Position numbers and translations under genes: made by a program. This document shows, one piece after another, positions 1-64,000 of a stretch of 64,000 nucleotides of DNA. The stretch covers positions 96,001 through 160,000 of the forward strand of contig JBBRLX010000005.1 of assembly GCA_038231135.1 (NCBI GenBank), read 5' to 3'. The notes below the pieces were generated by a model. The model was not told the DNA's origin, did no database searches, and worked only from the letters and a program-made list of their open reading frames with translations. Source of the DNA: Candidatus Eiseniibacteriota bacterium (GTDB lineage: Bacteria > Eisenbacteria > RBG-16-71-46). Position 1 is the first letter of the stretch; each line of letters starts with the position of its first letter.

Positions 1-1149
1 CGCCAGCTGGTGAAGCTCGCCGCCGCGTTCGAGAAGCCGGTGCGCTCGATCCCCGATCCCAGCCACATGCTGTCGGGCGACGCGTTCGGCCCGCCGCCGT
101 TCGAGCCCGAGGACCTGCTGTTCCGCGATCCGATCCGCACCGATCCCGCGGGGCTCGCGGCTGCGTACGCCGGCCGCTGCGTGCTGATCACCGGCGCGGG
201 GGGGTCGATCGGCTCCGAGATCTGCCGCCAGATTGCGCAGCTCGAACCGTCGCGGCTCGTGCTGTTCGAGAAGCACGAGGCCAGTCTGTTCTTCACCGAG
301 CGCGAGCTGCGCACGCTCGCGCCCCAGCTCGACATCGTCGCCGTGATCGGCGACATCACCGACGCCGAACGCGTGACGCAGGTGATGCACGACACGCGGC
401 CCGACGTGGTGTTCCACGCGGCCGCGTACAAGCACGTGCCGATGATGGAGCACCATCCGTCCGAGGCCTACAAGACGAACGTGCTCGGCACCCGCGTGGT
501 GGCCGAGGCCGCGGCGCGTGCCGGCGTGGGCAGCTTCGTGCTGATCTCCACCGACAAGGCCGTCGAGCCGGTCAGCGTCATGGGCCTCACCAAGCGCATC
601 GCCGAGCTGACGGTGATGGGCCTGAACGGGCCCGGCCAGCCCCGCTACATGGCCGTGCGATTCGGCAACGTGCTCGATTCGAGTGGCAGCGTGGTGCCGC
701 TGTTCCGCGAGCAGATCGAGAAGGGTGGCCCGATCACCGTGACCCACTCGGAGGTGACCCGGCTGTTCATGACCGTGCCCGAGGCCGTGCAGCTCATCCT
801 GCACGCCGTGACGCTCGGTACGGGCGGCGAGGTGTTCGTGCTCGACATGGGCAAGCCGGTGCGGATCCTCGACCTGGCGAAGACGCTCGCCCGGCTGCAC
901 GGGCTCCACCCGGGCCGCGACATCGATATCGTGTTCACCGGGCTCAGGCCCGGCGAGCGGCTGTTCGAGACCCTGTTCAACGAGCACGAGAAGATCTGGA
1001 AGACGCCGCACCCCAAGATCCTGATGGCGGCGAACGGCGCGGGTGGTCCCGACGGGCGCAACGAGCTCGACCGGCTGCTCCAGGTGCTCGACGATCGCAT
1101 CCGCCAGGTCGCCGCGCCGCCGGGGCAGCCCGCGAGCCCGCCGTCATGA
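1..1149 (+). CDS. Polysaccharide biosynthesis NDP-sugar 4,6-dehydratase, CapD/PglF/WbpM-like (5' end probably outside window)
   Basis: Frame is open from base 1. Motifs TGAGGSIG, HAAAYKHVP, STDKAV, MGLTK (the MxxxK variant typical of PglF/WbpM), VRFGNVL and GLRPGE. Confidence 0.93.
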   Translation, partial: RQLVKLAAAFEKPVRSIPDPSHMLSGDAFGPPPFEPEDLLFRDPIRTDPAGLAAAYAGRCVLITGAGGSIGSEICRQIAQLEPSRLVLFEKHEASLFFTERELRTLAPQLDIVAVIGDITDAERVTQVMHDTRPDVVFHAAAYKHVPMMEHHPSEAYKTNVLGTRVVAEAAARAGVGSFVLISTDKAVEPVSVMGLTKRIAELTVMGLNGPGQPRYMAVRFGNVLDSSGSVVPLFREQIEKGGPITVTHSEVTRLFMTVPEAVQLILHAVTLGTGGEVFVLDMGKPVRILDLAKTLARLHGLHPGRDIDIVFTGLRPGERLFETLFNEHEKIWKTPHPKILMAANGAGGPDGRNELDRLLQVLDDRIRQVAAPPGQPASPPS

Positions 1150-2675
1150 GCGCGCGCCGCGTGACCGCACGCAAGGAGAAGCGCGCCGCCGAGCTGCGCG
1201 CGCTCGAGACCGCCGAAGTTCGCGCCCGGCTCACGGCCGACATCACGGCCGGCCGCGGTGCGCAGGCGGCGGACATGGCCGCGGCCGGCTACGGCGCGGT
1301 CGCGGGGGGTGCGGAGCGCGGCGCGACCGCCGGCGGTCGGAGAGTTCCGCCGTGGGCGCGGTTCGCGCGCAGCGCGCAGGCGCCGGTTGCGGACGTGGGG
1401 TCCGGAGCGTTCGGCGGCCGCCTCGCGTCGGCCATGCTGATCCTCGCCGTCATCCTGGTGCCGCTCGTCCAGCCGATCGGGCCCGGCCAGATCGCGGTGG
1501 GGGACCTGCTCAACGTCCTGGGGATGGCGTTGTTCGGCATCGTGCTGCTGACGCGGCGGCCACGCATCACGCTGCCGCTCATCATGCCGGTGTTCGTGAT
1601 CGCGTTCGCGAGCCTGATCGCCACGCTGAACGCCGCGGCGCCGGGCCAGAGCCTCGTCACCATGGCGCAGGACACCTACCTCTACCTGTGGTTCGTGGTG
1701 CTGGTGAACGTGTTCGCCGACCACGGCGACCTCCGGCGGGTGCGCTGGACCTGGATGGTGGTGTCGGCCGCGATCTCGCTGTATGGCGTGTATGCGCTGA
1801 TGCACACGTATCATTACGGCCTCGGCGCCCTGTTCGGCGCCAAGGGCGAGCGCGCGGCGGGGACGTTCGGCAACGCGAACTTCTTCGCCGACTATCTGGT
1901 GATCAGCTTCTTCGTGATCGCGAGTCTCGGCTCGGAGACCTCGTGGATGATCCGGTTTCCGGCGCTGGGGGCGATCCTGCTCGGACTGATGGCGTCCAAG
2001 TCGCTGGGTGGACTGCTGTCGCTGATCGGCGGCCTCCTGGTCTGGTTCTTCGCACGCTCCGCGACCCGCCGGACCTCGGTGCTGGCGACGGTCGCCGTCG
2101 TCAGCGTGCTGGGTGGCGTGGCGCTGCTCGGCGGCTGGGTGGTGAAGGAGTGGGGCATCGGCCAGAAGGGCCTCAAGGTGATGACGAGCCAGAGCGTCGT
2201 CGGCCGGCTCGACAAGAGCTCCGCGAGCCGCATCCAGATCTGGACCGAGCTGCGCAACCGGTTCGAGCGGCGGCCGCTCGGCATCGGCCCCGGGAACAGC
2301 AGCGAGATCATGCTGTCGGTGTCGAATCGCGAGCGCCGCGGCGGATCGGTGCAGGGCAAGGAGGCGCACAACGACTATGTCGGCTACGCGGTCGAACGCG
2401 GCCCGCTCGCGCTGCTCGCGCTGTTCGCGATGATCGTGATCTCGCTGCAGGTGCTCCAGCAGGGCTGGTCGCGCGTCCGCGACCGGTCGTCGGCGGTGCC
2501 CGGGGCGTGGGTCGCGGCGCTCGCTGCCGGGCTGATCGCGAGCTCGATCCACTCGTTCACGATCGAGAAGCTCCACTTCCGGCACTTCTGGTTCTTTCTG
2601 GCGCTGCTGTTCGCGCTGAGCGCCCGACTTAAGACTCGTCCTCCACCGGCCGCGGAGCCCGTCCGCCCGCGCTGA
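1146..2675 (+). CDS. O-antigen ligase/Wzy-like polysaccharide polymerase family membrane protein
   Basis: About 12 hydrophobic segments. RAAGTFGNAN, SRIQIW...PLGIGPG and EAHNDY motifs. ATGA overlap with the upstream gene. Confidence 0.85.
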   Translation: MSARRVTARKEKRAAELRALETAEVRARLTADITAGRGAQAADMAAAGYGAVAGGAERGATAGGRRVPPWARFARSAQAPVADVGSGAFGGRLASAMLILAVILVPLVQPIGPGQIAVGDLLNVLGMALFGIVLLTRRPRITLPLIMPVFVIAFASLIATLNAAAPGQSLVTMAQDTYLYLWFVVLVNVFADHGDLRRVRWTWMVVSAAISLYGVYALMHTYHYGLGALFGAKGERAAGTFGNANFFADYLVISFFVIASLGSETSWMIRFPALGAILLGLMASKSLGGLLSLIGGLLVWFFARSATRRTSVLATVAVVSVLGGVALLGGWVVKEWGIGQKGLKVMTSQSVVGRLDKSSASRIQIWTELRNRFERRPLGIGPGNSSEIMLSVSNRERRGGSVQGKEAHNDYVGYAVERGPLALLALFAMIVISLQVLQQGWSRVRDRSSAVPGAWVAALAAGLIASSIHSFTIEKLHFRHFWFFLALLFALSARLKTRPPPAAEPVRPR

Positions 2676-2964
2676 CGCCCGCGGGGGAGGTCCAAACCCC
2701 AACGGGGCCCGGGGTGACGCCCGGAACGCTCCGCGGACACCCCGGGGGCGGCGGTAACGCTGGCTACGGCGTGCGAAGCCGCCCCGGACTCGAATCGGGC
2801 ATCCCCGGTGCCGGTTTCCCAGGCCCGTGAAACGCTGGCCCGGGATGTGCTGTTGAGTTCTGTACGTCGACGGCTGCCGCGCAAGCGGCTCCCGGGGACA
2901 AGCTGCTGCACGAGCGGCCGATAGCGTGAAAGCCTTGCCTGTGGCGGCCCGCGTTGCGGCTGCG

Positions 2965-2998
2965 GTGTCGTCCGGACAATCGTCGGTCCGGACGACAC
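2965..2998. promoter_or_regulatory. Perfect 13-bp inverted repeat with 8-nt spacer (operator or hairpin)
   Basis: GTGTCGTCCGGAC-aatcgtcg-GTCCGGACGACAC in the 670-bp intergenic region. Confidence 0.4.
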
Positions 2999-3138
2999 GG
3001 AGGGCGGTGGGTCGGACGGCCCGCCGTCGGCGAATTCGCTGTGTATTTTGGCGAATTCGGCAGTGAATTTCGCACGATTTCGCGGTTGGAGTCATCGAAC
3101 TCGCAGCATGATTTGTCGGCAGGGGGGTGCTTTGATGC

Positions 3139-3147
3139 TGCTATACT
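3139..3147 (+). promoter_or_regulatory. Candidate extended -10 promoter element for the GT4-wzx operon
   Basis: TG-c-TATACT in a locally AT-rich patch about 200 nt upstream of the GT4 start. No well-spaced -35 is visible. Confidence 0.45.
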
Positions 3148-3349
3148 CTTTGCTCCGTTCCGGGACGCAGGGTCGAGGCCGGCAGGATCCGGGTTCGAGC
3201 GCCGTCGTCCTGGCCCGGGCCCCGATCTGCCGCCTCCCATACGAGTCACCCGACGTCCGCGCCCGCTGCCCGCGGGACCGGTCGACGGTGAGTCCCCGAA
3301 TCCCGGCTTTGTGCCGGGGCACCAACGAACAGAACAGGATCGTCCGCGG

Positions 3350-4537
3350 ATGACCGAGAACCCATCCAGTTCAGCCTCCATGCCCGCCGAAGCCATCCGG
3401 CTCGTGGACATCATCAACCTGAGTTCTTCGGCGAACACGCTGCTCAAGAACCGGGTGCTGTCGATGCGCGCCCGCGGCGTGGACAATCGCATCCTGTGCA
3501 TCGACGGGCCGTACGTGCGGCTGCTGCGCGACCAGGGCATCCCGGTCGCGACCGCGGGCATGCCGCGCAGCATGAATCCGTTCGCCATGCTGACGTCCAC
3601 GTTCGAGATGGCCGCCTACCTCAGGCGCGAGCGCATCGACGTCGTGCACACGCACTGCTCGATGCCCGGCGTCCTGGGCCGCATTGCCGCCAGGCTGGCC
3701 GGCGTGCCGGTGATCATCCACACGATCCACGGGCTCCACGTGCACGACCGCTGGCATCCGGTGCTGCTCAATCTGTTCACGTTCGCCGAGAAGTTCTGTG
3801 GCCGCTTCACCGACATGCTGCTGAGCCAGAACCGCATCGATCTCGAGCTGGCCCGCCGGCTCGCGCTGGTGCCCGCCGGCCGGCTGCGGTTCATCGGCAA
3901 CGGCATCGACATCGATCGCTTCCGCCCGCAGCCGCGCGTCGCTGCGGCTGGGCCGCTCACGATCGTCTGCACCGCAAGGCTCGAGCCGGTGAAGAACCAC
4001 CCGCAGCTGTTCCAGGCCATGAAGCTGCTGACCGAGCGCGGCATTCCGGCCCGCGTCTGGCTCGTGGGCGACGGTCCGCTCAAGCCCGAGTACGTGCGCA
4101 TGTGCGCCGAGCTCGGCATCGCCGACCGGGTCGAGTTCCTGGGGTATCGCGATGACGTGCCGGGGCTGCTCGCCAGGGCCGACGTGTCCGTGCTGACCTC
4201 GGTCAAAGAGGGCATCCCGCGGGCGCTGCTCGAGGCCATGGCCATGGAGCTGCCGGTGATCGGCACCCGCGTGGTCGGCACCGACGAGACCGTGCGTGAC
4301 GGCGAAACCGGCTGGCTCGTCGAGTACGGCGACGCCGAGGCGCTCGCCGAGCGGCTGGCGCGTCTCGCGGCCGATCCCGCGCTGCGCGCACGCCTCGGAC
4401 AACGGGGCCGTCAGGTGGTCGAGGCCGAGTTCAATGAACGCCAGATCGTGGAGTCGCTGGCCGCCATCTACCGCCAGATCCTGAGCACCAAGGGGCTCGG
4501 TGCCTCGATCTCCCAGCCGCACGCGGTGAAGCCGTGA
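3350..4537 (+). CDS. Glycosyltransferase family 4 (GT-B)
   Basis: VHTH, HTIHG, IGNGID, ARLEPVKN, FLGYRDDV and EGIPRALLEAMA (E-x7-E) motifs. Start is ATG 3350 or 3380; the ORF-track extension back to 2954 looks non-coding. Confidence 0.92.
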   Translation: MTENPSSSASMPAEAIRLVDIINLSSSANTLLKNRVLSMRARGVDNRILCIDGPYVRLLRDQGIPVATAGMPRSMNPFAMLTSTFEMAAYLRRERIDVVHTHCSMPGVLGRIAARLAGVPVIIHTIHGLHVHDRWHPVLLNLFTFAEKFCGRFTDMLLSQNRIDLELARRLALVPAGRLRFIGNGIDIDRFRPQPRVAAAGPLTIVCTARLEPVKNHPQLFQAMKLLTERGIPARVWLVGDGPLKPEYVRMCAELGIADRVEFLGYRDDVPGLLARADVSVLTSVKEGIPRALLEAMAMELPVIGTRVVGTDETVRDGETGWLVEYGDAEALAERLARLAADPALRARLGQRGRQVVEAEFNERQIVESLAAIYRQILSTKGLGASISQPHAVKP

Positions 4538-6099
4538 GCGAGCCGATTTCGGTGCCGAGCATGGGCATCGAGCCCACGGGTGGCTACGAACCCCCGGAGG
4601 GCCCGGTTAAGGCCCTGGCCTCGGGGACTTCGGTGCGCACCGCGGCGCGGATCGGCAAGAACTTCTCGTTCCGGATGGCCGCGCAGATCCTGAGCGCCAT
4701 GATCAACGTCGGCGCCATGGTGCTGCTCGGCAACTACCTGAGCGCCGAGCGCTACGGCGACTACGTGTTCTACTACGCGCTGATCCCGCTGATCGCGAGC
4801 CTCAGCGATCTCGGCACCGGCGTCATGATCACGAAGGAGATCGCGCGCGAGAAGCTGATGGGTCCGCGGTTCTACGGCGACGCCCTGCTGATCAAGGGGG
4901 TGGTCGGGCTCGCGCTGCTCACGATCGTGTCCGTGGCGTCGTGGACCACGCTCGATCACGGTCGCGCGCTGCTCGTGACGCTGGTGTGCGCGACCGCGCT
5001 CATCGACTTCAGCCAGGACGTGTCGGTGTGGATCGTGCGCGCGCACGAGCGGCTCGACGTCGAGGCGGTGCTGCTGCTCGCGAGCCAGGTGGCGTGGATG
5101 GGAGGCATCGCGGTGGGCGCGGCGCTCCACCTGTCGCTGCCGTGGCTGCTGGCGTCCGCGAGCGTCGCGTTCGCGATGCGCACGCTGATCGGCATCTGGA
5201 TCGTGCGGCGCCGGTTCTACCGCCCGGTGTTCCAGCCGGATTACGCCCGGCTCCGGAAGTTCGTGCTGCAGGCGCTGCCGTTCGGCCTCGCGATGTTCAT
5301 CGTGGTGCTGTACGGCCGCATCGGCGTGCTGATGCTGAAGGCGATGGCCGGCAAGGCCGACGTGGCGCTGTTCAACGTCGGCTACATGCTGTCCCAGCCG
5401 CTCGGATTCATCTCGACCGCACTGAGCATGGCGGCGTTCCCGGCGCTCGCCCGCCGCGCCCAGCGCGGCCACGGCGCGATCTCGAGCGCGCTGCGGCGCA
5501 CCACCAAGTACCAGTTCCTCGTGACGCTGCCGATGATGGCGGGCCTGTTCCTGCTGGCCGAGCGCGTGATCCCGCTGCTGTTCCACGGCACCGACTTCGC
5601 GCGCGCCGGGTTCGCGCTCAAGCTCATGAGCCTCGGGCTGGCGTTCATCTTCATGAACCTGATGTCGCGCTACGTGCTGGCGGCGATCGACGCGAACCAG
5701 GTGTATCTCCGGGCGGTGCTGGTCGGGCTGGCGGTGAATGTCGCGATCGGCGTGATGCTGATCCCGCGCTACGGTTTCGCCGGCGCCTGCATCGCCCAGC
5801 TGTCCGGCGAGCTGTCGATCTTCGTGATGTGCCAGAGCGCGCTCACGCGCTACGTGAGCGTGCGCGAGGTGTTCGCCGCGCTGGTGCGGCCCGCGTTGGC
5901 GGCGCTCGGCAGCGGCGCCGTCGTGTGGCTGCTGCGGCATTCCAACCTGGCGCTGGCCGTGGTCGCGGGCGGCGCCACCTACGTCGTGCTGCTGTTCGTG
6001 GTGCGTGCGTTCAACGACGACGAGCTGCGCCTGATGCGCGGCGTGCTCCAGTCGTTCGTCCCCGGTTCGGCCCCCGGCCGTGCCGAACCTCGTTCGTGA
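4534..6099 (+). CDS. Wzx-type polysaccharide flippase (MOP/PST family)
   Basis: About 14 TM segments. YLSAERYGDY, DLGTG..ITKEIAR, FPALAR and LIPRYGFAGA motifs. GTGA overlap with the GT4 stop. Confidence 0.9.
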   Translation: MSEPISVPSMGIEPTGGYEPPEGPVKALASGTSVRTAARIGKNFSFRMAAQILSAMINVGAMVLLGNYLSAERYGDYVFYYALIPLIASLSDLGTGVMITKEIAREKLMGPRFYGDALLIKGVVGLALLTIVSVASWTTLDHGRALLVTLVCATALIDFSQDVSVWIVRAHERLDVEAVLLLASQVAWMGGIAVGAALHLSLPWLLASASVAFAMRTLIGIWIVRRRFYRPVFQPDYARLRKFVLQALPFGLAMFIVVLYGRIGVLMLKAMAGKADVALFNVGYMLSQPLGFISTALSMAAFPALARRAQRGHGAISSALRRTTKYQFLVTLPMMAGLFLLAERVIPLLFHGTDFARAGFALKLMSLGLAFIFMNLMSRYVLAAIDANQVYLRAVLVGLAVNVAIGVMLIPRYGFAGACIAQLSGELSIFVMCQSALTRYVSVREVFAALVRPALAALGSGAVVWLLRHSNLALAVVAGGATYVVLLFVVRAFNDDELRLMRGVLQSFVPGSAPGRAEPRS

Positions 6100-6113
6100 G
6101 CCAAGGAGCCCGC

Positions 6114-7583
6114 ATGTCCAGCTCGGGAGTGTCGGTGATCGGGAGTCCCCTGTCGGAACGGGCGCGGATGCTGCCCCTGCGCGCGCACGATCCGTCGTCC
6201 AAGCTCGTGTCGCTGTCGCTGGGCATCGAGTCGAACGATTTGATCGACCGCTCGCTGGCCGAGATGGCCGAGTTGCCGTACGTGGACGACATCCTCGCGC
6301 TCCCCGACGTGCACCAGAAGGCGCAGATGGAGATCCCATCCAGCATCGCCGTCACGACCCGAGACGTGATCGTGCCCGAGTTCACCTCGGCCGCGGTCAA
6401 CGACGGCATGGGGGTGGTGGTCACCGACCTCGACGCATCGGCGCTCACGCCCGAGCGGCTGAGGGCGTTCTTCACGCGCGTGAACTCGAATTCCGCGGCG
6501 CATCCGTTCGACGGCAACCGCTACAGCATCTCGGGTGACGAGCTGCGCCGCGTGATCGCGGTGGGCGGCCGGGGCGCGCTCGGCCGCTACGGATTCCCGG
6601 AGTCGGTGCTCGACCGGTTCGAGGACCGCGGCGCGATCTCGGGCGTCGCCGACGTGCGCGCCGAGGACGTCGTGCCGCTGCACCTGCTCACCACGCGATT
6701 CAGCCGCTCCGAGATGGGTCTCAACTTCGGCGGCAACCACTTCCTCGAGGTCCAGGTGGTCGACAAGGTGCTCGATCCCATCGCGTCGACGTGGGGGCTC
6801 CGCGAGGGCCAGGTGGTCGTGATGTACCACCTCGGTCCGGGACCGTTCTCGGGCACGCTGCTGCATCACTATTCGCGCCGCACCAAGCTCAAGTCGCACC
6901 GCGTCCCGATGTTCTTCCTGTCCAAGCTGATGTTCCACTACCTGCAACGCATGGGCCGCACGAATCCCGCGAAGGCGTGGGCGATGCACTTCCGCCAGAA
7001 CCGCTGGACGCCGTTCCCGGTGCGGTCGGAGGAGGGTCAGCTGTTCCGGAAGGCACTCGCCATGGCGCTCAACTTCGGCTACGCCTACCGGCTCGCCACC
7101 GTGCGCGCGATCGTCGACGGACTCACCGAGGCGGTGTCGCCGAACGTACGCGCGGAGCTGCTGTGCGACATCTCGCACAACGGCATCACCGAGGAGACGT
7201 GGGGCGGCCGCCGCGGCTGGATCGCGCGGCACAACGCCTGCCGGCTCGCTCCGGGCGGCCCCGCGATCGTGGCCGGATCGTACGACGTGGCGTCGTATCT
7301 CGGTGTCGGCCTCGACGGCGGCCCCGACGGCCGGCTGCATTCGTACGACCACGGCGCCGGCAACCTGATCGAGCACTTCCGCGACCGCGGCACGCTCGAT
7401 CGCGACGCCGGCACCGTCACCCGGCTCAAGATGACCCGCGGCAAGAACGCGGAAGTCGTGCGCAGCGAGCAGGTGCCGATGCGCTCGGCGATGCCGATCG
7501 ATCTCGTGATGGAATGCCTCGAGCGCAATGGCGTGGTGCGTCCGGCCGTGCGGTTGCGGCCGATCGGCAACTTCAAGAACTGA
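6114..7583 (+). CDS. Divergent RtcB-fold protein (489 aa)
   Basis: AAGGAG RBS at 6103. RtcB motifs appear in the correct order: LPDVH, AVNDGM (canonical DINCG), GGNHFLEVQ, MYHLG, DISHN, RHNA, AGSY, YDHGAG and terminal RLRPIGNFKN. Confidence 0.85.
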   Translation: MSSSGVSVIGSPLSERARMLPLRAHDPSSKLVSLSLGIESNDLIDRSLAEMAELPYVDDILALPDVHQKAQMEIPSSIAVTTRDVIVPEFTSAAVNDGMGVVVTDLDASALTPERLRAFFTRVNSNSAAHPFDGNRYSISGDELRRVIAVGGRGALGRYGFPESVLDRFEDRGAISGVADVRAEDVVPLHLLTTRFSRSEMGLNFGGNHFLEVQVVDKVLDPIASTWGLREGQVVVMYHLGPGPFSGTLLHHYSRRTKLKSHRVPMFFLSKLMFHYLQRMGRTNPAKAWAMHFRQNRWTPFPVRSEEGQLFRKALAMALNFGYAYRLATVRAIVDGLTEAVSPNVRAELLCDISHNGITEETWGGRRGWIARHNACRLAPGGPAIVAGSYDVASYLGVGLDGGPDGRLHSYDHGAGNLIEHFRDRGTLDRDAGTVTRLKMTRGKNAEVVRSEQVPMRSAMPIDLVMECLERNGVVRPAVRLRPIGNFKN

Positions 7584-7599
7584 CCCTAAGGAACCCCCC

Positions 7600-8457
7600 A
7601 TGGCCCTAGAATCCCCACGCGAGCTGCGAGCGCTCTGCCAGGCCGGCAAGGAAGTCGACCCGGGGTGGTACTTCGTGCACCGCCGGCTGTCGATCTACGT
7701 CACGTGGCTGCTGCTGCACACGCGCGTGACGCCGAACCAGGTGACGCTGCTGATGATGGTCACGGGCACCGTGGGCGCGGCGCTGCTGGTGCCGCATGCG
7801 GCCGCGCTCAACGTGTGCGGATTCCTGGTGCTGTACCTGGCATTCCTGCTCGACAAGGTCGACGGTGAGATCGCCCGCTACCGCGGCGTGTCGTCGACGC
7901 GCGGCCTGCTGCTCGACCGACTGCACCATCTGGCGATCGAGCCGCTGGTGTTCCTCGCCGCCGCGTGGCACGACGGGTCCACGTCCGGATCGCTCGGCGC
8001 CTGGAACGCGGGCTGGGCGATCATCGTGCTCGGCAACATCGTGGACGAGCACCAGCACCTGTCGGCCTACATCCTGTTCAAGCACCTGCGCGGCACCCAC
8101 CGACGCCCCGCCCGGGGCCTTAGGGTCCCGCCGCCCGGGCTCGCCGTCGCGCTCCGGCTGATGCGGCCGCTCAAGGCGTTCCGGATGTTCATCATCGCGG
8201 TGCCCGCCCTCGCTGCCGCCTATGTCGCGGAAGCGTGGACCGGGGCGCCGGTCGTGAGGTGGTACCTGTACGCGAGCACCGCCGGGCTCGCCGTGTTCCT
8301 GGCCTTCCAGGCCTATTACTACTTCCAGTTCAAACTCGAAGCGGAAATCGGCGAACAGGCGGAGCTCCTCGCGGACGATGCCGGCGCCGGATCCGCAGCG
8401 AGCGGGACCCCGGAACCCGGGCGCGAGACTGCGCTGCGGGCCGTGTCCCGTGGCTGA
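7600..8457 (+). CDS. CDP-alcohol phosphotransferase family membrane protein
   Basis: TPNQVT helix followed by DKVDGEIAR-x8-GLLLDRLHH (DxxDGxxAR...GxxxDxxxD with the last Asp replaced by His). About 6 TMs. AAGGA RBS. Confidence 0.85.
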   Translation: MALESPRELRALCQAGKEVDPGWYFVHRRLSIYVTWLLLHTRVTPNQVTLLMMVTGTVGAALLVPHAAALNVCGFLVLYLAFLLDKVDGEIARYRGVSSTRGLLLDRLHHLAIEPLVFLAAAWHDGSTSGSLGAWNAGWAIIVLGNIVDEHQHLSAYILFKHLRGTHRRPARGLRVPPPGLAVALRLMRPLKAFRMFIIAVPALAAAYVAEAWTGAPVVRWYLYASTAGLAVFLAFQAYYYFQFKLEAEIGEQAELLADDAGAGSAASGTPEPGRETALRAVSRG

Positions 8458-8491
8458 ACCCCGGTCCCACACCCTCGAGGTCAAAGCCGCA

Positions 8492-11400
8492 ATGATTGCC
8501 CATCCTCCAGCTCTGGCCCGCCTCCGGCGCGGCGACGCGCCGTTCACCCGCAGCCTCACCCGCGTCGCGGCCACGGCGGCGCTTGCGCTCGCATGTGTCG
8601 CAGGCAACGCCGCGGCCACCGGCACATTCTACGTCGACAACGCAAGCGGATCCTGCTCGGACGCGGGTCCCGGCACGCTCGCGAATCCGTACTGCTCGAT
8701 CGCGGCCGCGATCCTCGCGCACAACGGCCCCGGCACCACGATCCTCGTGCGGCCGGGCGTGTATCCCGAGATGGTGACGATCCCGGCCTCGGGCGCCCCG
8801 GGCAGTCCGTTCGTGATCCAGGCCAACGGCGGCACCGTGGTGATCGAGGGCTCGGACGACTTCGGCAATCCGTCGCTGTGGGCGCCGGTCGCCGGCACCG
8901 AGTACGTGGCGGCCTCGGTGATCTGGACGCCGCTGCAGGTGTTCGCCGACGGCCAGCGGCTCACCGCGTCGACGAACGCGCCGGGCACGCTGCCCGTGGG
9001 CACGTTCAACTACATCGCGGGCTCCGGCCTGCACGTGAACCTCGGCACCAACAGCCCCGGCCTGCACGGCGCGCGCGTCGGCCACCGCCTGCACGGCTTC
9101 ACGATGACGGGCAAGTCGTGGGTCACGATCGACGGCTTCGAGGTGACGCACACCGAGGATCGCGGCATCAACGTGGCCGGCATCACCTCGCCCCAGACGT
9201 TCACGTCGAACATCACGCTCAGCAACAATCGTGTCCTGTACGCCAACGGCTACGGCATCCAGGTGTCGATCGGCTCCAACGACCTCATCGCCGGCAACGT
9301 CGTCGGGTTCAGCGCCGACCACGGCATCTACGTCTCGACCGGCTCCACGGCGTGCACGATCCAGGACAACGAGTCGTTCTCGAATGCGCGCCCCACGATC
9401 CGCGCGGCGAACGGCATTCACCTGAACGCCTCGACCAACAACCTGGTCCAGCGCAACCGGCTGCACGACAACCAGGACACCGGCCTCCAGATGAACAGCG
9501 GCGCGAACAACAACGTGTCGCGCGAGAACCAGTCGTGGAACAACGGCGATCACGGGTTCGACCACCTGAGCTCGACCGGCAACCAGCACATCAACGACGT
9601 GGCGTACGGCAACTACAAGGACGGGTTCTCGATCGAAGGCAACTCGCCCAACACCAGCGTCGTGAACTGCATCGCCACCGACAACGGCCTCACCACGAAC
9701 GAATACGACATCTGGGTCGACCCGAACTCGAGCGTCGGTTTCGTCTCGGACTACAACATCTTCTGGAACTCGACGGCGCAGAACCCGTTCAAGTACATCG
9801 CCACGCCGTATGCCACGCTGTCCGCGTATCAGGCGGCGTCCGGCAAGGATTCCAAGACCAAGCAGCAGAATCCGCTGTTCATCTCGCCGGCGAACGGCAA
9901 CTTCCACCTGCTCACCGGCTCACCGGCGGTGGACTGCGCCAACGCCTCGACCCCGAACTGGCTCGCCACGGACGCCGACGGCCGCGCGCGGGTGGACATC
10001 TCGACGGTGTCGAACACCGGTCTCGGCTCGCCGCTGTACTCCGATCGCGGCGCCGACGAGTACTACACCACGCCCGGCAGCGATCATGCGCCGGCCGTCG
10101 CGGGACCCACGACGGCCACGGTCGGCGAGCGCCAGATGCTGGTGGTGAACGTCACCGTGTCGGATGTCGACAACGACCCGATCCACACGCTGACCGCGAA
10201 CCTGGCGGTGCTGCCGTCGCCGAACGACGCGGTGTTCCTCACGAACGCGTCGCACACGGCCGGCACGCTCACCTGGACGCCGACGAACTCCGGCGGCCCC
10301 TACGCCGTGACGTTCACGGCGACGAACGCCAAGAGCGCATCGCGGACCACGTCGGTCACGGTCGTCAATTCGGACCTCGCGCCGGTCGTGAACTCGCCGC
10401 CGTCGGTGACCGCCACCGAGAATTCACCGCTCACCGTGACCGTCACGGCGTCCGACCCTGACAACCAGGCGATCCAGTCGCTGTCCGCGGATCTCGCGGG
10501 CCTGCCGGCGGGCAACAACGCGGTGTTCTCGACGAACGGCTCGAACACCGTGGGCACGCTGACCTGGACGCCGACGTTCTCGGACGCGCCCGGTCCCTAC
10601 ACCGTGACGTTCACCGCTTCGAACGCGCTCACCACGACATCGGTCAGCTCGATCGGCGTGACGAACGTGGACCACCCGCCGGTCGTGGTCGCGCCCGCCA
10701 CCGCGACCGTGGCGGAGAACGGCGCGCTGTCGCTCGACGTGACCGCGTCGGATGCCGATGGCGATGCCATCGACCAGCTGGTCGCGAACGTGGCCGGGCT
10801 GCCCGCGGGCAACAACGCCACGTTCACCGCCAATCCCGGCAACACGTCGGGGACGTTCCACTGGACCCCGACGTTCGACGACGCGCCCGGGCCCTATACC
10901 GTGACGTTCACCGCCGTGAACGCGCTATCGGGATCGGCCCCGACCTCGATCACGGTGACGAACGCCGATCGCCCGCCGACCGTGACGGCGCCGGCGTCGG
11001 TCACGGCCCTGGAGGGCGTCTCCGACACCATCCAGGTCACCGCCGTCGATCTCGACGGCCAGCCGGTCACGTCGTTCACGGCGAACCTCGCAGGCCTGCC
11101 CGCCGGGAACACCGCGGTGTTCACGACGAATCCCGCGAAGAGCCTGGGGCTGCTCGTGTGGACCCCGTCGTTCTCGGACGCGCCCGGCCCCTACGCGGTG
11201 TCGTTCACGGCCGCGAACGCGCTGTCGGGCTCGGCGTCCACGTCGATCGCGGTCACGAACGTCGACCGCGCGCCCGTGATCACGGCGCCCGCCACCGCGA
11301 CCGCGCCCGAGAACGGCGTGTTCTCGCTCGACATCACGGCGGTCGATCCCGACGGACAGCCGGTGACGATCCTGACCGCGAACCTGTCGGGGCTGCCGGC

Positions 11401-14400
11401 CGGCAACAACGCGACGTTCACGCCAAACCCGTCGAAGAGCGCCGGCACGTTCACCTGGACGCCGACGTTCGCCGATGCCCCCGGTCCGTATGCGGTGTCG
11501 TTCACGGCGTCGAACGCGCTCACCGGCACCGCGACCACCTCGATCTCCGTGTCGCATTCCGATCGTGCACCGGTGGTGTCGGCGCCGGGCACCGTGACCG
11601 GCGCCGAGAACGGCGCGATCACCGTGTCGGTCACCGCGTCCGACCCCGACAATCAGTCGATCACGTCGCTGACCGCGAACCTGTCGGGGCTGCCGGCCGG
11701 GAACTCCGCGGTGTTCACGTCCAATCCCGCGCATACCGCGGGCACGCTCACCTGGACGCCCACGTTCGCCGACGGCCGCGTGCCGCCCTACACCGTGTCG
11801 TTCACGGCCACGAACACGCTGAGCGGCAGCGCGACCACGGCGATCACGGTCGCGAACGTCGATCGCGCGCCGGCCATCACGGTGCCGGCGGCCGTGGCCG
11901 GCAGCGAAGGCGTTGCGCTCTCGATCCCCGTCACCGTGGCGGATCCGGACGGGCAGGCGGTCAGCTCCTTGACCGCCGACCTCAGCGGCCTGCCGTTCGG
12001 CAGCAACGCCGCGTTCACCCAGAACCCCAGCCACACGTCGGGCACGCTGACGTGGACACCGACGTTCAACGACGGCCGTCCGGCGTCCTACGGCGTCTCG
12101 TTCACCGCCTCGAACGCGCTCACGGGCAGCGCGTCGACCGCGATCACGATCGCGAACGTGGACCGTGCGCCGGTGGTGACCGCGCCGTCCGTCGTGACGC
12201 GTCCCGAGCACCAGCAGATCGTGCTCCAGGTGACCGCGGCCGATCCCGACGGCCAGCCGATTGGCGCCCTGACCGCCGATCTGTCGAGCCTGCCGCCGGG
12301 CAACGACGCGACGTTCACGTCGAGCGCCGACCACACCACCGGCACGTTCTCGTGGCGTCCCGATTTCGCCAGCGCGGCCAGCTACCCGGTCGTGTTTCTT
12401 GCCTCGAACGCGATCACCGGATCCGCGACGACGACGTTCACGATCCAGAACGCCGATCGCGCACCCGTGGTCGCGGCGCCCGCGTTCGTGAGCGCGAGCG
12501 AGAACGGTCTCGTCACCGTGACCGTGACCGCGTCGGACCCCGATGGCGATTCGATCACGAGCCTGACCGCGAATCTCGCGAACCTGGCGCCCGGCAACGA
12601 TGCCGTGTTCACGAGCAACGCCGCACACACCGGCGGGACGCTGACGTGGACGCCGAACTTCGACGACGGCCGTCCGGCGACGTACGACCTGGTGTTCATC
12701 GCGGCGAACGCGCTGTCGGGTTCGAAGGTCACCGCGATCCAGGTGCAGAACGTCGACCGCCCGCCGGTGGTGACCGTGCCGTCGGTCGTCCACGTCGTGG
12801 AGTCGAACATTATGGTGATGCACATCACCGCGAGCGATCCCGATGGCGATCCGATCGCGGCGCTCACCGCGAACCTCGCCGGATTGCCGCCCGGGAACAA
12901 CGCGACGTTCCAGCAGGGCGACCTGTCGTTCGCGCCGGCGCGCGCGGGCAACGCCGCGCACACCGGGGTCGCAAATTCCGGGACGCCCGTGGTGCAGGCG
13001 GGGTCCAACGCCGGGGCGCCCGGCGGACATCCGGGCCGCAGGGCGGAGACCGGCGACGGCACGCCAGGGCAGGACTTAGGCGGCGGCCAGGGCGCCAGCT
13101 CCGTGACGTACACCCTGATCTGGACGCCGGGATTCGCGGACGCGCCCGGCCCGTATCCGGTGTCGTTCACCGCGTCGAATGCGCTCACCGGCTTCGCCAC
13201 GAGTTCGATCGACGTCGCGAACGACGACCGCCCGCCGGTCGTCACCGCGCCCGCGACGGCGACGGCGGCCGAAGGCGCGACGGTCACCGTCGATGTGACC
13301 GCCGCGGATCCCGACAGCGAGGCGCTCGGCGCGCTCACTGCCGATCTGTCGGGGCTGCCGCCCGGCAACAACGCGGTGTTCACGCCGGCCGCCGACCAGT
13401 TGTCGGGCACGCTGACCTGGACTCCGTCATTCGCGGACGCGCCCGGCCCCTACAAGATCACGTTCATCGGCTCGAACGCGCTGTCGGGTTCCGCGACCAC
13501 CAGCATTGCGGTCGCGAACGTCGACCGTGCGCCGGTCGTGACCGCGCCGGCGTCGGTGACGGCGCCCGAAGCGCAGGTGGTGACCGTGACCGTCACGGTG
13601 GCGGACCCCGATCAGGACGCGATCGCGTCGCTCACCGCCGATCTGTCGTCGCTGCCCCCGGGCAACGACGCGGTGTTCACGCCGGCGGCCGACCGGCTGT
13701 CGGGCACGCTGACCTGGACCCCGGCGTTCGCGGACGCCCCGGGCCCCTACAAGATCACGTTCATCGGTTCGAACGCGCTGGCGGGTTCGGCGTCCACGAG
13801 TCTCACGGTTGCGAACGTCGATCGCGCTCCGGTCGTGACCGCGCCGGCGTCGGCGGCTGCAACCGAAGGGCAGCTGGTGACGGTGACCGTGACCGCCGCG
13901 GATCCCGACCACGACGCGATCACGTCGCTCACCGCGGACCTGTCGGCGCTGCCCGCGGGTAACGACGCGGTGTTCACGCCGGCCGCCGACAACCTGTCGG
14001 GAACGCTCACGTGGACCCCGGGCTTCGACGCGGCGCCCGGGCCGTATTCGGTGATGTTCACCGCGACGAACGCGGCGAGCGGCTCGGCCACGTCGGGCAT
14101 CGCGGTCGCGAACGTCGACCGCGCGCCGATCGTCACGGCTCCGGCGCTCGTGACCGGCGCCGAGATCTCGCTGATCACGATCGCCGTCGCGGCCTCGGAC
14201 CCCGACGGTGATCCGATCGATTCGCTCACCGCGAACCTGTCGGCGCTGCCGGCCCTCAACGACGCCGTGTTCCTCGTCGCCCCCGATCACAAGTCGGCGC
14301 TGTTCACGTGGACCCCGCTGCCGGGAGACTCCACGAACGGGCCGTATGCGGTGTCCTTCACCGCGTGGAACGCGCTGTCGCGCGTCGCCGGCACCGCGAT

Positions 14401-14752
14401 CACCGTGACGAGCCTCCTCGAGCGGCCGGGGGTGGCGAAGCCGCTGGGCGACCGCCTGGCGGACGCCGTGCTGCCCCGGGCCGTTCCGCTCGTGCTCGCA
14501 GTGCAGCCGACGCCAAACCCGATGCACGGCGCGGGGGCGCTCCAGTTGTCGCTGCCGGCCGCCGGCCCCGTGCGGCTCGAGGTGTTCGACGTCACCGGCC
14601 GGCGGGCGGCGATGCTGCTCGACTCGCCGCGCGTCGAGGCCGGCGTCCATCAGGTGCCGCTGGCCCCGCGGCGGCTCGGACCGGGGGCGTATTACTATCG
14701 GCTGCAGGCGGTTTCGGGAGTTCGCACCGGCCGGTTCGTCATTATCGACTAA
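8492..14752 (+). CDS. Giant secreted protein 1: signal peptide, right-handed beta-helix, 14 Ig-like repeats, FlgD/T9SS-like C-terminal domain
   Basis: Signal peptide ending NAAA, FYVDN...NPYCSI helix cap, Asn-ladder repeats, about 100-aa DRAPVVTAP...DPDG...LTWTP repeats, and a PNP...EVFDVTGRR...GAYYYRL...GRFVIID end. Alternative start GTG 8450. Confidence 0.88.
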   Translation: MIAHPPALARLRRGDAPFTRSLTRVAATAALALACVAGNAAATGTFYVDNASGSCSDAGPGTLANPYCSIAAAILAHNGPGTTILVRPGVYPEMVTIPASGAPGSPFVIQANGGTVVIEGSDDFGNPSLWAPVAGTEYVAASVIWTPLQVFADGQRLTASTNAPGTLPVGTFNYIAGSGLHVNLGTNSPGLHGARVGHRLHGFTMTGKSWVTIDGFEVTHTEDRGINVAGITSPQTFTSNITLSNNRVLYANGYGIQVSIGSNDLIAGNVVGFSADHGIYVSTGSTACTIQDNESFSNARPTIRAANGIHLNASTNNLVQRNRLHDNQDTGLQMNSGANNNVSRENQSWNNGDHGFDHLSSTGNQHINDVAYGNYKDGFSIEGNSPNTSVVNCIATDNGLTTNEYDIWVDPNSSVGFVSDYNIFWNSTAQNPFKYIATPYATLSAYQAASGKDSKTKQQNPLFISPANGNFHLLTGSPAVDCANASTPNWLATDADGRARVDISTVSNTGLGSPLYSDRGADEYYTTPGSDHAPAVAGPTTATVGERQMLVVNVTVSDVDNDPIHTLTANLAVLPSPNDAVFLTNASHTAGTLTWTPTNSGGPYAVTFTATNAKSASRTTSVTVVNSDLAPVVNSPPSVTATENSPLTVTVTASDPDNQAIQSLSADLAGLPAGNNAVFSTNGSNTVGTLTWTPTFSDAPGPYTVTFTASNALTTTSVSSIGVTNVDHPPVVVAPATATVAENGALSLDVTASDADGDAIDQLVANVAGLPAGNNATFTANPGNTSGTFHWTPTFDDAPGPYTVTFTAVNALSGSAPTSITVTNADRPPTVTAPASVTALEGVSDTIQVTAVDLDGQPVTSFTANLAGLPAGNTAVFTTNPAKSLGLLVWTPSFSDAPGPYAVSFTAANALSGSASTSIAVTNVDRAPVITAPATATAPENGVFSLDITAVDPDGQPVTILTANLSGLPAGNNATFTPNPSKSAGTFTWTPTFADAPGPYAVSFTASNALTGTATTSISVSHSDRAPVVSAPGTVTGAENGAITVSVTASDPDNQSITSLTANLSGLPAGNSAVFTSNPAHTAGTLTWTPTFADGRVPPYTVSFTATNTLSGSATTAITVANVDRAPAITVPAAVAGSEGVALSIPVTVADPDGQAVSSLTADLSGLPFGSNAAFTQNPSHTSGTLTWTPTFNDGRPASYGVSFTASNALTGSASTAITIANVDRAPVVTAPSVVTRPEHQQIVLQVTAADPDGQPIGALTADLSSLPPGNDATFTSSADHTTGTFSWRPDFASAASYPVVFLASNAITGSATTTFTIQNADRAPVVAAPAFVSASENGLVTVTVTASDPDGDSITSLTANLANLAPGNDAVFTSNAAHTGGTLTWTPNFDDGRPATYDLVFIAANALSGSKVTAIQVQNVDRPPVVTVPSVVHVVESNIMVMHITASDPDGDPIAALTANLAGLPPGNNATFQQGDLSFAPARAGNAAHTGVANSGTPVVQAGSNAGAPGGHPGRRAETGDGTPGQDLGGGQGASSVTYTLIWTPGFADAPGPYPVSFTASNALTGFATSSIDVANDDRPPVVTAPATATAAEGATVTVDVTAADPDSEALGALTADLSGLPPGNNAVFTPAADQLSGTLTWTPSFADAPGPYKITFIGSNALSGSATTSIAVANVDRAPVVTAPASVTAPEAQVVTVTVTVADPDQDAIASLTADLSSLPPGNDAVFTPAADRLSGTLTWTPAFADAPGPYKITFIGSNALAGSASTSLTVANVDRAPVVTAPASAAATEGQLVTVTVTAADPDHDAITSLTADLSALPAGNDAVFTPAADNLSGTLTWTPGFDAAPGPYSVMFTATNAASGSATSGIAVANVDRAPIVTAPALVTGAEISLITIAVAASDPDGDPIDSLTANLSALPALNDAVFLVAPDHKSALFTWTPLPGDSTNGPYAVSFTAWNALSRVAGTAITVTSLLERPGVAKPLGDRLADAVLPRAVPLVLAVQPTPNPMHGAGALQLSLPAAGPVRLEVFDVTGRRAAMLLDSPRVEAGVHQVPLAPRRLGPGAYYYRLQAVSGVRTGRFVIID
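10078..14410 (+). repeat. Tandem array of 14 coding Ig-like repeats of about 300 bp
   Basis: Recurring gaccgcgcgccggtcgtg / gatcccgacgg / acctggacgccg words with a period near 300 nt. Confidence 0.85.
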
Positions 14753-14769
14753 CCGTCCAGCAGCTCGTG

Positions 14770-14789
14770 GCTCCCGTCGCGACGGGAGC
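14770..14789. terminator. Perfect 20-bp palindrome downstream of giant gene 1 (hairpin, terminator-like)
   Basis: GCTCCCGTCGCGACGGGAGC followed by GTTT. The U-tract is weak. Confidence 0.4.
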
Positions 14790-14972
14790 GTTTGGACCCG
14801 GACCACGTCCGAACGCTCTCGCCGTCGCCGTTTCCGGCGGTTCTCCTGTCCGCACCGCCGTGCTAGGATCCCATCCGCCCGCCGGCTTGTCCGAGGGCGG
14901 CTCGCCCCAGCCGATCCCGGCGCGAGCTCCCCGACTGCAACGGATCCAGGAGGATCCGAGAGGACGACACCA

Positions 14973-17900
14973 TTGCGCAGGGATTTTGACCATGCCCATC
15001 CCCGGGGCACGACACCCGATGACCCATTGAAAACCGCACGCCGCTCGCGGGCGCGCAGGCACGTTCCCGGCGCCATCGCGCTGCTGGCCCTGGGTCTGTG
15101 CCTGCCGGCCGTGGGGCTCGCCGATACCTTCTACGTCGATGGCGCGAATCCGGGCGCTTCGGATGCAAATCCCGGCACCGAGGCGCAGCCGTTCCGCACC
15201 ATCCAGGCCGCGCTCGATCTCCAGGCGCTGCCGGGCAACACGATCTACGTGAAGCCCGCGATCTATCGCGAGCTGGTCAACCTGCCGCGCTCGGGTGCTA
15301 CCAACAACCCCATCATCATCGAAGGCCTCGGCACCGGCGTGATCGTCGACGGCTCCGACAATTTCGGCACTGCCGCCCAGTGGACGCCGGTGTCGGGCGA
15401 CGTGTACCTCGCGGCCTCGGTGACGTGGAGCCCGCTGCAGGTGTTCGTCAACGGGCAGCGGCTCACGCCGTCCGTCGATGCGCCGGCGTTCATGGCGGCG
15501 AACACGTTCCGCTGGATCAGCGGCGCGGGGCTCTACGTGAACGCCGGCGGCGGCAATCCGGGCCTGCAGCAGACGCTCGTCGGGCGCCGCGCCAACGGGT
15601 TCCGGCTGTCGACCAAGGTCTGGGTCGTGATCCGCAACTTCACCGTCACGCGGTTCGAGGATCGCGGCATCTATCTGTCCAGCGGATCGGATTCCTCCAC
15701 CGTCTACGGCAACACGGTCACGTTCGGCGCGAAGTACGGCATCGCGGTCACGAACTCGGATGGCGTGACCGTCGACGGCAACGTGGTGGGCGATCACCTC
15801 GATCACGGCATCTATCTCGGCAGCGCGACCCATTGCCTGGTGCGGCGCAACGAGTCCTACCGGAACGCGCGGCCCAACCAGCGCGCCGCGAACGGCATCT
15901 ACCTGACGACCTCCACGAACAACCGCATGGAGGGCAACCGGTTGCACGACAATCAGGACACCGGACTCCACTTCCAGGACTCGAGCAACAACCTGTCGAT
16001 CCAGAACCGCTCCTACAACAACGGCGACCACGGGTACGACCACCTCGGGACTTCGGGCGTCGTGCACATCAACGACACGGCTTACGGCAATTTCAAGGAC
16101 GGGTTCTCGATCGAAGGGAATTCACCCGGCAACACGATCTACAACTGCATCGCGATCAACAACGGCCTCACCACCAACGAATTCGACCTGTGGGTGGACC
16201 CGGCCTCGAGCGTGAACTTCACCGGCGACTACAACGTGTTCTGGAACTCCACGAGCCAGGTGCCCGTGAAGTACGTGGCCACCCAGTATTCGACGGTCGC
16301 CGCGTATTCGTCCGTGTCGGGGCAGGACGTGCACTCGCTGCAGGTGAACCCGATGTTCGCCGACCCCGCAAATGGCGATTACCACCTGCTCGGCGGCTCG
16401 CCCGCGATCGACTGCGCGAACTCGTCGGTGCCGAACTGGCCCGTGACCGACGCCGAGGGCACCACCCGCCGCGACGACCCGTCGACGACGAACACCGGTG
16501 TCGGGCCGGTCACCTATGGCGACCGGGGCGCCCTCGAGTTCATCCCTCCGGGCGGCTCGGGCGATCAGGCGCCCGTGATCCTGGCGCCGGTCACCGCGAA
16601 CGGCGCGGAGAGCGGCATCGTCACCGTGAACGTCACCGCGAGCGATCCGGACGGCCAGCTGATCAACAGCCTGACCGCGAGCCTGACCGGCCTGCCCGCG
16701 GGGAGCAACGCCGTGTTCACCACGAATGCCACTCAGACCGCGGGCACGCTGACCTGGACGCCCACGTTCGCCGACGGCCGCGCCGCGCCGTACGTGGTGT
16801 CGTTCACGGCCTCGAACGCGCTGTCCGCAACGGCCTCGACCTCGATCACGGTCGCCAACGTGGACCGCCCGCCCGTGGTCACGACCCAGCACCAGAAGGC
16901 GGGCAGCGAGAACAGTCCAATCACGATCAACGTGACCGCGGTCGATCCCGACCTCGACGCGATCACGTCGCTGACCGCCGACGTGTCGGCGTTGCCGGCG
17001 GGGAACAACGCGGTGTTCACACCCAACGCCAACAAGAACGCGGGCACGTTCATCTGGACTCCGACGTTCGCGGATTCGGGCGGGCCCTGGCGCGTCGTGT
17101 TCGTGGGCTCGAACGCGCTGACCGGACGCGACACGTCGCTGATCACCGTGGCGAACGTCGATCGCGCGCCGGTGGTAACCGCGCCCGCGACGCAGACCAC
17201 GGCTGAGAACTCCACGCTCACATTCAGCATCACCGCGGTCGATCCCGACGGTGATCCGATCTCGAGCCTGACCGCGTCCGGGCTGCCGGCCGGCGCCACG
17301 TTCACGGCGGACCCGGGCAAGGCCAGCGGCACGTTCGCGTGGACGCCGACGTTCAACGACGGCGGCGGTCCCTACAACGTGTCGTTCAGCGCCACGAACG
17401 TGCTCGTGGGCACCAGCGTGACTGCGGTCACCGTCACGAACGTCGATCGCCCGCCGGTCGTCACGGCGCCGGCGCAGGCGGCCGCGACCGAAGGCCAGCC
17501 GCTGTCGGTGGCCGTCACGGCCACCGATCCCGACGGGCAGACGATCCTGTCGCTGACCGCGACCGGCCTGCCGCCCGGCGCGACGTTCACGCCGAACGGT
17601 TCGCGCACCGCGGGCGTGCTCGACTGGACGCCGGGATTCGACGCCGCTCCCGGTCCCGACACCGTGCGGTTCGTGGCGACGAATTCGCTGAGCGGCTCGG
17701 CCGCCACCGCGATCGTGATCGCGAACGTCGACCGTGCGCCGGTGGTCACGGCCGCGACCTCCGTCATGGCGTCGGTGGGGCAGCAGCTCGTGCTGACGAT
17801 CTCGGCCGCGGATCCCGACGGCGAGGCGATCGCCTCGCTCACCGCGAACCTGGCGTCGCTGCCCGCCGGCGACGCCAGCTTCACCCCGAATCCGTCCAAC

Positions 17901-20900
17901 ACCGGGGGCACGCTGCGCTGGACGCCGCAGGCGGCCGACGCGGCGGGCGGCCCGTATTCGGTGACGTTCACAGCGCAGAACGCGCGCACGGGCACGGCCT
18001 CGACCACGATCGCCGTGGACCGCCCGCCGGTCGTAATCGCCCCCGCCACCGCGAACGCCACCGAGAATGCCCTGCTGACGTTCACGGTGACCGCCAGCGA
18101 TCCCGACGGCCAGCCGATCACGGCGCTCACGGCGTCCGGCCTGCCGGCCGGCGCGACATTCGTGCCTGATGGCACCAACACTTCGGGCACGTTCATGTGG
18201 ACGCCGCCGTTCAGCGCGGCCCCCGGGCCCTACGCGATCACGTTCACCGCCCAGAATGGGGTGCCGGGATCGGCGACCACGTCGGTGTCGGTGGCGAACG
18301 TGGACCGGGCGCCGGTCGTGACCGCGCCGGCGACCGCGCAAATCTCCGACGGCAGTCTCGTTACTGTGGCCGTTACGGCGGCGGATCCGGATGGCGACGT
18401 GATCACGGCGCTGACCGCTGACGTGTCGGCGATCCCAGGCGGCAACAAGCCCACGTTCGTCCCCAACGGCACGAACACCGCGGGCATGCTCACCTGGACG
18501 CCGCAGGCGGGCCAGTCGGCGGCCGGCCCGTACACGATCACGTTCACGGCGCAGAATGCGCTCGGCGGGACCGCCACCACGCAGCTCACCGGCGATCGCT
18601 CGCCGATCGTGACGGCGCCCGCGAGCCAGCCCGCCACCGAGAACACGCCGGTCACGTTCACGGTGACGGTCGTGGATCCCGACGGCCAGGCGATCAAGTC
18701 GCTCGCCGCCACCGGGCTGCCCGCCGGCGCGACGTTCACGCCCGACGGCACGAACACCAGCGGCACGTTCGCGTGGACGCCCGGTTTCACCGCGGCGCCG
18801 GGGCCCTACCTGGTGACGTTCACCGCCTCGAACACGCGCTCGGGGTCGGCGACCACGTCGATCCCGGTGACGAACGTGGATCGCGCGCCGGTGGTGGTGG
18901 CGCCCGCCTCGCGGACGTTCGCGGTGGGGGCGCCGTCCAGCTTCACGGTCATGGCCGCGGATTCCGACGGCGACGCGATCGCGTCGCTGACCGCGTCCGG
19001 CCTGCCGCCGGGCGCCACGTTCACCGCGCCCGGTGCGCACACCACCGGCACGTTCACGTGGACGCCCGCGCTCGCCGACGCGCCGGGTCCCTACACGATC
19101 ACGTTCACCGCCGCGAACGCCGCGAGCGGCAGCGCGAGTACCACCGTGACCGTCGACCGGCCGCCGGTGGTGACGGCCCCCCCGACCCAATCGGTGAACG
19201 AGAACGCCCCATTGAGCTTCGGTGTCACCGCGGCCGATCCCGACGGGCAGCCGATCGGCTCGCTCGTGGCGACCGGGCTGCCGCCGGGCGCCACGTTCAC
19301 GCCCAACGGAGCCAACACCGCGGGCACGTTCCAGTGGACGCCGGGGTTCGATGCGGCGCCCGGGCCCTATGTCGTGACGTTCACCGCCGCGAACGGCACG
19401 AGCGGCTCCGCCGGCACCAGCATCGCGGTGCACAACGTGGACCGCGCGCCGCAGCTATTGGTCGCGGGCGCCGTGTCGATCAACGAGTCGCAGCCGCTCT
19501 CGCTGGTCGTGAACGTCGCGGACCCCGACGGCGACGCCGTGAACTCGCTGACCGCGGACCTGTCCGCGCTGCCGGTCGGGAACAACGCACAGTTCACCGT
19601 GAACGCGTCGCGCACGCAGGGAACGCTGACGTGGACGCCGACACCCAACGACGGTCGGGCGGCGCCCTACGTCGTGAGCTTCACCGCGTCGAACGCGCTG
19701 CCCGCCACCTCGTCCACGTCGATCACGGTCGTGGACCAGATCAGCAACCTGTGTCCGAACCCGTCGTTCGAGTCCGGCACCACGAACTGGAACGCCTACG
19801 GCGGCGGCACGTTCACGCGCGTCGCGGGCGGGCAGGAGGGGGCGTTCGCGCTGCAGGTGAAGGGGCCGGCGGGGACCGCGACGTTCGGAGCGAACGATTC
19901 GCCGAACTTCATCTCGAACGCCACCGGCGGCACGCGCTATCGCTACACCGCGTGGGTGCGATCGGTGTCGAACACCGGCCAGGCCCGGCTGCGCATCCGT
20001 GAATACACGCCAACGGGAGTCCAGGCCGGCACCGCGATGTCGGCGCCGCTCACCCTGTCGCCGGCGTGGGACGTGCTCACGCTCGACTACGTGGCCGCCG
20101 GCAGCGGCAACACGCTGGACTTCCAGGTGCTCGACAACATCCCGGTCGCGAGCGCCGAGACCTTCCTGCTCGACAACGTGACGGTGTTCGTCGCGACCAG
20201 TTCGAGCCCGCCCGTCGTCACGGCGCCGGCGACGGTGACCGCGAGCGAGAACGCGCCGCTCACCGTCACCGTCACGGCCGCGGACCCCGACGGCGAGCCC
20301 ATCAACACGCTCACCGCCAATCTCTCCAGCCTCCCCGCCGGCAACAACGCGGTGTTCACGACGAACGGTTCCCACACGGTGGGCACGCTCACCTGGACGC
20401 CCACGTTCTCGGATGCGCCGGGCTCCTACGCGGTCATGTTCACGGCCGCGAACACCCAGTCGTCGAGCACCGGAACGACGATCACCGTTCAGAACGTCGA
20501 TCGGGCGCCGGTCGTGACGGCGCCGGGCGCCCGTGCGGGCGTCGTGGGGCAGCCGATCAGCATAGCGGTGACGGCGGCGGATCCCGACGGCGACGCGATC
20601 GGGACGTTCACGGCCTCGGGCTTGCCGGCGACGGCCACGTTCACTCCGGGTGGCGGCAACACCTCGGGCACGTTCCAGTGGACGCCCGCGGCTGCGGACA
20701 CCGGGACCCGCACGGTCACGTTCACGGCGCAGAACGCGCTGCCGGGCAGCGCGTCCACGGTGATCACTATCGGGACCAGCGATCACCCGCCGGTCGTCGT
20801 GGCGCCGGCATCGAAGACCGTGGCCGAGAACGCGCCGCTGAGCTTCAGCGTGACCGCCTCCGATCCCGACGGGCAGCCGATTGCGTCGCTGACCGCGACC

Positions 20901-22211
20901 GGTCTGCCCCCGGGTGCCACGTTCAGCGACGACGCCACGCATACCACGGGCACGTTCGGCTGGACGCCCGGCTTCACCGCGGCGCCGGGTCCCTACAACG
21001 TCACGTTCACGGCCGCGAACGCGCTGAGCGGCTCGGCGGCCACCAGCATCACGGTGACGAACGTCGATCGCGCGCCGGTGCCCGTCGCGGCGGCTACCGT
21101 CCACGCGATCGCCGGTCAGCCGGTGTCGGTCGGGGTCACCGCCTCCGATCCCGACGGCGACGCGATCGCGTCGCTGACCGCGGCGCTCGGCAACCTGCCG
21201 GCGGGGAACAACGCCGTGTTCACTCCCGGAGCCGCGAACGCCACCGGCACGCTCACCTGGACGCCGGCCGCTGCCGACGTGCGGGCTGCCGCCTACAACG
21301 TAACGTTCACCGCCACGAACGGGCTCAGCGGCACCGCGACCACGGGCATCATCGTGGACTCCGGCGTGCCCACGAACCTGTGCTCGAATCCGGGCTTCGA
21401 GACGAACCTCACGGGCTGGGGACCGAACGGTGGCTCCGTCGTCAGCCGGGTCGCGGGCGGGCAGACGGGCGGTTTCGCGTGCCAGGTGACCGGCCCCGCG
21501 AGCACCGTGCAGTTCGGGCTCAACGACAGTCCCAATATCATGCCGAACACGGCCGCCGGCCGCCGCTACCGCTACACGGTGTCGGTGCGCTCGGCGTCGA
21601 ACACCGGACTGATCCGGCTACGGTTCCGCGAGTACACCAGCTCCGGCGCGCAGGTCGGCGCCACGGTCCAATCGGCGGGGATCACGCTCACGTCTGCCTG
21701 GCAGACCACGACGATGGACTACGTCGCCGTGGGATCGGGGAATACGCTCGACTTCCAGGTGTTCGACTCGCCGCTCGTCGCGGGCGAGACCTACCTCGTG
21801 GACGATGTCTCGGTGACGGCGGTGAGCGGGCTCGTGGCGGCGGGGGAAGAGGGCGTTTTGCCCGCTGGCACCGACGGTCGCTCCCGTGCGCCGGATTCCT
21901 CGAGCGCGATTTTCGAGGCTCGCGGCACGGCAGCGAGGCTGTCGCTCGCGGTGGTTCCCAACCCCGCGCGTGCGAATGCCACGTTGTGGCTGTCGCTACC
22001 GGTGGAGAGTCCGGTTCGCATCGATGTGTTCGACGCGAGCGGGCGCCTGGTGCGGGCACTCGTCGATGATCCGCGTATCTCGCCGGGAGTGCATGAGTTC
22101 GCATTCGACCGACGTGACAACGCAGGATTGATATTGCCCGCGGGAAGTTATTTTTACCGTGTGCGAACCGTGCACGGAAACGTTACGGGACGTTTCGCAA
22201 TCGTTAATTAG
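14973..22211 (+). CDS. Giant secreted protein 2: signal peptide, beta-helix, 11 Ig repeats, CBM4/9-like, 4 Ig repeats, CBM4/9-like, FlgD/T9SS-like C-terminal domain
   Basis: Beta-helix closely paralogous to protein 1 (shared NRLHDNQDTGL and KDGFSIEGNSP). CBM-like modules start NLCPNPSFE and NLCSNPGFE. Ends GSYFYRV...GRFAIVN. True start may be TTG 15027. Confidence 0.88.
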   Translation: MRRDFDHAHPRGTTPDDPLKTARRSRARRHVPGAIALLALGLCLPAVGLADTFYVDGANPGASDANPGTEAQPFRTIQAALDLQALPGNTIYVKPAIYRELVNLPRSGATNNPIIIEGLGTGVIVDGSDNFGTAAQWTPVSGDVYLAASVTWSPLQVFVNGQRLTPSVDAPAFMAANTFRWISGAGLYVNAGGGNPGLQQTLVGRRANGFRLSTKVWVVIRNFTVTRFEDRGIYLSSGSDSSTVYGNTVTFGAKYGIAVTNSDGVTVDGNVVGDHLDHGIYLGSATHCLVRRNESYRNARPNQRAANGIYLTTSTNNRMEGNRLHDNQDTGLHFQDSSNNLSIQNRSYNNGDHGYDHLGTSGVVHINDTAYGNFKDGFSIEGNSPGNTIYNCIAINNGLTTNEFDLWVDPASSVNFTGDYNVFWNSTSQVPVKYVATQYSTVAAYSSVSGQDVHSLQVNPMFADPANGDYHLLGGSPAIDCANSSVPNWPVTDAEGTTRRDDPSTTNTGVGPVTYGDRGALEFIPPGGSGDQAPVILAPVTANGAESGIVTVNVTASDPDGQLINSLTASLTGLPAGSNAVFTTNATQTAGTLTWTPTFADGRAAPYVVSFTASNALSATASTSITVANVDRPPVVTTQHQKAGSENSPITINVTAVDPDLDAITSLTADVSALPAGNNAVFTPNANKNAGTFIWTPTFADSGGPWRVVFVGSNALTGRDTSLITVANVDRAPVVTAPATQTTAENSTLTFSITAVDPDGDPISSLTASGLPAGATFTADPGKASGTFAWTPTFNDGGGPYNVSFSATNVLVGTSVTAVTVTNVDRPPVVTAPAQAAATEGQPLSVAVTATDPDGQTILSLTATGLPPGATFTPNGSRTAGVLDWTPGFDAAPGPDTVRFVATNSLSGSAATAIVIANVDRAPVVTAATSVMASVGQQLVLTISAADPDGEAIASLTANLASLPAGDASFTPNPSNTGGTLRWTPQAADAAGGPYSVTFTAQNARTGTASTTIAVDRPPVVIAPATANATENALLTFTVTASDPDGQPITALTASGLPAGATFVPDGTNTSGTFMWTPPFSAAPGPYAITFTAQNGVPGSATTSVSVANVDRAPVVTAPATAQISDGSLVTVAVTAADPDGDVITALTADVSAIPGGNKPTFVPNGTNTAGMLTWTPQAGQSAAGPYTITFTAQNALGGTATTQLTGDRSPIVTAPASQPATENTPVTFTVTVVDPDGQAIKSLAATGLPAGATFTPDGTNTSGTFAWTPGFTAAPGPYLVTFTASNTRSGSATTSIPVTNVDRAPVVVAPASRTFAVGAPSSFTVMAADSDGDAIASLTASGLPPGATFTAPGAHTTGTFTWTPALADAPGPYTITFTAANAASGSASTTVTVDRPPVVTAPPTQSVNENAPLSFGVTAADPDGQPIGSLVATGLPPGATFTPNGANTAGTFQWTPGFDAAPGPYVVTFTAANGTSGSAGTSIAVHNVDRAPQLLVAGAVSINESQPLSLVVNVADPDGDAVNSLTADLSALPVGNNAQFTVNASRTQGTLTWTPTPNDGRAAPYVVSFTASNALPATSSTSITVVDQISNLCPNPSFESGTTNWNAYGGGTFTRVAGGQEGAFALQVKGPAGTATFGANDSPNFISNATGGTRYRYTAWVRSVSNTGQARLRIREYTPTGVQAGTAMSAPLTLSPAWDVLTLDYVAAGSGNTLDFQVLDNIPVASAETFLLDNVTVFVATSSSPPVVTAPATVTASENAPLTVTVTAADPDGEPINTLTANLSSLPAGNNAVFTTNGSHTVGTLTWTPTFSDAPGSYAVMFTAANTQSSSTGTTITVQNVDRAPVVTAPGARAGVVGQPISIAVTAADPDGDAIGTFTASGLPATATFTPGGGNTSGTFQWTPAAADTGTRTVTFTAQNALPGSASTVITIGTSDHPPVVVAPASKTVAENAPLSFSVTASDPDGQPIASLTATGLPPGATFSDDATHTTGTFGWTPGFTAAPGPYNVTFTAANALSGSAATSITVTNVDRAPVPVAAATVHAIAGQPVSVGVTASDPDGDAIASLTAALGNLPAGNNAVFTPGAANATGTLTWTPAAADVRAAAYNVTFTATNGLSGTATTGIIVDSGVPTNLCSNPGFETNLTGWGPNGGSVVSRVAGGQTGGFACQVTGPASTVQFGLNDSPNIMPNTAAGRRYRYTVSVRSASNTGLIRLRFREYTSSGAQVGATVQSAGITLTSAWQTTTMDYVAVGSGNTLDFQVFDSPLVAGETYLVDDVSVTAVSGLVAAGEEGVLPAGTDGRSRAPDSSSAIFEARGTAARLSLAVVPNPARANATLWLSLPVESPVRIDVFDASGRLVRALVDDPRISPGVHEFAFDRRDNAGLILPAGSYFYRVRTVHGNVTGRFAIVN

Positions 22212-22415
22212 TGGCCCGTCGGACTCTTCGAGTCCGTGTTGCGACGCGTTTGTTCTTGACCCGACGCGTGGCGCAAACGACCATCTCCCGGCACTGCGTT
22301 TTGCGCGTTCATCCCCCCGCGTGTGCGGCCGATCACAACAACTGGACAGATGATCAACGTTCCGTGGCTGATGCTCTTCCCCCCGCCCCGGACCCTAGGG
22401 AAGGTCGGTCCGTTC

Positions 22416-25400
22416 ATGCCGGGATTGCTTCGCCTGGCGGGCGCGCTCGTGCTCGCTGTGACGATCGTAAGTACTGCGGGTGCAGGTACATACTGGGTTG
22501 ACGGGGCCAACCCTCTGGCCTCGAATTCGAATCCGGGCACCCTGCTCGCACCCTACAAGACGATCGACGGCGCCCTGTCCGCCCGCGCGGGATCCGGCAC
22601 CACGATCAACGTGAAGCCCGGAATCTACCGCGAGCAGGTCGAACCGCAGGCAGGAGGCAGCTCGAGCGCCTCCCTGTTGATCCACGCCACCGGCGGCACC
22701 GTAGTGGTCGACGGAGCGGATGACTTCGGCAGGACGTCCGCCTGGGTCCTCTACTCGGGTGACGTGTGGCTGGCCCCGACGGTGACGTGGTCGCCCAAGC
22801 AGGTGTTCCTCGACGGCGGGCGACTCGCCGCATCGACCGCCGCTGTTGCGTCGCTGCCCGTGCGGTCGTTCCGGTACGTTTCGGGCCAGGGGCTCTATGT
22901 GCAGGCGGGCGGCGGCAGCCCGGGCGCGCACGCGCTGCTAGTCGGACGCCGCGCCTACGGGTTCCGCGTGCAGGGCAAACCGTGGATCACGATCGAAGGG
23001 TTCACGGTATCCCACGCCGAGGACAGCGGCATCTACGCGGTGAGCGGAGCGGCGAACGACGTGATGCGCTCGGACACGCTGCTGTACAACGCGCGCTACG
23101 GGGCCTCGGTGTCGACGTCCGAGCACGTGACGATCGGCCCCGGGCTCGCGCTCGGCAACGGCGAGCACGGCGTGCATATCTCGGACGTGTCGAGCGGCAC
23201 GGTGCAGGACTTCGAGTCCGCCTCGAACGGCTTGGCGAGCGGACCCGACGCCGCCGGAATCTGCCTGTACACGGCGGCCAACATCATCGTCCAGCGCTGC
23301 CGGGTCCATCACAACGTCGACGAGGGCATGTTCTACCAGTCGCAATCGAACGCCGTGCAGTCGCTGCAGAATCGCTCGTGGGCGAACGGCGGGGACGGGT
23401 TCTCTCACATCACGTCGAGCGGCACGAAGCACGTCGGCGACGTGTCGTGGGCGAACGGTGGCCGCGGATTCTCGTACCAGGGCTCGACCGGCGCCCAGAT
23501 GTACGACTGCATCGGTGGCGTCGACAAGGGCACGGACCTGTGGGTCGACATCGACTCCCTGGACGGCTTCGGATCCAGCGACAACCTGTGGTGGAACCCG
23601 ACCGCCTCGACGATTGTGACCTGGGGCTACAAGAACTACGGGAGGGTCTCGGACTTCAGCCACTCCACGGGCCTCGAGGCCCGCTCGATCCAGGACGACC
23701 CGTACTTCGTGGACGACCTCGCGGGCGACTTCCGGCTCGCCGAGGGCTCGCCGGCGATCGATTCGGGCAACTCGTCGGTGCTGGGATGGCCCGCGACGGA
23801 CGCGGCGGGGCAGGCGCGCGTCGATGACGCCGGCACCGCCAATTCCGGCCGGGGGCTATCGCTGTTCGCCGATCGCGGCGCGCTCGAATTCGCGCCGGCC
23901 GGCACGCCGCCCGTGGTCCGGCTGGCGCTGTCGCCGGTCGCCGGCCCTCCGCCACTGCTCGTGACCGCCGATGCCTCGGGCACGACGGATCCCGACGGGT
24001 CGATCGTGTCCTACCGGTTCGACCTCGGCGACGGAACACGGACCGCGGCGCAGAGCTCACCCGTAACTTCGCGCTCCTACGGCGAGGGCAACTGGCGCAT
24101 CACGGTTCGCGCCACCGACAACAAGGGCACGGTGTCGGCCCGTAGCGCAGCGGTGCTGGCCACGCTCCCGCCGGTGGCGGCACTGGTCGCGACCGCCAAT
24201 GGCTCCAAGGAACCGCTGCTCGAGACGTTCGACGCCTCGGGCAGCAGCGACGCCGATGGTCGCGCGGCGGCGTATCAGTTCGCCTACGGCGACGGCAGCG
24301 CGTCGTCCGTGCAGGCGTCCCCGTACTCGAGCCATGTCTACAAGATGGGAACGTGGACCGTGACGGTGACCGTCACCGACAACCTCGGCGCCACGTCCAC
24401 CGCCTCCACGATCATCACCGTGAATCCGCCGAACTTAGCGCCCCTGGCACTGCTGCGCCTGATCGCGCCGTACTCGACCGGATTCCGCACGATCCCGACC
24501 AGCGCCTCCAAGGTGTTCCCGGAGGCCGTGGTGTCGAAGCCGGCCTACCTGGTGCCGGCCGTCGACGCCACGTTCGGCACCACGGTGACGCGCATCACGG
24601 GCAATACCGGCACCGCGGTCAATACCGCGCTCGGCCCGGGTAGCTGGAGCATCGACGCCCGGCAGCACTACGCGAAGGACGAGCCGTGGAACTCGGACGG
24701 CACGCTGATCTCGATCGACAACGACGGCGGCTCTCCGACCCGGATCTACCTCGATGCCGAGACCTACAAGGTGCGCCGGGAGATCTGCGGCGAGCACCGG
24801 TTCGGCGACGACCGCTGGCATCCGAGCCTCGCGCACCCGCACGAGCGCATCAGCTGCAGCGGCGACGAGCTGGCGTGGATCGACGTGGTGAGCTGCGTCA
24901 AGACCCGATCGTGGCCGATGCCGTTCCTCGTCAACGGCATCGGCGCTTCCGAAGGCAATCCCAGCGACGACGGCCGGTACGTGGCGCTGTTCGACAACAC
25001 CCGGGTGTTCGTGGTCGACATGGATCCGCAGGCCCCGCTCGCGCTGTATCCCAATTCGCGCATCGGCCCGGCGTTCCCCCTGACGAACTGCGGCCTGTCG
25101 GACTGCAGCGTCGACTGGGTGTCGATTTCCCCATCGGGCAAATACGTCGTGATCAAGTACATCGGCGAGCACATGCGGGTGCTCGACGTCGACCCGGCGA
25201 CGCTGGCGCTCAGCCCGCGCGTGATGCCGGCGTCGTCCCCGCGCTGCTACGGCACCGCGGCGCAGGGTTACGTGTACGACCTCGGCCATCTCGACATGGC
25301 GCGGAATCCGTTCGACAACAACGAGGACGTGATGGTCGGCCAGGAGCACTGTTCGAATCGCGGCCTGGTGTTCAACGGCCAGCTCATGGGCGGCGTCACG

Positions 25401-27068
25401 ATGGTGCGGCTCAAGGACGACAAGGTGACCTCGCTCACCGATCCCACGAACGAGGCGTACGCGCACCACGTGTCGTGCCGCAACCTGCAGCGTCCGGGCT
25501 GGGCCTACGTCACCTACTTCACCGAGCCCGGCAAGCGGTTCAGCAGCGAGATCGTGGCGGTGAAGCTCGACGGCAGCAAGTCGGTGCAGCGGTTCGCCCA
25601 GACCCACACCGACTTCAACGGCTGCTATCGCTGCGAGGCGCACGCTGTGCCGTCGCCCGACGGCCGGCGGGTGATGTGGGCCAGCAACTGGATGCTGTCG
25701 TGCGCGACGTGCGGCACCAAGAGCGACATCAAGGCGTACGTCGCGGATGCCCGCGCGCTGGCGACACCGGACATGCAGCCCATGGCGCCCTATGTCGTGC
25801 AGGCGGACGCGTCGGGCTCGACGGACGCCGACGGGAACGTGGCGTCCTACCGGTTCGACTTCGGCGACGGCGTGACCGCCGGGCCGCAGGCGGCGCCAAC
25901 CGCGCCCCATACCTATCGCGCCGGGCGCTGGACGCTCAAGACGACGATCACCGACAACGACGGCGCGTCGAGCACCAGTGCCATGCAGGTCGCGGTGGCC
26001 GACACCGTGAACCATCGCCCGGTGGCGGCCCTCGTCATGACGCCGCCGGCCGGGCTCGCGCCGCTGGCCGTGGTGGCGGACGCGTCCGGGTCCCGCGATC
26101 TCGAGGGTCCGATCGCGTCCTATCACTTCGACTTCGGCGACGGCACGTCGCTCGACGCCACGACGCCCACCGCGGCCCACCTCTACCCGCCTGGCGGGTG
26201 GCTGGCGAGGGTCATCGTCGTCGACGCGCAAGGGGCGGCCGACACGGCGGAGGCCGAGGTGGTGTCGAGCCCCGCCATTCGCGATTCCACGAGTTCCAAC
26301 CTGGTCGCCAATCCGTCATTCGTGACGGATCTCAGGGGCTGGGCCGGCTACGGCGGCGGCACGCTCACCCGCGAGTCCGGCGGCAGGACCGGTTCCTATG
26401 CGGCGCGCATCCAGGGCCCGCTCACGTATGCGGTGTTCGGGATCAACGACAGCCCGAACTGGGTCATGAAGGTGCCGGCCGCCGGCACGCGCTACCACAT
26501 CTCGGCCTGGGTGCATTCCGCGCTCACGGCGGGGAGATGCCGGCTGCAGGTGCGCGAGTGGCTGAACGGTGTGCAGCAGGGCGACGCCGTGTTCTCACCC
26601 TACGTGCGCCTCGGCACGGCGTGGCAGCAGGTGCTGGTCGACCTGCTCGCGTTCAACGTCGGCAGCACGATTGACGTGCAGGTGCTCGACGAGCCCGTGC
26701 TCGGCAGCGAGGCGTTCTTCGTCGACGACGTGTCGATCGCGCTGACCAAGTCGTCGCCGACGCTCGACTACACCGAGAGCGCCGACCCGGTCTGGTATGC
26801 CCCGCGCATGGCACCGAATCCGATGTTCCGCCGCGGCGAGCTGCAGTTCGTGACGGCCCGGGCGGGCGCGCTCCACGTGGCGGTGTTCGACGTCACCGGC
26901 CGCCGCGTGCGGGTGCTCGCGGACGATCCGTTCGTGTCCGCGGGGGAGCATACGCTGCCGTTCGACGCCCACGACCCGCAGGGGCCGCTGATGCCCGCCG
27001 GGCTGTACTACTACCGGATTGACGGCGCCGACGGACGCACCACCGGGAGATTCGTGCTGGCGCGGTGA
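22416..27068 (+). CDS. Giant secreted protein 3: signal peptide, beta-helix, PKD domains, inserted beta-propeller-like domain, CBM4/9-like, FlgD/T9SS-like C-terminal domain
   Basis: Signal peptide MPGLLRLAGALVLAVTIVSTAGA. Four PKD units with DASGSxDxDG...YxFDFGDG. CBM start NLVANPSF. Ends GLYYYRI...GRFVLAR. Start could lie slightly upstream. Confidence 0.85.
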   Translation: MPGLLRLAGALVLAVTIVSTAGAGTYWVDGANPLASNSNPGTLLAPYKTIDGALSARAGSGTTINVKPGIYREQVEPQAGGSSSASLLIHATGGTVVVDGADDFGRTSAWVLYSGDVWLAPTVTWSPKQVFLDGGRLAASTAAVASLPVRSFRYVSGQGLYVQAGGGSPGAHALLVGRRAYGFRVQGKPWITIEGFTVSHAEDSGIYAVSGAANDVMRSDTLLYNARYGASVSTSEHVTIGPGLALGNGEHGVHISDVSSGTVQDFESASNGLASGPDAAGICLYTAANIIVQRCRVHHNVDEGMFYQSQSNAVQSLQNRSWANGGDGFSHITSSGTKHVGDVSWANGGRGFSYQGSTGAQMYDCIGGVDKGTDLWVDIDSLDGFGSSDNLWWNPTASTIVTWGYKNYGRVSDFSHSTGLEARSIQDDPYFVDDLAGDFRLAEGSPAIDSGNSSVLGWPATDAAGQARVDDAGTANSGRGLSLFADRGALEFAPAGTPPVVRLALSPVAGPPPLLVTADASGTTDPDGSIVSYRFDLGDGTRTAAQSSPVTSRSYGEGNWRITVRATDNKGTVSARSAAVLATLPPVAALVATANGSKEPLLETFDASGSSDADGRAAAYQFAYGDGSASSVQASPYSSHVYKMGTWTVTVTVTDNLGATSTASTIITVNPPNLAPLALLRLIAPYSTGFRTIPTSASKVFPEAVVSKPAYLVPAVDATFGTTVTRITGNTGTAVNTALGPGSWSIDARQHYAKDEPWNSDGTLISIDNDGGSPTRIYLDAETYKVRREICGEHRFGDDRWHPSLAHPHERISCSGDELAWIDVVSCVKTRSWPMPFLVNGIGASEGNPSDDGRYVALFDNTRVFVVDMDPQAPLALYPNSRIGPAFPLTNCGLSDCSVDWVSISPSGKYVVIKYIGEHMRVLDVDPATLALSPRVMPASSPRCYGTAAQGYVYDLGHLDMARNPFDNNEDVMVGQEHCSNRGLVFNGQLMGGVTMVRLKDDKVTSLTDPTNEAYAHHVSCRNLQRPGWAYVTYFTEPGKRFSSEIVAVKLDGSKSVQRFAQTHTDFNGCYRCEAHAVPSPDGRRVMWASNWMLSCATCGTKSDIKAYVADARALATPDMQPMAPYVVQADASGSTDADGNVASYRFDFGDGVTAGPQAAPTAPHTYRAGRWTLKTTITDNDGASSTSAMQVAVADTVNHRPVAALVMTPPAGLAPLAVVADASGSRDLEGPIASYHFDFGDGTSLDATTPTAAHLYPPGGWLARVIVVDAQGAADTAEAEVVSSPAIRDSTSSNLVANPSFVTDLRGWAGYGGGTLTRESGGRTGSYAARIQGPLTYAVFGINDSPNWVMKVPAAGTRYHISAWVHSALTAGRCRLQVREWLNGVQQGDAVFSPYVRLGTAWQQVLVDLLAFNVGSTIDVQVLDEPVLGSEAFFVDDVSIALTKSSPTLDYTESADPVWYAPRMAPNPMFRRGELQFVTARAGALHVAVFDVTGRRVRVLADDPFVSAGEHTLPFDAHDPQGPLMPAGLYYYRIDGADGRTTGRFVLAR

Positions 27069-27236
27069 GACGGACGGTTCCAGCTGGCTCCCACGGGGCC
27101 GGATGGTAGAATGGCAGTCACACGACCGGCGGTCCGCTGCCACGGTCCCCAACGCCGGGCGCGGGGCCCTGGTGGCCCCTGATTCCGCCGCCACGTGACG
27201 CACGGCACGTGCAGACCCCTCTCGCGGGCGGATTCC

Positions 27237-28003
27237 ATGCGACGGATCGAATTCACCGGTTGCACCGGCGTCGGCAAGACGCGACTCACGGGCGCTGTCC
27301 GGCGTGAGATGGAACGCCGCGGGGTCGCGGTATGGTCTCCGTTCGAGGTGGCGTTCGGCCGTCGCGCCGGGCGCTGGGTCGCGAAGGACTCGGCGCGCAA
27401 TCTCGCGCTCGACGTCGTTCTGCTGCCGTTGGGAACGGCGTTCTGTCTGCGCCGCCCGCGACTCGCGTGGCTCCTGTTCACCTGCCTGATGCGACACCGG
27501 TCGGATCCCGGCCGGACGCTGGCGAGGGCGCGCGGCGTGCTGGGCAAGCTCGGCACTCACGTGCTGCTGCGGTTGAACGGACGCCGGCAGGTTACGTGCT
27601 CGTCGACGAGGGGCTCGCGCACACACTGCACCACGTGCTCGTGTGGGATCCGGCTCCGTTACGACCGGGCGTGGTGGACCGGTTCGGCGATCTGGTGCCG
27701 CTCGAGGGTCATCTGGTGTTCGTGCGGTCACCGCTCGACACGATTCTCGATCGCACGCGCCGGCGCGCCGACCCGCCGCAGCCGGGGGCCGCCCCCATGG
27801 CGATGGCGGCGTTTGCGGCCCGCGCGATCGATGTGTTCGCCCGGCTCGAGCGGCACGAGCGCGTCGCCGTCCGCAGGCTCGTGGTGCACCCGGCGGAGGG
27901 CGCGAGCGGAATCGAGCACGCGGCAGTGCAACTCGTCGATGTCCTGTGCGTCGCGGAGCCACGGGCCCGCGTCCACGGGGCCTCATCCGCCGCTGGCCGG
28001 TGA
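27237..28003 (+). pseudogene. P-loop (nucleotide/sugar kinase-like) protein split by a single frameshift near 27580-27595
   Basis: MRRIEFTGCTGVGKT (Walker A) lies in one frame. YVLVDEG (Walker B) and LVFVRSPLDTILDRTRRR (lid-like) continue in the -1 frame to the stop at 28003. Confidence 0.65.
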
Positions 28004-28049
28004 TCGGCACCGCCGGCGGGCCACGCGGTCACGCCGTGGCGACTCCCGC

Positions 28050-29480
28050 CTACTGGTAGATCTGCAGGTCCGTGATCGCCGACGGCGGGATCGTGTCGCT
28101 GCCGTTCACGAGCGCGCGGGCGTCGGTGATGTAGGGCTTCACGTCGGAGGTGGTGCCGCAGTTCAGACAGCTCCTGCTCCACGTGCTGTCCCACAGGATC
28201 CGGCGGCCGTCGGGCGATGGTACCGCGTGAGCCTCGCCGGTGTAGGCGCCGATGTCGGTGTGCGTGTGGGCGAACCGCTGCACCTGGTGACTGCCGTCCA
28301 TCTTCACGGCCAGGATCTCATCCGTGTACTTGTCGCCGGGATGGTCGTACCGATACCCGACGTAGACCCACCCCGGGCGATCGTAGTTGCGCGCCGAGAC
28401 GTGATGCGGATTGTCCTCGTTCGCCGGATCGGTGAGCGACGTCACCGCGCCGTCCCTGAGCCGCACCATCGCGACACCGCCCATGAGCTGACCGTTCAGG
28501 ACCTTGCCATGGTTTCCGCAGTGTTCCTGGCCCACCAGTACGTCCTCGTTGTTGTCGAACGGATTGAGCGTGAGATCGGCGTGGCCGAGATCGTAGACAT
28601 AGCCCTTCGCGGGGTCGCCGCCCGAGCAGCGCGGCGCGTTCGCCGGCTCCGGCCGGGGCGTGAGCACCAGCGTCGCGGGATCCACGTCGAACACGCGCGG
28701 ATGGTCGCCCATGTAGCTCACGACCGCGTACCTGCCGGACGCCGAGATCGACACCCAGTCCAGCGTGCAGCCGCCGGCGAGGCCGCACTCATTGATGCTC
28801 ACGGCGGGACCGATCCGCGAGTTGGGATACGGCGCGAACGGCGGCTGGGGATCCATGTCGACCACGAACATCCGCGTGTCGTCGGTGAGCAGGGCATAAC
28901 GCCCGTCGTGCGACATGTTGCCCTCGCTGGGGCCGAAGAAGTCCACCGCGAACGGCAGTGTCCAGGTCCGGGTCTTCACGCAGTTCACCACGTCGAACCA
29001 CATCAGCTCCGTGTGGTTCACGTTGATGCGCTCGTGCGGATGGGCGGGACTGGGATGCCAGCGATCGTCGCTGTGGCTGTAGTTCGAGCACTTGGCATAC
29101 TTGGGCTGATACGTCTGGCCATCGAGCACGATGAAGTCGCCGCCGTTGTCGAGGACGAGCAGGCTCTCGTCCGAGTTCCACGGCTGATCCTTGGAGTAAT
29201 GATCCCGCACCACGCTTGCCCAGGTGCCCGGGACGCCGTTGCCGATCGGGGTTCCGGTGTTGCCGCCGACCCGGGTCACCTTGGTGCCGAACGTCGGCTC
29301 GACGGTGGGGGTGAATCCGAGCGGCTTGGCGGTCAGTGGTTCCGCGAGAATCTTCGCGGAATCCGTGACCATGGTCTGGAACCCGGGATAGTTGGTGGCG
29401 TGCGCGGGCGCGGCACACAGCAGCGCCAGCAGCGGGCTCATCGCGATCCGCGCCAGGATCGTGCGCCGGGAGACCGTCAT
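28050..29480 (-). CDS. Secreted beta-propeller-like protein (standalone paralog of the domain in giant protein 3) with a C-terminal DTIPPSAITDL tail
   Basis: Signal peptide MTVSRR...AAPAHA. PWNSD, SHDGRY and PSPDGRR TolB/WD-like turns. ATGA overlap with the upstream phosphoesterase. Confidence 0.8.
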   Translation of the reverse strand: MTVSRRTILARIAMSPLLALLCAAPAHATNYPGFQTMVTDSAKILAEPLTAKPLGFTPTVEPTFGTKVTRVGGNTGTPIGNGVPGTWASVVRDHYSKDQPWNSDESLLVLDNGGDFIVLDGQTYQPKYAKCSNYSHSDDRWHPSPAHPHERINVNHTELMWFDVVNCVKTRTWTLPFAVDFFGPSEGNMSHDGRYALLTDDTRMFVVDMDPQPPFAPYPNSRIGPAVSINECGLAGGCTLDWVSISASGRYAVVSYMGDHPRVFDVDPATLVLTPRPEPANAPRCSGGDPAKGYVYDLGHADLTLNPFDNNEDVLVGQEHCGNHGKVLNGQLMGGVAMVRLRDGAVTSLTDPANEDNPHHVSARNYDRPGWVYVGYRYDHPGDKYTDEILAVKMDGSHQVQRFAHTHTDIGAYTGEAHAVPSPDGRRILWDSTWSRSCLNCGTTSDVKPYITDARALVNGSDTIPPSAITDLQIYQ

Positions 29481-30838
29481 CGCACCCTCAGGGTCGTCGT
29501 GGTGGCGGGCTTCACGGCGTCCACGACCGAGCCGCCCGCGGACTGAATGACGAAGCTGTCGAGCGCGGTGTTGACCGTGCAGCTCATGTCGTCGTCCGCG
29601 GCGGCGGGGCCGCACAGTTCGGCGCCCTCGATGGTGCCGGCCGTGATGTGCAGGCGCAGCGCCCCGTGGTGGAACGCGCGGAACGCGGTGAACGCCGGGG
29701 GCGGACAGCCGCCGAGCCACTCGCACGCGCTGGTGCCGTCGGTCTCGTGCGACGCGCCGCCTTCGCCGTTCGTGATGTGGACGACGCCGCTCTCCGGGAT
29801 CGTGCGTTCGTAGTTGTGGCTGTGGCCGCACAGGTTGAGCTGGTACTTGGGATGCTTGGCGCCGAGCGCGCCCATGTAGCCGGCGAGCGTGTTGTCGCCG
29901 GGATGATGGCCCGACGAGTACGCGGGGCGATGACCGTACGTCACGATGAACGTGATCTGCGGGTCGGAATCCACCTGCGTCATCAGCGAGTCCGCGCTCT
30001 TCTGCCACGCCGGCCAGGCGCCGCTGAACGGCTCGGGGAACGCGATGAACCGCACGTTGCCGTAGTCGAACCAGTACCAATCCTCGCCGGCGCCGCCGAG
30101 CGCCGGCGCGCCCACGGCGCTGCGCGGGTTCGGAAAATCGAACCGGCCCTTGTAATTCCTGAAGTCGTCCGTGCTCGCGTCCCACTCGTGATTGCCCCAC
30201 CCCGGCATGTACGCCGCGTCGCGGGCCCACGCCATCATGTCGTTGAAGTGCTGGTCCACGTGCGACTGCCCGTGGGCGTTGCCATAGGTGAGGTCGCCCG
30301 CGAGGATCGCGAACTGCGGCTGCTGGCTCGCGATCATGCGCTGCACCGGCCCGATCCAGGTCGGATACGACGTCGAGTCGCCGATGTCGCCCTCGACGCA
30401 GATCACGAAGTCGGACGAGCCGCGCGGAATCATGGTGCGGAACGTGTGGTCCGGGCTGCTGCCGATCTTGTAGTGATAGAGGGTATTCGGCGCGAGGCCT
30501 GTGAGGCGCGCCTCCCAGAATGGTCCCGCGGACGAATACGGCAGCGGGCTGGGTGTCACGGCGGTCGTCGAGCTGCCGTAGGCGGTGGTGGTGCCGTACT
30601 GGATCACGCTCTCGGCGCCGCGCCAGTCGAACGACACCGCGGTGGGGCTGATGAACGTCCAGTGGATCTCGTCGGCGGCCCGGGAGACTGCCGGCGCCAC
30701 GAGGCTGCCGGCCAGCGCGAGCGCGACTGCGCCGGGCTGGAACTTCAGATATCGATGCCATGCCTGGGTATGGACGGCATTGCGGTCGAACACGGGACGC
30801 TCCGATGAACGGGTAGGCGAGACAGGCGAAGGGGCCAC
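29477..30838 (-). CDS. Secreted purple acid phosphatase-like metallophosphoesterase with N-terminal FN3-type domain
   Basis: All five PAP blocks are present: GDIG, GDLTY, GNHE, GHRP, GHSHNYER. FN3 motif LTGLAPNTLYHYKI. Signal peptide ending SRA. Start uncertain. Confidence 0.9.
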   Translation of the reverse strand: MAPSPVSPTRSSERPVFDRNAVHTQAWHRYLKFQPGAVALALAGSLVAPAVSRAADEIHWTFISPTAVSFDWRGAESVIQYGTTTAYGSSTTAVTPSPLPYSSAGPFWEARLTGLAPNTLYHYKIGSSPDHTFRTMIPRGSSDFVICVEGDIGDSTSYPTWIGPVQRMIASQQPQFAILAGDLTYGNAHGQSHVDQHFNDMMAWARDAAYMPGWGNHEWDASTDDFRNYKGRFDFPNPRSAVGAPALGGAGEDWYWFDYGNVRFIAFPEPFSGAWPAWQKSADSLMTQVDSDPQITFIVTYGHRPAYSSGHHPGDNTLAGYMGALGAKHPKYQLNLCGHSHNYERTIPESGVVHITNGEGGASHETDGTSACEWLGGCPPPAFTAFRAFHHGALRLHITAGTIEGAELCGPAAADDDMSCTVNTALDSFVIQSAGGSVVDAVKPATTTTLRVR

Positions 30839-31225
30839 CCGTATTGCAGGTCTGGGGCCTTCCCCTCACCCGGAGCGCCATGGGATGTAATCGCTGTCAC
30901 CGCAATGCATTTGCCGATCCGCGCGGGTTCGGAAATCTGGGCCGGGGCCGTGATTCCCGCGCAGTTCGCACGGCTTCCGGTTGCATGGCGCAACGCCCGG
31001 CACCCGGGCTGGGCCCGGTCCTTAGCCTCCGTCCGGCCTCGAGCTCCCGATGCATTTCGAACGGCGCGTCGTTGCAGGCCGCACGATGTTCCGGGCCGTG
31101 CGATCGCCACGGTATTCGAATATCTCCGCGACAATGCGGGCATCGCGCGGCCAATCGAGGCGATTGATTCGCAGGCATTCCTCTTGCCACTCCGGCCGCG
31201 GTCCAGTCCGTCTGGAGGTACCCCG

Positions 31226-31753
31226 ATGCGTTCCAGCCGCCCGATACCCAGCATTGCAGCCCGCCTCGCGCGTGCACGCCCGTGGCGGCCGCTGCTCGTG
31301 CTGTCGCTCGGCTTCGCGGGGAACTCGTACTTCGCAGCGACGGCCCGCGCCCAGGCCACGGCGCTCGATTCGACGGCGACGGTGACGTGGACCGCGCCCG
31401 GCGACGATGGCGTCACGGGGCGCGCATCCCGGTACGAGCTCAGGATGCGCAATGCCGCGATCGCCGGCACCGATACGCTGTCGTGGTGGAACGCGGCCAC
31501 GGGGGTGCCGGGCATGCCGTCACCGGGCGTGGCGGGCACCGTCGATTCCGTGCTCGTGCACGGGCTCGATCCCACCCACTCCTGGTGGTTCGTCCTCAGG
31601 ACGGCCGACGAGGTGCCGAACTGGTCGGGGTTCTCGAACGTGGCCGTGCGGGCCCCGTACGTCGACACCATCCCGCCCGCCGCGATCGTGGATCTCAGGC
31701 TGGCGGCCACGGCGGCGGCGCCCCCCGGCACGGCCCCGGCCCCCGCCCGCTGA
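31226..31753 (+). CDS. Small secreted fibronectin type III-like protein with a C-terminal DTIPPAAIVDL strand
   Basis: GGAGGT RBS at 31214. Signal peptide ending ARA. VTWTAPGDDG, YELR, GLDP..W.F.LRTADE..NWS..SN motifs. Confidence 0.85.
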   Translation: MRSSRPIPSIAARLARARPWRPLLVLSLGFAGNSYFAATARAQATALDSTATVTWTAPGDDGVTGRASRYELRMRNAAIAGTDTLSWWNAATGVPGMPSPGVAGTVDSVLVHGLDPTHSWWFVLRTADEVPNWSGFSNVAVRAPYVDTIPPAAIVDLRLAATAAAPPGTAPAPAR

Positions 31754-31852
31754 CCCTCGGGCGCTCCCGCGCCGCGCAAGTCCCGGCGGTTGACATATCC
31801 CCGCCCGGAGCCGGATTCTAGCGGGCAGCCGCTGCCCATGCGGTGTGCCGTG

Positions 31853-32767
31853 ATGACCGCTGCGACCCCCCGCCAGGCTGGAGTTCGTGTGTATGAATCC
31901 GTCGTTGCCGCAGGACCGGGCGCCTGCATCCTGTGCGGCTCGTCCGGTGGGGCCATCGTGCTGCGCGAGCCCCCGTTCGTGGGCCGCGAATGTGACTGCG
32001 GGGTCGTCTATATCGACCCGATGCCGTCGAACGTCGACCCCACGCACGATCTGCACGTCGGCGATTACTACCAGATGCCCGCGCGCATGCGGCTCGACTG
32101 GATCCGGAAGTTCCGCGGCCCGTGCCGGCTGCTCGAGGTGGGTGCGGGAGCGGGGCATCTGCTGGCGATGGCGCGGACCGCGGGCTACGACGTCGCCGCG
32201 ATCGAGCCCGACGCGGCGTGCGCGCGACATCTACGGGAGCTGGGAATTCCGGTCGAGCCGTCGCTTGTCGAGGATTCAACGCTGCCGGCGGGCGCTTATG
32301 ACGTGGTGTTCCACGTCGACCTGCTGAGCCACTTCCCCGACCCCGTGCGCGCGCTCGAGGCGATGGCGCGGCTCGCGGCGCCCGACGCGACCGTGTGCTT
32401 CGAGGTCGGCGTGTTCGGAGGCCTGAACCACGCGTGGTATCCGTGGATCGGCCGGCCGGGATTCCCGGAGCATCTGTGGTTCTACTCCGAGCCCGCGATC
32501 CGCACCGTGCTCGCGCGCGCCGGCCTCGAGCCGGTCGGCATCCGGCGGTTCGGGCTGTTTCCCTCGACGATCGTCAGCTCGCTCGGCAAGCGGCTGTTCG
32601 GCACTGTCGCGAGCGAATCCGCGCAGCGCGGTGGCGACGCCGGCCATACCTCGGGATGGGTGCACGCCTACGAACGGTTCCAGTACCTGATCCGCTACCC
32701 GATCGGCGCCTGGGTCCCGGGCTGGGGCCCGCGCGCGCTGTTCGTCGCCGCGCGCCACGCGCGATGA
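31853..32767 (+). CDS. Class I SAM-dependent methyltransferase with N-terminal Cys cluster
   Basis: CILCG...ECDCG, LLEVGAGAGHLL, YDVV..VDLLSHFPDP and PEHLWFYS motifs; a type common in glycan clusters. Start 31838 or 31853. Confidence 0.85.
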   Translation: MTAATPRQAGVRVYESVVAAGPGACILCGSSGGAIVLREPPFVGRECDCGVVYIDPMPSNVDPTHDLHVGDYYQMPARMRLDWIRKFRGPCRLLEVGAGAGHLLAMARTAGYDVAAIEPDAACARHLRELGIPVEPSLVEDSTLPAGAYDVVFHVDLLSHFPDPVRALEAMARLAAPDATVCFEVGVFGGLNHAWYPWIGRPGFPEHLWFYSEPAIRTVLARAGLEPVGIRRFGLFPSTIVSSLGKRLFGTVASESAQRGGDAGHTSGWVHAYERFQYLIRYPIGAWVPGWGPRALFVAARHAR

Positions 32768-34392
32768 GCCCGTCCCGCGCGGATAAGGCTCCGCGGACTC
32801 CCGCGCCGCACGCGGCGTTCTTCGTCCACATGCTGCCGCGCTTCGTCAGCGATTTCGCCGCGCTGGCGAACACGCTCGCCACCCGCGGCACCGTCGACGT
32901 GTTCGCGCCCGTCGCCGAGCCCGGCGCCGCGGCATGGTACAAGCGCCCCGCGGAGCTCGAGGCCGCGGGCCGCGCGCTGGTGCCCGCGGTGACGCTGCGG
33001 GAGCTGCCGCTGCAGCGCGATCACCTGACGCCGCGCGCCATGATCCGCACGTGGCGGCTGGCGTGGCGCGAGGGCCGCCGGCATCCGGACGCCTGGTTCT
33101 TCCTGTGGACCTACATTCCGTTCGCGCTGTGCGGGCTGCCGCTGCGGCTGCAGGGCCGGCGCTGCGTGTTCATGGCCACCGGGCTCGGCAGCGTGTTCGG
33201 CTCCGATACGCCGCGCATGCGGGCACTGCGCCCGTTCGTGAAGCTGCTGTACCGGTTCCTGTTCGGCGCCCCCCACAGCCGGGTGCTGGTGCACAACGTC
33301 GAGGATCGCGCCTACCTGCACGCGAGCCTCGGGATCCGGCTCGAGCACATCCAGGTCACGCCGGGCTGCGGCGTGGATCCCGCCGAATACCCGCGCTGCG
33401 CGCCGCCGCGGCATCCGCGCCCGGTGATCGGCGTGCCGGTGCGGCTGATCGTCGAGAAGGGCGTGGCGGACGCGGTGCGCGCCTCGATGCTGCTGCACGA
33501 GCGCGGCGTGGACCACGAGATGTGGTTCAGCTCCGATCTCGACGCCGGCAATCCCAGCTCGCTGACGGCCGCGGATCTCGAGCGGTTCCGGGCGCTGTCG
33601 TCGTGTGTGCGGTTCCTCGGACACCTGCCCCGCGTCCAGCAGCTCTACACCGACAGCGACATCGTGCTGATCCCCACGCGCTATCGCGAGGGCCTGCCGA
33701 CCGCGCTGCTGGAATCCGCCGCCGTCGGCCGGCCGATCGTCGCCACCGACAACGTGGGCTGCCGCGACTTCATGGTGCACGAGCGCACCGGCCTCGTGGT
33801 GCCGCGGGGCGACGCGCGCGCGATGGCCGACGCGCTCGAACGCCTGATCCGGGATCCCGCGCTCGCCGAGCGCCTGGGGGATCAGGCGCACGAGCACTTC
33901 CTCGCGGGCTTCACGAAGCAGGAGATGGTCGATCGCACACTGGCGCTGCTGGCCGGATATGCTCGGGACGCCGGGGCCACGCGCGAAGTCGTGCCCATGC
34001 GTGAACGCGAGGGGGAGCACGGGATGGAATTCGATCGCTGCAACCTGGCGGAGCTCGAGCTGGAGGACATCGTCGCCCACGGCGGCGAGGGCCGGATCCG
34101 GTTCCGGCGCATCGCCGACGCCGCGTCGCTGGCGGGCGCCTGCGATTTCATGGATATCGCGGAGCTGCCGCCCGGTGCGTCGGTGGGCCGCCACACGCAC
34201 GGCGCAGACGAGGAGGAGTTCTACCTGATCCTGTCGGGCCGGGGGGAGATGTGGCGCGACGGCGCCGCGTTCGACGTGCGCGCGGGCGACCTGATCCGCA
34301 ACCGTCCCGCGGGCAGCCACGGGCTCGTGAACACCGGGGGCGAACCGCTGCGGATGTTCGTGTTCCAGGTGCCGGTGCCGCGGTCCGCATGA
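32764..34392 (+). CDS. GT4 glycosyltransferase fused in frame to a C-terminal cupin domain
   Basis: GT4 part: TGLGSVF, GCGVD, RLIVEKGV, REGLPTALLESAA. Cupin part from about 34024: GRHTHGADEEEFYLILSG and HGLVN. No stop codon between the two parts. Confidence 0.85.
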   Translation: MSPSRADKAPRTPAPHAAFFVHMLPRFVSDFAALANTLATRGTVDVFAPVAEPGAAAWYKRPAELEAAGRALVPAVTLRELPLQRDHLTPRAMIRTWRLAWREGRRHPDAWFFLWTYIPFALCGLPLRLQGRRCVFMATGLGSVFGSDTPRMRALRPFVKLLYRFLFGAPHSRVLVHNVEDRAYLHASLGIRLEHIQVTPGCGVDPAEYPRCAPPRHPRPVIGVPVRLIVEKGVADAVRASMLLHERGVDHEMWFSSDLDAGNPSSLTAADLERFRALSSCVRFLGHLPRVQQLYTDSDIVLIPTRYREGLPTALLESAAVGRPIVATDNVGCRDFMVHERTGLVVPRGDARAMADALERLIRDPALAERLGDQAHEHFLAGFTKQEMVDRTLALLAGYARDAGATREVVPMREREGEHGMEFDRCNLAELELEDIVAHGGEGRIRFRRIADAASLAGACDFMDIAELPPGASVGRHTHGADEEEFYLILSGRGEMWRDGAAFDVRAGDLIRNRPAGSHGLVNTGGEPLRMFVFQVPVPRSA

Positions 34393-35474
34393 GCGTGCTC
34401 GCGCTGGTGATGGCGGGAGGGGGCGGCACCCGCATGCGCAGCTCGGGGGTGACGACTCTCAAGCCGCTCGTCGAGGTACGCGGCGTGCCGCTGATCGAGC
34501 GCAACCTGTGGGCGCTGGCCGGCGCCGGGGTCGACGGGATCGTGGTGTCGTACGCCGCGGGCGGCGCGGCGGTCGAGCACTGGCTCGCCGGGCGCGGCGC
34601 CGCGCTCGGGCACGCGCTCGGCTGGACCGTCGAGGCGCTGATGGAGGCCGAGCCGCTCGGCAACGTGGGTTGCGCGGGACGCCTGGCCGGCCGGGCGGAC
34701 GCGGTGCTCGTGGTCTATGCCGACAACCTGACGCTGATTCCGCTGTCGGCGCTGCTCGATCACCACGCGCGCGCGGGCGCCGCGCTCACGCTCGCCACTC
34801 ACCGCGAGCCGTTCACCATGCCGTTCGGCGAGCTCACGCTGGCGGGCAGCCGTGTCACCGACTACCGGGAGAAACCGGTCGAGTTCCACCAGGTGAGCAG
34901 TGCCGTGTTCGTGCTCGGCCCCATGGCACTCGAGCGACTGGCGAACCGCGGCCCCGCCGGATTGAGCGACCTCACGCGCGAGCTGATCGCCGCGGGCCGG
35001 CACGTCGAGGCGTACGGGCATGACGCGGCGTGGATCGACGTGAACGATGCCGCCGCGCGCAGCCGCGCCGAACACCTCGTGACCGTACAGGGGAACGCGT
35101 TCGAGGCGTGGGCGCCGCGCGTGCACTCGACCCGGGTGGCGTGGATCGGCGTGCACGACGATGCTGTGATCACGGTGGGCCCACTGGGCGCGCCGGAGCT
35201 GCCGGCCGAGATGTGCGAAGACAGTCAGGTCCCTACGGAGGTGCTGGGCATGCTGCGCCGCGAAGCCGGACTCACGACTTCGTCCGCGCCCGCGCCGGTT
35301 GCGCTGGACGATGTCACCGAGCGTGGCACGCTGATGCGGACGATCGCGTTCGTCGAACCCTTGGCGGATCGGCCGCCGGCGAATGCAGCCTCGCGACCCA
35401 CGCCGGTCGCGGAGCTGATGCGGATCCCGGCCATCGCACGCCTGCTGCGGAGGGCTGGTGTCGCCTCCGGATGA
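34389..35474 (+). CDS. Sugar-phosphate nucleotidyltransferase with a C-terminal extension of about 120 aa
   Basis: MAGGGGTRM, KPL, EAEPLGN, YADN, YREKP and WIDVN motifs. ATGA overlap with the upstream gene. Confidence 0.85.
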   Translation: MSVLALVMAGGGGTRMRSSGVTTLKPLVEVRGVPLIERNLWALAGAGVDGIVVSYAAGGAAVEHWLAGRGAALGHALGWTVEALMEAEPLGNVGCAGRLAGRADAVLVVYADNLTLIPLSALLDHHARAGAALTLATHREPFTMPFGELTLAGSRVTDYREKPVEFHQVSSAVFVLGPMALERLANRGPAGLSDLTRELIAAGRHVEAYGHDAAWIDVNDAAARSRAEHLVTVQGNAFEAWAPRVHSTRVAWIGVHDDAVITVGPLGAPELPAEMCEDSQVPTEVLGMLRREAGLTTSSAPAPVALDDVTERGTLMRTIAFVEPLADRPPANAASRPTPVAELMRIPAIARLLRRAGVASG

Positions 35475-36720
35475 GCCTGCGGCGATCGCCACCGTGCGCG
35501 TGGCGATCGTCGGCGGCGGAGCCTACGCCGCACGGCTCGTGGAGCTGCTGGCGGGTACGGCGGGGCTGCCACGTCTCGAGATCACGCTTGTCGCGACGCG
35601 CGCGGATCCGCTTGCGATCATCGCGCGGCACGCGCGCGCGCTCGTCCGCGCGCGACGCCCGGACTGGCGCGTCGAGCACACCACCACGCTCGGGGCGGGT
35701 GTGCGCGCCGCCGCCGCCGTCGTGCTGCTGGTCCGCGTCGGCGGGCTTGCGGCCCGTCACTGGGACGCGACGTTCCCGATGCGCTACGGCCTTGCCGGCG
35801 ACGAGGGGCTGGGCGCCGGCGGCTTCGCGAACGGCTGGCGCACGCTGCCCGTGATGGACGGGATCGCCGATGCCATCGCCGCGTCGACCCCCGGCGCCCG
35901 GGTGCTGAATCTGGTGGCGCCGCTCGGACTCACGACGCGGCTGCTCGTGGAGCGCGGCCTCGCCACGGTGGGCCTGTGCGAGTTGCCCACGACGACGCGC
36001 GACCGGATCGCCGCGAGCGGATCCGACGCGGCGCGCGGGCTCGCCTATGCCGGGCTCAATCATCTCGGGTGGTTCTGGCCGCGGGACGCGGCCGGCCGCC
36101 GCGCGCTGAACGATGCCGTCGAGAGCGGCATCGTGGACCGTGAGACGTACACGGAGTTCGGCTCCGCTCCGCTCCCCTACTTCTACCGCATGTTCCGTCC
36201 CGCGGCCGCGGCGCGCATGGGGCTCACGCCCGATCCGGGCCGCGCGACCACGCTGCTGCATCTGCGCGATCGATTGATGTCGGCCATGGAGCGCGATCCG
36301 GGCGGGGAGCTGCCCGAATTTCGCGAGCGCTCCACGCCGTGGTTCGAACACGCGCTGGTACCGTGGCTCGCGGCCGGCTTCGCCGGTAACGAGCTCCGCA
36401 CGTTCGGCAATGTCGTGAATGGCGACACGGTGCCGGAGTTGCCGGCGGAGACCGTCGTGGAGTTGGAGGTGGACGCCGGGGCGTATGGCATCGCGCCCGT
36501 GGCCTCGGGCGTGCTACCGACCGCAGTGGCGCGCTGTCTCGCTGATGCCGCCCGCGCGGAATCGCTCGCCTATCGCGCGATTCGCGAGCGGGATCGCGCC
36601 GGGATGGCGAGCGCGCTCGAAGCGTTACCGGGAGGCGTTCCCGCGGAGCGCGTGGCGGATCTAGTCCGGGACGTGTGCGACGAGCATCTGGGCGGTTCGG
36701 GTCCGTCGACAGCCGGTTGA
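35458..36720 (+). CDS. Divergent glycoside hydrolase family 4 (NAD+/Mn2+-dependent, 6-phospho-glucosidase-like)
   Basis: VAIVGGGAY, RVGG, GDEGLGAGG, GLCE, YAGLNH and NVVNGDTVPELP..VVE motifs. Confidence 0.85.
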   Translation: MSPPDEPAAIATVRVAIVGGGAYAARLVELLAGTAGLPRLEITLVATRADPLAIIARHARALVRARRPDWRVEHTTTLGAGVRAAAAVVLLVRVGGLAARHWDATFPMRYGLAGDEGLGAGGFANGWRTLPVMDGIADAIAASTPGARVLNLVAPLGLTTRLLVERGLATVGLCELPTTTRDRIAASGSDAARGLAYAGLNHLGWFWPRDAAGRRALNDAVESGIVDRETYTEFGSAPLPYFYRMFRPAAAARMGLTPDPGRATTLLHLRDRLMSAMERDPGGELPEFRERSTPWFEHALVPWLAAGFAGNELRTFGNVVNGDTVPELPAETVVELEVDAGAYGIAPVASGVLPTAVARCLADAARAESLAYRAIRERDRAGMASALEALPGGVPAERVADLVRDVCDEHLGGSGPSTAG

Positions 36721-36761
36721 GGGGTGCGGACTGCGTACGGGCGCCTCCCGACACCAGCGCT

Positions 36762-37646
36762 TCAATCTCGCTGCCCTTGCCATGCCCCCGCAAGCAGCGC
36801 CGCACCCACGGCCCCCGCGTCGTACCCCGCCCGCGCCGCCTCGATCACGAGCCCCTGGGAGAACTCGGGGAACGTCTCGCGGATCACCGCCGCCCGCACC
36901 CGCTCGACGAACCGCTCGATTTCCGCCAGTCCTCCGCCGAGCACGACGCACCCCGGATTCACCAGGTGCACGGCATTCGCGATCGCGACGCCGAGCAGGT
37001 CGGCGGCATCGTTGAGCGCCTCGAGCGTGGCGGGCGAAGCGGTGCGAACAGCCTCGGCAAGGGTCCCCGCGCCCAGCCCCAGCCGCTGCTCCAGCGCGCG
37101 TCCCGACGCGAGCGTGCCGATGCAGCCACGGCGCCCGCAGTCGCACACCGGCCCGTCCCGCACCACAGTGGTGTGGCCGATCTCGCCCGCGAGGCCGCCC
37201 ACCCCCGGGCGGATCGCGCCGTCCATCACGATCGCACCGCCGATGCCGGTGCCGACCGACACGAACAGGAAGTCCGTGACGCCGGGCCGCGCCCGGAGTT
37301 CAGCGCGCGCGGAATTGTGCACGTCGTTGTCGAGCACGCACGGAATGCCGAACCGCTCGGTCACGAGCCGGCACGGCTCGGCGCCCCGCCAGTGCGGGAG
37401 GATCACCGACGAACGGACGGTCCCCGCGGCCGCATCCACGAGGCCCGGAAAGCCGAGGCCGACCGTGCCCACGCGACCCGGCGCCGGAACCCGCCGCAGG
37501 GACGCGTCGACCAGCTCGAGCAGCTGCTCCGGACCGAACCCGGCACCCGTGGGGGATCGAACGACGGGGCCGATGGACCCGTCGCCGCCCAGCACGCACG
37601 CGCCGGCCTTGGTGCCGCCGATGTCGATGCCGAGGACCGCGGTCAT
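36762..37646 (-). CDS. ROK family sugar/cyclitol kinase
   Basis: LGIDIGGTK, NDVH, GTGIGG, GEIGH and CDCGRRGC motifs. No HTH. ATGA-coupled to the upstream cyclase gene. Confidence 0.92.
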   Translation of the reverse strand: MTAVLGIDIGGTKAGACVLGGDGSIGPVVRSPTGAGFGPEQLLELVDASLRRVPAPGRVGTVGLGFPGLVDAAAGTVRSSVILPHWRGAEPCRLVTERFGIPCVLDNDVHNSARAELRARPGVTDFLFVSVGTGIGGAIVMDGAIRPGVGGLAGEIGHTTVVRDGPVCDCGRRGCIGTLASGRALEQRLGLGAGTLAEAVRTASPATLEALNDAADLLGVAIANAVHLVNPGCVVLGGGLAEIERFVERVRAAVIRETFPEFSQGLVIEAARAGYDAGAVGAALLAGAWQGQRD

Positions 37647-39814
37647 TCCTTCAGCAGGCATTCCGCGAGCAGGGGATGGTCCACGATGCGGTCGATCGCC
37701 GCGGCGATGTCACGATCCGGCAGGTCGGGAACGATCCGGACCTCGCCGATCGCAACCGGCAGCACGTAGTGCAGTTGATTGCCGCGCACGAGCCTGATGG
37801 CGTGGACGTGGCGGCACGCGGCGCGCATGTCCTGGATCGGGACACGCGGTGGCAGGCCATAGGCGCGCAACAGCCGCAGGATGCGGTTCGCGACCTCGGG
37901 CGGGCAGATGCCCGCGGTCTCGGCGGCCAGCGTCGCCACGACGATGCCCATGGCGACGGCCTCGCCGTGCAGCATGCCGCGATACGCCAGCATGGTCTCG
38001 AGCGGATGGCCGAACGTGTGCCCCAGGTTGAGCGGGCGGCGCAGGTCGGTCTCGAGCGGGTCGCGCGCCAGCAGTTGCACCTTGGTGCGCGCCGACCGCA
38101 GCACGATCTCCTCGAGCACCGCGGCCGGCCGCTCCTCCAGCAGCGTGCCCGCCACCGATTCGAGCAGCCGGAACAGCGCGGGCTCACCGATGATCGCCAC
38201 CTTGATCGACTCGGCGATGCCGGCCGCCACTTCGCGGGCGGGCAGCGTCGCCAGCGTGCCCGGGTCGCAGTAGACCGCCAGCGGATGGTGAAACGCGCCG
38301 ACGAAGTTCTTCGCCCAGTCCGAGTTGATCGCGGTCTTGCCGCCGATCGCGGCGTCGTGCTGGGCGAGCAGCGTGGTGGGCACGTTCACGTACGACACGC
38401 CGCGCATGTAGGACGACGCTACGAAACCGCCCAGGTCGATCACCACGCCGCCGCCGAGATTGAGCAGCACCGCGCGCCGGTCGAACCCGAGCTCGTAGAG
38501 CCGCTGCATCACCTCGCGATAGGTGTCGAAGCTCTTCGACGACTCGCCGCCGGTCACGGCCAAACCCCCGGCCGACACCCCGCAGTCTTGCAGCCGTTGC
38601 ACCAGGGATTCGCCGTACAGCTTCATCACGTTCACGTCGGTGATCACGATCACGCGCCGGTCCGGGAACTCGCGCCGCAGCGTCGCCGGCAGGTCGTCGA
38701 CGAGCCCGGTGCGCACGGTCACGGCGTACTTGTGGCTCTCCTGCACCGCCACGTGCAGCACGTCGGACACGGGGCGGGGGCGCTCCGCGGGAGTCACGGC
38801 GGGGACCAGCGTGCGGTAGTAGTCCTGGATCTCGTCCAGGCTGCGCTCCAGCTCCCACGCGGGGCGGTATCCCAATGCCGCGATGCGCGAGATGTCGGCG
38901 ACGTGCCGCTCGACGTCGCCGGGGCGCGGCGGCAGCTCGTCGAGCACGAGCGGCTTCGGCAGCGAGCGCGTCATGTACTCGAAGATCTCGTCGATCGACG
39001 TCTCGCGTCCCGAGCCCACGTTGTAGCGCGTGCCCGCCACGCCGTTCTCGGCGATGAGCCACAGCGCCCGCGCCACGTCGCGAACGTCGACGAAGTCGCG
39101 CGTGGTATGGCGGGGCCCGATCCGAAGCGGCCGGGTGCCGCCCGCGGCCCGCGCGGCGCATTGATACCCGAGCCATCCGCACACGTGGCGCTCGTCCTGG
39201 CCCGGTCCGACCACGTTGAAGATCCGCGCGATCGCGAGGTGCAGGCCGCGCCGCGCGGCGGTGATGCGCGCCACCTGCTCGGTGGCCGTCTTGCTCACGG
39301 TATAGAGATCGATCGGGGCGCCGACGGCATCGTCCGCCAGCGGCAGGTTCAAGCCCGGCGCGATGGCGCCGATGATGCCCGACGAGCCGAGCACCACGCG
39401 CGCCGCGGGGACGATGCCGGCGATGGCCTCGAGCAGATTCTCGGTTCCGATCACGTTCGAGCGGAACAGATGGTCGGCGGGCTCGTCGCGCAGCGCCCCC
39501 GCGAGGTGGACGACGATCGCGGGAGCATGGCGCCGCAGGACTTCCTCGAGTCCTTCACGATCCTGGAGGTGCACCGCGCGATACTGGTAACGCCCGTCGC
39601 GGGCCGCGGCGGCGAGCGGCGGCGTGAGCGGCGCGGGCACCGACTCCTCGCCGACCGTCACGGTGTGGGTGAAGCGTCCGGCGTTGGCCGAGGACCGCCC
39701 GAGCCCGACGATCACGTCGGCGGGGGAGGCTTCCAGCCAGTGCTGAACGAGGTATCGCCCGATGAATCCCTGTGCTCCGGTGATCAGGATCGTGCGCGAC
39801 ATGAGGGGCCTCAT
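37643..39814 (-). CDS. Fusion of an NAD-dependent epimerase/reductase (extended SDR) and a sugar-phosphate cyclase (DHQS superfamily)
   Basis: SDR part: ITGAQGFIG, YTVSK, FNVVGPGQ, RDFVDVRD. Cyclase part: GESSK, GGGVVID, RG..YVNVPTT, KNFVGAF, LNLGHTFGH, HGEAV. Start 39814 or 39802. Confidence 0.9.
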   Translation of the reverse strand: MRPLMSRTILITGAQGFIGRYLVQHWLEASPADVIVGLGRSSANAGRFTHTVTVGEESVPAPLTPPLAAAARDGRYQYRAVHLQDREGLEEVLRRHAPAIVVHLAGALRDEPADHLFRSNVIGTENLLEAIAGIVPAARVVLGSSGIIGAIAPGLNLPLADDAVGAPIDLYTVSKTATEQVARITAARRGLHLAIARIFNVVGPGQDERHVCGWLGYQCAARAAGGTRPLRIGPRHTTRDFVDVRDVARALWLIAENGVAGTRYNVGSGRETSIDEIFEYMTRSLPKPLVLDELPPRPGDVERHVADISRIAALGYRPAWELERSLDEIQDYYRTLVPAVTPAERPRPVSDVLHVAVQESHKYAVTVRTGLVDDLPATLRREFPDRRVIVITDVNVMKLYGESLVQRLQDCGVSAGGLAVTGGESSKSFDTYREVMQRLYELGFDRRAVLLNLGGGVVIDLGGFVASSYMRGVSYVNVPTTLLAQHDAAIGGKTAINSDWAKNFVGAFHHPLAVYCDPGTLATLPAREVAAGIAESIKVAIIGEPALFRLLESVAGTLLEERPAAVLEEIVLRSARTKVQLLARDPLETDLRRPLNLGHTFGHPLETMLAYRGMLHGEAVAMGIVVATLAAETAGICPPEVANRILRLLRAYGLPPRVPIQDMRAACRHVHAIRLVRGNQLHYVLPVAIGEVRIVPDLPDRDIAAAIDRIVDHPLLAECLLKE

Positions 39815-40039
39815 GATGGAACGACGTGGGTTTCGCACAGTATGCGCCCGGATGTGGGCGGGGGACAGATGCTTGTGATGCCCGGCATCGCGGACTCCCG
39901 TGGTACACCGCTTCACGGCCACCCCGGGGTTCGCCCCCGCGGGTGTTCGCTGTGGTTGACGATTTCGGCCGGCGTTCCCTAGGTTTTCGGTTGCTTGAGC
40001 AATTTCCCCGCCGAAGGCCGCCCGTTCCCCGGAGATATC

Positions 40040-42241
40040 ATGCGCACCGACGACCTGCTGCGTTTCACCTGGCTCGCCGATCCCCAGATTTCGCCGGATG
40101 GCCGCCGGATCGCGTTCACACACGTGACCGTCGATCGCGAGGACGACTCGTACCGCACCGCGATCTGGATCACGGAACTCGATGCGAAGGGCGCCCCCCA
40201 GGGCGAGCCGCGCCCGCTCACCTCGGGTCCGCGCGACTCGCAGCCGCGCTGGGCGCCCGATGCCCAGTGGCTGGTGTTCGTGCGAGCGGCCGTGGCCGGC
40301 AAGCCCGGCCAGCTCCACCTGCTGCCGATGAGCGGGGGCGAGGCCGAGCCGCTCACGAATCTCGAGAAGGGCGCCGCGTCGCCCGCGTGGTCGCCGGATG
40401 GCCGGCGGCTCGCGTTCCTGAGCACGACAAACCCGGCGCTCGACCGGCCCGAACCGAAGCAGCCGAAGAACGAGCCGGCGCGCGTCGTCACGCGGCCGAT
40501 GTTCCGCTGGAACAACGAAGGGTTCACCGAGTTCGACCACCTGAGTCACATCTGGGTGCTCGACGTCGCCACCGCGCGGGATGCGGCACGCGCTCGGCTC
40601 CGCGCGGGCAGCGCGCCGGATTCCGGCGCCGGCCCGGGGTCGGCCGGGGCACCCGGCGGTGTCGCCGAGGAGATCGCCGGAGGCGCAACAGCTGGCGCGG
40701 CCGGGCCCGTCTCACCCGCCGAAGACGGCCCCGGAACGCCCCGCATGCTCACCCGGGGAGAGTATGCCGAGGGACCGCCGCAGTGGTCGCGCGACGGCCG
40801 GTGGATCCTGTTCGTCTCGGACCGCCGCGCAGAGCCGTGGTTCGGCGAGGAGGACTCGGACGTGTTCGCCGTATCCCCCGAACTCGCGGCGCCGGTCGAT
40901 GGCGAGGGCATGACCGTCGTGGCCGACATCACGGGCCCGATCGTCACGTTCGCGGAGGGTCCGAATGGCCGGCTGGCGGCGATCGGCGGGCTCCGGGAGG
41001 GGCCGGTGCGCTCCTATCAGCAGAGCAAGCTGCTGCGCTTCGACGGGCCGTGGCCGAGCACCCGCGCGCACGTGTTGACGGCAGGCTACGATTTCGACTT
41101 CGGCAGCGACGACATCTCGTCGGATCAGCATCCGCCGCGCGGCGGCGGCCAGAAGCCGCTCGCGTTCTCGGCCGACGGGCGGTTCATCTTCGGCGTCGCG
41201 TGCCGGCAGGGCGCGGCCCGGCTGGCGCGCGTCGACGCCGCGAGCGGCGCGGTCGAGGAGCTGACCGACGCCGCGCACGAGGTGATCTCGGGCAGCGCCA
41301 CCCCCGACGCCACGCGGTTCGCGCTTGCGCTGGGCGACGTGACGCGGCCGGCCGATCTGTGCGTCTACGACGTCGGACGCGCCCAGCTCGTCACCGTGTG
41401 GTCGCCGAACCGTGAGCTGCTCGAGGAACGGGGGCTGGGCCCGGTCGAGGAGTTCTGGTGCGCGTCGTTCGACGGCACGAAGATCCAGGGCTGGATCGTC
41501 AAGCCGCGCGACTTCGATCCGTCGCGGAAGTATCCGCTGATCCTCCAGATCCACGGCGGGCCCCATGTTGCGTACGGCGTGGGGTTCCTTCACGAATTTC
41601 GCACGCTCGCCGACGGCGGCTACGTCGTGCTGTATACGAATCCGCGCGGCAGCACGACCTACGGCCAGGAGTTCGGCAATATCATCCAGTACAAGTATCC
41701 GGGAGACGACTACAAGGATCTGATGGCGGCGGTCGACCACGTGATCGGGCTCGGGTACGTCGACGAATCGCGCATGGGCGTCACCGGCGGCAGCGGGGGT
41801 GGGCTGCTGACGAACTGGGTGATCGCGCAGACGCACCGGTTCAAGGCCGCGATCACGCAGCGCTGCGTCTCGGACTGGGCCTCGATGTGGTACAGCGCCG
41901 ACTTCGCGATGTTCACGCCGTCCTGGTTCCGCAAGTCCCCGGTCGAGGATCCCGGGGAATACCAGGAGCGTTCGCCGTTCTACCTGGCGCGGCAGATCCG
42001 CACGCCGCTGATGGTGATCCACAGCGAGGAGGACTGGCGCACGCCGATCGCCCAGGGTGAGGCGATGTTCCGCGCGCTCAAGCTGGAGCGGAAACCGACC
42101 GTCATGGTGCGGTTCCCGGGTGAGAACCATGAGTTGTCGCGCAGCGGCGCGCCGTCGCGGCGGGTGCAGAACCAGGAGCACATCCGCCGCTGGTTCGACC
42201 ACTGGCTGATGGGGATCGACGCGCCCGAATACCACGTGTGA
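40040..42241 (+). CDS. S9 family (acylaminoacyl/dipeptidyl) peptidase
   Basis: GGAG RBS. N-terminal SPDG propeller repeats, IHGGPH, NPRGS, and catalytic triad motifs GGSGGG (Ser), EEDWR (Asp), ENHEL (His). Confidence 0.93.
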   Translation: MRTDDLLRFTWLADPQISPDGRRIAFTHVTVDREDDSYRTAIWITELDAKGAPQGEPRPLTSGPRDSQPRWAPDAQWLVFVRAAVAGKPGQLHLLPMSGGEAEPLTNLEKGAASPAWSPDGRRLAFLSTTNPALDRPEPKQPKNEPARVVTRPMFRWNNEGFTEFDHLSHIWVLDVATARDAARARLRAGSAPDSGAGPGSAGAPGGVAEEIAGGATAGAAGPVSPAEDGPGTPRMLTRGEYAEGPPQWSRDGRWILFVSDRRAEPWFGEEDSDVFAVSPELAAPVDGEGMTVVADITGPIVTFAEGPNGRLAAIGGLREGPVRSYQQSKLLRFDGPWPSTRAHVLTAGYDFDFGSDDISSDQHPPRGGGQKPLAFSADGRFIFGVACRQGAARLARVDAASGAVEELTDAAHEVISGSATPDATRFALALGDVTRPADLCVYDVGRAQLVTVWSPNRELLEERGLGPVEEFWCASFDGTKIQGWIVKPRDFDPSRKYPLILQIHGGPHVAYGVGFLHEFRTLADGGYVVLYTNPRGSTTYGQEFGNIIQYKYPGDDYKDLMAAVDHVIGLGYVDESRMGVTGGSGGGLLTNWVIAQTHRFKAAITQRCVSDWASMWYSADFAMFTPSWFRKSPVEDPGEYQERSPFYLARQIRTPLMVIHSEEDWRTPIAQGEAMFRALKLERKPTVMVRFPGENHELSRSGAPSRRVQNQEHIRRWFDHWLMGIDAPEYHV

Positions 42242-42298
42242 CCGAACGCGCGGCCGCGGCACTCACGCCGGCCGCCGGGGCTGCCGGGACAACCGTCC

Positions 42299-42342
42299 AA
42301 AAACACCCGCCCGCGCGTGGCCGAACTCTCCACGCGCGGGCG
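42299..42342 (-). terminator. Intrinsic terminator between the convergent peptidase and OmpA genes
   Basis: 13-bp stem CGCCCGCGCGTGG/CCACGCGCGGGCG with a 9-nt loop, followed on the minus strand by GGTGTTTTT. Confidence 0.7.
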
Positions 42343-42361
42343 TCGTCGTTTCGCGTTCCGC

Positions 42362-43858
42362 TTACGGCTTGAGCAGCTTGCGCCGCTCGACTTCCTTGCG
42401 CAGCACTTCCTTGTTCTGGACCACGAACTCGACCCGGCGGTTCTTCGCCATGTTGAGCGTGCCGGTGTTCGGCACCAGCGGCTTCGATTCGCCGTAGCCG
42501 CGCACCGTGAACTGATCCGCCTTGAGTGCCGGGAACTTCTGCAGCAGATACTGCTGCACCGCGTTCGCGCGCGCCTCGCTCAGGTGCTGGTTGTAGGCGT
42601 TCGAGCCGCGGGAGTCGGTGTGGCCGCCGATCTCGATCTTGAGCTCCGGCCACTTGCCGAGCACCTGTCCCACCACGTCCAGCACCGGGAACGATTCCGG
42701 CAGGATCGTGGCCTTCGCGGTCTCGAAATTCACGTTCTGGAGCCGGATCATGCCGGTGTCGAGCAGTTCGGTCTCCTTCTCCGTCACCTCGATCGGGCAG
42801 CCGTCCTTGTCCACCCGCACGCCCGACGGCGTGTCGGCGCACTTGTCGAGGCCGTCCGGAACGCCGTCACCGTCCGAGTCCCTGGGGCAGCCGGTGGCGT
42901 CGACAACCGCGCCCTTCGGGGTGTCGGGGCACTGGTCGATGCCGTCGAACACGCCGTCCCCGTCGGCATCGGTGGGGCAGCCGGTGGCGTCGACTTTGGC
43001 GCCCTTCGGGGTGTCGGGGCACGCGTCGATGCCGTCGAACACGCCGTCGCCGTCGGAATCGAGCGGGCAGCCCCTGGCGTCGACCTTGGCACCCTTGGGG
43101 GTGTTGGGGCAGGTGTCGATCCCGTCGAACACGCCGTCGCCGTCGGCGTCCGTGGGGCAGCCCCTCGCGTCGACTCTGGCGCCGGCGGGGGTGTTCGGGC
43201 ACGCGTCGCGCTTGTCGGGCACGCCGTCGCCGTCCGTGTCCTTGAGCTTGCCGCCGATCGCCCACGTGAGGCCGCCGAGGACCAGTGCGTAGTTGTCCTT
43301 CGACGCCGCCGGGCGCCGCGACACGATCAGGATGTTGCGTGCCTCGGCCTTGATCGCGAGATGCTCCGTGAGCCACAGGTGGAGGCCGGCGCCGGCATCC
43401 AGCGAGCCGAAGTGCCGCCGCCCGAAGGGTAGTGCGAATCGCTCGTACCCGCCGCCCGCGAGGCCGTAGAGGTCCCAGCCGGAGCCGCGCAGCGGGCTCA
43501 CGAGCAGGTCCCCGTGGGCGTGGTAGAAGTTCACCTTCGCGCCGTTCGGCACGTTCACCTCGGTCGAGGTGTAGCCGCCGCCGACCTGCATGCCCACCAC
43601 GCGATTCCATTGCCAGCCGAGGCTGCCGCCATAGTGCGCGGCGTCCTTGGCGCGCATGCGGCCCTGGCGCAGCGTCGCGAACGGATCGATGAAGAACGCG
43701 TAGCCCGCGTAGGGCGAAATCTGGAGCGTCGAGCCTTCGGGCGCGGTGGCCGCACTCGCGGGCGCCGCCGCGTGGAACGCAGCGAGCGTCGCCAGCCCCG
43801 CGAACAAGCCCGCGAAGGGTACGCCGCACAGCCCGGTCTTCCGTGGGAATCGAATCAT
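42362..43858 (-). CDS. OmpA family outer membrane protein with beta-barrel, five thrombospondin type 3 repeats and a peptidoglycan-binding domain
   Basis: GGAGG RBS, signal peptide, five DxDGDGVxDxxDxCP repeats, and GHTD, LSEARA, GYGE, NRRVEF motifs. Confidence 0.93.
   Translation of the reverse strand: MIRFPRKTGLCGVPFAGLFAGLATLAAFHAAAPASAATAPEGSTLQISPYAGYAFFIDPFATLRQGRMRAKDAAHYGGSLGWQWNRVVGMQVGGGYTSTEVNVPNGAKVNFYHAHGDLLVSPLRGSGWDLYGLAGGGYERFALPFGRRHFGSLDAGAGLHLWLTEHLAIKAEARNILIVSRRPAASKDNYALVLGGLTWAIGGKLKDTDGDGVPDKRDACPNTPAGARVDARGCPTDADGDGVFDGIDTCPNTPKGAKVDARGCPLDSDGDGVFDGIDACPDTPKGAKVDATGCPTDADGDGVFDGIDQCPDTPKGAVVDATGCPRDSDGDGVPDGLDKCADTPSGVRVDKDGCPIEVTEKETELLDTGMIRLQNVNFETAKATILPESFPVLDVVGQVLGKWPELKIEIGGHTDSRGSNAYNQHLSEARANAVQQYLLQKFPALKADQFTVRGYGESKPLVPNTGTLNMAKNRRVEFVVQNKEVLRKEVERRKLLKP
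42794..43243 (-). repeat. Five 90-bp coding tandem repeats (TSP3-like)
   Basis: 30-aa unit xDxDGDGVFDGIDxCPxTPKGAxVDAxGCP. Confidence 0.85.
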
Positions 43859-44062
43859 GATACCTCCGTGTATCCCGGGGGAGCAGAACCGGCGTGGCAC
43901 CGGTATGCTGCATGTGAGCGAAGGTGGTGGGTCGCTCTGCTCCCCGAATGCGCGAATCCCGTGAGCCTCGCTCAGGAATCCGGGTAGGCCGGTATCCTAA
44001 CACTCACACCAGCGCGGCAGTATAGCGGACAACTGCGGGCGGCCGGGTTCGGCAGCCCGGCG

Positions 44063-45601
44063 TCACCTGCCGTACAGGGCGGCCAGGCCGGCGAGACGGC
44101 GCGCCAGCGGCTCCGTCGCCACCTCCGCCCGGAACCGCCAGCCCCAGTTGCCTTCGACCCGGCCCGGCAAGTTCATGCGGGCCCGCGAGTCCAGGTCGAG
44201 CACATCCTGGAACGGCACGATCGCCGTGTCCGCCACCGATGCGAACGCGAGCCGGATCATGTCCCAGGCGATGTCGGCGCCGCTGGTGCCCAGATAGCGC
44301 CGGGCGTGGTCCCGCTCGGCATCGGTGGCCGAGCGTTCGTACCAGCCGCGCGTGGTGTCGTTGTCGTGCGTCCCGGTATAGACCACGCAGTTGCGCGGAT
44401 GATTGTGGGGCAGGAACGGCTGCGTGGCCGGTCCGCCGAATGCGAACTGCAGCACCTTCATGCCCGGAAACCCGAACGCATCGCGCAGTTCGAGCACCTC
44501 GGGGCTGATGTCGCCGAGGTCCTCGGCGATGATCGGCAGCGCGCCCAGTGCCGCGCGCAGCGCGTGGAACAACTCGCGGCCCGGCGCCTTGACCCAGCGT
44601 CCGTGCTCGGCGGTCGCGTCTCCGGCGGGGATCTCCCAGTACGCCTCGAATCCGCGGAAGTGGTCGAGCCGCACGACGTCCACCATGCCGAGCACGGCGC
44701 GCAACCGGTCGATCCACCACGCGAACCCGGTGGACTCGATGGCACTCCAGCGATACAGCGGGTTGCCCCACAGCTGGCCGGTGCTGCTGAAATAGTCCGG
44801 CGGCACTCCCGCCACCGCCGTCGGTCGGCCATGCGTGTCGAGCTCGAACAGCCCGGAATGCGCCCACACGTCGGCGCTGTCGTATGCGACGAAGATCGGC
44901 GCGTCGCCGACGATGCGGATGCCGGCGGCGCGGGCGTGATCGCGCAGCGCCTGCCACTGGCGGAAGAACAGGAACTGCCGGAACTCGTGGGACTCGATGG
45001 CGTGGGCGTGCGCCGCGCGCGCCGCCGCCAGCGCCTCGGGGCGCCGCAGCGCGACCGGCTCGTCCCACTCGATCCACCTAGTCCCGGCCGCGTCCTTGAG
45101 CGCCATGAACAGCGCGAAGTCCAAGAGCCAGCGGGACTCGCGGGCGCGGAACGCCTCGAACGCGTCCGCGAGGCCGCCGCGGTGGCCGCGGAAGTTCTCG
45201 AACGCGCGGTCGAGCACGCGCAGCTTCCAGTCGATGACGGGCCCGAAGTCGACGCGGTCGGCCGGGAACGCCGGCGTGCGTTCGAGGTCGGTGGCGGTGA
45301 GCAGCCCGTCTTCGACCAGTGCTTCCGGACTCACCCAGTATGGATTGCCGGCGAATGCCGAGAACGATTGATACGGTGAGTCGCCGTAGCCCGTCGGTCC
45401 GAGCGGCAGCAGTTGCCACGACTTCATGCCGGAGCGCCCGAGGAACTCGACCCAGCGGTGCGCGGCGGGCCCGAGGTCGCCGATTCCGAACCGCCCCGGC
45501 AGCGAGGTCGGGTGGAGCAGGATCCCGGCGGTGCGCCCGGCGCCCGGCGTGCCCGCGGCCGCCGCGTCCCCGCCGGCGCGTCCGGGCCCGATCGAGCTCA
45601 C
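44063..45601 (-). CDS. malQ: 4-alpha-glucanotransferase (GH77)
   Basis: GILLHPTSLPG, WQLLPL, SPY, GVPPDYFS, WGNP, RLDHFRG, AEDLG and YTGTHDN motifs. Confidence 0.96.
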   Translation of the reverse strand: MSSIGPGRAGGDAAAAGTPGAGRTAGILLHPTSLPGRFGIGDLGPAAHRWVEFLGRSGMKSWQLLPLGPTGYGDSPYQSFSAFAGNPYWVSPEALVEDGLLTATDLERTPAFPADRVDFGPVIDWKLRVLDRAFENFRGHRGGLADAFEAFRARESRWLLDFALFMALKDAAGTRWIEWDEPVALRRPEALAAARAAHAHAIESHEFRQFLFFRQWQALRDHARAAGIRIVGDAPIFVAYDSADVWAHSGLFELDTHGRPTAVAGVPPDYFSSTGQLWGNPLYRWSAIESTGFAWWIDRLRAVLGMVDVVRLDHFRGFEAYWEIPAGDATAEHGRWVKAPGRELFHALRAALGALPIIAEDLGDISPEVLELRDAFGFPGMKVLQFAFGGPATQPFLPHNHPRNCVVYTGTHDNDTTRGWYERSATDAERDHARRYLGTSGADIAWDMIRLAFASVADTAIVPFQDVLDLDSRARMNLPGRVEGNWGWRFRAEVATEPLARRLAGLAALYGR

Positions 45602-48309
45602 GACGCCGCCCTGGGCGTGGCGTCCAGCGCGTCGCGCACTCTGCGGAGCAGCAGCGACGCCGTGAATGGTTTCGGCAGGAACGAGTCATCGTCGCCGGCC
45701 GGGCTGCTGGCTCCCGAGGCGTAGCCGGACACGAACATCACCCGCATGGCGGGCCGTGACTGCTGCATCCGCACCGCCAGGTCGCGGCCGTTCATGCGCG
45801 GCATCACGACATCGGTCACCAGCAGATCGATCGGCCGGGGGAATCCGGCCGCCACCCGCAGCGCCTCGTCGCCCGCGACCGCGACCGCCACCGAATATCC
45901 CGCCTGCTCGAGCGTGCGCACGATGAGCGCGCGCACCGCGGGATCGTCCTCCACCACCAGCACGGTCTCGTGGCCGCCCGGCGGGGGGGCTTCGCCTTCC
46001 GGATCGGCCGGGGCCCGCGGTTCGAGCGAGCGCGGAAAATACAGGCCGAACGTGGTGCCGCTGCCGGGGACGCTGTCGACCCACACCTGGCCGCCGCCCT
46101 GCTTCATGATGCCGTACACGGTGGCGAGCCCGAGGCCCGTGCCCTGGCCCATCGGCTTCGTGGTGAAGAACGGTTCGAACATGTGCGACAGCACCTCGGG
46201 CGACATGCCGACGCCGGTGTCGCGGATCTCGAGCACGGTGTAGTCGCCGGGCTTCAGGTCGGGATGCGGCGGGCGGTCGTCGCGGCCGATCGACACGTTT
46301 TCGGTGCGGATCGACAGTCGCCCGCCCTGCGGCATCGCATCGCGCGAGTTGATCGCAAGATTCATCACCACCTGTTCGAGCTGCGCGGGATCGGCCCGGA
46401 TCGGCCACACCGGCTCGTGGCACCGGGTAACCAGCTCGATGTGCTCCCCGAGCACGCGGCGCAACAGCCGCTCCATGGCGCTGGCGAGTTCGTTGAGATC
46501 GATCACGCGCGGTGCGCTGACCTGCCGGCGCGCGACCGCCAGCAGCTGCGACGTCAGGTCGCGCGCGCGCTCGCCGGCCTGACGGATCTCCTCGAGGTCC
46601 GCGAGCAGTTCCGGTTCGCCCGCGAGTCGCGCCTCGACCAGCTGCGTGTAGCCGAGGATCGCGGTGAGCAGGTTGTTGAAGTCGTGGGCGACGCCGCCCG
46701 CCAGCCGCCCGACGCTCTCGAGCTTCTGGGCGTGGCGCAGGTCCTCCTCCAGTCGCCGGCGCTCGGTGATGTCGTGCACCGTCACCATGCGTGCGGCGCG
46801 CCCCTGGAACACCACCGGGCTGCCCGTCACCTCCACCTGGATGATGCTGCCGTCGCGGCGCTGGTGGCGGCCGACGTTCGTCGTCGCGCGGTCACGCTCG
46901 ATGGCGCGGGCGAGCAGTTGCCGGAACAGCGGGATGTCCTCGGGTGGGCGGATGTCCTGCACCGACATCGCGAGGAATTCCTCGCGGGTGTAACCGTAGT
47001 GCCGCACAGCGGTATCGTTCGCGGCGAGGAACCGGGTGGTCTCGACGTCGTATGCGAACATCGGAAACGGATTGGCCTCGAACAGCGCGCGGTACAGCTC
47101 CTCCGAGGCCCGCAGTTCGTCCTCCATGCGCTTGCGGCCGGTCAGGTCCACGATGCCCGCGAGGATCGCCGGTTCGCCGTTCCAGACCGTGAGCTGGAAC
47201 GACGCGGTCATCCAGAACTCCTCGCCCCGCGCATTGCGGCCGAGCACCTCGAAGTTCCGCACGGTGCCCTCTGCGCGCAGCCGGCCGAGGATGGTCTCGC
47301 GATCCGCGGGCTGGGCGTAGAACCCGCTCGTGGTATGGCCCTCCATCTGCTCGCGCGTCACACCGAACAATTCCGCCACCGGCTGATTCGCGTAGAGCAC
47401 GAGCCCGTCCAGGAAGCGCGTGATCAGCATCGCCAGCGGCATGGCGTCGCCGATCGCGCGAAACCGCTCCTTGCCGGCGCGTAACTCGTCCTCGGCCTGC
47501 CGGCGGCCGGTGACGTCCCGGGTCACCGCCAGGATGCCGCGCAGGACGCCGTCCGCGTCGCGTAGCGGGGCCGCCGTGGTCTCGACCCAGCGGTCCGCGC
47601 CGCGGCGGCCGGTCATGCGATAGCCGAGCCGCACCGTCTCGCCGGCGATCACCCGCTGGTAGGCTTCGAGGAACTGCGGGCGATCCTCGCGGACGACGAA
47701 TGTCTCCAGCGGCCCGGCGGCCTCGACGCCGTCGATCTCGAGCATCGCGAGGCCGACCGGATTGATTTCGACGATGCGGCCGTCGGGCGACACCACGGTC
47801 ACGCATTCCGGCTCGGTCTCGAAGATCGTGCGCAGCAGCGTTTCGCGCTCGCCATGCGCGGCCCGGTCGCGGATGCGATCGGTGACGTCGAGCACCAGGC
47901 TCGCCACGGTGCCGTCCGCGAGCGGCGTGATGCGGGCCTGGTAGTAGTGAACGCCGTCGGGCAACGGCAGCGCGTAATCGAGCAGTTCGGTGCGCCCGCT
48001 GGCGCGTGCCCGCGCGAGCGCTCCGTGCAGCTCGTCGGTGATGGGCTCGCCGGCGAACACTTCGTCGACGGTGCGGCCCACCAGCCGGTCCGGCGACACG
48101 AACGGTTCGAGGCCGCCCCCCATCGACACGTCGAGGTAGCGGTCGTCGGGCCCGATCAGGAACATCAGGTGCGGAATCGATTCGACCATGCGATCGACCC
48201 ACGCCTTGCGATGGGCATCGGGCGCGGCGAGGCGCGCTCGCAGCTCGTGATTCTCGCGCGCCAGGCGCTCGATCTGGGCGCCGGTGGCCACGGGGTCGGG
48301 GTTGGACAT
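45598..48309 (-). CDS. Cytoplasmic multi-PAS hybrid histidine kinase/receiver (CckA-like)
   Basis: Four PAS-like units, [35 protein letters not shown], and a receiver with VEDD/TDVVMP/KPF. Confidence 0.92.
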
Positions 48310-48559
48310 TGCCCGACAATAGAGAGGCCCGCACGAGCCCGGCAAACCGGGCACGCGCTCGATGCCGGTCGGGCGGGCTCAGGGGCGGCGTTCCCGGGGG
48401 TGAGGTGCCTCCGAAACGAAGGAAATCGCGGATCGGGAATCTCCGCAGAGATCGGCGCCACCGGTTCCGGCCTTGACGTCGTTCGTGCAAACATCAGAGA
48501 CTTCACGAGTTCCGCCCCGCCGCCGCGCCGCAACCGGGAGCCACTCGAGCTCAGGAGAC

Positions 48560-49969
48560 ATGATGACAGCCACCGCAGTCGCCGTTCCGAGCGAACCCCG
48601 GACCGGGACCTGGTTCGGTCACCCGAAGGGGCTGTTCATCCTGTTCTTCACCGAGATGTGGGAACGCTTTTCGTATTACGGCATGCGCTCGCTGCTCGTG
48701 CTCTACATGGTCAATTATCTGTTCATCAAGCCGGACATCGGCCAGCGCGTGCTGGGATTCACCGCGATGCGCGCGTTCATCGAGCACCTGCCGTGGGTGC
48801 ACCAGTCGCTCGGCGTCCAGCCGCTGTCGTCGCAGGTGTACGGGCTCTACACCGGCTTCGTCTACCTCACGCCGTTCTTCGGCGGCCTGCTTGCCGACCG
48901 GATCCTCGGGCAGCGCAAGACGGTCGTGCTCGGCGGCTTGCTGATGGCGTGCGGCCACTTCCTGATGGCGAACGAGCGCCTGTTCATCCCGGCGCTCATG
49001 TTCATCATCGCCGGCAACGGCGCGTTCAAGCCCAACATCTCGACCCAGGTCGGACTGCTCTACCCGACGGGCGATCCGCGCCGCGATGGCGCGTTCACGA
49101 TCTTCTACATGGGGATCAACCTGGGCGCGTTCTTCGCTCCGCTGGTGTGCGGCACGCTCGGCCAGACGGTGGGCTGGCATTACGGATTCGCCGCGGCGGG
49201 CGTGGGCATGCTGCTGGGCCTCGGACTCTACCTGTGGGGGCAGAAGTATCTCGCCCAGGACGCGCTGGTGCAGCGCAAGGCGCAGGCGGTGCAGGTGAAG
49301 GAGCCGATGACCCGCGAGGAGCTGCTGCGCGTCGGCGTGCTGCTCGTGATCTGCGCGCTGAACGTGGTGTTCTGGGGCGTGTACGAGCAGCAGGGCAACA
49401 CCATGCAGCTATGGGCCGATCAGAACACCAACTGGCACTTCTTCGGCTGGAACATGCCGTCGACGTGGTACCAGGCGTTCAATCCTGCGATGATCTTCAT
49501 CTTCGCGCCGCTGCTCACGATATTCTGGGGGAAGCAGGCGGCGAACGGCCGCGAGCCGTCGAGTCTCACCAAGATGGCCTACGGCTGCATCCTGGTCGGG
49601 TTGTCGTTCATCATCATGGTCATCGCCACCCAGGGCATGGCGCCCGATGCGCGGCGCAGCGTGCTGTGGCTCGTCGGCATGACCGTGATCGTCACCGTCG
49701 GCGAGTTGTACCTGTCGCCGGTCGGACTGTCGTTCGTCACCAAGGTCGCGCCGATCCGCATGGTGTCGATGCTGATGGGCGTGTGGTTCCTCGCCAACTT
49801 CCTCGGCAACTACCTGACCGGCTACCTCGGCACGTTCTGGGAGACCATCCCGCACGGCCAGTTCTTCCTGCTGTTGTCGGGGCTCGGCGTGGGCGCGGGT
49901 GTGATCATGCTGGTGCTCAGCAGGCCGCTCGACAAGATCGTATCGAAACATGACCGCGGACTAGCCTAG
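48560..49969 (+). CDS. Proton-dependent oligopeptide transporter (POT/PTR, MFS)
   Basis: AGGAG RBS. EMWERFSYYG, GGLLADRILG, FKPNIS and FYMGINLG motifs. Confidence 0.95.
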   Translation: MMTATAVAVPSEPRTGTWFGHPKGLFILFFTEMWERFSYYGMRSLLVLYMVNYLFIKPDIGQRVLGFTAMRAFIEHLPWVHQSLGVQPLSSQVYGLYTGFVYLTPFFGGLLADRILGQRKTVVLGGLLMACGHFLMANERLFIPALMFIIAGNGAFKPNISTQVGLLYPTGDPRRDGAFTIFYMGINLGAFFAPLVCGTLGQTVGWHYGFAAAGVGMLLGLGLYLWGQKYLAQDALVQRKAQAVQVKEPMTREELLRVGVLLVICALNVVFWGVYEQQGNTMQLWADQNTNWHFFGWNMPSTWYQAFNPAMIFIFAPLLTIFWGKQAANGREPSSLTKMAYGCILVGLSFIIMVIATQGMAPDARRSVLWLVGMTVIVTVGELYLSPVGLSFVTKVAPIRMVSMLMGVWFLANFLGNYLTGYLGTFWETIPHGQFFLLLSGLGVGAGVIMLVLSRPLDKIVSKHDRGLA

Positions 49970-49998
49970 CAGCCACCTGCGATCACCCCGACGGGAAG

Positions 49999-52281
49999 TC
50001 ACGTCCCGTTGGCCGCGGGTGGTTCGAACGCTGCCGGAGCGGGCCGCGGGTCGGGGATCGTGAAATGGAACGTGGCGCCGTCTCCGGGCGATTCGGCCCA
50101 GATGCGGCCCCCGTAGCCTTCCACGATCCGGCGGCAGATCGCGAGACCGACTCCGGTTCCGGGGTAGCTGCTCGTCCCATGAAGCCGTTTGAAGATGGTG
50201 AAGATCAGTTCGAGGTCGTGCGGCCTCATGCCGATGCCGTGGTCACGAACCCGGAACCGCCAGCCGTCCTCCGCCCGCTCGGCGCCGACCTCCACCAGCG
50301 GCGGCTGGGGGCCGTGGAACTTGATCGCGTTCGAGATCAGATTCTGGAACACCTGCGTGAGCTGACCCGCGTCGCAGGTGACGACCGGGAGCGGTTCCCG
50401 TTCGATGCGGGCCCCCGTGGTCTCGATCGAGAACTCCAGATTCCGGATCGCCTGCTCGAGCGCCTCGTCCGCCGACACGGGTTCGAGCACGAGCTGCGGC
50501 TTGCCGATGCGCGAGTACTGGAGCAGGCCCGCGGTCATCGCCAGCATCCAGGTCGCACGCTCATGGATGTGGTCCACGAAGTCCCGAGCGTCCTGGCTCA
50601 TGCGCTCGCGGTGCTCGTCCTGCCGCAGCAACCCGACGAAGCTCAGCACCGTATTCAACGGTGACTGCAGGTCATGGGACGCCAGCAGCGCGAACCGCTC
50701 GAGATCGGCGTTCGAGCGCGCCAGCTCGTCGGTTTGCAGCGCGAGCTTGCGCTCGATCAGCGCGCGCTCGGCGATCTCGTGTTTCAGCTCGTAATTCGCG
50801 TGCCACAGCTCGGTGGTGCGGTCGGCCACCGCGCGCCGCAGCTCCTGGTCCAGCCGCTGCCGGTCGGTGAGGTCGCGCGTCACCGTCGTGAATCCGATCA
50901 GCGCGCCGTCGGCGCCGTGCACGGCCGCGAGCACCACGTTCGCCCAGAACCGCGTGCCATCGCGTCGCACCAGCCAGCCCTCGTACTCGATGGGCGCGCG
51001 CCGCGCGGCCTCGAGGTGTTCGCCCGGTTTGCCGACCGCGATCTCCTCGGGGGTATAGAAACATGACACGTGACGCCCGAGGATGTCGGCGGCCGAGTAG
51101 CCGGTGATGCGTTCGCCGCCCGCGTTCCAGCTCGTGATGAGGCCGCCGGGATCGAGCATGCTGATGGCGTACTCGCGCACGCCGTCGACCAGGTTGCGGA
51201 ACCGCTCCTCGCTGACGCGCAGGTTCGACTCCGACTCGCGCAACTCGTCGAGCATACGCCCGAGCCGCCGGTTCACGCCCGTCAGCTCCCCGGTGCGGAC
51301 CTGCACGCGGTCCTCGAGCTCGAGCGTCGCGCCCGCCAGCGCGCGCGCTGCGCGGTCGCGCTCGGCGAGTGCCGCGCCCAGCAGCAGGTCGGTGAGCGCG
51401 ATCACGGCGATGAACGCCTGCAGGTGGATCGTGGTCCCCGCAAACCCCGCCGCCCCCGCCGGGGCCGCCAGTGCGCGCCAGCCCAGCGAGGCGAGGAACG
51501 CCGCGTTCACCATCACGACACCGGGCACCGAGAACCGCAGCGCGGCCCACACCACGAGCGGGAACACCGCGTATGGCCGCAGCCGTCCGATGGTCTCGAT
51601 GCCCGTCCAGCTCGCGCCCAGCGACTGCACCACGACCAGCATCATCGCGGCCAGCAGCGCCAGCTCGATCCAGCGCGCGCGCGTGACCCGTCGCGCGGCG
51701 GCTGCGTCCCACACCAGCCCGAGCGGCGCTATGATCAGGATGCCGAGCGCGTCGCCGAGCCACCACGCCGCGGCCGCGGCGGCAGCGGCAGTCCCCGGGA
51801 AGGGCCGCCCCGCGCCGAGCGCGAACATGCCGGTGAACACCGTCACCAGCGGCACGATCAGCGCCGCGACCGCGAGGGCCAGCACGTCGTCGATGGCCGC
51901 GAATCCGTCACGACTGCCGCGCAGCCGCCGGTAGAGCAGCACGCCCGCGGTCGCCGCGAGGGTCTGGGACACGGCCAGCGCGATCGCGGTGGCGGGGCCC
52001 AGGGACCAGGCCCCGGCCAGCACGCCCACGCCCACCGCGGGAGCGAGGCGGAGGCCGCCGCGCGCGAGGCCCAGGAACGCGATGCCCATCGACAGCCCGA
52101 CGATGCCGGCGCGTGCTACGCCGGGATCCGCGTGAGGCGCGATGACCACCGCGGCCGCGCAGGCGGCGGCGAGGGTGGCGCCGAGCGCAATGTGGCGGGT
52201 GATCGCGCGGGTGCGGGGAGCGTTGGCCAGCGGACCGGCGCCCGCAGCGGAGATCGCGTGCTCCACCGGGGGCGCCGTCAT
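49999..52281 (-). CDS. MASE1-PAS sensor histidine kinase
   Basis: MASE1 motifs WWLGDALG and WAALRF. PAS motif WNAGGERITGY. Kinase motifs ASHDLQSPL, QNLISNAIKF, GTGVGL. ATGA-coupled to the upstream gene. Confidence 0.9.
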   Translation of the reverse strand: MTAPPVEHAISAAGAGPLANAPRTRAITRHIALGATLAAACAAAVVIAPHADPGVARAGIVGLSMGIAFLGLARGGLRLAPAVGVGVLAGAWSLGPATAIALAVSQTLAATAGVLLYRRLRGSRDGFAAIDDVLALAVAALIVPLVTVFTGMFALGAGRPFPGTAAAAAAAAWWLGDALGILIIAPLGLVWDAAAARRVTRARWIELALLAAMMLVVVQSLGASWTGIETIGRLRPYAVFPLVVWAALRFSVPGVVMVNAAFLASLGWRALAAPAGAAGFAGTTIHLQAFIAVIALTDLLLGAALAERDRAARALAGATLELEDRVQVRTGELTGVNRRLGRMLDELRESESNLRVSEERFRNLVDGVREYAISMLDPGGLITSWNAGGERITGYSAADILGRHVSCFYTPEEIAVGKPGEHLEAARRAPIEYEGWLVRRDGTRFWANVVLAAVHGADGALIGFTTVTRDLTDRQRLDQELRRAVADRTTELWHANYELKHEIAERALIERKLALQTDELARSNADLERFALLASHDLQSPLNTVLSFVGLLRQDEHRERMSQDARDFVDHIHERATWMLAMTAGLLQYSRIGKPQLVLEPVSADEALEQAIRNLEFSIETTGARIEREPLPVVTCDAGQLTQVFQNLISNAIKFHGPQPPLVEVGAERAEDGWRFRVRDHGIGMRPHDLELIFTIFKRLHGTSSYPGTGVGLAICRRIVEGYGGRIWAESPGDGATFHFTIPDPRPAPAAFEPPAANGT

Positions 52282-53978
52282 CCGTGAGCGGGCCCGCCGT
52301 TCGTGGCGTGGAACGCCTCGGCCATCGTCTCGGCGGCCGCCGGCTGGCCGAACAGGAATCCCTGCAGCTCGTCGCAATCCTGCGCGGCGAGCCAGGTCCG
52401 CTGCTGATCCTCCTCGACGCCCTCGGCCGTCACCCGCATGTTCATGCCGTGCCCCATCATGACGATCGCGGACACGATCGCGTCGTCGATCGGGTTGGTC
52501 GTGATGCCGCGCACGAACGAGCGGTCGATCTTGAGTCCGTCGATGGGGAAGTGCCGCAGCCGGCCCAGCGACGAATACCCGGTGCCGAAATCGTCGATGG
52601 CGATGCCGATGCCCATGTCCCGCAGCGATCGCAGCGTGGCCCCGGTGTCGATCTCGTTGCGCATCAACCCGCCTTCGGTCAGCTCCAGCTCGAGCCAGCG
52701 AGGTTCGAAGCCGGTCTCGGCGAGCACGTGCTGAATCGTGGAACAGACGCGGCGGTCCTCGAACTCCCGGCTCGACAGGTTGACCGACAGCCGCAGCGGC
52801 GTGCCCGGGCGGTCCTCGTTCCAGTCGCGGACCGTCTCGCAGGCGCGGTGCAGCACCCATTCGCCCAGCCGGCGCATCATTCCCATCTCCTCGGCGAGCG
52901 GAATGAATTGGGACGGATACAGGAGCCCGAGCTGCGGATGCTCCCAGCGCACCAGCGCCTCCACGCCGCACGTCGCCCAGCTGTGGGCATCCACGCGCGC
53001 CTGGTAGTGCACCACGAGCTCGTCGTTCTCGACCGCCCGCCTGAGGCCCTGCATGATGTGCAGCCGTTCCGGCATCGGCTGCCGCATCGAGCCCGAGCAG
53101 AACACCGCGACGCTGCCTTCCTGCTTGGCCTGGTACATCGCGGAATCCGCGCTGCGCAGCAGGCCGTCGGCGTCCTCCCCGTCCCAGGGATAGACGCTGA
53201 TGCCCATGCTCGCCGACATCGCCACGTCGCGGCCGCCGATCTGCATCGGCGTGGCCAGCGCGTGCAGCACCTTGTTCGCGAACCGCTGGACGTCGCCGAA
53301 GCTCGAGACCTCGGGCAGCAGCACCGTGAATTCGTCGCCGCCGATGCGCGCGACGGTGTCGCTCTCGCGTACGCACGACGTCAGGCGCTTCGCGACCTCG
53401 AGCAGCATACGGTCGCCCTCCGCGTGACCATACGTGTCGTTCACCGGCTTGAACCCGTCGAGGTCGAGGAACAACACCGCGAGCAGCTTGTTCGCGCGCT
53501 GCGTCAGCGCGAGCGAATGCTCGAGCCGGTCCATGAGCAGGCGCCGGTTCGGCAGGTTCGTGAGGCCGTCGTGGTCGGCCAGGTGCTGGATCTGCTGCTC
53601 GGTGCGCTTGCGCTCGACGGCGTAGCGCAGCGCGCGCGTGAGCAGCGCGCCGTCGCCCTCGCCCTTCATCAGGTAGTCCTGGGCGCCGTTCTGCACGGCC
53701 TGCAGCGCCACGGTATCGTCGTGGTGGCCCGACAGCACGACGATCGGAACGTCGGGAACCGCCCGCTGCACGGGGGACAGGGCGTCGAGCCCGGTGACGC
53801 CGGGCAATCCGAGATCGAGCAGCACGACGTCGAACGGCTGGTCGCGCAGCAGGGTGAGGGCGTCCTCGAGTTGGCTTGCATGGACGAGTTCGACCGCAGG
53901 ACGGTGAGCGGTGGCGCGGAGCATCTCGCGCACCAGGCGGGCATCCGCCGCGCTGTCTTCGACGAGCAGAACCTTCAA
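52278..53978 (-). CDS. REC-GGDEF-EAL diguanylate cyclase/phosphodiesterase
   Basis: REC motifs VED and LLDLGLP. RESD I-site and intact GGDEF. EAL and DDFGTGYSS motifs. TTG start. Confidence 0.94.
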   Translation of the reverse strand: MKVLLVEDSAADARLVREMLRATAHRPAVELVHASQLEDALTLLRDQPFDVVLLDLGLPGVTGLDALSPVQRAVPDVPIVVLSGHHDDTVALQAVQNGAQDYLMKGEGDGALLTRALRYAVERKRTEQQIQHLADHDGLTNLPNRRLLMDRLEHSLALTQRANKLLAVLFLDLDGFKPVNDTYGHAEGDRMLLEVAKRLTSCVRESDTVARIGGDEFTVLLPEVSSFGDVQRFANKVLHALATPMQIGGRDVAMSASMGISVYPWDGEDADGLLRSADSAMYQAKQEGSVAVFCSGSMRQPMPERLHIMQGLRRAVENDELVVHYQARVDAHSWATCGVEALVRWEHPQLGLLYPSQFIPLAEEMGMMRRLGEWVLHRACETVRDWNEDRPGTPLRLSVNLSSREFEDRRVCSTIQHVLAETGFEPRWLELELTEGGLMRNEIDTGATLRSLRDMGIGIAIDDFGTGYSSLGRLRHFPIDGLKIDRSFVRGITTNPIDDAIVSAIVMMGHGMNMRVTAEGVEEDQQRTWLAAQDCDELQGFLFGQPAAAETMAEAFHATNGGPAHG

Positions 53979-54187
53979 TGGTTCTCCGGCCCTTTAGGGT
54001 TGGGACGCGGCCGCGTCGAAGTTCCCCGGGGTCTGCGTTCGCGCGCGGACCGTGACCTAGAATTCCGTGACGGGACCCATGTTGTCAAGCTCCGATGTGG
54101 GATCGGTCACGCCCGCCGGGCAGTTCGCAATGCTCGACCGCGCCCCCGACGTTCGAGGACGCGCCTGCGGCCAGCGGTCGAGCGGGT

Positions 54188-56476
54188 TCAGGACCGCGCG
54201 GTCCCCGCGAGCCACTTCTCGCGTCCCACGAGCAGCAGCAGTCCGGTCAGGATCGCAAATGGTATCAACGACAGCAGATCCGCGTAAGGCCCGGCGAAGA
54301 ACGGGTTGAAATGGTTCGCCCAGCCGGTGAGCGATGCGTCGGTGGTCTCGAACACGCCGGCCATGAAGGCGATGATGATGCCCGCGATCGCGCCGCCCGC
54401 GATGTAGCCGGACGCCATCAGCACACCCGGGCTGCGATCGGCCTCGCTGGCGAGCTGCTCGTCGGTGAGCTTGTGATGGGCCAGCTCGCGATTGCGGGCG
54501 CGGTCCACGACCAGGCGCACGAGTCCGCCGATCCAGATCGGTGTCGAGGACGACAGCGGCAGGTAGAGCCCCACGGCGAACGCCAGCGACGGAATGCCCG
54601 CCATCTCGAGCACCAGCGAGATCATCACGCCGAACAGCACGAGCCCCCACGGCAGCCGGTGGTCGAGGATGCCGCGAATGATGTAGGCCATCAGCGTCGC
54701 CTTCGGCGCGTCGAACTTGCGCACCGGGGTGCCGTCGGGGCGCTGCGTCACGGTGCCGTTGATGCCCGGATCGACCAGGTAGACGGCCCGGCCGGAGTCG
54801 TCGACCAGGTACTTGGTGGTGGTGCCGGCCGCGTCGTCGGCCTGCTGCCACACGCGATAGGTCCTGGGGTCGGTGCGGCCCTGGGGGCCTTTGAGGCCTT
54901 CCCGCGCCGGCGGCAGCGCCGCAACGTCGGTCGTGATGTGGGTGGTCACGGGGACGTAGACCGTCGCCGCGTCGTTCAGCTTGAGCAGGATCGGGCCCAG
55001 CGCGAGCGCCGAGATCGTGGCGCCGATCAGGATCGACACCTGCTGCCAGCGCGGCGTCGCGCCCAGCAGGAATCCGGTCTTGAGATCCTGCGACGTGGTG
55101 CCGCCGTTGGACGCCGCGATGCACACGATGCCGCCCACCGACAGCGCGGTGACGAACCAGCTGTGGCCCGTCCAGCCCACCACGAGGAAGATCAGGCAGG
55201 TCAGCAGCAGCGTGGCCACGGTCATGCCCGAGATCGGGTTCGACGACGAGCCGATCTCGCCGGTGAGCCGCGACGACACCGTGACGAACAGGAAGCCGAA
55301 CAGCACGATCAGGATCGCGCCGAGCAGGTTCATGTGCAGCGGCTTCGCCAGCACGATCGCCGCGAGCAGCAGCGCGATGCCGATGAACACCACTTTCATC
55401 GACAGGTCGTGCTCGGTGCGATGCGGGTCGGCGGCGCCGCGGGCGGCGCCCACGTCGCGCAGGCCCTGCTGCAGGCTGCTCCAGATCACCGGCAGCGAGC
55501 GCAGCAGGCTGATGATGCCGCCGGCGGCGACCGCGCCGGCGCCGATGTAGAGCACGTAGGCGCCACGGATCTGGCCCGGCGTCATGGCCGAGATCGGGAT
55601 ATTACCGGGCGCCAGCGGCCCCGGCATGCCGGAGCCGAAGAACTTGATCAGCGGGATCATCACCAGGTAGGCGAGCACGCCGCCCGCGCACATGATCGAC
55701 GCGATCCGGGGCCCGATGATGTAGCCCACGCCGAGCAGTTCGGGCGAGATCTCGCACGACAGCGAACCTGCGGCGAACGGCCTGGCGAAGATCTTCTCGG
55801 GCGTGTCCTTCCAGCCCTTGAGCGCCACCATCGCGCTCTTGTAGAGCAGGCCGATGCCAAACCCCGTGAAGATCGTGCGGGCGCTGAGCTGGCGGCCGAG
55901 ACCCTGCGCCTCCTCGGCCTTCGCCTCCGGGGACGCCGCCGCGCGCGATTCCTCGGAGGCGCCGGCCTTGAGCACCTCGGCGCACGCGGTGCCCTCGGGA
56001 TACTTGAGCTTGCCGTGCTGCTGGACGATCAGCGCGCGCCGCAGCGGGATCATCATCAGGATGCCGAGCAGCCCGCCCAGCACCGCGACCAGCATCACCC
56101 GCGTGATTTCGAGGTTGAACCCGAGGATCATGATCGCCGGCATCGTGACGCCGAGGCCGAACGCGATCGATTCCCCGGCGGAGCCGGCGGTTTGCACGAT
56201 GTTGTTCTCGAGGATCGTCGCGTCCTTGACGCCGAACCGCGACATCAGCCGGAACAGCGTGATCGAGATCACCGCCACCGGGATCGACGCCGACACGGTG
56301 AGCCCAACTTTGAGCACCAGATACAGGGAGGACGCGCCGAAAATCATGCCGAGGAAGGTGCCGAGCAGCACCGCTCGCACCGTGAACTCGGGGAGCTGGG
56401 TGGTGGCGGCGATGTAGGGCGCGAACGGTGCGGCGGGTGGATCGTCGACCGGTTCCAGGCGCGGCGCGGGGCTCAT
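54188..56476 (-). CDS. OPT family oligopeptide transporter
   Basis: [44 protein letters not shown] and APKATLM motifs. Soluble loop of about 80 aa at 54700-54960. Confidence 0.94.
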
Positions 56477-56632
56477 GGACAGTTCCTCGGGTCCCAGGAC
56501 GGGCTCCACATCGAGCGCGAACCAGCGACATTAGAAGGGCGGGTCCCGGGTTTGCAAGCCTCCGGTTCCGGGCGCTACGCTCCGGCGAAACTCAGGCAGT
56601 TCCATTCCGGCCCATCACAAAGGCAATCCCCC

Positions 56633-58438
56633 ATGACGACCCATACGAAGCTCGCCGCCTGGGTGACCGAGACGGCGGCCATGTGCCAGCCCGATACCGT
56701 CGTGTGGTGCGACGGCACGCCCCGGGAATACCAGACGATGCTCCGCCTGATGGTGCAGGCCGGGACCGCCACCTGGCTCGACCACGGCCAGCGGCCAAAC
56801 AGCGTGTTCGTGCGGTCGGACCCCGCCGACGTGGCGCGGGTCGAGGAGTTCACGTTCATCTGCTCCCGTACCGCCGAGGAGGCGGGCCCGACGAACCACT
56901 GGCGGGATCCCGCCGAGACCAAGCAGCTGCTGACCGGCCTGTTCACGGGGGCGATGCGCGGCCGGACGATGTACGTGATCCCCTACAGCATGGGTCCGGT
57001 CGGGTCGCCGATCGCCAGGATCGGCGTCGAGCTCACCGATTCCCCGTACGTGGTCGCGAACATGCACATCATGGCGCGCGTGGGCACCCGGGTGCTGGAC
57101 GTGCTGGGCCAGGACGGCGAGTTCGTGCGCGGCCTGCATTCGGTGGGTGCACCGCTGGCCGACACGGCACCCGATTCGCCGTGGCCATGCAACGCGCAGA
57201 CCAAGTACATCTGCCACTTTCCCGACACCCGCGAGATCATGTCCTACGGCTCGGGCTACGGCGGCAACGCGCTGCTCGGCAAGAAGTGCCATGCGCTGCG
57301 CATCGCGTCGGTGCAGGCGCGCGACGAGGGCTGGCTGGCCGAGCACATGCTGATCCTCGGCATCACGAATCCCCAGGGCCGCAAGATCTTCGTCGCGGCG
57401 GCGTTCCCGTCGGCGTGCGGCAAGACCAACCTGGCGATGATGAATCCGACGCTGCCGGGCTGGAAGGTGGAGACGGTCGGCGACGACATCGCGTGGATGA
57501 AGTTCGGCGCCGACGGCCGGCTGTACGCGATCAATCCCGAGCACGGATTCTTCGGCGTGGCGCCCGGCACCAGCATGAAAAGCAATCCCAACGCCATGCT
57601 CACGGCGAACCGCAACTCGATCTTCACCAACTGCGCGATCACGCCCGACGGCGACGTGTGGTGGGAGGACATGACCGACACCGCGCCGCCCGAGCTGATG
57701 GACTGGCTGCGGCGGCCGTGGCGGCCGGGCGTGGGCCGCAAGGCCGCACATCCCAACGCCCGGTTCACGGCGCCCGCGAGCCAGTGCCCCGTGATCTCGC
57801 CCGACTGGGAGAATCCGGCGGGCGTGCCGATCGCCGCGATCCTGTTCGGCGGCCGCCGCGCCAGCGTGGTGCCGCTCGTCAACGAGGCGCTGTCGTGGCA
57901 GCACGGCACGTTCATGGGATCGATCATGAGCAGCGAGACCACCGCCGCCGCGGCGGGCGCGGTGGGGGCTGTGCGACTCGACCCGTTCGCGATGCTGCCG
58001 TTCTGCGGCTATCACATGGGCGAGTACTTCGCCCACTGGCTCGCGATCGGCGGCAAGGCCGACGCGGCGAAGCTGCCGAGGTTCTTCAACGTGAACTGGT
58101 TCCGCAAGGGCCCGGACGGCAAATTCCTGTGGCCCGGCTACGGCGAGAACAGCCGCGTGCTGCAGTGGGTGTTCGATCGCGTCACCGGCACCGCCGCCGC
58201 GATCGACACGCCGATCGGCCGGCTGCCGGCGCCGGGCGCGATCGACGTGCGCGGGCTCGACGTGAAGGACGCGGCGATGACCGAGCTGCTGCGCGTCGAC
58301 GTCGACGGCTGGCTGGGCGAGTTGCCGCTCATGAAGCAGCATTACCAGCGCTTCGGCGCCAAACTGCCGCAGGGACTGAAGGACGAACTCGCGGCGCTCG
58401 AGCAGCGGCTGCAGTCGGCATCCGTCGGCTCGCGCTGA
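56633..58438 (+). CDS. pckG: Phosphoenolpyruvate carboxykinase (GTP)
   Basis: [45 protein letters not shown] and DPFAMLPF motifs. Confidence 0.97.
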
Positions 58439-58456
58439 CGGTTCCGCGGGCACCAC

Positions 58457-59737
58457 ATGAGGGTGCTCGCCGTCGCCATGGGCTCCCATGGGGACGTGCT
58501 GCCGATCCTCGCCGTGGGCCGCGCGGTCGTCGCGCGCGGGCACTCGTGCGGGGTCGTCGCCCACCCGTATTTCGTTCCCGAGGTCCACGCCGCGGGGCTC
58601 GAGGCGGTCCCGGTCACGACCGACGTGACCTACGAGTCGATCGTGCGGCAGCGCGACCTGTTCCACCGTTTCCGCGGCCCCACGGTGGTGGGACGCATGA
58701 TCGAGGACGCGATGCCGTCGGTGATCGCGGCGCTGCGCGCGGAGATCGCCCGCCTGAGGCCCGATGTGCTGCTGGTCCATTACATCGTGTTCGGCGCGGC
58801 GTGGGTCGCCACGGTGGAGCGCATTCCGTCCGCGGTCGCGGTGCTGTCGCCCGCCGGCTGGCTGAGCGCTTCGGACCCGGTGCCGCTGATGCTCACCGCC
58901 GAGGGCCGGTGGCCGGCGGCGGCCGCCCGGCTCGGCACGCGCGTGCTGCGGCCGCTGCTGCGGGCGGTCACCGATCCGTGGGTGAACCGCGTGCGTGTGC
59001 AGAACGGGTTCCCACGGTCGCGCGACAACCTGTGGCGGATGTTCCGCGGGGGCGATGTGAACCTCGGGCTGTGGTCCACGGCATTCCGCCCGGCCATGCC
59101 GGACGATCCGCCCCAGAGTGCGATCTGCGGCTTCCCGTGGTGGGATGGTGGAGCGGAGGGCCGCGTCGACCCCGAACTCGAGGCGTTCCTCGCCGCCGGT
59201 GAGCCGCCGCTGGTGTTCACACTCGGCAGCGCGGCCGTGCACCACGCCGGCGACTTCTATCGCACCGCCGCGATCGCGTGCGAGCGTCTGGGGCGGCGCG
59301 GTGTGCTGCTCACCGGCGCCGACTACGCGCCGGCGACGCTGCCCGCCGGCGTGCGAGCATTCGCGTGGGCGCCGCATTCGTGGATCCTGCCGCGCGGCGC
59401 CGCCAGCATTCATCACGGCGGCATCGGTTCCACGGCGCAGGCGCTGCGCGCCGGACGGCCGCAGCTCGTGGTGGCGCTGGCGCACGACCAGTTCAATCAC
59501 GGCATCCGGATCTCGCGGCTCGGCGTGGGCGGCATGCTGCCGCGGCACCAGCTCACGGCCGACCGGCTGACCCGCTCACTCGCCCGGATTCTCGACGATC
59601 CCGGGTGCGCTCGGCGCGCCCGGGAACTGGGAGTCCGGGTGGCCGCCGAGGATGGCGCCGTCGCGGCCGCCATCCGGCTGGAACGCCTTGCGAACATGGC
59701 AGCAAACGCGGTCAGCGATTGCGCCACAGCCACTTAG
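58457..59737 (+). CDS. GT1-like glycosyltransferase (RhlB/sterol GT-like)
   Basis: GSHGDVLP, FTLGS, HHGGIGST and HDQF motifs. Confidence 0.88.
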   Translation: MRVLAVAMGSHGDVLPILAVGRAVVARGHSCGVVAHPYFVPEVHAAGLEAVPVTTDVTYESIVRQRDLFHRFRGPTVVGRMIEDAMPSVIAALRAEIARLRPDVLLVHYIVFGAAWVATVERIPSAVAVLSPAGWLSASDPVPLMLTAEGRWPAAAARLGTRVLRPLLRAVTDPWVNRVRVQNGFPRSRDNLWRMFRGGDVNLGLWSTAFRPAMPDDPPQSAICGFPWWDGGAEGRVDPELEAFLAAGEPPLVFTLGSAAVHHAGDFYRTAAIACERLGRRGVLLTGADYAPATLPAGVRAFAWAPHSWILPRGAASIHHGGIGSTAQALRAGRPQLVVALAHDQFNHGIRISRLGVGGMLPRHQLTADRLTRSLARILDDPGCARRARELGVRVAAEDGAVAAAIRLERLANMAANAVSDCATAT

Positions 59738-59768
59738 CGGGCACCCCAACAGCCCTGCGCAATGCTTC

Positions 59769-59797
59769 TTGTATTTGACCCGACGAGTGCTGATACT
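59769..59797 (+). promoter_or_regulatory. Sigma70-like promoter of the cold-shock gene
   Basis: TTGTAT-17 bp-GATACT in an AT-rich patch, giving a leader of about 170 nt as is typical of csp genes. Confidence 0.6.
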
Positions 59798-59972
59798 GCC
59801 CGCGTCTTCGGTTCATGTGGATGCGCTGTCTGCGAAGAGAACCGTCCCCAACGGTTCTTGGTGGAAGGGCCGTCACCAAGGAACGAAGCGACCGGTCACA
59901 GTGACCGAACGCGGCCGTCGCGTGTTCAGGCGGTAATGGGGGCCGCTGGCCCCGGAGTTCAAGGAGTCTCAA

Positions 59973-60173
59973 GTGGCTCGTGGTACGGTGAAGTGGTTCA
60001 ACGAGGCGAAGGGCTTTGGCTTTATCTCTCAGGAGAACGGCGAGGACGTATTCGTTCACTTCTCCGCGATTCAGGGCGAAGGGTTCAAGACGCTTGCCGA
60101 GGGTGAAGCTCTCGAGTTCGACGTGACGCGCGGTCCGAAGGGACTGCAGGCGTCCAACGTGCGCAAGGTCTAA
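59973..60173 (+). CDS. cspA: Cold-shock protein
   Basis: [22 protein letters not shown] and GPKG motifs. AAGGAG RBS. Confidence 0.96.
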
Positions 60174-60198
60174 GCGCCCGACGAACCGCATCACATAC

Positions 60199-60228
60199 AC
60201 GGGCGGCGTCCTTCGACGCCGCCCGTTC
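60199..60228 (+). terminator. Hairpin terminator after the csp gene
   Basis: 12-bp stem ACGGGCGGCGTC-cttc-GACGCCGCCCGT with a short U-tract. Confidence 0.6.
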
Positions 60229-60341
60229 GCGTTGGTACGGCGCGTGAAGCACGCCATGCGCCGCGCGATGCGTCGTGCTAGGATTCCGCGCTGCATGCCG
60301 GCCGTGGACGCCGGCGACCGCTCGATCCGGAGGCTCGCCCG

Positions 60342-60488
60342 ATGCTGCTCGACGAAGTCGTTCTGGGACCGCTGCTGCAGAAGGTGTTCACGGTGTACGG
60401 AGTGTTCTGGATCGTCGCGCTTGTCGTGCTGTTCCTGGGCGTGGGCGCGCTGCTCAAGCGCTACGATCAGAGCGGCAAGGGGACCTGA
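60342..60488 (+). CDS. Small single-pass membrane protein (48 aa, not in the ORF track)
   Basis: GGAGG RBS at 60329. Translation MLLDEVVLGPLLQKVFTVYGVFWIVALVVLFLGVGALLKRYDQSGKGT. Strong GC3 bias. Confidence 0.7.
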   Translation: MLLDEVVLGPLLQKVFTVYGVFWIVALVVLFLGVGALLKRYDQSGKGT

Positions 60489-60534
60489 CGGGCGGGGTTC
60501 TCTCAGGCCACGCCCGGAAGCCCGGGCCAGGTCC

Positions 60535-61821
60535 CTAGGACAACGCTGTAGGAATCGCCGCCGTGAGCACTTCCGGCGCTCCGTCCGTGACGTGGACGTT
60601 GTCCTCGATGCGAATCCCACCGAACTCCAGGTGTTCGTCCACCCGCGCCCAGTTCACGGCGTCCTTGAACTCCGCGCGCCGGTCGGGATCGCGCAGCAGC
60701 GGCGGAATGAAGTAGATCCCCGGCTCGACCGTGATCGTATAGCCCGGTTCGAGCGGCAGATCGGTGCGCAGGTTCTTGAGCCCCGGCCGCTCGCTGCGCA
60801 CGCGGCCCGGCAGATAGCCGCCCGCGTCGCGCACGCCGAGTCCCACCAGGTGGCCCAGCCCGTGCGGGAAGAACAGCGCGTGGACGTCGCGGTCGACGAG
60901 ATCCAACGGCTCGCCGCGCAAGAGCCCCAGGTCGACGAGACCCGCCGTCAGCTCGATCGCGGCGCGCAGGTGGACCTCACGCCACTCGGTGCCCGGCGTG
61001 CAACGGGCGACCGCGCGCTGCTCGACGCCGAGCACGACCTGATACAGGTCGCGGAAGAAGCCGCGGTCGCCGCCCGGCGCCTGGTAGGTGCGTGTCACGT
61101 CGCTGGCGTAGCGTTGCACCTGGGCGCCCGCGTCGATCAGCACGGCGTCGCCGGGCTTCACCACTCGCGCGCCCGGCGAGAAATGCAGCACCGCCGAATC
61201 CGGACCTGTGCCCACGATCGTGCCGTATGCGGTGCAGTCACCGCCGGCGCGCAGGAATTCCGCCTCCAGCTCGATCTGGATCGCGCGCTCGGTGACGCCG
61301 GCGGCGATCATGCGCTGCGCCACCCCATAGCCCGCGGCGCTCGCGGCATTCGCGCGGCGCATGCGCCCCAATTCCACGGCGTCCTTGGGCCGCCGCACGT
61401 GCATCATCGTCTCGCGCAGCTCGGCCGCTCGCGCCGATGGCGCCTGGCCCTCGATCGGCGAGCCCAGCACGACCACGTCGCGACCGCGGCGCGCGGCGAG
61501 CCAGTCGGCTAGCTGCGAGCGCGGCGTGCCCGGCGCGTCGCGGCGGCCTTCCCATACGCGCTCGGCCTCGGTCACCTCGGGCACGAAGTCGACCCAGCCG
61601 CTCGCCGGATCGAACGCGACCACCGCACCCGGGCATTCCATGTCGGCGAGCCAGAAGTATTCCGAGTGGGAGATGAATGGATACGTCTGGTCCGCGCCCC
61701 CCGGGATCGGGACGGGCTCGCCGGCGCCGACGAGCACGACGGTGTCATCGAGCGCCCAGGCGGCGGCCACCCGTTCACGCCGGCGCGTGAGCGCGGCGGC
61801 AATTGCGGTCGGTGATTCCAT
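60535..61821 (-). CDS. pepP: Xaa-Pro aminopeptidase (M24B)
   Basis: VLHF, LIDAG, YASDVTRT, PHGLGH..GL.VRD, TVEPGIYF and GIRIEDN motifs. Confidence 0.9.
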   Translation of the reverse strand: MESPTAIAAALTRRRERVAAAWALDDTVVLVGAGEPVPIPGGADQTYPFISHSEYFWLADMECPGAVVAFDPASGWVDFVPEVTEAERVWEGRRDAPGTPRSQLADWLAARRGRDVVVLGSPIEGQAPSARAAELRETMMHVRRPKDAVELGRMRRANAASAAGYGVAQRMIAAGVTERAIQIELEAEFLRAGGDCTAYGTIVGTGPDSAVLHFSPGARVVKPGDAVLIDAGAQVQRYASDVTRTYQAPGGDRGFFRDLYQVVLGVEQRAVARCTPGTEWREVHLRAAIELTAGLVDLGLLRGEPLDLVDRDVHALFFPHGLGHLVGLGVRDAGGYLPGRVRSERPGLKNLRTDLPLEPGYTITVEPGIYFIPPLLRDPDRRAEFKDAVNWARVDEHLEFGGIRIEDNVHVTDGAPEVLTAAIPTALS

Positions 61822-61825
61822 GCGC

Positions 61826-62377
61826 TCAGCTCGCGGTGGCGGATGCCTTGAGCCGTGCCGAGAATTTCTGGCGCAGCTTGGCGAGCTTGGGCGAGATCAT
61901 GACCTGGCAATACGACTGGTTCGAGTTGTTGCGGTAGTAGCCCTGATGATGTTCTTCGGCGGCGTAGAACTCCGTAAACGGCGCCAGCTCCGTGACCACC
62001 GGCCGGCTCCAGGTGCCGGCCGCCGTGAGTTCGGCGATCACCTCGGCCGCGGTGGCCCGCTGCTCGGGCGAATGGAACAGGATCACGGACCGATACTGCG
62101 ATCCAACGTCCGGCCCCTGGCGATCCTGCGTCGTGGGATCGTGGAACGCGAAGAAGATCTCGAGCAGGTCCCGATACGGGATCCGCGCCGGATCGAACGT
62201 GATCTGAATCACCTCCGCATGGCCCGTCCTGCCGCCACACACGTCGTCATAGGACGGATTCTTCTTTGCTCCCCCTGCGAACCCCGACTCCACCCGCTCC
62301 ACGCCCTCGAGCGGCTCGATCACCGCCTCCAGGCACCAGAAACATCCGCCACCCAGGGTGGCCAGTTCGCTGCTCAT
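61826..62377 (-). CDS. msrA: Peptide-methionine (S)-S-oxide reductase
   Basis: GGCFWC, GHAEV, HDPT, DVGSQYRS and AEEHHQ motifs. GGAGG RBS. Confidence 0.96.
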   Translation of the reverse strand: MSSELATLGGGCFWCLEAVIEPLEGVERVESGFAGGAKKNPSYDDVCGGRTGHAEVIQITFDPARIPYRDLLEIFFAFHDPTTQDRQGPDVGSQYRSVILFHSPEQRATAAEVIAELTAAGTWSRPVVTELAPFTEFYAAEEHHQGYYRNNSNQSYCQVMISPKLAKLRQKFSARLKASATAS

Positions 62378-62590
62378 GGATTCCTCCGATCGCGGCCGTT
62401 GATTCCGTAGGAAGATACCGGATTTGGCGCGCGGTGTGACGGGTGCTGAAGGACCGGCGGGGCCGTGGCTGGTCGGTGGGGTGCGGCTGGGCCGGCCGCT
62501 CGTAACCGGGGGCAGGTAGCCATTCCCACCGCCGAAACGAACGGCCGGGCAGGGCGCCCGGCCGTCCAAAGACTCCCCTTCGGGGGTCAT

Positions 62591-62680
62591 CTACATCAGC
62601 AGCGTCCCCGTACGGAGCAGGTAAGCGAGCCGCGAGCGTTGCTCCGGCTGGAGCAGCGCGTGGATGCGTTCGAGCGCGCC
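62591..62680 (-). pseudogene. Possible 3' remnant of a Spy/CpxP-like helical protein gene
   Basis: Only the last ~29 codons (ALERIHALLQPEQRSRLAYLLRTGTLLM) look protein-like (LxPEQR). The upstream in-frame sequence does not. Confidence 0.35.
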
Positions 62681-62894
62681 GCTGGAACATTGCCGCACAT
62701 ATCTCGAGATCATGGATGGCGTAGCTGCCAATATCTGGAGCGGGCCGCCCAAAGTGGTCGTCGCATTTCCGAAGAGGCTCGATGACGACGTGCGCGAGCG
62801 GATGACGAGATGATCGTAGCATCGCGATCGGAGTCCAAGCGCATTCCGGTAAGGAAGCATCGACAACGCAGTCGATGTTGCGGCAAGAACCCGC

Positions 62895-64000
<1,106 letters not shown>

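Follow-up and report, generated by a model that had tools for sequence, protein, structure and literature searches.

RtcB enzymes (PF01139), represented by P. horikoshii PH1602, T. thermophilus TTHA1785 and human RTCB, are RNA ligases that convert a terminal phosphate to X-ppG by way of a His-GMP intermediate (PMC9745838), and in the literature covered here the substrates described for them so far are RNA or DNA ends. Differently built enzymes activate the phospho-substituents of glycans. In the LicA-LicC-LicD phosphocholine pathway and in PntC phosphonate tailoring, a kinase step is followed by nucleotidyl activation and transfer of the phospho-substituent to the glycan (PMC6697681). LicC and PntC are NTP_transf_3 cytidylyltransferases with neither an RtcB fold nor a covalent His intermediate, and that study detected no GTP activity in them. 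In IPCT-DIPPS (PDB 4mnd) a nucleotidyltransferase is coupled to a CDP-alcohol phosphotransferase (CDP-AP), so that an alcohol phosphate is activated and then handed over, as we propose for the locus described here. Both IPCT-DIPPS and AF2299 (PDB 4o6m) differ from our locus in depending on a cytidylyltransferase activator, a CDP donor and a fourth Asp as base (PMC4634129).

The window, a 64,000-nucleotide stretch of a Candidatus Eiseniibacteriota genome, contains an RtcB-like gene within a polysaccharide operon (Table 1). The product of this gene, P0001, has an RtcB fold, and RtcB is its sole Pfam match (E 1.7e-45, residues 48-488), with no NTP_transf_3 or CTP_transf_like domain; it falls far below the cut-offs of all three NCBIfam RtcB models (82/407, 66/1150 and 58/272 bits), which cover subfamilies only. 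Compared with the RNA ligases, P0001 is without Asp95, Arg238, Lys351, Arg408 and Tyr451, has Asp for Cys98, gains Lys69 and a basic-aromatic insertion, and sits in a glycan context with a CDP-AP rather than with archease, RtcA or PrfH. We consider it very probable that P0001 belongs to a conserved RtcB-kind variant that serves glycan synthesis and is not an RNA ligase.

Table 1. Features of the polysaccharide operon and of the RtcB-like gene, in window coordinates.
Feature	Position	Strand	Basis or remark
Initiating phosphoglycosyltransferase / 4,6-dehydratase fusion, 3' part	10..1149	+	Polysacc_synt_2 E 3e-112
Wzy-type polymerase / O-antigen-ligase family membrane protein	1146..2675	+	Wzy_C E 3e-16
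GT4 glycosyltransferase	3380..4537	+	Glycos_transf_1 E 8e-39; start from gene caller
Wzx flippase	4534..6099	+	Polysacc_synt E 1e-30
Shine-Dalgarno-like AAGGAG ahead of RtcB-like start	6103..6108	+	Sequence
RtcB-fold protein P0001, NDG sub-branch, 489 aa	6114..7583	+	Pfam, alignments
Codons for A94-V-N-D97	6393..6404	+	Asp95 lost, Cys98 to Asp (P. horikoshii numbering)
Segment His239-Gly308	6828..7037	+	Arg238 lost; ~25 residues longer than canonical; basic, aromatic
His413, equivalent of His404 nucleophile	7350..7352	+	Alignments
Partner CDP-AP	7600..8457	+	CDP-OH_P_transf (Pfam); D1xxD2GxxAR...GxxxD3xxxH; fourth Asp replaced by His110
Large beta-helix + Ig-repeat protein	8492..14752	+	Pfam

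The operon begins upstream of the window, on genome contig C5, with genes for Wza, Wzz, a Wzc-like ATPase and a DegT aminotransferase. As the first-pass annotation had it, the RtcB-like gene, which starts with ATG behind the AAGGAG, lies 14 nt from the Wzx stop (6099) and 16 nt from the CDP-AP ATG (7600). That annotation had also noted no rtcA, rtcR, archease or prfH in the window, and a search of the whole 93%-complete genome likewise detected neither RtcA nor RtcR nor archease, and nothing for PrfH that passed the cut-off; P0001 is the genome's only PF01139 match. The ~700-nt gap between wzy and the GT4 gene (2676-3379), in which no sigma-70 match was found, is not seen in relatives. Three giant proteins follow one another at 8492-27068, the first two with beta-helix and Ig repeats (Pfam) and the third at 22350-27068, and beta-helix/Ig-repeat proteins lie 3' of the CDP-AP, or are fused to it, in many Eisenbacteria-type loci. 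A second sugar cluster of the window (31958-39802) encodes a methyltransferase, a GT4-cupin fusion, an NTP transferase, GH4, a ROK kinase and a fusion of an epimerase with a 3-dehydroquinate-synthase-like domain, a gene set that we take to be reminiscent of C7-cyclitol (acarbose/validamycin-type) pathways.

Pairwise alignment with P. horikoshii RtcB, from which residue numbering and register were taken, bears out the altered and kept motifs that had been read from the sequence. YDINCG has become AAVNDG (Asp95 to Ala94, Cys98 to Asp97), HTGSR is HLGPG, HRKGA is RHNAC, HGAGR is HGAGN, and EEAPGAYK aligns to EQVPMRSA with loss of Tyr451; GNHFLE, YH, SHN, DHGAG, PDxH and the terminal Lys are kept. 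Residues were counted in 203 sequences comprising 30 canonical RtcBs, 44 with Asp at the Cys98 position (NDG) and 129 other deviants. All 44 NDG sequences have the three metal ligands His203, His234 and His329 (H209, H239 and H355 in P0001), His404, Ser385 and the guanine contact Glu206 (E212); the second guanine contact, Lys480 (K488), is present in 42, and each of the two GTP-phosphate contacts, Asn202 and Asn330, in 43 (roles from PMC9745838). The three metal His, His413 (120/120), Asn208, Glu212 and Lys488 are invariant among the 120 homologues listed, at ~60% identity.

Two metal-site positions depart from this pattern. Asp95, a ligand of the metal that touches the beta and gamma phosphates of GTP (PMC9745838), is found in 30/30 canonical and 3/44 NDG sequences; Cys98 is likewise found in 30/30 canonical sequences, with Asp97 in its place in 44/44 NDG proteins, as follows from how that group is defined. 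Since Cys98 to Ala abolishes every step of canonical RtcB (PMC9745838, PMC8051266, PMC10630183), activity with Asp at this position is not to be assumed, and with Asp95 also lost, classical GTP chemistry may be altered. The Asp now at position 98 might serve as a bridge between the two metals. The other deviants have lost Asp95 and keep Cys98 in 128 of 129 cases, and a new Lys69 is shared by 43/44 NDG sequences and 116/129 other deviants. The proposed signature therefore needs to be divided: Asp97 marks only the NDG sub-branch, but loss of Asp95 is common to a wider clade that mostly keeps Cys98.

The contacts to the 5'-OH RNA strand are gone. Arg238, which holds two phosphates of that strand, is present in 30/30 canonical and 0/44 NDG sequences, and Lys351 and Arg408 are likewise lost in the NDG sequences of the 203-sequence set. 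The other contacts of the strand, Arg190, Gln194 and His242, are not kept in P0001 by pairwise alignment, with the multiple alignment unsure at Gln194. In E. coli RtcB, removal of the Arg238 equivalent slows sealing 200-fold and guanylylation only 3-fold (PMC8051266, also for the strand contacts). The first-pass suggestion that basic substrate contacts had been lost thus applies to the RNA-specific ones; a new near- or fully invariant basic set (K69, R136, R256, K258, R263, K271, R326, R372, R423, R442) is present across the 120 listed homologues. The segment from His234 to Gly308 also differs, with a median of 70 aa in NDG proteins versus 45 in canonical ones, a net charge of +8 versus 0, and 9 versus 2 aromatics, and this segment, which starts at His239 in P0001, is a candidate membrane- or acceptor-binding surface.

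In all, 323 proteins match P0001 at E <= 0.001, and nearly all of the 120 listed are at least 57% identical to it. A profile search of 50% representatives gave a much larger set of wider relatives, which are without Asp95 and mostly keep Cys98. In a FastTree phylogeny a long branch (support 0.90) separates the 173 deviants from the 30 canonical sequences, although monophyly of the deviants is only loosely tested here because all 30 canonical sequences come from one phylum. Within the wider Asp95-less clade, Cys98 to Asp marks a nested sub-branch. Relaxed selection, which would have told against a repurposed enzyme, is not seen: dN/dS of the RtcB-like protein is 0.11-0.29 in eight homologue pairs (dS being rough at this GC) and does not exceed the 0.31-0.37 obtained for the GT4, CDP-AP and Wzx genes next to it.

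Genomic context points in the same direction. Among 60 homologue loci from a species-genome collection, several of which share a genome and some of whose record labels may be wrong, glycan genes occur in 56, and in 35 the gene immediately 5' of the RtcB-like one encodes Wzx. The CDP-AP gene comes next on the downstream side in 40, is separated by one gene in two, lies elsewhere in the locus in six and is not seen in 12; of these 12 loci, five stop within 321 nt and seven have more than 700 nt of downstream DNA. The corresponding figures for the 43 NDG loci are 26, 0, 6 and 11. Of the 17 loci that keep the Cys, mostly from Patescibacteria, 16 have a CDP-AP gene, so the pairing predates the Cys98 to Asp change. 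Twenty canonical RtcB loci of the same phylum served as controls; 214 genes were called in them, and Pfam covered the 140 closest to RtcB: archease was found in 9/20, Wzx plus GT4 in 1/20 (on the opposite strand), an epimerase in 1/20, a PMT-type transferase in 1/20 and a CDP-AP in 0/20. A profile specific to the partner CDP-AP subfamily found nothing in 156 canonical-type viral and metagenome loci. Across 201 genomes of the phylum, 29 encode an NDG protein and all 29 also encode the partner CDP-AP with His in place of the fourth Asp (His-D4); the CDP-AP occurs alone, beside Wza/Wzz genes, in two of the remaining 172. We attach no p-value to this co-occurrence because kin genomes are not independent. 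The enrichment in glycan loci that the first-pass annotation anticipated is thus clear, and together with selection and the loss of 5'-OH-strand residues it supports the suggestion of an RtcB subfamily repurposed away from RNA.

No IPCT/LicC-type enzyme was found beside the CDP-AP among 250 representative proteins scanned from the 60 loci and the window, a set made up mostly of proteins of 90-1000 aa. The nucleotidyltransferase matches in that set were a PF00483/PF12804 protein (L055), a single PF14907 protein in each of L001 and L038, and one that is encoded 27 kb away within the window. Several loci have layouts of their own. In six (L004, L005, L008, L009, L017, L031) the CDP-AP is upstream, mostly on the opposite strand with GT4, and in the five of the upstream type placed on the tree it is a subtype seen in Planctomycetes. 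In L001 (654-6614, opposite strand), genes for a PqqD-like protein, NTP_transf_5, an ABC transporter and an HPr-kinase/GT2 fusion lie directly 5' of a GT4-Wzx-RtcB block, and in L060 (4310-17134) a distant member sits in a phosphonate glycan locus that encodes PEP mutase, an Fe-alcohol dehydrogenase and Wzx and has three CDP-AP-like genes.

Gene fusions place the RtcB-like domain at the flippase: five database proteins join it in frame to Wzx (three Wzx-RtcB and two GT4-Wzx-RtcB). Of 17 distant loci without a CDP-AP profile match (six metagenome, five Patescibacteria, six Actinomycetota), 16 contain glycan genes. Every one of the 17 also has a kinase-like neighbor, which may be an APH-family protein, a thymidylate-kinase-like protein or an HPr-kinase-like P-loop protein, the last assigned by motifs with only a weak Pfam match. 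Two further proteins fuse the HPr-kinase-like P-loop protein to the RtcB-like domain. These kinase neighbors and fusions fit a phosphomonoester substrate. In 12 Patescibacteria loci (L044-L050, L052-L055, L058), two tandem RtcB-like paralogs precede the CDP-AP, and the second has His404 to Pro and Asp65 to Asn with the metal His and Lys480 kept. At L051 (7028-9344) the His-less paralog and a CDP-AP occur by themselves amid housekeeping genes, outside a glycan locus.

The partner has both the D1xxD2GxxAR...GxxxD3 motif and the helical membrane fold of CDP-APs (model pLDDT 91), and its best sequence and fold matches among solved proteins are AF2299 (E 1e-17) and the IPCT-DIPPS fusion, both of which prefer soluble donors (PMC4634129). 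D85, D88, G89, A92, R93, G102 and D106 are invariant in 27 aligned sequences, and His110 replaces the fourth Asp in 27/27. PIP synthase uses the fourth Asp as its catalytic base (PMC4634129); for CEPT1, a His has been suggested to act as base (PMC10156783). The P(D/N)xx(T/S) motif, which contacts the pyrimidine, is present in the window's partner (TPNQVT) and varies across the family, and CDP-APs are described as CDP-binding (PMC4634129). The RtcB and CDP-AP trees agree only in part (patristic r 0.71, 41 pairs), and in five loci the RtcB-like protein is a close relative but its CDP-AP belongs to another subtype. In L014, L015, L019, L020, L022, L023 and L030 the CDP-AP is in frame with a 900-2400-aa protein, which in L022 carries beta-helix and FlgD-Ig domains (Pfam). 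We know of no CDP-AP that uses a GDP donor.

With the RNA-gripping residues lost and the gene in a polysaccharide operon beside a CDP-AP, P0001 probably activates a small phosphate compound for the sugar coat. As to how, we tentatively favor, at a little under an even chance, a His-dependent nucleotidyltransferase that makes X-ppG from a small metabolite, with the CDP-AP then moving X-P to a lipid-linked repeat unit before flipping. GTP would guanylylate His413, as the kept residues suggest, and X-P, a small phosphomonoester derived from a polyol, cyclitol or sugar, would accept the GMP to give X-ppG. The neighborhood suggests that the His-D4 CDP-AP would take this in place of a CDP-alcohol and, on the cytoplasmic side, attach X-P to the repeat unit carried by undecaprenyl, ahead of flipping by Wzx. 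The RtcB-like enzyme would then occupy the slot held elsewhere by LicC/IPCT/PntC-type cytidylyltransferases, a likeness of role and not of family membership. A phosphomonoester is the common thread. Phosphates of this kind are what kinase partners produce and, once activated with a nucleotide, what CDP-APs use up. An inositol-1-phosphate synthase gene adjoins another CDP-AP gene (G000:C2:195201-196702), which gives the genome a route to inositol phosphate, a candidate for the substrate. This proposal is built on fold, residue pattern, selection, gene linkage and fusions, from which the chemistry is extrapolated. It must also accommodate the near-complete loss of Asp95 and the Asp for Cys98, the CDP-binding motif of the partner, the 12/60 loci without a CDP-AP, the partly discordant trees and 12 other NTP_transf_3 matches in the genome, which could supply the CDP-AP in trans. 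The more specific idea of a GDP-alcohol route to phosphodiester-decorated glycans, in which the RtcB-fold enzyme acts on a small metabolite and feeds a guanosine-donor, His-base CDP-AP subfamily, is possible, though we would expect it to fail more readily than to hold.

The order of events could also be reversed. P0001 may be a complete glycan or lipid ligase, with the partner acting first and leaving a terminal phosphate that the RtcB-like enzyme activates as X-ppG and joins to a hydroxyl of the lipid-linked glycan; that phosphate would come from the CDP-AP product (e.g. phosphatidyl-X-phosphate) or, in other branches, from a kinase product. We regard this scheme, including its phosphate source, as unlikely but deserving of attention. 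Asn202, kept in 43/44 NDG proteins, anchors the attacking hydroxyl in RtcB (PMC8051266), PIP synthases do give products with a terminal phosphate (PMC4634129), and the long basic-aromatic segment is what a membrane or acceptor surface would lead one to expect. The Wzx fusions and the kinase-partnered loci in which no CDP-AP is seen also speak for it, and the His-less Patescibacteria paralog, with metal His and Lys480, could do the joining step alone. However, the CDP-AP would then need CDP-DAG or CDP-alcohol from elsewhere, and its closest solved relatives use soluble donors. A phospholipid on every repeat unit, moreover, is poorly compatible with Wzy/Wza export. Distinctly less probable is an enzyme that uses no NTP, taking instead an NDP-sugar or NDP-alcohol donor, either for NMP exchange via His413 (GalT-like) or for moving a sugar phosphate onto a hydroxyl of the glycan (Stealth/LicD-like). 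In E. coli RtcB the D75A change severely impairs guanylylation of the 3'-phosphate, and here the ligand of the beta/gamma-phosphate metal is lost clade-wide and Lys69 is gained; a donor without a gamma phosphate would leave the Asp95 metal site unneeded. Against this reading, the GTP-phosphate contacts Asn202 and Asn330 are kept in 43/44 NDG sequences, and the Asp at 98 might bridge the two metals.

We give very little credence to a divergent but genuine RNA 3'-phosphate/5'-OH ligase that came to lie in a glycan operon by chance. The RtcB fold, the presence of most catalytic residues and the status of P0001 as the genome's sole PF01139 match are what such a ligase would show, and its homologues carry the automatic database name 'tRNA-splicing ligase RtcB'. 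Against it stand the lost RNA contacts and the contrast between glycan genes in 56/60 loci and archease in 9/20 canonical controls; in addition, canonical RtcB and an NDG-type protein occur together in some genomes, and 58/201 genomes of the phylum yielded no match to RtcB. That P0001 has lost catalysis and serves the flippase or the CDP-AP as a scaffold or binding protein seems just as improbable: both metal-site changes hit residues essential or central in canonical RtcB, but the three metal His, His413, Asn208, Glu212 and Lys488 are invariant in the 120 listed homologues at ~60% identity, and selection on the protein is at least as strict as on its neighbors.

Our search of mostly open literature listed no paper on an RtcB in glycan synthesis, and a passing mention may exist. 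If the nucleotidyltransferase reading is right, a branch of RtcB that activates sugar or polyol phosphates would be a new nucleotidyltransferase chemistry in glycan biosynthesis, and many 'tRNA-splicing ligase' annotations in uncultured phyla would be wrong. The Cys98 to Asp, Asp95-less site offers a test of RtcB chemistry on a hard-ligand metal center, and the RtcB-like/CDP-AP module, at two genes, is small and directly assayable. P0001 and its relatives would then represent one branch of a wide clade that took RNA-ligase chemistry into cell-envelope synthesis.
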